Shown in pieces: positions 1 to 29,066 of a stretch of DNA of 29,066 nucleotides. Made by a program: the position numbers and the translations under genes. The notes under the pieces are model-generated. The model was not told the DNA's origin. It saw only the letters and a program-made list of their open reading frames with translations, and ran no database searches. Within the stretch, counting starts at the first letter, position 1; every line of letters starts with the position of its first letter. Location of the stretch: positions 1-29,066 of IMG/VR virus record IMGVR_UViG_3300038336_000027. One strand, written 5' to 3'. This DNA comes from a virus. Taxonomy: Duplodnaviria > Caudoviricetes.

Positions 1-123
1 ACACATCCTCGCTGCGACCAAATACATTGGCAAAACCGAAGCCCTTGACCTTGTCGAACCACTTTACCCGGGCCGCTTCCAGTGGCAAGGCGGCAATCTG
101 CGCCGCCGAGGTATCGTCAAGGT
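1..123 (-). pseudogene. Host cold-shock domain protein gene, 3' part, cut off from its 5' part by the prophage
   Basis: Minus frame 121->2 reads LDDTSAAQIAALPLEAARVKWFDKVKGFGFANVFGRSEDV (VKWF + RNP1 KGFGF), like the second CSD of alphaproteobacterial two-domain Csp proteins. Upstream the frame enters phage-end sequence and hits an in-frame TGA. Confidence 0.8.
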
Positions 124-130
124 TGTAACC

Positions 131-297
131 AGACACATGGTTTGATCAGTCCGGGATAATCTTGGATCAATCGGGACGTGGCGGGATAGATGCGGGTTAT
201 CAACGGTTTAAACGGCGGTGGCTGGCGCGGTGGCGTGCCGGGGTGGTTTGCACAATCGCGGGCGGTCGGGGAGAATGAGACACATGGATTGCACAAT
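131..297 (+). repeat. Left-end transposase binding sites (L1/L2/L3-like)
   Basis: AGACACATGGTTTGATCAGT (131-150), TGGTTTGCACAAT (244-256), AGACACATGGATTGCACAAT (278-297). One site at the end, a ~90-bp gap, then two close sites, as in Mu attL. Confidence 0.75.
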
Positions 298-352
298 GGG
301 CCGGTCGTTTGAGGGTGTTTGAAAAGGCGTTTAAACGGGGCTTCAGGGGCGG

Positions 353-1060
353 TCACATGTTCACCAGTATACAGCGGACGCGGCCGACGATGCGCAGGTC
401 GTTGAGGCGCGCGCCGGTGATCATCTCGGGCGGGATGGTGCCGCCATCGGAGATGATGACGATCGAGGTGGGCGTGCCGCCGGGGCCGATGGCGACGGGC
501 ACGAGGCGCTTCACGAAGGCTTCGCCATCACGGCTGAAGGCATAGACCCCCTCGCGATCGAGGCGGGCCTCGGCGGTGTTGACGAGGGCCAGCGCGCCGT
601 CTGGAAGGGTGGGGGCCATACTGTCGCCGCGCACCCGCACAAGCCCCGCATGGGCCGGGTTGATCTGGTTGCGCGATAACCAGACCCTTGAAAACGCGAG
701 TCTTTCCTCGACATGCTCATGATCCGGCACAAGGCCGGGGCCAGCCGAGAGGTTGACCTCGTACCGGGGGATCAGGGCGAAGTCCTGGTCGAAGTCAGGC
801 GCGGGCTCGTCGGGTGGCGAAATGGGTTGCGGCGCGCCCGTGGGTGCGCCCTGGCCGGTTGCCAGCCACTGCACCGACACGCCTAACGCAACGGCTGCCG
901 CAACAAGATTGGAGAGCGTCGGTTCGCTTGCGCCGCGCCTCCAGTCGTTCACGGTGGAACTCGCGACACCAATCGCTCGCCCAAGTGACGCGCCGCTAGT
1001 CTTGGGCGGCCTCTCCATTATCGACGTCAATCGACCGGGAAATCCTTGGTCAGAGTTCAT
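353..1060 (-). CDS. Phage repressor, XRE HTH + peptidase S24 (CI/LexA-like), 235 aa
   Basis: HTH LGRAIGVASSTVNDWRRG; Ala-Gly site LSAGPG; catalytic GDSM and VKRL; divergent from ner. Start chosen at MNSDQ (1060) because the longer ORF runs through the operator/promoter region. Confidence 0.92.
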   Translation of the reverse strand: MNSDQGFPGRLTSIMERPPKTSGASLGRAIGVASSTVNDWRRGASEPTLSNLVAAAVALGVSVQWLATGQGAPTGAPQPISPPDEPAPDFDQDFALIPRYEVNLSAGPGLVPDHEHVEERLAFSRVWLSRNQINPAHAGLVRVRGDSMAPTLPDGALALVNTAEARLDREGVYAFSRDGEAFVKRLVPVAIGPGGTPTSIVIISDGGTIPPEMITGARLNDLRIVGRVRCILVNM

Positions 1061-1180
1061 ACCCTCAACTCTGACCGTAGTGAAAACCGTCAGAAAGGCG
1101 GTCAGAGTTCCAATAAGGCAATGATATGCAAGCGGTTTCCTGTGAAGCGCCCGCAAAAGCTGCAGCTTTAAACTCTGACC
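1048..1180. promoter_or_regulatory. Operator/enhancer repeats GGTCAGAGTT / AACTCTGACC
   Basis: Exact 10-mer at 1048-1057 and 1100-1109, its reverse complement at 1067-1076 and 1171-1180; degenerate copies near 1088 and 1222. Confidence 0.8.
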
Positions 1181-1193
1181 GAGCTTTTTCCCT

Positions 1194-1222
1194 TTGACAT
1201 CGTAGGGAAAACACTTCAATGT
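1194..1222 (+). promoter_or_regulatory. Early promoter (Pe-like), sigma70 type
   Basis: TTGACA (1194-1199), 17 bp spacer, CAATGT (1217-1222), upstream of ner. Confidence 0.65.
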
Positions 1223-1309
1223 CTGTCCGTAAGGTCATTTTTTACACCGCGTGATTTGCCCGCCCGGATGGCCGTCCGAAGGGGCAAGCTGAAAGAGGAG
1301 CACAGGCTC

Positions 1310-1630
1310 ATGCCGAGACCTGCACGGATCACCCGCAAGGCGCGCGGATGGCATCCAGAAGAGATCAAGGCCGCGATCCGCATGAAGGGATCGTCGATGG
1401 CCGAGCTCTCGCGCCAGCATGGCTACGGGATCAGCGCAGTCCGTCAGGTGCTGCGCCGCCCATGGCCCGCCATCGAGCGGCTGGTGGCCGATCACCTGGG
1501 CGTCGAGCCGCAGGAAATCTGGCCCGACCGCTATGGCGAGGACGGGATGCCGAACCGTCTGCTGTTCGGGCGCGTCAAGTTTAACCCGGATCGCACAGAC
1601 TGTCAGCGTCAAAAAGCGTCGGGGGAATGA
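1310..1630 (+). CDS. ner: Ner/Nlp-family transcriptional regulator
   Basis: GWHPEEIKAAIRMKGSSMAELSR...RRPWPAIERLVADHLGVEPQEIWPDRY signature; GAGGAG RBS; first early gene. Confidence 0.93.
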   Translation: MPRPARITRKARGWHPEEIKAAIRMKGSSMAELSRQHGYGISAVRQVLRRPWPAIERLVADHLGVEPQEIWPDRYGEDGMPNRLLFGRVKFNPDRTDCQRQKASGE

Positions 1631-1890
1631 ACATGGCCCCGGACAAGATCATGCACTTCCTGGGCGGGACGGCGATTGCCGCGCTGACCACGCTGGGGTT
1701 CACTTGGGCGGGGTTCGTGCCATCGACCTCGCTCCTGTTCGGCGCGCTTGCAGCGGCGCTGGCGGGCGCGGTCAAGGAGGGCCTTGACGCGCTGGGGTTC
1801 GGGCAGGTCGAGCTTGCCGATTTAACCTGGACCCTGGCAGGCGCGATCCCGGTCGGGCTGCTGATGATCGTGATGCTGGTGCTGGCATGA
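1627..1890 (+). CDS. Small membrane protein, VanZ/YfiM-like motif
   Basis: DKIMHF...KE..D...DL motif with three hydrophobic segments; ATGA overlap with ner. Confidence 0.65.
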   Translation: MNMAPDKIMHFLGGTAIAALTTLGFTWAGFVPSTSLLFGALAAALAGAVKEGLDALGFGQVELADLTWTLAGAIPVGLLMIVMLVLA

Positions 1891-2082
1891 GCGCCGCCCC
1901 TTCCCCTGATTTCAGCACCATGTCCCGCGCGGAACTGACCGCCTGGAAGGGTGCGATCGATGCCGCCATCGCCGCTGCAGAAGCTGCGGGGGGGGGGTGA
2001 CGATTTCGACGTTGCGATGCTGGCCGATGACGAGGGCGTGTCGGTCACTTTCACCATCCCCCTGTCGCCCTCTCAATCCTGA
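1887..2082 (+). pseudogene. Small hypothetical gene frameshifted at a G10 tract
   Basis: The ATG at 1887 overlaps the upstream stop. As given the ORF stops at 2000; removing one G from 1988-1997 gives 64 aa ending at the TGA abutting the HU RBS. Confidence 0.6.
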
Positions 2083-2093
2083 AAGGAAAGACC

Positions 2094-2369
2094 ATGAAGC
2101 GGATCAACAAGGCCGAGCTGGCCGAGACGATGGCCGGGGCCGCCGGGATCACGAAGGCCGAGGCCGGGCGCGCGATCGACGCCTTTGCCCGCGCCGTGAC
2201 GGCGGCGACCGAGCAGGGCGACAGTGTGGTGATGCAGGGGTTCGGAACCTTTGCGCCGCGCCACCGCGCCGCCCGGACGGGGCGCAACCCGGCCACCGGC
2301 GAGACCATCGAGATCGCCGCCAGCACCACGTTGGGCTTCAAGCCCGCCAAGCGCAAGGCGGGATCGTGA
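2094..2369 (+). CDS. hup: HU/IHF-family DNA-binding protein
   Basis: NKAEL...GFGTF...RAARTGRNPATGETIEI...FKP; AAGGA RBS. Confidence 0.95.
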   Translation: MKRINKAELAETMAGAAGITKAEAGRAIDAFARAVTAATEQGDSVVMQGFGTFAPRHRAARTGRNPATGETIEIAASTTLGFKPAKRKAGS

Positions 2370-2791
2370 TGGCCACGGGCAAGCGCATCCCGGCCGCAGA
2401 GATCCGGCGCGTCTGGCTGGATGAGCGGCTGACCACGGCGCAGGCCGCCGAGGCGGTCGGGCTGGCGCGGTCAAACCTATGGCTTCGCGCCAGGGCGCTG
2501 GGGCTGCCACCCCGCAAGAACGGGCGGCGGTTTGAAATCACCGATCTGGCGCTCTTTGAACGGATGTGGCGCGCGGGCGTCCACGGCCCGACGATGGCAG
2601 CGTATTTCGAGGTCACCTATTCGGCGGTGCGCGCAACAGCGCGCCGCCACCGCCTGCCCCCGCGCCCACTGGGCACCCGGCCCAAGGTCTCGCTCCATGA
2701 CTTCCTGCAGATGGAGCTGGGCGCGCGCATGGGTGCCTCGGCCGCGCGGTCGAATGCGCAGCTGCGCGAGAAGCAAAGGGAGGTGGCGTGA
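2369..2791 (+). CDS. Hypothetical DNA-binding protein with two GcrA-like HTH repeats
   Basis: Two units W...A....(G/E)(L/V)...(L/V)...AR...LPPR; TGATG coupling to HU. Confidence 0.65.
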   Translation: MATGKRIPAAEIRRVWLDERLTTAQAAEAVGLARSNLWLRARALGLPPRKNGRRFEITDLALFERMWRAGVHGPTMAAYFEVTYSAVRATARRHRLPPRPLGTRPKVSLHDFLQMELGARMGASAARSNAQLREKQREVA

Positions 2792-3360
2792 TGGTGGGCC
2801 GTGCATTCAACGACCCCGATGGCGGGCGCGCGTGGAACAAGGAGCGCGCTGACATGATCCGCGCGGCGAAGCCGGTTCGGCCTGATATGGCCCAGATGGA
2901 CAGCGAGGAGGGTCGCGACCGAATGGACCTCTTGATGCTGCGCGCTCGGCGCGCGGTGCGTGAGCGGCGGCGGAATTCTCCTCTCCCCGCTTCGCGCAAT
3001 TTCACCTGGCGCGATGCGTCTCGAATGGAGATCCCGGAATATCTTATCCGACAGGCTCTCCGCTCCATTGGTCGAGCATTCGCGTGGTTAGCAGGTCCTC
3101 TGCTGAGGGTTGGTCCAGCCATTCATCTGCGACTGACGCAGCATCTCGAACGGCTTGACGATATGGGTATCGATCCGGCTGACCTTTCAGGTCTTGCAGC
3201 CTGGAAGCGATCGACAGCGCTCTGGCTGACGCAATCGCCCAATGACGCGCGGCGAGCCACTCTCGAAGAAACTTCGGACGAGGCGTGGTCTGAGCCCATG
3301 TCCGATCCTTCGACGGGGTCTGCGACAGGATCGTCGACACCCTCGGAGAGAGCGTCATGA
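2788..3360 (+). CDS. Hypothetical protein (3' half overlaps antisense gene)
   Basis: GGAGG RBS; GTGA/ATGA overlaps at both ends; atypical codon use after ~2970. Confidence 0.5.
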   Translation: MMVGRAFNDPDGGRAWNKERADMIRAAKPVRPDMAQMDSEEGRDRMDLLMLRARRAVRERRRNSPLPASRNFTWRDASRMEIPEYLIRQALRSIGRAFAWLAGPLLRVGPAIHLRLTQHLERLDDMGIDPADLSGLAAWKRSTALWLTQSPNDARRATLEETSDEAWSEPMSDPSTGSATGSSTPSERAS

Positions 3361-3487
3361 CGAACAACCACATCTCCTCGGTTGCATTGGCTTCCAGCCA
3401 GGCGCGGTCTGCTTCGAGCTGCTCTTCCGAGATCAGGTCCAGCAGCGCGTCCGCCCGCGCCCGCGCTTCGATTGCATATCTGTCCAC
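3044..3487 (-). CDS. Antisense hypothetical protein (moron), 147 aa
   Basis: GGAGG upstream of GTG at 3487; helical-looking product MDRYAIEARARADALLDLISEEQLEADRAWLE...; the opposite strand shows a Ser-rich shadow. Confidence 0.65.
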   Translation of the reverse strand: MDRYAIEARARADALLDLISEEQLEADRAWLEANATEEMWLFVMTLSPRVSTILSQTPSKDRTWAQTTPRPKFLREWLAARHWAIASARALSIASRLQDLKGQPDRYPYRQAVRDAASVADEWLDQPSAEDLLTTRMLDQWSGEPVG

Positions 3488-3779
3488 GGCATCCCTCCAT
3501 CCGGTTGTTGGCGCTTCCGATGGTAAGGGCCGCCTGGCCGAGCCCCAAGCGCAAAGCGCGCCGGGCCGGTCGGGCGGGGTTCTCCACGCTCCGGCTGCCA
3601 CCGGGATTGCGTGTGAGCCGTCCAGCCCGCGCGCTTCCTCCTCCCTGCGCGCGGGCTGGGGCTGGCTGATCCGGGCCGCCCGGCGGCTGGACGATCACTG
3701 GATCGGGGATCTGATCGGGGCGGTGTGCCTGTTCGGCATGCTCTGGATCGGCCTTGTCGCCGCGATGGTGTTCGAATGA
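3357..3779 (+). CDS. Hypothetical protein with C-terminal TM helix (true start uncertain)
   Basis: C-terminal LDDHWIGDLIGAVCLFGMLWIGLVAAMVFE with good GC3; ATGA overlaps at both ends. Confidence 0.55.
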   Translation: MTNNHISSVALASSQARSASSCSSEIRSSSASARARASIAYLSTASLHPVVGASDGKGRLAEPQAQSAPGRSGGVLHAPAATGIACEPSSPRASSSLRAGWGWLIRAARRLDDHWIGDLIGAVCLFGMLWIGLVAAMVFE

Positions 3780-3973
3780 AGCCCGCCAGCCCCTTTGATG
3801 CGCACAGCGCACCTGCGCGGCCCGAGGGTCGGCAGGGCGAAGGGGCTGGCACCCATACGGCGCAGGGTGCGCACAGCGCCCGGTTCCCGGTCGAGGTGAC
3901 CGAGATCGGCCTGCAATATGTGATCCCCGGCTGCGAGCGGCGCTCGCCCCCCCCCGTATGTTCAAGGAGGTAA
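3776..3973 (+). CDS. Small hypothetical protein containing a C9 tract
   Basis: ATGA-coupled start; ...TEIGLQYVIPGCERR...; C9 at 3947-3955. Confidence 0.5.
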   Translation: MKPASPFDAHSAPARPEGRQGEGAGTHTAQGAHSARFPVEVTEIGLQYVIPGCERRSPPPVCSRR

Positions 3974-3976
3974 GCG

Positions 3977-4459
3977 ATGAGCAGACGTAGAGCGCATCGC
4001 GGCGGCCGGGATGATCGCCAGATGTCCTTTGACGAGTATTTCGTGGTCCCAACACCCACCGAGGTGCGGCCGGGATCGATTGCCGGGCTTGATGTCGAGC
4101 TGCGCCAGGCGCTGAGCCGCAGCCTGAAGGACCAGCCGCTGTCGCGCTACGAGGTGGCCGCGAAGATGAGCGAGATGCTGGGCGACGATATTTCCAAGAA
4201 CATGCTGGATGCCTACACGGCCGAGAGCCGCGAGACGCATCAGATTTCCGTGGTGCGGCTGGTCGCGATGATCCTGGCCACGCGCGATTATGACCTGCTG
4301 GCGCTGGTGGCCGAGAAGATCGGCTGCCGGTTGCTGGTTGGCGAAGAGGCCGTCGCGGCCGAGGTGGGCTTCATCGACCAGGAGATCGAGGAACTGCGCG
4401 CCCGGCGCGCCGAGCTCAAGCGGCTGCACCCGGTCAAGTTGCGGGGGGCGCGGTCATGA
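3977..4459 (+). CDS. Conserved Mu-like phage protein upstream of transposase (putative DNA-binding regulator)
   Basis: AAGGAGG RBS; SRYEVAAKMSEMLGDDISKNMLDAYTAESRE HTH-like motif plus C-terminal coiled coil; coupled to A. Confidence 0.75.
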   Translation: MSRRRAHRGGRDDRQMSFDEYFVVPTPTEVRPGSIAGLDVELRQALSRSLKDQPLSRYEVAAKMSEMLGDDISKNMLDAYTAESRETHQISVVRLVAMILATRDYDLLALVAEKIGCRLLVGEEAVAAEVGFIDQEIEELRARRAELKRLHPVKLRGARS

Positions 4460-6468
4460 TCGAATGGCGCACCGCAGCGGACTGGGCCGAGCAGGGCTTG
4501 CCGCAGGTCCCGACAACTGAGAGCGGCGTTATTCGTCGCGCCAAACGCGATAGCTGGCAGGACCGGGAGCGCAAGGGCTTCGGCGGCGGCTTCGAGTACC
4601 ATTATTCCAGCCTGCCCGACCGGGCGCGCGCGGCCTATCTGCTGCGCCATCGCAAGCCCGATCCGGCCAGCCTGCCCGTGCAGGTGCCGCAGGACGAGGC
4701 CTGGGCGGGGTATGAGCGGCTGTCGGAGGCGCTGCGCCAGGAGGCGGCGTTCCGCCTGAAGGTGCTGACGGCGGTCGAGGTCATGGCCGAGAGCGGCGTG
4801 GGCCGGGTGTCGGCGGTCGAGATGGTGGCCGAGGATGCTGAAGTGAGTGCGGCCACGATCCGGCGCTGGCAGCGACTGGTCAAGGGCGTCGAGCGGCGCA
4901 ACTGGCTGCCCGCGCTGGCCCCGCGCTATGTCGGCAAGGTCGAGCGCGCCGAATGCGATCCGCGTGCCTGGGACTGGTATCTGGGCCAGTATCTGACCCG
5001 GCGCGGCCCGAGCCATGCCGATACCTATCGCCGCCTGGAAGAGATTGCCGCGATCGAGGGTTGGGTGATCCCCAGCGCCAAGACTATGGAACGCCGGGTC
5101 GAGACCGATATCGACGCGCTGACCATCGTCTTGATGCGCGAAGGCATGGAGGCGCTGGCCCGCCGCATGCCCAAGCAGCGCCGCGACGAGACGGTCTTTG
5201 CCGCAGGCGAGGCCGTGAACGGCGATGGCCTGAAGTTTGACAAGCTGTGGGTGAAGTTCCCCGATGGCGAGATCATCAATACCGCCACCGCCTGGTTCTT
5301 TCAGGATCTGCGCACGCGGCGCATTCTGGCCTGGCGTCTGGGCAAGACAGAAAACACCGATCTGTTCCGTCTGGCGACCTATGACCTGACGGCGGTCTGC
5401 GCGCCGACGATCATGTACATCGACAATACCCGCGTGGCCGCGAACAAGCTGATGACCACCGGAGCCAAGAACCGGCATCGGTTCAAGGATGACAAGGGTG
5501 ACGGCGTCGGCCTGCTGGTCGCACTGGGGATCGACCCGCGCTTTACCAATCCTGACAAGGAGACCGGCAACCCCGGTGCCAAGCCGATCGAGCGCGCCTT
5601 CGGCATCGGCGGCATCCACGACAAGGTTGCCACCCACCCGTCGCTGATCAACCGGGGCTACAGCAAGGCCACCGCGATCAACTCGGACGAGCTGCGCGAT
5701 GTGATCGAGCATGAGATCGCGCGCCACAATGCGCAGGCCAAGCGCCGCACCACCGCCTGCCGGGGCCTGCTGAGTTTCGATCAGGCATGGGAAGAGGCGA
5801 CCGCCAGCATCACCTTCCGCCGCTTCTCCGAGCGGCAGCGCCGCCTTCTCCTGATGGTGCGCGAGGTGGTGACGGTCACCCAGAACGGCGAGATCGCGAT
5901 CAATGCCGGGCGCGGCGCGCATACAAAGAACCGCTACTGGTGCGAGGCCGCCGCCGCGCTGGCGGGCCGCAAGGTGGTTGCGCATTTCGACCCCGAGAAC
6001 CTGCACGCCGGGGTGCATGTCTACAGCCTGGACGGGCGCTACCTGTTCGAGACCGACCACATGACCAGCATCGCCTTCAACGACAGTGGCTCCGGTCGCG
6101 AGTGGAGTAAGAACCGCGCGCGCATGATCAAGGCCACCAAGAAGCAGGCCGAGGCTGCCACCCGCATGTCGAAGCTGGAGCGCGAGGAGCTTTACGGCAA
6201 GGCCGTGCGCGCCCGCGCCGACGAGGCGGCGGATCACCCACCCGCCGCCCCCGACAGCACCGTGGTTGCGGCACATTTCCGGCAGATGCCGGATCCGGCC
6301 CGCGATGCGGTGCGCGCCGATCCGCCCCCCGGTGTGATCGACTTTACCGCCATGGCCGCGCGCCAACGCCCGGCCGCGCTGGCGGGCGATGAAGACGAGC
6401 AAGCAGAGTTCATGAAGCGGGCGCTGGCGGGCCTTCGGGTTCGCAACGGGCTGCCCCCGGCTGAATGA
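4456..6468 (+). CDS. Mu-like DDE transposase A
   Basis: N-terminal Mu HTH (GLPQVPTTESGVIRRAKR..W..RERKGFGGGFEYH), second HTH, DDE motifs NGDG / YIDN / KPIERAF, Mu C-terminal domain HFDPENL. Confidence 0.96.
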   Translation: MIEWRTAADWAEQGLPQVPTTESGVIRRAKRDSWQDRERKGFGGGFEYHYSSLPDRARAAYLLRHRKPDPASLPVQVPQDEAWAGYERLSEALRQEAAFRLKVLTAVEVMAESGVGRVSAVEMVAEDAEVSAATIRRWQRLVKGVERRNWLPALAPRYVGKVERAECDPRAWDWYLGQYLTRRGPSHADTYRRLEEIAAIEGWVIPSAKTMERRVETDIDALTIVLMREGMEALARRMPKQRRDETVFAAGEAVNGDGLKFDKLWVKFPDGEIINTATAWFFQDLRTRRILAWRLGKTENTDLFRLATYDLTAVCAPTIMYIDNTRVAANKLMTTGAKNRHRFKDDKGDGVGLLVALGIDPRFTNPDKETGNPGAKPIERAFGIGGIHDKVATHPSLINRGYSKATAINSDELRDVIEHEIARHNAQAKRRTTACRGLLSFDQAWEEATASITFRRFSERQRRLLLMVREVVTVTQNGEIAINAGRGAHTKNRYWCEAAAALAGRKVVAHFDPENLHAGVHVYSLDGRYLFETDHMTSIAFNDSGSGREWSKNRARMIKATKKQAEAATRMSKLEREELYGKAVRARADEAADHPPAAPDSTVVAAHFRQMPDPARDAVRADPPPGVIDFTAMAARQRPAALAGDEDEQAEFMKRALAGLRVRNGLPPAE

Positions 6469-6471
6469 AGA

Positions 6472-6501
6472 CGGCCGGTGGTGCGCCACACCAACCGGCC
6501 G
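6472..6501. other. Intergenic stem-loop between A and B
   Basis: CGGCCGGT-GGTG / CACC-A-ACCGGCCG with a 5-nt loop; no U-tract on +. Confidence 0.5.
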
Positions 6502-6537
6502 AACCCCTGAAACAGGCAAAACAGGAGACAGACCAGA

Positions 6538-7515
6538 ATGACCCAGAACGCACAGATTGTCCAGATCGCTGAGGATACGGACGAGGATTACGTCGCCCAC
6601 CGCCTGCCGTTGCGCGACCGCATGCGCAGCCAGATGACCCGTGACGGGCTGTCGCAGGCCGCCACCGCCCGTGAGATCGGCATATCGGCCTCGGCGCTGA
6701 ACCAGTGGCTGCAGGGAAAGTATGCAGGCAGCAATGACGAGGTCGAGGCGCGAATCGATACCTGGCTGGCTGCGCGCGAGCGCCGTGATGCGGCATCAAG
6801 CGCCATGCCGACCCAGCCCGAGTTCTTCCGCTCGCCCTCAACCGAGAAGGTGATCAACGCGCTGAGCTATGCGCAGACGGCGGGTGACATCGTCTGCATC
6901 TATGGCAACCCCGGTGTCGGCAAGACCAAGTCGTTCCGGCATTACCGCGATACCAACCCTTCGGTCTGGATCGCCACCATGTCGCCTGACAGTGCGGGCC
7001 TTGTGCCCTGCCTTGAAGAGGTGGCCGAGGCGGTCGGGCTGCGCGATGCCGGGGGTGGGGCGCGCCGTATCGCCCGCGCCATCCGCCGCAAGGTCGAGGG
7101 CACGCGGGGCCTTTTGATCATCGACGAGGCGCAGCATCTGTCCACCGCCGCGCTGGAGGAGCTGCGCATCGCCATTCATGACGCGACCGGCATTGGCCTG
7201 GTGTTCGCGGGTAACCCGGAGGTCTATTCGCGGCTGACCGGCGGCAACCGCTCGATGCGCTTTGCCCAGATCTTCAGCCGGATCGGTATGCGCCTGTTCA
7301 TCCCTCGCCCGACCGTGGGTGATGTGCGTGCGCTGGCCGCCGCCTGGGGCGTAAAGGGCGCACCCGAGGTCGAGCTCTTGAAAGAGGTCGCGGCCGAGCC
7401 GGGTGCGCTGCGCGGAGCCAGCAAGGTGCTGGCACTCGCCGCGATGGCCAGTGACAGCCAGATCACGCTGGCAGCCCTGCGCCAGGCGCGCATCAACCTT
7501 GGCGGGCAGGAGTGA
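6538..7515 (+). CDS. MuB-like transposition AAA ATPase
   Basis: N-terminal HTH, Walker A GNPGVGKT, Walker B LLIIDEAQ, SRIG arginine finger; AGGAG RBS. Confidence 0.96.
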   Translation: MTQNAQIVQIAEDTDEDYVAHRLPLRDRMRSQMTRDGLSQAATAREIGISASALNQWLQGKYAGSNDEVEARIDTWLAARERRDAASSAMPTQPEFFRSPSTEKVINALSYAQTAGDIVCIYGNPGVGKTKSFRHYRDTNPSVWIATMSPDSAGLVPCLEEVAEAVGLRDAGGGARRIARAIRRKVEGTRGLLIIDEAQHLSTAALEELRIAIHDATGIGLVFAGNPEVYSRLTGGNRSMRFAQIFSRIGMRLFIPRPTVGDVRALAAAWGVKGAPEVELLKEVAAEPGALRGASKVLALAAMASDSQITLAALRQARINLGGQE

Positions 7516-7793
7516 TGGCGATGCTGTCTGAAGAAATCCGCAGTGTCGTGGCCAGCCTTGCCGGACAGATCGACAAGGGCGCGGTCAGCGCCGAGACCGC
7601 CGCCCGCGCCCGCGACATCCTGCGCGATGTGGCCGACCGCGTGGAGCTGATCGAGGGGCTGATCGTCCCCGACCACATGACCCTGCCCGATGACTGCCCG
7701 CCTGCGCGCAACGTGGTTCGGCTGGACCCGTGGCGCAAGCGGCTGGCGGCTATTGCCCGCCCGTCATCCCAATCCCCCTCAACCCCCGCGTAA
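7515..7793 (+). CDS. Hypothetical protein
   Basis: TGATG coupling, AGGAG RBS, high GC3. Confidence 0.7.
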   Translation: MAMLSEEIRSVVASLAGQIDKGAVSAETAARARDILRDVADRVELIEGLIVPDHMTLPDDCPPARNVVRLDPWRKRLAAIARPSSQSPSTPA

Positions 7794-7826
7794 CCGGCCT
7801 TTGAGCCGCATTTCAAGGAGAGACCC

Positions 7827-8492
7827 GTGAACCAGCAACAGGATATCACCCCCGAGGCCCCCACTGACGGCGTCATCGAGCTGCAGGGCGAGAAGTACAT
7901 GCGCGACACCGGCGGCCGTCTGGTGCCGATCGACGCGATCAAGCCCGAAGATCTGCTGATGGACGAGACCACGCGCAAGATCTGCGCCTTTGCCGAGGAC
8001 CTGTCGGCGCGCATCAGCCGCTTCCGGGGTCACACCTTCGACGACATCGCCACCACGGTGGACCTGATGACCGAGAAGTATGGCCGCCGTCTGGGCGGCG
8101 CGAAGGGCAATGTCACGCTCACCAGCTTTGACGGCACCCTGCAGGTCAAGGTGCAGGTGCAGGACCAGATCACCTTCGGCCCCGAGCTGCAGGCTGCCAA
8201 GGAGCTGGTCGATATCTGCATCTCGCGCTGGTCGGAAGGGTCCAACGCGCAGGTCCGTACCCTGATCCAGCACGCCTTCCAGGTGGACAAGGAGGGGCGG
8301 ATCAACCGCTCGGCCCTGTTCCAGCTGCGCCGCATGCGGGTCGAGGATGGCGACCCGGAGTGGCGCGCCGCGATGGATGCCCTGTCGGATGCGATCCGCG
8401 TGATCGGGTCCAAGGAATACGTCCGCTTCTACCGCCGCGACAATCCCCGCGCCCGCTGGGAGCCGATCACCATCGATCTGGCAAGCGCCTGA
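7827..8492 (+). CDS. DUF3164-family protein
   Basis: YMRDTGGRLVP, GGAKGNVTLTSFDG, FGPELQAAKELVD, AFQVDKEG, SKEYVRFY; AAGGAG RBS. Confidence 0.9.
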   Translation: MNQQQDITPEAPTDGVIELQGEKYMRDTGGRLVPIDAIKPEDLLMDETTRKICAFAEDLSARISRFRGHTFDDIATTVDLMTEKYGRRLGGAKGNVTLTSFDGTLQVKVQVQDQITFGPELQAAKELVDICISRWSEGSNAQVRTLIQHAFQVDKEGRINRSALFQLRRMRVEDGDPEWRAAMDALSDAIRVIGSKEYVRFYRRDNPRARWEPITIDLASA

Positions 8493-8518
8493 TCACCCCA
8501 CCAAGCAGGAGAGACACG

Positions 8519-9706
8519 ATGACCATCAGTGAGATTGAACTGCGCCGCGAGCTTCTGGACAAGGCGCTGGCAAGCGCGAAGCTGCCCGAGGCGATCGAGT
8601 ATGCGCATGACATGTGGCGCTTTGTCAGCGGGCAGGATGCCGCGCTGGTCTACGGGCCGACCGGCCTGCCCGCGAACTGGATGGACGGGGCCACCCCGGT
8701 CCCGGAGGCCGAGGTTGCCCGGCTGTTTCGCGATGCCAGCATCGTGGGCATTGCCCTGGACGAGAGCGGCAACTGGCGGCGGGTTGATGCGGCGGGCCGC
8801 ACGCTGGATGCGTTCGACTTTGACACCCACCCGATCTGGGGTGGCCTGCGCGACATCATCACCGATGAGGGTCTGCACCTGGTGGAGATCCCGAAGTTCT
8901 GGGTTCGCTTCGAGGCGCGCGGTGACGAGCGCCTGTGGTGGGTCAGCCCGCGCGCCCGCGAGGGGTTCGACCTGCACCCGGCCTTCCTTGCCGCCGATGG
9001 ACGCGCCGTGGCGGTGCTGCGGGTGGCCAAGTATCTCGCGACCGACAAGGAGGGCAAGATCGGTGTGGCCGCAGGGCAGACGCCCTGGACCTCGATCACG
9101 ATCGACGAGGCGCGGCGCAAATGCGAGGCGCTCGGCCAGGGCTGGCGCATGTGGTCGGTCTATGACCAGGCGGCGATCCAGTTGCTGGCGCTGATCGAGA
9201 TGGGCACCCCGGACATGCAGGACGCCATTGCGCGCGGCAATGTCGATGGCGCTGGCGCGAAGCCCACCGGCAGCACCGGGGCCGCCTGGCGGGGCATCCA
9301 TGATCTGTGGGGAAACGTCTGGCAGTTCGTCGACGGGTTGCGGATCAGCGCAGGCGGGGTGATCGAGGTCTGGCATGACCTGCTGCCCGGCCCGGACGCC
9401 TGGGTAAACACCGGCGTGGCCTATGGGCCGGGCAAGGATGACGGCTTTCCAACCGATCTGCACATGGAGCGCGACCGGGGCTTCAACCTGTCGCTTCTGT
9501 TCCTGCCCTCCGAGGTGTCTGACGATCGCGAGGATGCGATCATCCCGGACTATGTCTGGGGGCGCTGGCAGGACCGCGAGACGATCGCCATCCGTGGGGG
9601 CAGCTGGAACAGCGGCGCGAACGCCGGGGGCTTCGCCCTCGACCTGGGCCACGCGCGTTCGAGCGCGAACACGAGCCTCGGCTTCCGGCCCGCTTTCGGG
9701 TTCTGA
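8519..9706 (+). CDS. C-type-lectin/FGE-sulfatase-fold protein, DGR target-like (Mtd-like C-terminus), 395 aa
   Basis: VEIPKFW...GFDLHPAF, RGIHDLWGNVWQFVDG, C-terminal RGGSWNSGANAGGFALDLGHARSSANTSLGFRPAF; AGGAG RBS before ATG 8519. Confidence 0.85.
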   Translation: MTISEIELRRELLDKALASAKLPEAIEYAHDMWRFVSGQDAALVYGPTGLPANWMDGATPVPEAEVARLFRDASIVGIALDESGNWRRVDAAGRTLDAFDFDTHPIWGGLRDIITDEGLHLVEIPKFWVRFEARGDERLWWVSPRAREGFDLHPAFLAADGRAVAVLRVAKYLATDKEGKIGVAAGQTPWTSITIDEARRKCEALGQGWRMWSVYDQAAIQLLALIEMGTPDMQDAIARGNVDGAGAKPTGSTGAAWRGIHDLWGNVWQFVDGLRISAGGVIEVWHDLLPGPDAWVNTGVAYGPGKDDGFPTDLHMERDRGFNLSLLFLPSEVSDDREDAIIPDYVWGRWQDRETIAIRGGSWNSGANAGGFALDLGHARSSANTSLGFRPAFGF

Positions 9707-9751
9707 CATCTGACCCCCTGCACTCTGGCGGCCTGCCGAAAGGCGGGCCGC
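9584..9751 (+). other. Putative DGR variable repeat + IMH-like segment + GAAA hairpin
   Basis: AAC or AAC-derived NNC codons at the variable positions; GC-rich GGCTTCCGGCCCGC; TCTGACATCTGACCCCCTG; hairpin GCGGCCTGCC-GAAA-GGCGGGCCGC (9728-9751). Confidence 0.7.
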
Positions 9752-9757
9752 ACCACC

Positions 9758-9815
9758 GGCGAAACCGCATCGCGGTCTGTGGGGCAAGGGCACCCCCGCA
9801 CTGATGAGCCAGCCC
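9758..9815 (+). ncRNA. Type II hammerhead ribozyme with pseudoknot
   Basis: GGC-GAAA-CCGC(ATC)GCGG-TC^-TGTGGGG(CAAGGGCAC)CCCCGCA-CTGATGA-GCC-A-GCCC. All core nucleotides and three stems are present, plus loop I GGGC : 3' GCCC pairing. Confidence 0.9.
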
Positions 9816-9834
9816 GAGACAGGAGATGGGAGAC

Positions 9835-10026
9835 ATGGACCAACTGATCCACCCGGCAGGGGCCGTCATGCTGGCCGCGTTTGCGGCGGCAGTCGTGGTG
9901 TTCGGCGCGACCATCTGGGCCGGGCGCTTTGGCCCGCCGCGCTGCTACAGCTGGATGCTGTCGGGGCTTGCCGCCGGTGTTCTGGTGTTTGCCCTGGTGA
10001 TCGTCGGCGCGCTGGTGCTGGCATGA
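9835..10026 (+). CDS. Small two-TM membrane protein
   Basis: AGGAG 9 nt upstream; two hydrophobic helices; ATGA overlap with gemA. Confidence 0.7.
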   Translation: MDQLIHPAGAVMLAAFAAAVVVFGATIWAGRFGPPRCYSWMLSGLAAGVLVFALVIVGALVLA

Positions 10027-10469
10027 GCAACGCGATCAAGGCCATTCACGCAAGCCGCCGCCAGGTGCCGGGGCTTGAGGATGACGAAACGTGGCGTGAC
10101 TTCCTGCAGCAGATCACCGGCGAGCGGTCGATCCGCGCAATGCCCGAGCCCGTCCGCGCGAAGGTGCTGGATGCGCTGCGCGATCGCGGCGCGAAGGGCG
10201 GCAATGGTGCGCGCAGTTTCAGACCCTCGGACAAGCCGCATGTGCGCAAGGTCTTTGCGATCTGGGGGGCGATGTGCCGCGCCGGGATCCCCGACAATGC
10301 CACGCGCGCCGGACTGCGCGCTTTCGTGGCCAGGATGACCGCCTCGGCCGAGCGGCCCGAGGGCGTGGGTAATCCCGAATGGCTGACCCCCGAGGATGCC
10401 CGCAAGGTGACCGAGGCGCTGAAGGCATGGGAGCGCCGCGCGCTGGCCAAGCGGGGGGCTTCCAGATGA
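10023..10469 (+). CDS. gemA: GemA (Mu gp16, DUF1018) family protein
   Basis: IKAIHASRRQVPGLEDDETWRDFLQQITGERS...KVFAIW...LRAFVARMT...WLTPEDARKVTEALKAW. Confidence 0.9.
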   Translation: MSNAIKAIHASRRQVPGLEDDETWRDFLQQITGERSIRAMPEPVRAKVLDALRDRGAKGGNGARSFRPSDKPHVRKVFAIWGAMCRAGIPDNATRAGLRAFVARMTASAERPEGVGNPEWLTPEDARKVTEALKAWERRALAKRGASR

Positions 10470-10714
10470 CCCGCCGCAAGAGCCGGTCCTATCGGATCAG
10501 GATCGAGGCCGATGCCTTTGAGCGCCTCGCCGCCACCCTGATCGAGGATCACAGCACCCGGCTGGCGGAGGGCTGGACGATCTGTCCGACCTCCGGGCTG
10601 TGGCGCACCAACAGCGGAACGCTGACGGCGCGCATCGCCTATCGGCTGCGCGCACGCGGCGCGACCGTGGTGCACACCATCCGGGGGATCAATCCGGGTG
10701 TGCGCAATGGGTGA
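10466..10714 (+). CDS. Hypothetical protein
   Basis: ATGA-coupled to gemA; overlaps the next start. Confidence 0.65.
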   Translation: MTRRKSRSYRIRIEADAFERLAATLIEDHSTRLAEGWTICPTSGLWRTNSGTLTARIAYRLRARGATVVHTIRGINPGVRNG

Positions 10715-11150
10715 GCTGCGCCCCGATCCCTTCGACGGCCTGCCCCCGACCCTGCGTCAGGTGGCGGAGGTTGCCGGGGTCGAGGCGGCTGCGCGGCTGG
10801 CGCGCGATCATGGGGGCACCGAGATCTACATCCGGCGCACCCTCGACATGGAGCATGTCCTGGTCAAGTCGGTCGGCATGGAGGCGGCAGCCTCGATCCT
10901 TGAGCGCTTTGGCCCCGGCGCGCTGGAGGTGCCGCTCTGGCTGAGCGGGCGCGGCCAGCAGCTGGCCCGGCGCATCATGGAGATGCTGGACGAGGGGCGC
11001 TCGGAGGCGAAGATCGCGCGCGCCCTGCACTGCCATATCAGGACCGTGCGGCGCTACCGCGCGCGCAGCCCTTCGGCGCAGATGGACCTGTTCGAGCACT
11101 TCGATCTTGAAGAGAAGTCTTGCGCTGACGACGATTTTGACGAAAGCTGA
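10707..11150 (+). CDS. Mor/C-family late transcription activator
   Basis: LPPTLRQVAEVAGVEAAARLARDHGGTEIYI plus C-terminal HTH; last gene before the lysis cassette. Confidence 0.82.
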   Translation: MGELRPDPFDGLPPTLRQVAEVAGVEAAARLARDHGGTEIYIRRTLDMEHVLVKSVGMEAAASILERFGPGALEVPLWLSGRGQQLARRIMEMLDEGRSEAKIARALHCHIRTVRRYRARSPSAQMDLFEHFDLEEKSCADDDFDES

Positions 11151-11169
11151 ACCAAGGCGGGGCATGGCA

Positions 11170-11185
11170 GGACATCTGTCCGGGT
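11170..11185 (+). promoter_or_regulatory. Late-promoter activator site 1
   Basis: GGACA-TC-TGTCC-GGGT palindrome, 15/16 identical to 18367-18382. Confidence 0.72.
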
Positions 11186-11248
11186 CGGAACCGACCGCCG
11201 CGCGATGACAAGGTGACCGGGTGCGCAACAGCAGCGGTTGACCCTGTC

Positions 11249-12022
11249 ATGAATATCTTCGACATCCAGAAGCACCTGAAGGCACTCGGCCATGATCCGG
11301 GGCCGATCGATGGCGTCTGGGGGTCACGCACCCGCGCCGCCCTCTTCTCTCTGCTCTATGTGCTGCGCGCCGTGGCAGTGCAGGGCGCTGCCAGCTGGAA
11401 CGTGGTGCGGCTGCGCCTTGCGGCCGAGCAGGCGATCCTTGCCGCCAACGGCTTTGACCCCGGCCCGATCGACGGGCTGGACGGGCCGCGCACACAGGCC
11501 GCCCGCCAGCAGTTCACCGCCCGCCCCGATGCCCGGCTTGCCGAGGCGGTGGCGTCAACGTCGAGCGTGATCCGCCAGGGCAAGGCCGGGCACCCCGTCA
11601 ACGAGATCATCATCCATTGCGCCGCAACCCGCCCGAACTGGATGGACCGCCAGCCTCTGCGCGAGCAGATTGCAGAGATCCGCACCTGGCACCGTGAGCG
11701 CGGCTGGCGCGACATTGGCTATCACTGGATCATCGGGCGCGACGGATCGATGCTGCCGGGCCGTCCCGAGACCGAGATCGGCGCGCATGTCGCGGGGCAC
11801 AACAGCGGCACGATCGGCATCTGCCTGATCGGCGGCTTCGGCAGCGCCACCACGGATCGCTTCTCGGATCACTTCACCGCGCAGCAGGGCATCACGCTGG
11901 AGCAACAGATCCAGGCGATCTCGATGCGCACGCCGATCACCCGGATCAGCGGGCACAACGAGTATGCCGCCAAGGCCTGCCCCGGCTTCAATGTCGCCCG
12001 CTGGCTTGAGGGGTATCAGTGA
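11249..12022 (+). CDS. Endolysin: two PG-binding domains + Amidase_2 (T7-lysozyme-like)
   Basis: GHDPGPIDGVWGSRT, GFDPGPIDGLDGPRT; IIIHCAAT, DIGYHW, GAHVAGHN, GHNEYAAKACP. Confidence 0.95.
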   Translation: MNIFDIQKHLKALGHDPGPIDGVWGSRTRAALFSLLYVLRAVAVQGAASWNVVRLRLAAEQAILAANGFDPGPIDGLDGPRTQAARQQFTARPDARLAEAVASTSSVIRQGKAGHPVNEIIIHCAATRPNWMDRQPLREQIAEIRTWHRERGWRDIGYHWIIGRDGSMLPGRPETEIGAHVAGHNSGTIGICLIGGFGSATTDRFSDHFTAQQGITLEQQIQAISMRTPITRISGHNEYAAKACPGFNVARWLEGYQ

Positions 12023-12279
12023 TGGCCAATTCACCACTTCCACCCCTGCCCGCCTGGCATGCGCGCTCGTTCTACGCCCAGCTGCTGCTGGTCGCGACGG
12101 TCCTTGCGCATGTTCTGGGCGTCGATTTCGACGGCCTGCTGGCAGGGATGGGGCTGACCGCGCCGGATCAGCTGATCGATCTGGCCATGACAATCATGCC
12201 CTGGCTGTTTGGTCTCTGGGCGTGGCTGGAGCGCCGCGCACCAAAGTACCAGCTGGTGTTTCGGAAGGTCTGGGCATGA
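12022..12279 (+). CDS. Putative holin
   Basis: Two TM helices, basic C-terminus, between endolysin and spanins. Confidence 0.65.
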   Translation: MANSPLPPLPAWHARSFYAQLLLVATVLAHVLGVDFDGLLAGMGLTAPDQLIDLAMTIMPWLFGLWAWLERRAPKYQLVFRKVWA

Positions 12280-12536
12280 GCTGGCTGCCCGACATCATCA
12301 CCCTGATCCTCGGGCTGATCGTGGGGATCGGCGGCACCTGGAGGCTGGCAAAAAGCCGGGGCCAGCGCGAGGGCGAAAAGCAGGCAGAAACCAAAGCGGA
12401 GGCCGTGCGTCTTCGCAACTATATCGAGACGAGGGAAAGAATTGATGAAGCTGATCACAAGCCTCTTGATGGTGATGATGCTCGCGACTGGTTGCGCGAC
12501 TTCTCGTCCGGCGGAAGCACCAGGTCCGAGCGGTGA
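12276..12536 (+). CDS. Putative i-spanin (Rz-like)
   Basis: N-terminal TM followed by a charged helical tail. Confidence 0.7.
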   Translation: MSWLPDIITLILGLIVGIGGTWRLAKSRGQREGEKQAETKAEAVRLRNYIETRERIDEADHKPLDGDDARDWLRDFSSGGSTRSER

Positions 12537-12684
12537 GGCCATGTGCCAGGGGCTTGAGCGCTCTGCCCGCAACCATGCCGCAGCGCTCGCCAGTGATGGC
12601 GGGCCTTCCTCCGTCCAGAGTGGCGTTGCCCTGATCAGGGGGCTGGCTGCCGCCTGCATCTACGACCTGGGCCGTTCGGAGTAA
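12445..12684 (+). CDS. Putative o-spanin lipoprotein (Rz1-like)
   Basis: Signal peptide with lipobox LATG|C; starts inside the i-spanin in the +1 frame. Confidence 0.75.
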   Translation: MKLITSLLMVMMLATGCATSRPAEAPGPSGEAMCQGLERSARNHAAALASDGGPSSVQSGVALIRGLAAACIYDLGRSE

Positions 12685-12687
12685 GGC

Positions 12688-13023
12688 ATGGAAGAGTTCG
12701 ATATTGCCTTCATCCTGAAATGGCTGCCGCTTCTGAACGTTGTCGTCATACCGGCCGCCGCCTGGATCATCCGCGCCGCCACCCAGAGCATGGCGACCAA
12801 GGCCGACATCGCCGCGCAGTCGACCGAGCTGGGCAGGCTGGCCCGCCGGGTCGACCTGATGGAGCGCGACCTCAAGCACTTGCCGGATGCCGATGACTTC
12901 GCCGGGCTGAAGGAGCAGATCGCGGCGCTGACCGGCGCGGAGAAGGCCCAGACCCAGCAGCTGGTCGGCCTGTCACAGTCGGTCGCGCGGATCGAGGACT
13001 GGCTTATGAGGGGCGTGAAGTGA
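12688..13023 (+). CDS. DUF2730-family protein (Mu gp25-like)
   Basis: N-terminal TM, coiled coil, KHLP..DD motif, ...IEDWLM; position. Confidence 0.75.
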   Translation: MEEFDIAFILKWLPLLNVVVIPAAAWIIRAATQSMATKADIAAQSTELGRLARRVDLMERDLKHLPDADDFAGLKEQIAALTGAEKAQTQQLVGLSQSVARIEDWLMRGVK

Positions 13024-13325
13024 GCTACAGGGATTTCATCGCGGAACACCGCAGGCTCTTTGCCCTGCAGCTGCTGGCCGAGATCGGCGGCAGCGCCAGC
13101 GAGGACATCGTCTATCAAGGTGTGCGCCAGGGCTTCCGGCCGATCAAGGGCGTGACGCGGGACGTGATCCGCGCCGATCTGGACTGGATGCACAACCGCC
13201 ACCTGCTGAGCTACGAGTGGCTCGACGACACGATGCTGGTGGTCGGGCTGACCGAGCGCGGCGCATATGTCGTGAGTGGCGATGTCGAGGTCGAGGGCGT
13301 CAAGGTCCCGGATGCGCGGAGGTAA
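13020..13325 (+). CDS. Mu gp26-like winged-helix protein
   Basis: EHRRLFALQLL...TRDVIRADLDW...LTERG..V..G...GVKVP. Confidence 0.8.
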   Translation: MSYRDFIAEHRRLFALQLLAEIGGSASEDIVYQGVRQGFRPIKGVTRDVIRADLDWMHNRHLLSYEWLDDTMLVVGLTERGAYVVSGDVEVEGVKVPDARR

Positions 13326-13328
13326 CGC

Positions 13329-13874
13329 ATGGCTCGCCCGTCCACGATCCAGCGCCTTCCCTCTCAGGTCCGCGAAGCCATAGCCGATCTGCGCGGCAAG
13401 GGCCGGACGATCGACGAAATCCTGTCCAAGCTGCGCGAGCTCGATGTCGATGTGTCGCGCTCGGCGCTCGGCCGCCACGTCAAACAGCTCGATGCGATCG
13501 GCAAGGAGATCAGGCGCTCGCGCGAGGTGGCCGAGGCGCTGGTCAAGCAATATGGCGATGCGCCGGAAAGCCGGACGGCGCAGCTCAACATCGAGCTGAT
13601 GCAGGGCCTGGTGACGCGCCTGATGTTCGCCGAGGATGGCGAGCTCGTTTCCTTCGACCCCAAGGACGCGATGATGATGGCGACAGCCCTGCAGAAGCTG
13701 GCGCAGGCCTCCAAGCAGGATGCCGATCGGGTCGTGTTGATCCGCAAGGAGTTCGCCAAGAAGCTCGACGACGCGATCGCGGCCGCCGAAGAGGCGGGCG
13801 AGCGCGGCCTTTCGCCCGAGCGCCTGGCCGAGCTGCGGCGCGGCTTCCTGGGCGTAAGGCGGGCTGGCGAATGA
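13329..13874 (+). CDS. Terminase small subunit (Mu gp27/DUF3486)
   Basis: RPSTIQRLP...SRSALGRH...GLSPE..AELR..FLG. Confidence 0.88.
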   Translation: MARPSTIQRLPSQVREAIADLRGKGRTIDEILSKLRELDVDVSRSALGRHVKQLDAIGKEIRRSREVAEALVKQYGDAPESRTAQLNIELMQGLVTRLMFAEDGELVSFDPKDAMMMATALQKLAQASKQDADRVVLIRKEFAKKLDDAIAAAEEAGERGLSPERLAELRRGFLGVRRAGE

Positions 13875-15499
13875 ATGACCTGCCCGGCGCGCACACCCCA
13901 CCGCCCCGCTCCCCGGTCGATGACCAGATCCCCGGCATGCTGCCGCCCGAGGACCTGGACCCGCTGGCCGATGGCATCCTCATGGCCCACCAGCGCGCCT
14001 GGGTCGAGGACCAGTCCCCCCTGAAACTGGCCGAGAAAGGCCGCCGGACGGGCGTCACCTTTGCCGAGGCGCTGGACAGCACCCTGATCGCCGCCGCCTC
14101 GCGCACGGCGGGCGGGGATCACACCTGGTATATCGGGGACACGAAGGACAAGGGCCTTGAGTTCATCTCGGTCTGTGCGCGGTTTGCAAAGACGATCGCG
14201 CGCGAGCTGGTCGAGATCGAGGAGTTCCTGTTCGAGGACAGGCAGCCGGACGGGACCAGCCGCTACATCAACGCCTACCGCATCCGCTTTGCCAGCGGCT
14301 TCCAGGTGTCCGCGCTGTCGTCGAACCCCGCCAACATCCGGGGTCTTCAGGGGCGGGTGGTCATCGACGAGGCGGCATTCCACCGCAACGTGGCCGCCGT
14401 GATCGATGCCTGCAACGCGCTGCTGATCTGGGGTGGTGTCATCCGCATCATCTCGACCCATAACGGCGCTTTAAACCCGTTTAATGAGCTGATCAAAGAG
14501 ACCCGCGAGGGGCGCTACGATTACCGCATCCACCGCATCACCTTCGATGATGCGGTCGAGAACGGGCTTTACGAGCGCGTCTGTCTGATCCGGGGCTGGG
14601 AGGCCACGCAAGAGGGCAAGCGCGACTGGTATGCCCGCGTGCGCCGGTCCTACGGTACGCGGGTCGAGGCCATGCGCGAGGAGCTGGACGCGATCCCGCG
14701 CGAGGGGGAAGGCGTCCTGTTGCCCCTTGCCTGGATCGAGGCCGCCTCGCGACCTGATTATGTGGTCAAGCGGTGGGAAGCCCCCTCAACGGGCTTCCTT
14801 GATCTGCCCGAACAGTACCGCCGCGCCGAGATGCTGGACTGGCTGGAGCGCGAGCTCGGCCCGGTCATCCAGACCTTCACGCCCGAGCTTGGCCCCTTCG
14901 CCCTGGGCGAGGACTTCGGCATGCGCCAGGACCGCACGTCCTTCGTGATCGGCTACACGGCGCAGGACCTGTCGCGCCATGTGCCGCTGATCGTGGAACT
15001 GCGCCAGTGCCCCTATGACCAGCAGAAGCAGGCGCTCTACTGGATCGTGGACCGCTTGCCCCGGTTCCAGAAGGGCATCCTGGACGCCAACGGCAACGGT
15101 ATGGCGCTGGCGCAGGAGGCGCGCCAGAAGTTCGGCCCCGAGCTAATCACCGAATTGATCGCCACCGATGCCTGGCATCGCGAGTTCACGCCCGGCTTCA
15201 GGAGCGCCTTCGAGGACCGGACCATCTTCATTCCGGCCGACCGGGATGTGCGCGATGACCTGCGCCAGATCACGATGATCGGCGGTGTGGGCAAGGTGCC
15301 GCGCGACGTGCGCACCAAGGGCACCGATGGCGGCAAGAGACACGCCGACACCGCCGTGGCGATGATGAATTTTCATGCGGCGACCCATGCCGAGAGTTTC
15401 GATTACGGCTACCGCGCGGCCTCCGAGCTGCGCAGCGAAGACCGCGATCATGATGACCGGGCCGGATCGGCCCGCTTTGCAAGACGAGGGGCGTGGTGA
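13871..15499 (+). CDS. Terminase large subunit (Mu gp28-like)
   Basis: EKGRRTGVT, RGLQGRVVIDEAAFH, IISTHNG, nuclease GEDFG and HAD motifs. Confidence 0.95.
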   Translation: MNDLPGAHTPPPRSPVDDQIPGMLPPEDLDPLADGILMAHQRAWVEDQSPLKLAEKGRRTGVTFAEALDSTLIAAASRTAGGDHTWYIGDTKDKGLEFISVCARFAKTIARELVEIEEFLFEDRQPDGTSRYINAYRIRFASGFQVSALSSNPANIRGLQGRVVIDEAAFHRNVAAVIDACNALLIWGGVIRIISTHNGALNPFNELIKETREGRYDYRIHRITFDDAVENGLYERVCLIRGWEATQEGKRDWYARVRRSYGTRVEAMREELDAIPREGEGVLLPLAWIEAASRPDYVVKRWEAPSTGFLDLPEQYRRAEMLDWLERELGPVIQTFTPELGPFALGEDFGMRQDRTSFVIGYTAQDLSRHVPLIVELRQCPYDQQKQALYWIVDRLPRFQKGILDANGNGMALAQEARQKFGPELITELIATDAWHREFTPGFRSAFEDRTIFIPADRDVRDDLRQITMIGGVGKVPRDVRTKGTDGGKRHADTAVAMMNFHAATHAESFDYGYRAASELRSEDRDHDDRAGSARFARRGAW

Positions 15500-17085
15500 T
15501 GGCGAAATTGCTGGACCAGTATGGACGGCCGGTGGAGCTGACACGGCTGCGCCAGGTGCAGGCGGAGCCGACACTGTCGGGCGTGCGCAGTATCCTGTCG
15601 GGACACCCGGCGCAGGGGTTGACGCCCGCGCGCCTGACGCGGCTTTTGCACATGGCAGAGCAGGGCGATGCGACGGCTTATCTGGAACTGGCCGAAGAGA
15701 TGGAGGAGAAGGACCTTCACTACCTGTCGGTGCTGGGCACCCGCAAGCGCGCCGTGGCGCAGCTGGAGATCAACGTCGAGAGCGCCTCGGACGATCCGCG
15801 TGATGTGGAGAATGCCGACCTGATCCGCGACTGGCTGGGCCGCGAGGAGCTGGAAGACGAGATGTTCGATATTCTCGACGCGATCGGCAAGGGCTTCTCG
15901 GTCACCGAGATCATCTGGGACATGTCCGAGCGCCAGTGGTGGCCTTCCCGGCTGAAGCGGCGCGACCAGCGCTGGTTCGAGTTTGACCGTGACAATGGCG
16001 AGACCCTCTATCTTAAGGGCCTGTCGGGCACCGAGGACCTGTGGCCCTTTAAATATGTCACCCATTTCGCCGCCGCCAAGTCCGGCCTGCCGATCCGGGG
16101 CGGGTTGGCGCGCGCCGCCGCCTGGGCCTACCTGTTCAAGAACTATGACCTGAAGGACTGGATCACCTATATCGAGGTCCATGGCCAGCCGCTGCGCGTG
16201 GGCAAGTACCACACCGGCGCGACCGAGGCCGACAAGGAGGTGCTGCTGCGCGCGGTCGCCAACATCGGTTCGGACGCGGCGGCGATCATCCCGTCCAACA
16301 TGATGATCGAGTTCGTCGAGGCGGCCAAGTCCGGCGGCGGCACCGGCACCGACATCTACGAGAAGCTCGCCAACTGGCTCGACAAGCAGATCTCCAAGGC
16401 GGTGCTGGGCCAGACGCTGACCACCGAGGTCTCGGGCGGATCGCTGGCGGCTGCGCGCGTGCATGACGATGTGCGCCGCGACATCATGCGCGCCGATGCC
16501 CGCCAGCTGGCCAGCGCGCTCAACCGCGACATCGTGCGCCCGCTGATCGACCTGAACCGAGGTCCACAAAAGCGCTACCCCCGGATCTCGATCGGGCTGC
16601 CGGTCTCGATCGACAGCAAGCAGTTTGCCGAGGCCCTGGGCGCGCTGATCGATCGCGGCCTGAAGGTCGAGCAGAGCGTGGTGCGCGACCGCATGGGCCT
16701 GCCTGACCCTGACGAGACGGGCGACCTGTTGCGCCCGATGGGTGCGCCCGATGCCGCGCCGCCGCCACCACCACCCGCCGCGCCACCACCGCCCGCGCTG
16801 CAGGCGCAGGGCCGCGCGCCGGGCTGCAGCTGTCATGCGGCAGAGCCTGACGCGCTGGACGCGCTGGCAGATGATCTGGCGGGCGAGTGGCAGGAGGCGG
16901 TCGATCCGATGCTGGATCCGGTGAAGCGCCTGCTGGGCGAGGCGGGCAGCCTGGAAGAGTTCCGCGACCGCCTGGCCGCGCTGATCGGGGAGATGGACAC
17001 CGCCGCCTTCGAGGAGCTGCTGGTGCGGGGCACATTCAGCGCGCGCCTTGCCGGACGGCTGGAGGCTGACCTTGGCCGGGACTGA
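15499..17085 (+). CDS. Portal protein (Mu gp29/DUF935)
   Basis: LTPARL, EEMEEKDLH, GQPLRVGKY, ISKAVLGQTLT. Confidence 0.95.
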   Translation: MAKLLDQYGRPVELTRLRQVQAEPTLSGVRSILSGHPAQGLTPARLTRLLHMAEQGDATAYLELAEEMEEKDLHYLSVLGTRKRAVAQLEINVESASDDPRDVENADLIRDWLGREELEDEMFDILDAIGKGFSVTEIIWDMSERQWWPSRLKRRDQRWFEFDRDNGETLYLKGLSGTEDLWPFKYVTHFAAAKSGLPIRGGLARAAAWAYLFKNYDLKDWITYIEVHGQPLRVGKYHTGATEADKEVLLRAVANIGSDAAAIIPSNMMIEFVEAAKSGGGTGTDIYEKLANWLDKQISKAVLGQTLTTEVSGGSLAAARVHDDVRRDIMRADARQLASALNRDIVRPLIDLNRGPQKRYPRISIGLPVSIDSKQFAEALGALIDRGLKVEQSVVRDRMGLPDPDETGDLLRPMGAPDAAPPPPPPAAPPPPALQAQGRAPGCSCHAAEPDALDALADDLAGEWQEAVDPMLDPVKRLLGEAGSLEEFRDRLAALIGEMDTAAFEELLVRGTFSARLAGRLEADLGRD

Positions 17086-18172
17086 TCCTTTCGGGCTGCC
17101 CCCGCGCGAGGCGGTCGAGGCGTTCGAGCGCAAGGGGATGCGGGTCTCTTTCGACTGGCGGGATATGGAGCGAGAGGAGCATTCGCGCGACTTTACCGTC
17201 GCCAAGGTTGCCAGCCTCGATCTGCTGAGCGATATCCGCACGGCGGTCGATGCCGCGATCTCCGAGGGGATTACCCTGCGCGAGTTCGAGCGCCGCCTGA
17301 CGCCGACCCTGCAGGAGCGCGGCTGGTGGGGGCGGCAGTCGATGACCGATCCGCTGACCGGCGAGACCCGCGAGGTCCAGCTGGGCTCACCCCGCCGCCT
17401 GCGCATCATCTATGACACCAACCTGCGCATGGCCTATGCCGCCGGGCGCTGGGAGCGCATCGAAGAGGTGGCTGAGCGACGGCCCTGGCTGCGCTATGTG
17501 GCTGTTCTCGATGACCGCACGCGCGATCAGCACCGGCGCTGGCATGACACGGTGCTGCGCTGGGATGATCCCTGGTGGGACCAGCATGCGCCCCCGAACG
17601 GCTGGAACTGCCGCTGCACGGTCCAGCAGCTCTCTGACCGCGACATCGCCCGGCGCGGCCTTGTGCCCTCGGATCCGCCATCCGCGCCCGCGCGCGCCTG
17701 GGTGAACCGGCGCACCGGCGAGACGCGACAGGTGCCCGGCGGTGTAGATCCGGGGTTCGATTACAATGTCGGGCGCGCCAACATGGATCATCTGCGCGCG
17801 ACCGCCACCGCGCGTCTGGACGGGGCGGCCCCCGACATGGCACGCGAGGCCATTGCCAGCCTGACCCGAGGCCCCGCCTTCGAGAGCTTCCTGCGCTCGC
17901 CTGGTGCGGGGCGCGCCGGGTTTCCCGTGGCGACCGGCGGCCAGCGTCTGGGCGGCAGGCTTGAGACCGTGACCCTGCCACCCGAGACCGCACGCCGCCT
18001 GGGCGAAGGCGTGGCGGCCGCAGACTGGCGGCGCGTCCAGGCGGCGATCGACACCGGCACGGCAACCACCGAGGAGCGGGCGATCACGATCGAGGGTGTG
18101 GGCTATGTCCTGCGCGTCGAGAATGTCGAGGGGCGGATCGTGGTGCGCGACATGCGCCCGGCGCGCCCATGA
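17072..18172 (+). CDS. Head morphogenesis protein MuF (gp30) with C-terminal extension
   Basis: GGAGG + TTG start; FTVAK, RLRIIYDTN, DDRTR..H...H, PPNGWNCRC, DPGFDYNVG. Confidence 0.92.
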   Translation: MAGTDPFGLPPREAVEAFERKGMRVSFDWRDMEREEHSRDFTVAKVASLDLLSDIRTAVDAAISEGITLREFERRLTPTLQERGWWGRQSMTDPLTGETREVQLGSPRRLRIIYDTNLRMAYAAGRWERIEEVAERRPWLRYVAVLDDRTRDQHRRWHDTVLRWDDPWWDQHAPPNGWNCRCTVQQLSDRDIARRGLVPSDPPSAPARAWVNRRTGETRQVPGGVDPGFDYNVGRANMDHLRATATARLDGAAPDMAREAIASLTRGPAFESFLRSPGAGRAGFPVATGGQRLGGRLETVTLPPETARRLGEGVAAADWRRVQAAIDTGTATTEERAITIEGVGYVLRVENVEGRIVVRDMRPARP

Positions 18173-18263
18173 CCGGCCATTTTGCCCTGCCATCCGAAAG
18201 ACGCGCTGAGCGGCCCGTGGAGCGCCCTCCTGCCTGTTTGGCACCCGCAGGCCGTCCGAAGTT

Positions 18264-18290
18264 CTTAAACGCCCCTGAAATGCGTTTAAG
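18264..18290. repeat. AT-rich inverted repeat in the F-I intergenic region
   Basis: CTTAAACGC-N9-GCGTTTAAG, perfect 9-bp arms. Confidence 0.7.
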
Positions 18291-18366
18291 GGGGGTCTGT
18301 GACGCTGTCCTGTGTCATGATGGGGAGCGACCCGGCGCGCGCGCCTGAAGTGGTCGCGATTGCGGG

Positions 18367-18382
18367 GGACACCTGTCCGGGT
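18367..18382 (+). promoter_or_regulatory. Late-promoter activator site 2
   Basis: GGACA-CC-TGTCC-GGGT upstream of the protease gene. Confidence 0.72.
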
Positions 18383-18466
18383 GTGAGCGCCGCCCCACAT
18401 CCTTAAAGCTTGCCCAAGAACGCACGGCAATCAAGCCGTCTGTTTGCGAAAAGGCAAGAAACACCG

Positions 18467-19522
18467 ATGACGCTGCTGATGGCAACCCATGCCGCCCCGA
18501 TCACCGGGGATGCTGCCGGGCAGGCCCCGGAATGGGTTCACCTGATCCCCGCCGGGGCCTTCGCCGGTCGCGATGGTCGCGGGCCTTATGTCCTGAAGGA
18601 TGCCGAGGCCGTGGTTGCGGCATCGATCCGGCAGGGCCTTGATGCGGTCATCGACTACGATCACCAGACCGATCTGTCGGCCGTCAAGGATGTGGGGGGC
18701 ACCGCGCCCGCCGCCGGATGGATCACCGCCCTTGAGGCGCGCGCGGACGGCATCTGGGGGCGCGTCGAATGGACCGGCAAGGGCGCGGCCGCCGTGGCTG
18801 CGCGCGAGTACCGCTACATCTCGCCGGTCTTCCTTCACACCCGCAAGGGCGAGGTCAAGGCCGTGCTGCGCGCGGGTCTCACCAACAATCCCAACCTTCA
18901 TCTGACGGCGCTTGCCGCTCAGGAAACCAAGCTCCAGTCCGAAGGAGATGACATGGAAGAGCTTCTTGCAGAACTGGCGGCCGCCCTTGGCCTGCCAGAA
19001 GACAGCGACCGCGCGAGCGTCGTGTCGGGCGTGACCGCGCTGACCACCAGCGCCAATGCCTCGACCTCGGCCATCGCGCTGATGGCGCAGGCCGCAGGCG
19101 TCGAGGCTGCCCCGGATCCGACCGAGACCGCCACGGCGGTTCAGGCTGCGTTCACGGCCGCCAAGGCCAGCGGCAATCCCGACCCCAACAAGTTCGCCCC
19201 GATCGAAGTGGTCACCAGCCTGCAATCGCAGGTCAAGACCCTGATGGACGAGCGCGCCACCGGGGTGGTCGACCAGGCGATCAAGAGCGGCAAGGTGCCG
19301 CCCGCGAACCGCGACTGGGCGGTCTCGTATCATGCCAAGGACCCGCAGGGCTTTGCGAAGTTCCTTGAGGGCCAGCCCGCGATCCTGATGCCCGGCGCAA
19401 AGCCCGGCAGCAAGGTCGAGACCGGCGACGGCGTGCTCGATGCCGACGACATGGCGGTCTGTTCCGCGATGGGCCTGACCCCTGAAGAGTTCACCGCCAT
19501 GCGCAAGAAGGAGGCTGTCTGA
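18467..19522 (+). CDS. Head maturation protease (Mu gpI/gp32)
   Basis: LIPAG.F.GRDGR, IDYDHQT, APAAGWI, VEWT, EYRYISPVF, GLTNNP. Confidence 0.95.
   Translation: MTLLMATHAAPITGDAAGQAPEWVHLIPAGAFAGRDGRGPYVLKDAEAVVAASIRQGLDAVIDYDHQTDLSAVKDVGGTAPAAGWITALEARADGIWGRVEWTGKGAAAVAAREYRYISPVFLHTRKGEVKAVLRAGLTNNPNLHLTALAAQETKLQSEGDDMEELLAELAAALGLPEDSDRASVVSGVTALTTSANASTSAIALMAQAAGVEAAPDPTETATAVQAAFTAAKASGNPDPNKFAPIEVVTSLQSQVKTLMDERATGVVDQAIKSGKVPPANRDWAVSYHAKDPQGFAKFLEGQPAILMPGAKPGSKVETGDGVLDADDMAVCSAMGLTPEEFTAMRKKEAV
18953..19522 (+). CDS. Scaffold protein Z (in-frame internal start in I)
   Basis: AAGGAG at 18942-18947 before an in-frame ATG; Ala-rich helical product; same arrangement as Mu I/Z. Confidence 0.75.
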   Translation: MEELLAELAAALGLPEDSDRASVVSGVTALTTSANASTSAIALMAQAAGVEAAPDPTETATAVQAAFTAAKASGNPDPNKFAPIEVVTSLQSQVKTLMDERATGVVDQAIKSGKVPPANRDWAVSYHAKDPQGFAKFLEGQPAILMPGAKPGSKVETGDGVLDADDMAVCSAMGLTPEEFTAMRKKEAV

Positions 19523-19929
19523 TGGCCGCGCTGACCAAGGATCGCAACACGCCCGAACGCTCGGGCAAGGATTTCCAGTTCCCGGTGGCCGCCGCGACCC
19601 GCATCTTCGCGGGCTCGCTGGTGGTGCTCGATGCCGGGGTGGCCAAGCCGGGCGCGGTTGCGACCGGGCTGGTCGCGGTGGGCCGGGCCGATGCCCAGGC
19701 CGACAACAGGCTGGGCGGTGCGGGCGACATGATGGTGCAGGTGCGCACCGGCGTCTTCCGCTTCGCCAATTCGGCAGCGGGCGACGAGATCGCCCTGGGC
19801 GATGTCGGGGGCGATGCCTGGATCGTCGATGACCAGACGGTCGCCAAGACCAATGGCACGGCTACGCGCTCGAAAGCCGGGCGCATCGTGGACGTCGATG
19901 CGCACGGCGTCTGGGTTTCGATCGGCTAA
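19522..19929 (+). CDS. Capsid decoration/cement protein
   Basis: Small Gly/Ala/Val-rich protein between I and the major capsid gene; ALTKDRNTP...DDQTVAKT...GVWV. Confidence 0.75.
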   Translation: MAALTKDRNTPERSGKDFQFPVAAATRIFAGSLVVLDAGVAKPGAVATGLVAVGRADAQADNRLGGAGDMMVQVRTGVFRFANSAAGDEIALGDVGGDAWIVDDQTVAKTNGTATRSKAGRIVDVDAHGVWVSIG

Positions 19930-19940
19930 GGAGGCCACAC

Positions 19941-20831
19941 ATGATCATCAATCAGGCCAATCTCGGCCGTCTGTTCACCGGCTACAGCGCCGCCTTCCAG
20001 CGCGGCCTCGGCCAGGCCGATCCGCAATGGCAGCGGCTGGCCACCCGCGTGCCATCCACCACCCGCGAAGAAAAGTACGCCTGGCTTGGCCAGACGCCGA
20101 ACCTGCGCGAATGGATCGGGGACCGCGTCATCAAGTCGATCGAGGCGCATGACTACTCGATCAAGAACAAGTCGTGGGAAAGCACGATCGAGGTCGGCCG
20201 CGACGATATCGAGGACGATACCTTCGGCGTCTACTCGCCGCTGTTTGAGGAGATGGGCCGTTCGACGGCGGCGCATCCCAACCAGCTGGTCTTCAACCTG
20301 CTGTCCCAGGGCTTCGCCACCAACTGCTATGACGGGCAGTATTTCTTCGACACCGATCACCCGGTGCTGGATGAAGACGGCAAGACTGTCTCGGTGTCCA
20401 ACACCGGCGGCGGCTCGGGCGATGCCTGGTTCCTGATCGACGACAGCCGCGCGCTCAAGCCGATCCTCTACCAGGTGCGCAAGGACTACAACTTCGTGCG
20501 CCAGGACAAGGAGGAAGACGAGAACGTCTTCATGCGCAAGTCCTTCCGCTACGGGGTCGACGGGCGCTCGAACGTGGGCTTCGGCTTCTGGCAGTTCGCC
20601 TATGGCAGCAAGCAGGCGCTGGACAAGTCCAGCTACAAGGCCGCGCGCACCGGGCTGATGGGCATGAAGGGCGACTACGGCCGCCCGCTGGGCCTGCGCC
20701 CTCGCCTGCTGGTGGTGCCGCCTTCGCTGGAAGAGGCGGGGCTGGAGCTGCTGAACGCCGAGCGCGATGCGGCCGGGGCCACCAACGTCTACCGGGGCAC
20801 CGCCGAGCTGCTCGTCTGTGAATGGCTGTAA
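19941..20831 (+). CDS. Major capsid protein (Mu gpT)
   Basis: YAWLG..P.LREWIGDR, CYDGQYFFDTDHPV, GFGFWQFAY. Confidence 0.96.
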   Translation: MIINQANLGRLFTGYSAAFQRGLGQADPQWQRLATRVPSTTREEKYAWLGQTPNLREWIGDRVIKSIEAHDYSIKNKSWESTIEVGRDDIEDDTFGVYSPLFEEMGRSTAAHPNQLVFNLLSQGFATNCYDGQYFFDTDHPVLDEDGKTVSVSNTGGGSGDAWFLIDDSRALKPILYQVRKDYNFVRQDKEEDENVFMRKSFRYGVDGRSNVGFGFWQFAYGSKQALDKSSYKAARTGLMGMKGDYGRPLGLRPRLLVVPPSLEEAGLELLNAERDAAGATNVYRGTAELLVCEWL

Positions 20832-20842
20832 GGAGAAACACC

Positions 20843-21097
20843 ATGGCAAAAACCGCAGCCCTGCGCATCACTGCCCGCCGCGACGGCTTCCGTCGCGCCG
20901 GGATCGAGCACGGCGCTTCGCCCGTCGATCACCCGCTGGCCAGCCTGTCCAAGGCGCAGATCGCCCAGCTCAAGGCCGAGCCCGCCCTCGTGGTGGTCGA
21001 GGTCGAGATCGACGATCCCGATGCGGCCGAACCCGCCAAGCCCGCCGCCACGCGCGGCGGGACCAAGACCGAGACGAAGTCCGAACCGAAGGCTTGA
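20843..21097 (+). CDS. Mu gp35/HI1506-like small protein
   Basis: GFRRAG...LKAEP.LVV; AAGGAG RBS. Confidence 0.75.
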   Translation: MAKTAALRITARRDGFRRAGIEHGASPVDHPLASLSKAQIAQLKAEPALVVVEVEIDDPDAAEPAKPAATRGGTKTETKSEPKA

Positions 21098-21103
21098 TGA
21101 CCC

Positions 21104-21532
21104 ATGGCTTACGCCACATCCCAGGACATGATCGACCGCTTCTCCGAGCAACAGCTCGTGGAGGTCACCGACCCCGAGATCGTCACGATCAAGGTGGCGG
21201 CGCTCGATCGCGCCCTGGAGGATGCCTCGGACGAGATCGACGGCTACCTGGAGGGGCGCTACCGGCTGCCCCTCCAGTCACCGCCGCGCTCGCTGCGCAT
21301 CCTGGCCTGCAACATCGCGATGTACCGGCTGCTCTCGCTGCGCCAGATCGACGTGATGGAAGACCAGCGCCAGCGCTATGACGACGCGGTGAAATACCTG
21401 CGCGCCGTGGCCAATGGCGATATCAATCTGGGACTGACCCTGGCAGGCCAGACGGTCGACCCGGCGGGCGGCCCGACCCTTGTCGCGGGACCGGAGCGGA
21501 CGTTCAGCCGCGACCGGCTGAAAGGCTTCTGA
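21104..21532 (+). CDS. Head-tail connector (Mu gp36/DUF1320)
   Basis: MAYAT..DM..RF, DAS.EIDGYL.GRY.LP, RY..A..YL..VA.G. Confidence 0.92.
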   Translation: MAYATSQDMIDRFSEQQLVEVTDPEIVTIKVAALDRALEDASDEIDGYLEGRYRLPLQSPPRSLRILACNIAMYRLLSLRQIDVMEDQRQRYDDAVKYLRAVANGDINLGLTLAGQTVDPAGGPTLVAGPERTFSRDRLKGF

Positions 21533-21990
21533 TGTCGGGCGTCAGTGTATCCATCCGTATCGAGGACGAGGGGTTCCGCGAGGCGCTCACGCGCCTGCTG
21601 GCGCGCAGCGCGACCCTGCAGCCTGTCTTTGCCGAGATCGGCTCGGCGCTGCAGGCTGCCACCGAGGACCGCTTTGAGGCCGAGACCGGCCCGGACGGGC
21701 AGGCCTGGGCCGCGCATTCGCCGGTCACGTTGCTCAGGCGCGGGGCCAGCGCCAAGAAGCTGCGCCACCGCAATCACCTCTACCAGTCGCTGAGCTATGC
21801 CGCCGGGCGGCTGCAGGTGGCGGTGGGCACGAACCGCACCTATGCGCGCATCCACCAGCTGGGTGGCAAGGCCGGGCGCGGGCGCAAGGTCACGATCCCG
21901 GCGCGGCCCTATCTGGGCGTGAATGCCGATGACCGGCGCATGATCGGGGAAATCCTGACAGACCACCTGGCCGAAGGGATGCGCCCATGA
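21532..21990 (+). CDS. Virion morphogenesis protein (Mu gpG / P2 S-like)
   Basis: RFE.ETGPDG..W, VGTNR.YARIHQLGG, IPARPYLG. Confidence 0.93.
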   Translation: MSGVSVSIRIEDEGFREALTRLLARSATLQPVFAEIGSALQAATEDRFEAETGPDGQAWAAHSPVTLLRRGASAKKLRHRNHLYQSLSYAAGRLQVAVGTNRTYARIHQLGGKAGRGRKVTIPARPYLGVNADDRRMIGEILTDHLAEGMRP

Positions 21991-22475
21991 TCCGTGAAAT
22001 CGAAGAGGCAATCGTCGCCCGGCTGGCCGGGTCGCTCGACAAGCTGCATGTGGCGTCCTTCCCCGACAAGCCCGACGCCTTCAAGATGTCGCACCCCAAC
22101 GGTGCGGTCCTGGTGGCCTATGGCCGCGAGGTCTACTCGAAGCCGCGCGACCTGTCGCTGGTGGTCCAGGAGCGCAAGATCGAGTGGGACATCTCGATCC
22201 TGACGCGCAACCTGCGCACCCATGTCGGGGCCTATGACGTGCTCGACGCAGTGCGCATGGTGCTGACCGGCTGGCGCACCGAGGGGTGCTCCAAGCTGAT
22301 GCCGGTGCGCGCCGAGTTCATCGATCAGAACCAGGGCGTGTGGACCCACGTGCTGACCATGACGCACACGATCACCACGGTCGAGTGCCATGAGGAAGAA
22401 GACCTGCCTGCGCTCAAGCGGGTCAACACCGCCGACGATTACGGCACCACCGATACGGAGACCATCAATGGCTAA
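21987..22475 (+). CDS. Tail terminator, Mu gp37-like
   Basis: IEEAIVARL, FPDKP, HPNGAVLVAY, GAY..LD.VR..L.GW. Confidence 0.8.
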   Translation: MIREIEEAIVARLAGSLDKLHVASFPDKPDAFKMSHPNGAVLVAYGREVYSKPRDLSLVVQERKIEWDISILTRNLRTHVGAYDVLDAVRMVLTGWRTEGCSKLMPVRAEFIDQNQGVWTHVLTMTHTITTVECHEEEDLPALKRVNTADDYGTTDTETING

Positions 22476-22728
22476 GTACCTTTACAGCGGGCCGATGTCC
22501 GCTGCCACGCTGGATGACGGCACCGACGTGATCCTGTTCCCCGGACGGGAGGTCACGCTTCCGGCCGAGAACGCCTGGGTGAAAACCCTCGTGGCCCAGA
22601 AGCACCTGACGCCGGTCGCAGCCCCCAAGGCCGCGCCCGCGCCCAGCCGCGCACCGGCATCCGCCACCACCACCAAGACGAAAACCGAAAGCCCAGGCCC
22701 TGCCTCGGGCGAGAAGGAGGGAAAGTAA
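22468..22728 (+). CDS. Small tail-associated hypothetical protein
   Basis: GGAG RBS; YLYSGPMSAATL...LFPG..V.LP; directly precedes the sheath gene. Confidence 0.75.
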   Translation: MAKYLYSGPMSAATLDDGTDVILFPGREVTLPAENAWVKTLVAQKHLTPVAAPKAAPAPSRAPASATTTKTKTESPGPASGEKEGK

Positions 22729-24177
22729 ATGGCCGCCAATTTCCTGCACGGCGTCGAGACCATCGAGATCAACAAGGGGCCGCGCCCGATCCGGGGGGTG
22801 AAGACCGCCGTGGTCGGCCTTGTCGGCACCGCGCCGGTCTTCGAGGTCGACGGCTCTCTCGCCAGCGTCAACAAGCCGGTGCTGATCCAGTCCGACCGGG
22901 ACGCCGCCCGCTACTTCGGCACCCAGATCGAGGGCTACACCATCCCCCAGGCGCTCGACGCGATCTTCGACCAGGGCCGCGGCATCGTCGTGGTGGTCAA
23001 CGTGTTCGACCCCGAGACCCATGTCACCGCCCAGGCGGCGAAGGATGTGACCTTCGGCGCGGACGAGACGGCCGACCTTGGCCACAAGGGCGTGTTCGAC
23101 CTGGTCCTGACCGATGCGACCGCCACGACCACCTATGTCGCGGGCACCGATTACACGCTCGACCCGGCCACCGGCATCGTCACCCGCCTGACCGGCGGTG
23201 CGATCTCGGCCGCCGAGACGGTCAAGGCCGCCTATGACTTTGCCGATCCCGAGAAGGTGCTTCCCTCGGACATCATCGGCGCGGTCGATGTGTCGGGCAA
23301 CCGCACCGGCATGCAGGCATTCCTCGACTGCTATGCCGAGATGGGCTTCTGGCCGAAGATCCTGATCGCGCCGGTCTACGGCACGCTCACCTCGGTCACG
23401 GCCGAGCTTGACGTGATGGCGAGCAAGCTGCGCGCCATCGCCCTGGCCGACGCGCCGATCGGCACCACCATGGCCGAGGCGATTGCCGGGCGCGGGCCGA
23501 ACGGCTCGATCAACTTCAACACGTCGAGCGAGCGCATGGTGCTGTGCTATCCGCACCTGAAGGTCTACGACCTGGCGACCGACACCGAGCGGCTTGAGCC
23601 CTACAGCCAGCGGCTGGCAGGCGTGATCTGCGCGGTGGACAATGACGAGGGCTACTGGGTCAGCCCGTCGAACCACGACATCAAGGGGATCGTGGGCGTC
23701 GAGCGCCGCCTGTCGGCCATGATCAACGACCCGACCACGGATGTGAACCTGCTCAACGAGAACGGGATCGTCACGGTCTTCAACTCGTTCGGCTCGGGCC
23801 TGCGGGTCTGGGGCAACCGCTCGGCTGCCTGGCCTTCGGTGACCCACCCGAAGAACTTCATCCCGATCCGCCGCGTGGCCGACATGCTGCATGAAAGCGT
23901 CGAGCTGTCGATGCTGCAGTTCATCGACCGCCCGATCAACCAGGCGCTGATCGACGACATCCGCGAGAGCGTGAACAGCTTCATCCGCACCCTGATCGGG
24001 CGCGGGGCGCTGATCGACGGCAAGTGCAGCTACGATGTGTCCAAGAACGAGGCAACCCAGATCGCGGCGGGTCACCTGGTCTTCGACATCGAGTTCATGC
24101 CGCCGACCCCGGCCGAGCGGATCACGTTCGAGAGCTTCATCAACATCGAGCTGCTCAACCAGCTCGGCGGCCAGTGA
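22729..24177 (+). CDS. Contractile tail sheath (P2 FI-like)
   Basis: FLHGVETIE, TAVVGLVGTAP, GYWVSPSN, LRVWGNR, PAERITF. Confidence 0.96.
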   Translation: MAANFLHGVETIEINKGPRPIRGVKTAVVGLVGTAPVFEVDGSLASVNKPVLIQSDRDAARYFGTQIEGYTIPQALDAIFDQGRGIVVVVNVFDPETHVTAQAAKDVTFGADETADLGHKGVFDLVLTDATATTTYVAGTDYTLDPATGIVTRLTGGAISAAETVKAAYDFADPEKVLPSDIIGAVDVSGNRTGMQAFLDCYAEMGFWPKILIAPVYGTLTSVTAELDVMASKLRAIALADAPIGTTMAEAIAGRGPNGSINFNTSSERMVLCYPHLKVYDLATDTERLEPYSQRLAGVICAVDNDEGYWVSPSNHDIKGIVGVERRLSAMINDPTTDVNLLNENGIVTVFNSFGSGLRVWGNRSAAWPSVTHPKNFIPIRRVADMLHESVELSMLQFIDRPINQALIDDIRESVNSFIRTLIGRGALIDGKCSYDVSKNEATQIAAGHLVFDIEFMPPTPAERITFESFINIELLNQLGGQ

Positions 24178-24191
24178 GAGGGGCCTGAACC

Positions 24192-24716
24192 ATGAGCAAC
24201 AAGATTGCGATCAACCACCTGACCAACGTCAACCTCTATATGGACGGCCGCTCGCTGCTGGGGCGCGCCGAAGAGCTGGAGCTGCCGCAGGTCAAGCACA
24301 AGATGACCGAGCACAAGGCGCTCGGCATGGTCGGCACGGCCGAGTTCTTCTCGGGCGTCGAGAAGATGGAGTGCAAGATCAAGTGGGCCTCGTTCTATTC
24401 CGAGGTGCTGCGCGAGGCGGCAAACCCGTTCAAGACCGTGCGCCTTCAGGCGCGCTCCAGCCTGGAGACCTACACCGGGCAGGGCCGCACGGCCGAGGTG
24501 CCGGTGATGGTCTCGCTGATTGCCGCCTACAAGGACTTCCCGCTGGGGTCATTCAAGCAGCATGACCGCGTGGTGCCCGACACCAACCTGTCGGTCTACT
24601 ACGCCAAGATGGAAATCGACGGCGCGGAGATCTTCGAGTTCGACGTGCTGGAGAACATCTACAAGGTCGCGGGCGCGGATGTGCTGGCCACCTACCGCCT
24701 GAACATCGGCGGCTGA
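24192..24716 (+). CDS. Tail tube (P2 FII-like)
   Basis: N.Y.DG....G...E.ELP, YYAKMEIDG.EIFEFD. Confidence 0.92.
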   Translation: MSNKIAINHLTNVNLYMDGRSLLGRAEELELPQVKHKMTEHKALGMVGTAEFFSGVEKMECKIKWASFYSEVLREAANPFKTVRLQARSSLETYTGQGRTAEVPVMVSLIAAYKDFPLGSFKQHDRVVPDTNLSVYYAKMEIDGAEIFEFDVLENIYKVAGADVLATYRLNIGG

Positions 24717-24717
24717 C

Positions 24718-25059
24718 ATGCGCCGCAACTGGGACTGCATCCGCGCCATCCTGGAGGCCTCCGAGGCACTGGAGGATGGCGTGCTGCTGGCTCCCGGCAT
24801 TTTGCCGGGGTTCAGCGAAGACCAGGTGGTCGGGCATATCCGGCTTCTGGAAGAGGCCGGTCTGGTCGAGGGCTATCCCAAAGGCCCCGGCGCAATGTTC
24901 GTGCGTCGCCTGACCTGGAACGGGCACGAGTTCCTGTCGGTGCTGCGTTCAAAGACACTCTGGGCGCGCGTGAAAACCGAAGCGAAGGACCGGGGGCTTG
25001 CGCTCTCGTTCGATCTGGTCAGGGCGCTGGCCAGCAAATTCATCAACGATCTGATCTGA
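24718..25059 (+). CDS. DUF2513-family protein
   Basis: MRRNWDCIRAIL...HI.LL.EAGL...LTWNGHEFL..LRS..LW..VK. Confidence 0.85.
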   Translation: MRRNWDCIRAILEASEALEDGVLLAPGILPGFSEDQVVGHIRLLEEAGLVEGYPKGPGAMFVRRLTWNGHEFLSVLRSKTLWARVKTEAKDRGLALSFDLVRALASKFINDLI

Positions 25060-25069
25060 AGGAAAGACC

Positions 25070-25378
25070 ATGAGCGACAAGACCGAGACCGCCGCCGCCC
25101 CCAAGGATGCCGAGACCCGCACGATCACCCTGCCCGCATCGGGTCAGGTGGTGGTGCTGCGCAAGGGCAAGGGGCGCGACATGCGCGTGGCCGCGCGCCA
25201 TGTGAACCCGGCGCAGGACCCGATCGGCTATTCGATGGCGCTGGCGGCGGCGCTGGCCACGATCGACGGCAATGCGGTGCTGCCCGAGGATCTGGACGAG
25301 ATGGACATGGAGGACGTGACGGCGATCATGGGTGGCCTGCCGGGAAAATCCCTACCCCAAGGGATGCCTTCGCCCTGA
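25070..25378 (+). CDS. Tail assembly chaperone (gpE-like)
   Basis: AAGGA RBS; ITLP.SG..V.LR..KGRD...EDL.EMD.ED; position before the tape measure gene. Confidence 0.85.
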   Translation: MSDKTETAAAPKDAETRTITLPASGQVVVLRKGKGRDMRVAARHVNPAQDPIGYSMALAAALATIDGNAVLPEDLDEMDMEDVTAIMGGLPGKSLPQGMPSP

Positions 25379-25509
25379 TCACGGTGACGAAATGGTCGGC
25401 GGCCGAGGTGGACGGGATGGAGATCACCGACCTCAACGACTGGATCGAAGAGGCCGTCGATCACGCAAAGGCGGTCAGGAACGCTCGCGAAGCCGCGCAG
25501 TCTTCTTAG
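25342..25509 (+). CDS. -1 frameshift extension of tail chaperone (E+E'/GT-like)
   Basis: In-frame slippery G GGA AAA (25342-25348); -1 frame IPTPRDAFALITVTKWSAAEVDGMEITDLNDWIEEA... to TAG at 25509. Confidence 0.85.
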   Translation, partial: GKIPTPRDAFALITVTKWSAAEVDGMEITDLNDWIEEAVDHAKAVRNAREAAQSS

Positions 25510-25702
25510 CTTCCATCGCAGCGACATCTGCCTTGCCTTGCTCGACGCCCTTGCGGATCCCGTCGCGCGCGGCGGCAACGAGACCGCGCCCGGCCCAGAC
25601 AGAGCCGCGCGCGGTCATGAAGATCGCCTTCACCCCGACATAGGCCAGCCCCAGCAGGGCACCCACACCGAAGAGGACGAAGAACAGCATCAGGATTTCC
25701 AT
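25475..25702 (-). CDS. Antisense small membrane protein (moron)
   Basis: GAGGT RBS, N-terminal TM, basic tail; own promoter. Confidence 0.8.
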   Translation of the reverse strand: MEILMLFFVLFGVGALLGLAYVGVKAIFMTARGSVWAGRGLVAAARDGIRKGVEQGKADVAAMEAKKTARLRERS

Positions 25703-25729
25703 CGTACCACCTCTCGTTTGTCACCAAGG

Positions 25730-25759
25730 ATACTAAACCGGAATGGACAGCATATTCAA
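25730..25759 (-). promoter_or_regulatory. Sigma70-like promoter for the antisense moron
   Basis: TTGAAT (25759-25754), 18 bp spacer, TAGTAT (25735-25730). Confidence 0.6.
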
Positions 25760-28700
25760 CCTTTCGGTGATCATCGCCGCCGTTGACAATCTGACCGGCC
25801 CGGTTCGGAACATGGCACGATCGATGGAGGGGCTGGACCGGATGGCCGATCGCGGCCGTCAAATGCAGGACTGGGGCACCCGCATGTCGATCGCGGGGGC
25901 GATGACAGACGCGGCTGCAAGCCGGATCATGTCGGCCATCAACGGGCCGATCGATGCGGCGGCGGATTTCGAGCAGTCCATGGCGCTGGTGCGCGCCGTC
26001 ACCGCCAACATCACCGGCGACGAGTTCGCGGCGCTGTCGGCGCAGGCGCGCGATCTGGGCGCCACCACCGCCTTTTCTGCCAGCCAGGCCGCCGAGGGCA
26101 TGGGGTTTCTGGCGCGGGCGGGCTTTGATGCGCAGGAACAGATGGCGGCAATGCCGTCGATGCTGTCGCTGGCGCGCGCGGGCGCGGTCGATCTGGCCAC
26201 CACCGCCGATATCGCCTCGAACATCCTGTCGGGTTTTGGCCTCGATGCCGCCGAGATGACCCGCGTGGCCGATGTGATGGTGGCCACCTTCACCACCGCC
26301 AATACCGACATCCCGATGCTGGGCGACACGATGAAGTATATCGCGCCGGTCGCGCGCGCCGCCGGTATGAGCCTGGAAGAGGCCGCCGCGATGGCGGGCC
26401 TTCTGGGTAATGCTGGTATCCAGTCAAGCCAGGCGGGCACCACGCTGCGCTCGATGCTGCAGCGCCTGGCTGCGCCGTCGCGCGAGGCGGCTGCCGCACT
26501 GGATGCGATGGGCGTGTCGGTCGCGGACGAGAACGGCAACATGCGTTCGATGGTCACCATCCTGGGCGAGGTAGGCGATGCGATCGGCGGGCTTGGCAGC
26601 CAGCAGCAGCTTGAGATCATCGGCACGATCTTCGGGCGCGAGGCGGCGGCGGGTGCGGCCGAGATGCTGGCGCAGGGCGTGGCGATCGGGGATTACGTCG
26701 ACCAGCTGATGAATGCACAGGGTCGCGCGGCGCAAGTGGCAGCCGAGATGGGCGACAACTTCCGGGGCCTGCAGACCGAGTTCAGCTCGGCGCTGGAGGG
26801 GCTGAACATCTCGCTGGGCACGCTGCTGCTGCCGATCCTGAGTGATGTGGTGCGCATCGCGACCTCGGTGGTGCAGGCACTGATGGGCTGGGCCGAGGCC
26901 AATCCAACGCTGGCGGGGCTGGCGATGCGCGCGGCCCTTCTCGGTGGGCTGGTGCTGGCAGTGGTCGCGCCGATCCTGTCGGTGGTGGGCGGGTTTGCCA
27001 TGATGGCCGGGATCGGGCTGCAGGCCCTGGCGGCGCTTGGCACGGGGTTCGTCTGGCTGCTTCCGAAGATTTGGGCTGCGACGGGCGGCATCTTCATGTT
27101 TGGCGCGCGCCTTATCACTGTTGCGGCTGCCGCCATCCCGTCCTTCATCTCCGGGCTTCTGGCGCTGGGGGCTGCGGCGGCGGGCCGGGTGGTGGCGGGG
27201 TTGCGCGCGGCGGCGGTGGCGGCGCGGGCGTTCGGTCTGGCGCTGCTGGCCAATCCGATCGGGCTGGTGGTGGCGGCGATCGCGGCGGCGGCACTGCTGG
27301 TCTGGTATTACTGGGAGCCGATCTCGGCCTTCTTCATCGACCTCTGGGCCGATGTTCAAACGGCGTTTGAAGGGTTTTCAAGCTGGGTGACAAGCTGGTG
27401 GTCGCGGGTCACCAGCTGGCTGACGCAGGGGCTGGATTGGGCGCGCATGATCCCGAGCCTGAGCTGGGCCGATTTCGTGGGGCTGCTGACCTGGTCGAAC
27501 TTCCTGACCGCGCTCGACTGGCTGAGCTGGCTGATGCCGCTGCGCTGGCTTGACTTCATTCCGGGGTTCAGCTGGGCCGGGATCATCGGCGCGGTGCTGG
27601 ACTGGGCCGACTGGATCACCTCGCTCAGCTGGTCCGAGTTCGTGGCGCTGTTCACCTGGGACAATGCACTGCAGGTGCTCGACTGGCTGTCATGGGTTTC
27701 ACCCCTGCGCTGGCTCGACCTGATCCCCGGCTTCAGCTGGTCGGCCGTCATCGGCGGGGCGCTGGACTGGGGCCAGTGGATCACCGGCCTGTCGTGGTCC
27801 GAGTTCGTCGACCTCTTCACCTGGGACAATGCGCTGCAGGTGCTGGACTGGGTGTCGTGGGTCTCGCCCCTGCGCTGGCTGGATTTCATCCCCGGCTTCA
27901 GCTGGGCCGCGATCATCGACAGCGCGCTCGACTGGGGTGCCTGGGTGGCGGCGCTGGACTGGGCGGCCTATGCGCCCGCGCTGTCGTGGTCGGGCGTGGT
28001 GAGCGTGCTCGACTGGGCGTCGTGGATCCTGCCGCCCCGCTGGCTCGACCTGATCCCCGGCTTCAGCTGGTCGGCCGTCATCGGCAGCGCCCTTGACTGG
28101 GGTCAGTGGATCACCGGCCTGTCGTGGTCCGAGTTCGTCGGCCTCTTCACCTGGGGCAATGCGCTGCAGGTTCTGGACTGGGTGTCGTGGGTCTCGCCCC
28201 TGCGCTGGCTGGATTTCATCCCCGGCTTCAGCTGGGCCGCGATCATCGACAGCGCGCTCGACTGGGGTGCGTGGGTGGTGGCGCTGGACTGGGCAGTCTA
28301 TGTCCCGAGCCTCAATCTGTCCGGGGTCATCACGGGCGCGATCGACTGGCTGGCATGGGTCTCGCCGCTCAACTGGCTGGACTACATCCCGACCTTCAGC
28401 TGGTCCGATGTCCTGCCCGACATGCCCGCGCTCGACTGGTCGGCGGTGGCGGCCGGGATGCAGGCCCCGTTCGACACCGCCTTTGCGGGCATCACTGCGA
28501 TCTGGGACGGGCTGCGCAGCCTCTTTGCCTGGTCGCCCCTTGAGACGATCCGCGAAGCCTTCGGCGGCATTGGCGAGACGGTGGTCGGCATCATCTCGGG
28601 CGCGGCCGATATGGCGGGGGCCGCATGGAACCGGCTGTCCGCGATCTTCTCCAGCGGCGATGCGGCCGAGATGGCGATCCGCGATCCGGCCTCGATCGAG

Positions 28701-29066
28701 CGCGCACAGGCCGCCGTCGAGGCGCTGGCCGCCGCCCTTGAGCGGCTTGAGGTTGTGAGCTTTGCGCCCGCGCAGGCGGGCGTCGAGGCGGTGGGCGTGG
28801 CGGCCGGTCAGTCGATCGCCCAGGCAGGCGGCATCCCGGCGGCGGCCGAGGCTGCGATCCGCACCGCCACCTCTGTGCTGCAGGGTGTGTCCTTCCGCTC
28901 GCATGGCATCGCCTTCATGCGCACGCTGGCCGAAGGCATTCGCGCCGGGGCGGCGCAGGCGATAGAGGCCACGCGCGAAACTGTCCAGGCCATGCGCGAC
29001 CACCTGCCGCATTCGCCCGCGAAGATCGGCCCGCTGTCGGATCTGGACCGGGTGCGGTTTTCTGAA
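25743..29066 (+). CDS. Tail tape measure protein (TP901-type core), partial, >1108 aa
   Basis: MDSIFNLSVIIAAVDNLTGP...FEQSMA..RAV...TTAFSASQAAEGM.FLARAG...LANPIGL...LPHSPAKIGPLSDL. Absent from the ORF track, presumably because its stop lies outside the window. Confidence 0.93.
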   Translation, partial: MDSIFNLSVIIAAVDNLTGPVRNMARSMEGLDRMADRGRQMQDWGTRMSIAGAMTDAAASRIMSAINGPIDAAADFEQSMALVRAVTANITGDEFAALSAQARDLGATTAFSASQAAEGMGFLARAGFDAQEQMAAMPSMLSLARAGAVDLATTADIASNILSGFGLDAAEMTRVADVMVATFTTANTDIPMLGDTMKYIAPVARAAGMSLEEAAAMAGLLGNAGIQSSQAGTTLRSMLQRLAAPSREAAAALDAMGVSVADENGNMRSMVTILGEVGDAIGGLGSQQQLEIIGTIFGREAAAGAAEMLAQGVAIGDYVDQLMNAQGRAAQVAAEMGDNFRGLQTEFSSALEGLNISLGTLLLPILSDVVRIATSVVQALMGWAEANPTLAGLAMRAALLGGLVLAVVAPILSVVGGFAMMAGIGLQALAALGTGFVWLLPKIWAATGGIFMFGARLITVAAAAIPSFISGLLALGAAAAGRVVAGLRAAAVAARAFGLALLANPIGLVVAAIAAAALLVWYYWEPISAFFIDLWADVQTAFEGFSSWVTSWWSRVTSWLTQGLDWARMIPSLSWADFVGLLTWSNFLTALDWLSWLMPLRWLDFIPGFSWAGIIGAVLDWADWITSLSWSEFVALFTWDNALQVLDWLSWVSPLRWLDLIPGFSWSAVIGGALDWGQWITGLSWSEFVDLFTWDNALQVLDWVSWVSPLRWLDFIPGFSWAAIIDSALDWGAWVAALDWAAYAPALSWSGVVSVLDWASWILPPRWLDLIPGFSWSAVIGSALDWGQWITGLSWSEFVGLFTWGNALQVLDWVSWVSPLRWLDFIPGFSWAAIIDSALDWGAWVVALDWAVYVPSLNLSGVITGAIDWLAWVSPLNWLDYIPTFSWSDVLPDMPALDWSAVAAGMQAPFDTAFAGITAIWDGLRSLFAWSPLETIREAFGGIGETVVGIISGAADMAGAAWNRLSAIFSSGDAAEMAIRDPASIERAQAAVEALAAALERLEVVSFAPAQAGVEAVGVAAGQSIAQAGGIPAAAEAAIRTATSVLQGVSFRSHGIAFMRTLAEGIRAGAAQAIEATRETVQAMRDHLPHSPAKIGPLSDLDRVRFSE
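27540..28400 (+). repeat. 165-bp (55-aa) Trp-rich tandem repeats in tape measure
   Basis: Units start at 27540, 27705, 27870, 28035, 28200 and 28368 (xRWLDxIPGFSW...). Confidence 0.9.

Follow-up and report, generated by a model that had tools for sequence, protein, structure and literature searches.

A remote DGR target gene and a predicted hammerhead ribozyme share an interval in the early operon of a Mu-like phage

The window, by which we mean the whole stretch of DNA analysed (the entire 29,066-base virus record), is a truncated Mu-like phage that ends in the tail region, and its DUF3164-gemA interval is the site of a DGR target gene and, behind it, a predicted hammerhead ribozyme (Table 1). 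The explanation that we prefer, to which we assign a probability of roughly 0.65, is that the gene is a remote DGR target in the accessory part of the early operon and that the ribozyme is an ordinary intergenic mRNA-processing element of the same operon, probably outside mutagenesis. The pairing of the two likely reflects a shared address rather than a new joint machine. The combination is new, and both of its elements are known, in known settings; the label of a new DGR-ribozyme system, which a preliminary description had put forward, does not stand up. In the openly searchable literature, we found no description of a junction between a DGR target and a hammerhead (the DGR and hammerhead mentions in the available part of PMC5737381 are unrelated to such a junction).

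Table 1. Positions of the target gene, its DGR elements, the predicted ribozyme and neighboring genes in the window
Feature	Position	Strand	Basis or remark
DUF3164 gene, Mu-like early region (context)	7827..8492	+	Pfam PF11363, E 1.4e-72
Remote DGR target gene, 395 aa, predicted FGE-type C-type-lectin (CLec) fold	8519..9706	+	phmmer, AlphaFold, Foldseek
Variable repeat (VR)	9590..9699 (core 9596-9694)	+	template-like contigs match 9590-9699
IMH-like segment	9680..9727	+	GC-rich VR end plus stretch common to cassette target and absent from template; boundaries inferred
GC-rich 10-bp hairpin with GAAA (GRNA) loop, DGR target hairpin/cruciform	9728..9751	+	sequence
Predicted type II hammerhead ribozyme	9758..9815	+	Rfam RF02276, own descriptor, alignments
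Hammerhead stem II	9758-9760/9808-9810	+	sequence
Hammerhead GAAA	9761-9764	+	sequence
Hammerhead stem III	9764-9768/9772-9776	+	sequence
Predicted cut site	after C9777	+	71 nt past target stop
Hammerhead stem I	9778-9784/9794-9800	+	sequence
Possible hammerhead pseudoknot, 4 bp	9788-9791/9812-9815	+	sequence
Hammerhead CUGAUGA	9801-9807	+	sequence
Small hydrophobic ORF, 63 aa from 9835	9835..10026	+	ribosome-binding site just 3' of ribozyme
gemA	10023..10469	+	Pfam PF06252, E 5.7e-25
Mor/C-like activator (context)	10707..11150	+	weak Pfam Mor and HTH matches

The target gene, its variable repeat and its template

Pfam searches recognised genes for a repressor, Ner, HU, MuA, MuB, DUF3164, GemA and a lysin in the window, with morphogenesis-region ORFs behind them. 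The small ORF that follows the ribozyme has an alternative in-frame start at 9826 and matches no Pfam or PHROG family; in relatives, other genes stand in its place. A promoter and terminator scan of 7000-11500 returned no terminator and one promoter-like site, on the minus strand and with a score near chance. At the end of the contig, the presumed tape-measure gene contains, over 27508-28460, tryptophan-rich repeats of 165 nt (55 codons).

The target product matches TaqVP (PDB 5VF4) in a phmmer search (E 9e-7). Its AlphaFold model, with a pLDDT of 72.5 and some 70 helical, low-confidence residues at the N-terminus, returned TaqVP as the top Foldseek match (E 2.6e-15), followed by PvdO, TvpA and Mtd. 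The VR forms the final ~38 codons before the stop codon at 9704-9706. The C-terminus is variable among 24 homologues, and the reading frame has an intact end in 22 out of 22 close homologues. Judged from sequence and the predicted model, the gene product is a DGR variable protein with a CLec/FGE fold and a VR-coded C-terminus. Since the gene belongs to an early operon and its N-terminus is not recognisable as that of a tail fibre, the protein may not be part of the virion. GenBank phages contain distant homologues only (33 records, each with <60% identity).

A wide CLec family with VR-like ends and hairpins (L012, L261, L266, L267, L271, L275, L285, L286 and L331) is placed away from Avd/RT, in early or replication modules beside genes for primase, SSB, dUTPase, Erf, antirepressor and methylase. 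An Rfam RT-18 RNA is located 3' of one CLec homologue (L005:2153-2228), and isrK and C4 antisense RNAs are located 5' of another (L271:320-504).

A repeat search found no template copy of the VR within the window, whose 29 kb break off short of any DGR cassette and lack RT, Avd and TR. Of the genomes of four relatives, three (G001, G002 and G003) have two VRs and a template next to RT. The distance between the remote repeat (VR2) and the template on one contig is 27.6 kb in G001 and 26.8 kb in G003; in G002, the cassette is on a different contig from VR2. When the 99-nt core of VR2 is compared with the template of the same genome, 11/22 and 14/22 adenines are changed in the two genomes with a ribozyme and 10/21 in G003, which lacks one; none of the 77-78 other bases is changed in any of the three. 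The cassette repeats (VR1) of the relatives are changed at 11-13 of 21-22 adenines. The remote target of G003 is located between the repressor and MuA genes; it has no ribozyme, yet is equally mutated.

The window VR differs from the G001 template at 9/22 adenines and at 6/77 other bases, the latter being expected because this template is not the cognate one. In the runs containing the window, three of which may be its source, the template-like contigs show nine differences over 9613-9699 and three over 9590-9639; the listed changes are mostly to A, with a single non-A difference at 9630. The same runs contain, at equal depth, contigs laid out like a cognate VR1-avd-TR cassette: a 519-nt contig leads from the end of the second VR to the start of the template, with 419 nt between them, as long as avd; another contig, of 2.2 kb, has the template at its start. 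These separate contigs probably belong to the window's phage. VR2 is a remote second target since its template lies ~27 kb off on the same contig in two relatives, and the window VR is probably the remote second target of its phage's DGR.

The RT gene of one relative's cassette (L039, G001:C14) has an in-frame stop at codon 55, and the G002 and G003 frames are open for 358 and 363 codons; the DGR of the L039 strain may be inactive. Two other loci (L049:390 and L338:268) combine a different VR/IMH type with the same target family and ribozyme, and their target gene appears to have been re-fitted to another DGR template.

The G001 template contains 0 codons convertible to a stop under A-to-N change. 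This bears on a suggestion of the preliminary description, that the ribozyme shields expression of gemA and the activator from harmful mutated alleles of the target. The ribozyme does stand between the hypervariable gene and gemA-mor. However, a template that cannot create stop codons leaves no nonsense alleles to insulate, the VR is limited to the last ~38 codons, the 22 close homologues are all in frame to the end, and the same ribozyme class also precedes gemA where there is no hypervariable gene. Such insulation is extremely unlikely.

The template match stops at 9699 and the match to the cassette target extends to 9727, a pattern repeated in G001-G003. Both the IMH and the GC-rich GRNA hairpin are present 3' of the VR and missing after the TR. 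The hairpin begins after 21 nt past the target stop and has 10 pairs including one G-T (-13.5 kcal/mol as sense-strand DNA); its pairing is kept across nine distinct relatives (97.8% of cells paired). Because the scan of 7000-11500 found no terminator, the hairpin is not a U-tailed terminator. The deviations in lineage-1 hairpins (those of the window and its orthologues) are sense-strand G-T only, with four G-T and no A-C in five distinct stems; cassette hairpins have three G-T and three A-C in 21, all small numbers.

A predicted type II hammerhead behind the hairpin

The preliminary description had the VR, IMH-like segment, hairpin and hammerhead contiguous, with 6 nt from 9751 to 9758, and it had placed the cut 71 nt past the target stop. 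The sequence confirms both, the spacer being 9752-9757. Rfam matches Hammerhead_II at 9757-9818 with 36.8 bits (E 3.5e-4), just under the gathering score of 37; the orthologous hammerheads of L001/L003 and L040 are likewise under this score, and lineage-2 copies have 52-54 bits. The catalytic core is complete, with GAAA, UH and CUGANGA, stems I and III closed and stem II open. Our descriptor, matched with 7/3/4 pairs, occurs once in the real window against once in 100 shuffles of it.

The core is invariant in 10 out of 10 aligned lineage-1 hammerheads. The four pseudoknot pairs are present and invariant in 9/9 distinct sequences, and lineage 2 has a different outer pair in the same place. Identity across the motif is 82.5%-96.5% in 8/8 relatives, compared with 51%-74% in the 60 nt 3' of the motif; coding DNA 5' of the VR, at 65%-91% in seven measurable relatives, is also below the hammerhead motif. 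By plain folding, 9700-9840 does not surpass its shuffles (z -0.93), the active fold is 0.7 kcal/mol above the minimum with the pseudoknot uncounted, and the lineage-1 ribozyme pairs hardly vary, so covariation is uninformative. Contigs of relatives span the predicted cut in three of four RNA-library runs (8400-10600), but contigs show no RNA ends and are possibly DNA-derived, and they speak neither for cleavage nor against it. We conclude that 9758-9815 is a predicted type II hammerhead and that the motif itself is real.

In L344, the second position of the CUGAUGA core in the hammerhead 3' of the target is C instead of U, possibly a natural slow or dead allele.

Recurrence of the junction, and hammerheads elsewhere

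The order VR-hairpin-hammerhead is found in 11 distinct relatives (L003, L009, L010, L047, L049, L050, L052, L054, L338, L340 and L345), of which L009 is the Pseudoruegeria aquimaris record. A hammerhead 55-56 nt past the stop is present at 13 of the 79 homologous CLec loci: five of lineage 1 and eight of a second Mu-like lineage. The stop and the predicted cut are 70-72 nt apart at 10 loci of lineage 1 and 77-78 nt apart at four junctions of lineage 2. A VR lies 5' of the hammerhead in 7/8 viral matches and in all lineage-1 metagenome matches, and no lineage-1 phage with the hammerhead but without the target was found among the viral and metagenome matches. The hammerhead is kept despite exchange of the VR/IMH type (L049 and L338) and despite exchange of the downstream gene. 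A gemA-based locus search gave two loci, both found already by other routes.

In a quick CLec tree without bootstrap, built from 80 rows after trimming of the VR-coded ends and exclusion of a few duplicates and of rows shorter than 250 aa, lineage 2 and its own cassette targets form one group (support 100). The junction label needs at least three changes on this tree, which fits two gains plus losses. As aligned, the junction is conserved, stands in two unrelated CLec clades and is no one-off.

Among 80 DUF3164 loci, the ribozyme is present in 5/5 with the CLec gene and in 0/75 without it; those five are the closest relatives of the window, so the association amounts to one event. Thirteen of the nearest DUF3164 loci without the CLec gene have no ribozyme by Rfam. 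The co-occurrence that the preliminary description proposed to survey holds among the closest kin. Elsewhere, the first of its two refuting observations, a hammerhead ahead of gemA with or without the CLec gene, was made: in four host-family genomes, type II hammerheads occupy the DUF3164-gemA interval of Mu-like prophages that have no CLec gene.

Searching for the ribozyme first, in about half of the viral collection, we obtained 122 loci with 118 distinct type II hammerheads. An ORF stop lies within 150 nt 5' of 108 of these 118 (median 4 nt), an RBS and start lie 3' of 84, and a Mu-like early gene is near 29. Just one has a CLec VR directly 5', and the other 117 have no CLec gene nearby. 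At least two hammerheads occur in 18 out of 69 loci of at least 2.5 kb; the maximum is 12, set between small genes over 3.7 kb. In the host family (401 genomes, 35 with DUF3164), five of the 30 pattern matches that were retrieved fold as hammerheads, and each of the five has DUF3164 nearby; four of the five follow the HU stop without a CLec gene, three of them with gemA in view, and about 4/34 Mu-carrying genomes have a hammerhead without the CLec gene. The other 25 fetched loose-pattern matches failed the descriptor test and are chance or coding matches; the 30 do not include five more matches for which there was no locus.

As described in the available part of PMC3088659, hammerheads flank single prophage genes and were proposed to cut long transcripts; their strongest gene links, according to the available part of PMC10085705, are to Mu-like phages. 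The survey of 118 hammerheads and the host-family hammerheads behind HU without a target indicate that the ribozyme is generic. Two observations count against this: ribozyme and target go together in the window's kin (5/5 vs. 0/75), and the junction occurs in two CLec clades that are unrelated, at a near-constant stop-to-cut distance within each.

Several of the phage loci contain arrays. In L147 (3.7 kb), 12 type II hammerheads form an integron-like array, and each of the 11 short stretches between them contains an RBS and a small ORF. Arrays of three to five hammerheads also occur in L138, L140, L177, L184, L210 and L343. In a phage (L157), two identical minus-strand hammerheads (at 54 and 949) each lie directly 3' of a tRNA-like sequence.

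No hammerhead was found at the 36 loci with an Avd or RT match (cassette targets), at the cassette targets of G001-G003, or at about 10 remote CLec homologues in replication or early modules of other phages. The opposite label, no Avd/RT hit, is a soft one since the RT query has only 54 aa, and the 30 loci so labelled include tail-region genes and cut contigs; 18 of the 30 were annotated, plus L012.

These counts bear on the possibility that the ribozyme is coupled to the DGR, the cut beside the hairpin either changing retrohoming at the remote site (for example, through RNA released from the displaced strand) or tuning its rate relative to the cassette target. The fixed spacing and the two separate origins point toward such a coupling, and the G-T-only deviations of the lineage-1 hairpins would suit an RNA or single-strand role, in cases too few to weigh. 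Against it stand the 0/36 cassette targets and BPP-1, which needs nothing past the hairpin: Homing there requires nothing past +24 of the VR (PMC3240598, in the part available). Adenine changes are also alike in VR2 with the ribozyme (11/22 and 14/22), in VR2 without it (10/21) and in the cassette VR1 (11-13 of 21-22), although endpoint divergence is not a rate and a modest effect may exist. The 36 cassette loci, the mutated VR2 of G003 and the ribozyme-less remote homologues together argue that the ribozyme is not needed for homing. We consider a coupling very unlikely, and the effect on retrohoming raised in the preliminary description becomes improbable with it; nor do 0/36 cassette loci with a hammerhead, 13/79 CLec loci with one and 117/118 hammerheads without a CLec gene fit the DGR-specific joint system proposed there.

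Near-identical hammerhead copies may instead serve as repeated module boundaries, between which homologous recombination inserts, deletes or duplicates a gene, with the gene, VR, IMH, hairpin and hammerhead traveling as one module. Lineage-2 targets have a hammerhead on either side, the two being 86%-93% alike. One locus (L323:1294-3683) has two tandem target copies and three hammerheads, the first two identical in the core; the 3' part of copy 1 is 87%-90% like cassette targets and 74% like copy 2. The tandem is therefore not a simple repeat of VR variants, and copy 1 looks recombinant with a cassette target. In another locus (L339, minus strand 2501-2947), an extra 98-aa gene (50% GC) in the HU-target interval lies between two 100% identical hammerheads. 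In the window's kin, target and ribozyme are jointly present or absent. However, the window and its lineage have a single hammerhead and none 5' of the target, no empty site was found, many neighboring hammerheads are just 55%-85% alike, and L323 and L339 are single metagenome contigs in which misassembly at repeats is possible.

The mobile cassette boundary of the preliminary description thus finds support in the hammerhead-bracketed targets, mainly of the second lineage, and not in the window's own lineage with its one hammerhead. We hold module boundaries to be unlikely but worth keeping in view, and this reading can be compatible with our preferred explanation. No description of hammerhead-bounded cassettes was found in the openly searchable literature. 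Phage hammerheads might even have two roles, the RNA cutting the early transcript into messages of gene length and the repeated DNA making each gene a swappable cassette, with remote DGR targets riding on this system; we put this view forward tentatively and regard it as doubtful. If the cassette reading is true, bacterial hammerheads gain a genome-level role; if the view of two roles is true, a phage can acquire a hypervariable binding protein in its early operon, duplicate it and fit it to another template.

Proposed mechanism and comparison with known systems

In the explanation that we prefer, a remote target followed by an operon-processing ribozyme, Avd, RT and TR would act in trans on the VR, IMH and hairpin at the DNA level, by analogy with BPP-1. 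The ribozyme would cut the transcript 71 nt past the target stop. Going by hammerhead chemistry, the target mRNA would keep two 3' hairpins and a cyclic phosphate end, and the message of the small ORF, gemA and mor would gain a 5'-OH end with a stem-loop. Cyclic-phosphate and 5'-OH ends alter mRNA decay. The stabilities of the upstream and downstream messages could thereby be set separately. The ribozyme would occupy the first free place past the IMH and hairpin: Hammerheads start a median of 4 nt past a stop, and the first ~45 nt here are taken by the IMH and hairpin, which would account for the 6-nt spacing.

PMC10085705 and PMC6765202 describe the purpose of hammerheads near Mu-like genes as unknown, and PMC10743442 says the same of the role that second DGR targets play in phages. 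The locus offers one construct for both questions; a named relative (L009) is available for it, as are natural variants that have or lack the ribozyme.

Compared with the Rfam RF02276 prophage type II hammerheads, as covered by Perreault et al. (2011; PMC3088659), the window's motif has the same permutation, full core and loop I/3'-tail pseudoknot; those hammerheads, too, are intergenic in a phage operon and flank single genes, and were proposed to cut transcripts to gene-length mRNAs. They start a few nucleotides past the stop, whereas the window copy starts ~52 nt past it, with the IMH and hairpin intervening, and its upstream gene is a DGR target, an arrangement that we did not find described.

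Prophage targets that are not adjacent to their DGR are known from Wu et al. (2018; PMC5758913, in the part available), where a second target with its own VR, IMH and hairpin lies up to 50 kb from the avd-TR-RT target. A second distal VR is also described for four gut prophage species in the available part of PMC12629997; that of PMC6199706 contains nothing on second DGR targets. The present locus differs from the non-adjacent prophage targets in its position in the DUF3164-gemA interval, in its occurrence in alphaproteobacterial Mu-like phages and in the ribozyme behind it. The BPP-1 target site (Guo et al. 2011; PMC3240598, as far as available) likewise has a GC-rich stem of 7-10 bp with a GRNA loop shortly past the VR, and the FGE-type CLec proteins TaqVP and TvpA (PDB 5VF4 and 2Y3C) likewise carry a C-terminal VR on a CLec fold. 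In contrast to these systems, the window stem includes a G-T pair, and the gene, with no recognisable tail-fibre N-terminus, is part of an early operon.

Follow-up and report, generated by a model that had tools for sequence, protein, structure and literature searches.

The genes and signals around the ribozyme

We analysed a 29,066-nt stretch of phage DNA, referred to as a whole as the window, which terminates within a tape-measure-like gene. The phage is Mu-like, and its genes run in the order repressor, MuA, MuB, DUF3164, a 395-aa gene, ribozyme, a 63-aa hydrophobic ORF, gemA, a Mor/C-like activator, amidase, and head and tail genes (Table 1). Its nearest named relatives are found in assemblies of Pseudoruegeria, Actibacterium and Sediminimonas, and one close relative is a prophage of Pseudoruegeria aquimaris CECT 7680. 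Among annotated phages, the sole match to the window is the diversity-generating retroelement (DGR) region of Vibrio phages VHML and VP58.5, over the variable repeat (VR) in the final 100 nt of the 395-aa gene. gemA and the activator gene lie 250–1400 nt 3′ of the ribozyme, with the lysis amidase gene after the activator. A promoter and terminator scan, which performed at chance level, gave no + strand matches in 900–13500. Farther along, Trp-rich repeats with a period of 165 nt (55 aa) occupy 27500–28460 of the tape-measure-like gene, and a DUF2513 gene and a short reverse-strand ORF lie among the tail genes (24718–25059 and 25475–25702, the latter on the minus strand).

Table 1. Features at the ribozyme locus, numbered from the first nucleotide of the window
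Feature	Position	Strand	Basis
Non-adjacent DGR target gene, 395 aa, early operon between DUF3164 and gemA	8519–9706	+	PHROG 5302 and 2889; PDB 5VF4 profile match
Variable repeat (VR), 3′ end with GC-rich start of IMH	9596–9694	+	Orthologue VR/TR comparison; same-study TR-like contig
IMH-like tail across stop codon	9695–9727	+	Common to both VRs, missing from TR in relatives; IMH label assigned from position (Wu 2018)
GC-rich 10-bp hairpin/cruciform, GAAA loop, DGR target-recognition type	9728–9751	+	DNA fold, −13.5 kcal/mol
Type II hammerhead ribozyme, predicted cut C9777/U9778	9758–9815	+	Rfam match, descriptor, fold, conservation
Shine-Dalgarno AGGAG	9821–9825	+	Sequence; 9 nt before ATG 9835; purine tract kept in orthologues
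63-aa protein, two hydrophobic stretches, likely membrane	9835–10026	+	Hydropathy
gemA	10023–10469	+	PF06252, E 1.7e-24
Mor/C-like transcription activator	10707–11150	+	PHROG 836 'late transcriptional activator', E 2.7e-24; PF08765 weak, below cut-off

The original prediction, which was made from the sequence of this locus, placed a ribosome-binding site behind the ribozyme. The AGGAG is indeed there and leads the membrane gene; the start codon is refined, as ATG 9826 is flush with AGGAG and the usable start is ATG 9835, in agreement with the start position in orthologues. The 63-aa gene is not retained 3′ of the ribozyme in all relatives (another gene is found there in L170–L172); the hairpin, ribozyme and Shine-Dalgarno sequence stay while the gene 3′ of the ribozyme changes.

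What the original prediction overlooked is the 5′ neighbour, a non-adjacent DGR target gene whose hairpin ends 6 nt before the ribozyme. The target protein has no Pfam match. It has a profile match (E 6.4e-13) to PDB 5VF4, labelled 'uncharacterized' in the search output, a Thermus DGR variable protein, and it is likely to have a C-type-lectin fold. Its Atlas neighbour cluster includes 15% FGE-sulfatase, and structure prediction reached a pLDDT of only 39. The N-terminal ~60 residues are retained only in the closest relatives. The hairpin, with 97.8% of cells paired in nine orthologues, fits the 7–10 bp stem and GRNA loop of DGR targets (Guo 2011, PMC3240598).

Diversification of this gene can be followed in related genomes. 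Differences between the early VR and the TR of the same genome fall at TR adenines in 11/11, 10/10, 10/10, 15/15 and 14/14 cases (G001–G004 and G007, respectively). G006 is an exception, with only 7/15 early-VR differences at TR adenines. In this genome (L338, L342), seven non-adenine differences lie in the 5′ quarter of the VR and only one lies beyond, a pattern that might arise from an exchange of the TR and partial rewriting of the VR. Three complete relatives carry two further copies of the VR stretch and an RT ~27 kb away; RT is present in all three relatives searched, and three copies are present in 3/5 further records. The repeats listed for the window include no further copy of the VR, and no RT family is matched there; TR, avd and RT are absent from it, the contig ending in the tape-measure gene. 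The relatives' TRs were considered as the window's own TR and rejected, since they show 8–10 adenine-site and 6–14 other differences. TR-like copies occur on contigs of similar depth in four runs of a single study, three of which may be the window's source, and in three of the four runs a contig spans the tail of the second VR to the TR start; neither kind of contig is physically linked to the window. In run X3, the TR-like copy has A at nine of the ten listed differences (9603, 9612, 9641, 9647, 9648, 9650, 9663, 9675 and 9677). The tenth, at 9630, is non-adenine, with G in the window VR and T in the same-study TR-like and second-VR contigs. The gene at 8519–9706 encodes a DGR-diversified protein in a Mu-like early operon, outside the tail region.

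Sequence, fold and conservation of the hammerhead

At the level of sequence, the element is confirmed as a full type II hammerhead with a loop I/3′-tail pseudoknot. Every segment lies where the original prediction put it: GGC (9758–9760) and GCC (9808–9810) of stem II, GAAA (9761–9764), CCGC (9765–9768) and GCGG (9772–9775) of stem III, U9776, C9777, TGTGGGG (9778–9784) and CCCCGCA (9794–9800) of stem I, CTGATGA (9801–9807), and the 4-bp pseudoknot between GGGC of loop I (9788–9791) and GCCC (9812–9815). The core is complete, with C3 U4 G5 A6 N7 G8 A9 represented by CTGATGA, G12 A13 A14 A15 by GAAA, U16 by U9776 and H17 by C9777. The core-adjacent pairs 10.1–11.1 (G9808–C9760), 1.1–2.1 (U9778–A9800) and A15.1–U16.1 (A9764–U9776) are intact. 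Stem II is open, loops close stems I and III, and no ligand- or protein-binding insertion is visible within these short loops. By analogy with the family, from which we take the chemistry, cleavage after C9777 is likely.

The pseudoknotted type II identity, which was to be checked against Rfam, is borne out at an E-value threshold, where RF02276 matches over 66/66 model positions (9757–9818; 36.8 bits versus a gathering cut-off of 37; E 3.6e-6); the Rfam alignment pairs only 2 bp of stem II. At the gathering threshold, Rfam returns no match of any kind in the window and calls no hammerhead in eight related loci, though two of these carry one. Because this threshold is too insensitive here, we built a model of our own; its training sequences match by construction, and two unseen hammerheads are also detected, at 51 and 40 bits. 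A type II descriptor has one match in the window, both strands considered, and matches 1/500 dinucleotide shuffles at its loosest setting and 0/500 at two stricter ones. For the 58-nt element, the predicted fold of lowest energy is the three-stem one (−19.7 kcal/mol), and in contexts of up to 220 nt it costs 1.2–3.3 kcal/mol relative to the ensemble, with the pseudoknot not counted. Folding energy alone is uninformative (z +1.44 for 9750–9825).

In nine distinct orthologous loci, whose upstream proteins are 47–87% identical, the ribozyme lies 50–51 nt past the target's stop. Invariant columns number 45/46 in the core, stems and pseudoknot, 2/13 in the loops, 2/6 in the linker and 4/28 in the tail. 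This pattern of invariant catalytic positions and drifting loops points to purifying selection on the ribozyme. Stem positions are paired in 153/153 cells, and the core and 4-bp pseudoknot are invariant. No compensatory (two-sided) change is seen among the nine orthologues, because the stems are invariant. In the wider family, represented by 16 sequences hand-picked for similar architecture, two-sided change occurs in 13/18 pairs, and in 4/4 pairs of the pseudoknot. A pseudoknot of at least 4 bp can be drawn in 112/199 hammerheads among the matches listed, compared with a mean of 66 and a maximum of 83 in 500 tail swaps. It could be argued that the element is a chance or inactive look-alike, as it scores 0.2 bit below the Rfam cut-off and 4 of 18 consensus candidates were inactive in earlier work, the other 14 being active (Perreault 2011, PMC3088659). 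Given how rarely shuffled sequences match and how the nine loci are conserved, we regard this as extremely improbable.

Hammerheads and DGR targets across phages

Where do such elements lie in other phages? A pattern scan of viral contigs, covering 11/64 parts, found at least 137 loci (about 790 estimated overall), and the matches listed include at least 199 distinct type II hammerheads in 123/137 loci. Among these matches, the hammerhead starts no more than 12 nt after an upstream stop in 143/195 cases (control, 293/3558, 8%). A Shine-Dalgarno sequence, a start and 30 open codons follow within 45 nt in 154/196 testable hammerheads among the matches listed, compared with 431/3550 random places (12%) and 16/195 antisense places (8%); these controls are random and antisense places rather than other intergenic elements, and in a compact genome some such link is to be expected for any intergenic feature. 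The hammerheads listed occupy intergenic gaps in the sense orientation. Dense arrays also occur, with seventeen type II hammerheads within 7.2 kb, a Shine-Dalgarno sequence and start after each, in L063, and eight inside 5 kb in L366. Among the matches listed, 80 hammerhead loci have long flanks; 23 of these are 3′ of DUF3164, on its strand, without a DGR target match.

The position of the window's ribozyme raises the question of whether it is coupled to the DGR target, either freeing the target message or clearing nascent RNA at the IMH-hairpin, and in this way tuning expression or retrohoming rate. In favor of this, its distance from the target's stop is fixed in nine loci while the downstream gene varies. 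Among 80 DUF3164-anchored Mu-like loci, moreover, hammerhead and DGR target coincide exactly: the same 5 loci have both, and these form one clade, whereas a hammerhead is found in 0/75 of the other loci, which lack the target. However, within the target family only 8/87 loci have a hammerhead, all in the window's group, and no hammerhead is found at any tail-region VR, TR or RT locus. The sister group (G002, L250, L288) has no hammerhead yet differing VRs; in G002, a 100% complete record without a hammerhead, the second VR is adenine-diversified (10/10). The ribozyme is not needed for diversification, as this sister phage without a ribozyme has an adenine-diversified target and tail targets also go without one. 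In L356 (3–500), a close relative of the L170 phage, the same hammerhead stands behind a target that ends in a VR and IMH of another DGR class. In Bordetella, a target remains functional when inverted, and the hairpin is characterised as a structure in DNA (Guo 2011, PMC3240598). A role as a shield against nonsense polarity was also considered and rejected; such protection is unnecessary, since 0/12 adenine-bearing codons of the G001 TR can become a stop. One further locus, L263 (G013), has a distant DGR-type target and hairpin directly before gemA, with no hammerhead, and no RT in its 87% complete record.

A second Mu-like lineage bears on the same question. It comprises 10 loci on 9 contigs, with targets 32–35% identical and hammerheads on both sides of the target. 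An HU-like gene precedes the first hammerhead and a gemA-like gene follows the second, with the target, its VR and its hairpin in between. Both gene names were assigned by eye, the gemA one from the translation, and tblastn found no match for the gemA-like frame. Grouping every target that has a hammerhead into one clade is rejected (p-AU 0.0002; 19 rows, with L262 dropped for lack of an ORF), which argues for coupling. This lineage came from scans that required a hammerhead, however, and is therefore ascertained; in two VR-plus-hammerhead scans, 3/14 and 5/11 loci were not target-plus-hammerhead cases. On balance, we consider coupling to DGR function quite unlikely.

In G010 (L352:251–2630), the DGR target unit is tandemly duplicated and bounded by three hammerheads. 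The middle hammerhead is a hybrid whose 5′ flank is that of the last copy and whose body is that of the first, the product expected from a crossover within the ribozymes. The two VRs differ from the TR at adenines only (10/10 and 14/14). Two Mu-like lineages have an adenine-diversified DGR target in the early operon, outside the tail region. These arrangements suggest a broader possibility, that on at least two occasions Mu-like phages have put self-cleaving ribozymes beside a DGR target of the early operon, giving it a separate message and making it a ribozyme-bounded cassette that recombination can duplicate, with cleavage tuning expression or retrohoming. We think this unlikely; if true, it would mean a functional link between the ribozyme and the diversity-generating retroelement.

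The G010 duplication also lends itself to an explanation in which the ribozyme is a passenger, part of a portable ribozyme-Shine-Dalgarno cassette that serves mainly as a recombination junction for shuffling early-region genes, with cleavage of little consequence. In L250 (3232–3320), L251 and L288, short stretches resembling the 5′ and 3′ ends of the ribozyme adjoin after the hairpin. They may be a remnant of an internal deletion, and hence a tolerated loss, though the resemblance is suggestive only. On the other hand, no more than one strong hammerhead copy is present in the window or in any of four complete relatives, so a recombination partner is lacking, and invariant catalytic positions beside drifting loops speak for selection on cleavage. 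A mere passenger is very unlikely.

Probable transcript punctuation and comparison with known systems

The explanation we favor, with a probability of roughly 65%, is that the intact hammerhead self-cleaves after C9777 and splits the early transcript, serving as gene punctuation rather than as a part of the DGR. The complete and conserved core and stems, the layout seen among the phage hammerheads listed, and the independence from the DGR in G002, L356 and the tail-region loci speak for it. One long early transcript would run from the DGR target gene through gemA and the activator; gene order and the lack of a + strand terminator match are our only grounds for it. The ribozyme would fold during transcription, with the GGGC/GCCC pseudoknot holding the fold, and cutting would be constitutive. 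The upstream piece would end 26 nt beyond the GC-rich DGR hairpin, which could shield its 3′ end. As the original prediction had it, and with the chemistry again borrowed from the family, the cut would leave a 5′-OH RNA heading the 63-aa membrane gene, gemA and the Mor/C-like activator. This downstream piece would carry the hairpin of stem I and, in a 57-nt leader, a Shine-Dalgarno sequence of its own, so that its decay and translation would be decoupled from the upstream genes. A 5′-OH and a 5′ hairpin slow RNA decay; a literature search (RppH, RNase E, RiboJ) found no support for a protective effect of the 5′-OH. The DGR hairpin would act on DNA and the ribozyme on RNA, the two being neighbors because both occupy the variable interval before gemA. 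This shared interval accounts for the pairing, and no functional link is needed. For relatives, 3/4 RNA-labelled runs yield contigs that bridge the cut site, with no ends visible. The runs include contigs of 33–90 kb, with low shares, and probably contain DNA, so the bridging is weak counter-evidence.

It has been suggested, in the original prediction, that cleavage could set late-gene timing; as a regulatory timer, it would act at a fixed moment to activate or stabilise the message for gemA and the activator, and hence the late genes. The proximity of gemA, the activator and then the amidase would suit such a role, as would the second lineage, where the downstream hammerhead is directly 5′ of the gemA-like frame identified by eye. 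However, gemA is present in 69/80 DUF3164 loci and a hammerhead in only 5/80, the short loops offer no obvious place for a ligand or protein to bind, and the Shine-Dalgarno sequence is outside the ribozyme. Cutting is predicted to lower the energy of opening the ribosome site by only 0.3–2.7 kcal/mol; the ribozyme is therefore not a translation switch, and cleavage-gated translation is rejected. With the gene right behind the ribozyme varying, and hammerheads lacking from 75 other Mu-like loci, at least 64 of which include gemA, the timing claim is unsupported. Late timing is possible in that an activator lies downstream, but nothing singles it out; we hold it to be rather unlikely.

The locus is of value as a clean test case of why self-cleaving ribozymes cluster near Mu-like phage genes. 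With one copy per phage, a natural sister without the ribozyme, and a prophage in a named strain, a point mutation can separate punctuation, late timing and DGR coupling. The surroundings add a DGR target that lies in the early operon instead of the tail region in two Mu-like lineages, and a target duplicated in tandem between ribozymes.

For phage DGRs, targets that are not adjacent but lie within 50 kb are known (Wu et al. 2018, PMC5758913). Transposable phages have been shown to carry DGRs, and second VRs have been described (Benler 2018; Roux 2021; a Faecalibacterium prophage paper); a search of Roux 2021 for 'ribozyme' finds no match. The arrangement here is the same as in Wu 2018 and Guo 2011 in that the RT and a second target are no more than 50 kb apart in one prophage, and in having a C-terminal VR, an IMH and a GC-rich stem with a GRNA loop. 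It differs in the location of the target, which is an early operon and not the tail region, and in the ribozyme that comes after the hairpin; the relevant sections of those papers mention none. At the level of titles and abstracts, with subscription papers mostly outside the scope, we found no report pairing a DGR with a self-cleaving ribozyme or hammerhead, and no prior report of a ribozyme behind a DGR target hairpin, as seen here in two lineages.

The ribozyme itself is an ordinary addition to a known family in a known kind of place. Self-cleaving ribozymes were already noted to be enriched near Mu-like phage genes, for an unknown reason (Eckert et al. 2023, PMC10085705, citing earlier work). 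As in that study, the setting is a Mu-like early operon, and many hammerheads lie downstream of DUF3164 in our survey too; the window differs in that the neighbor is a DGR target gene, which the corresponding parts of that paper do not mention. Like RF02276 type II hammerheads (Perreault et al. 2011, PMC3088659), the element has the core consensus, an open stem II, hairpin stems I and III and a 4-bp pseudoknot. It also shares the prophage setting and the proposed processing of long phage transcripts, into gene-length messages in that proposal; three tandem arrangements cleaved in vitro and one in E. coli. It differs from them in its score just under the cut-off, in being a single copy rather than a cluster, and in its place directly behind the signals of a DGR target.
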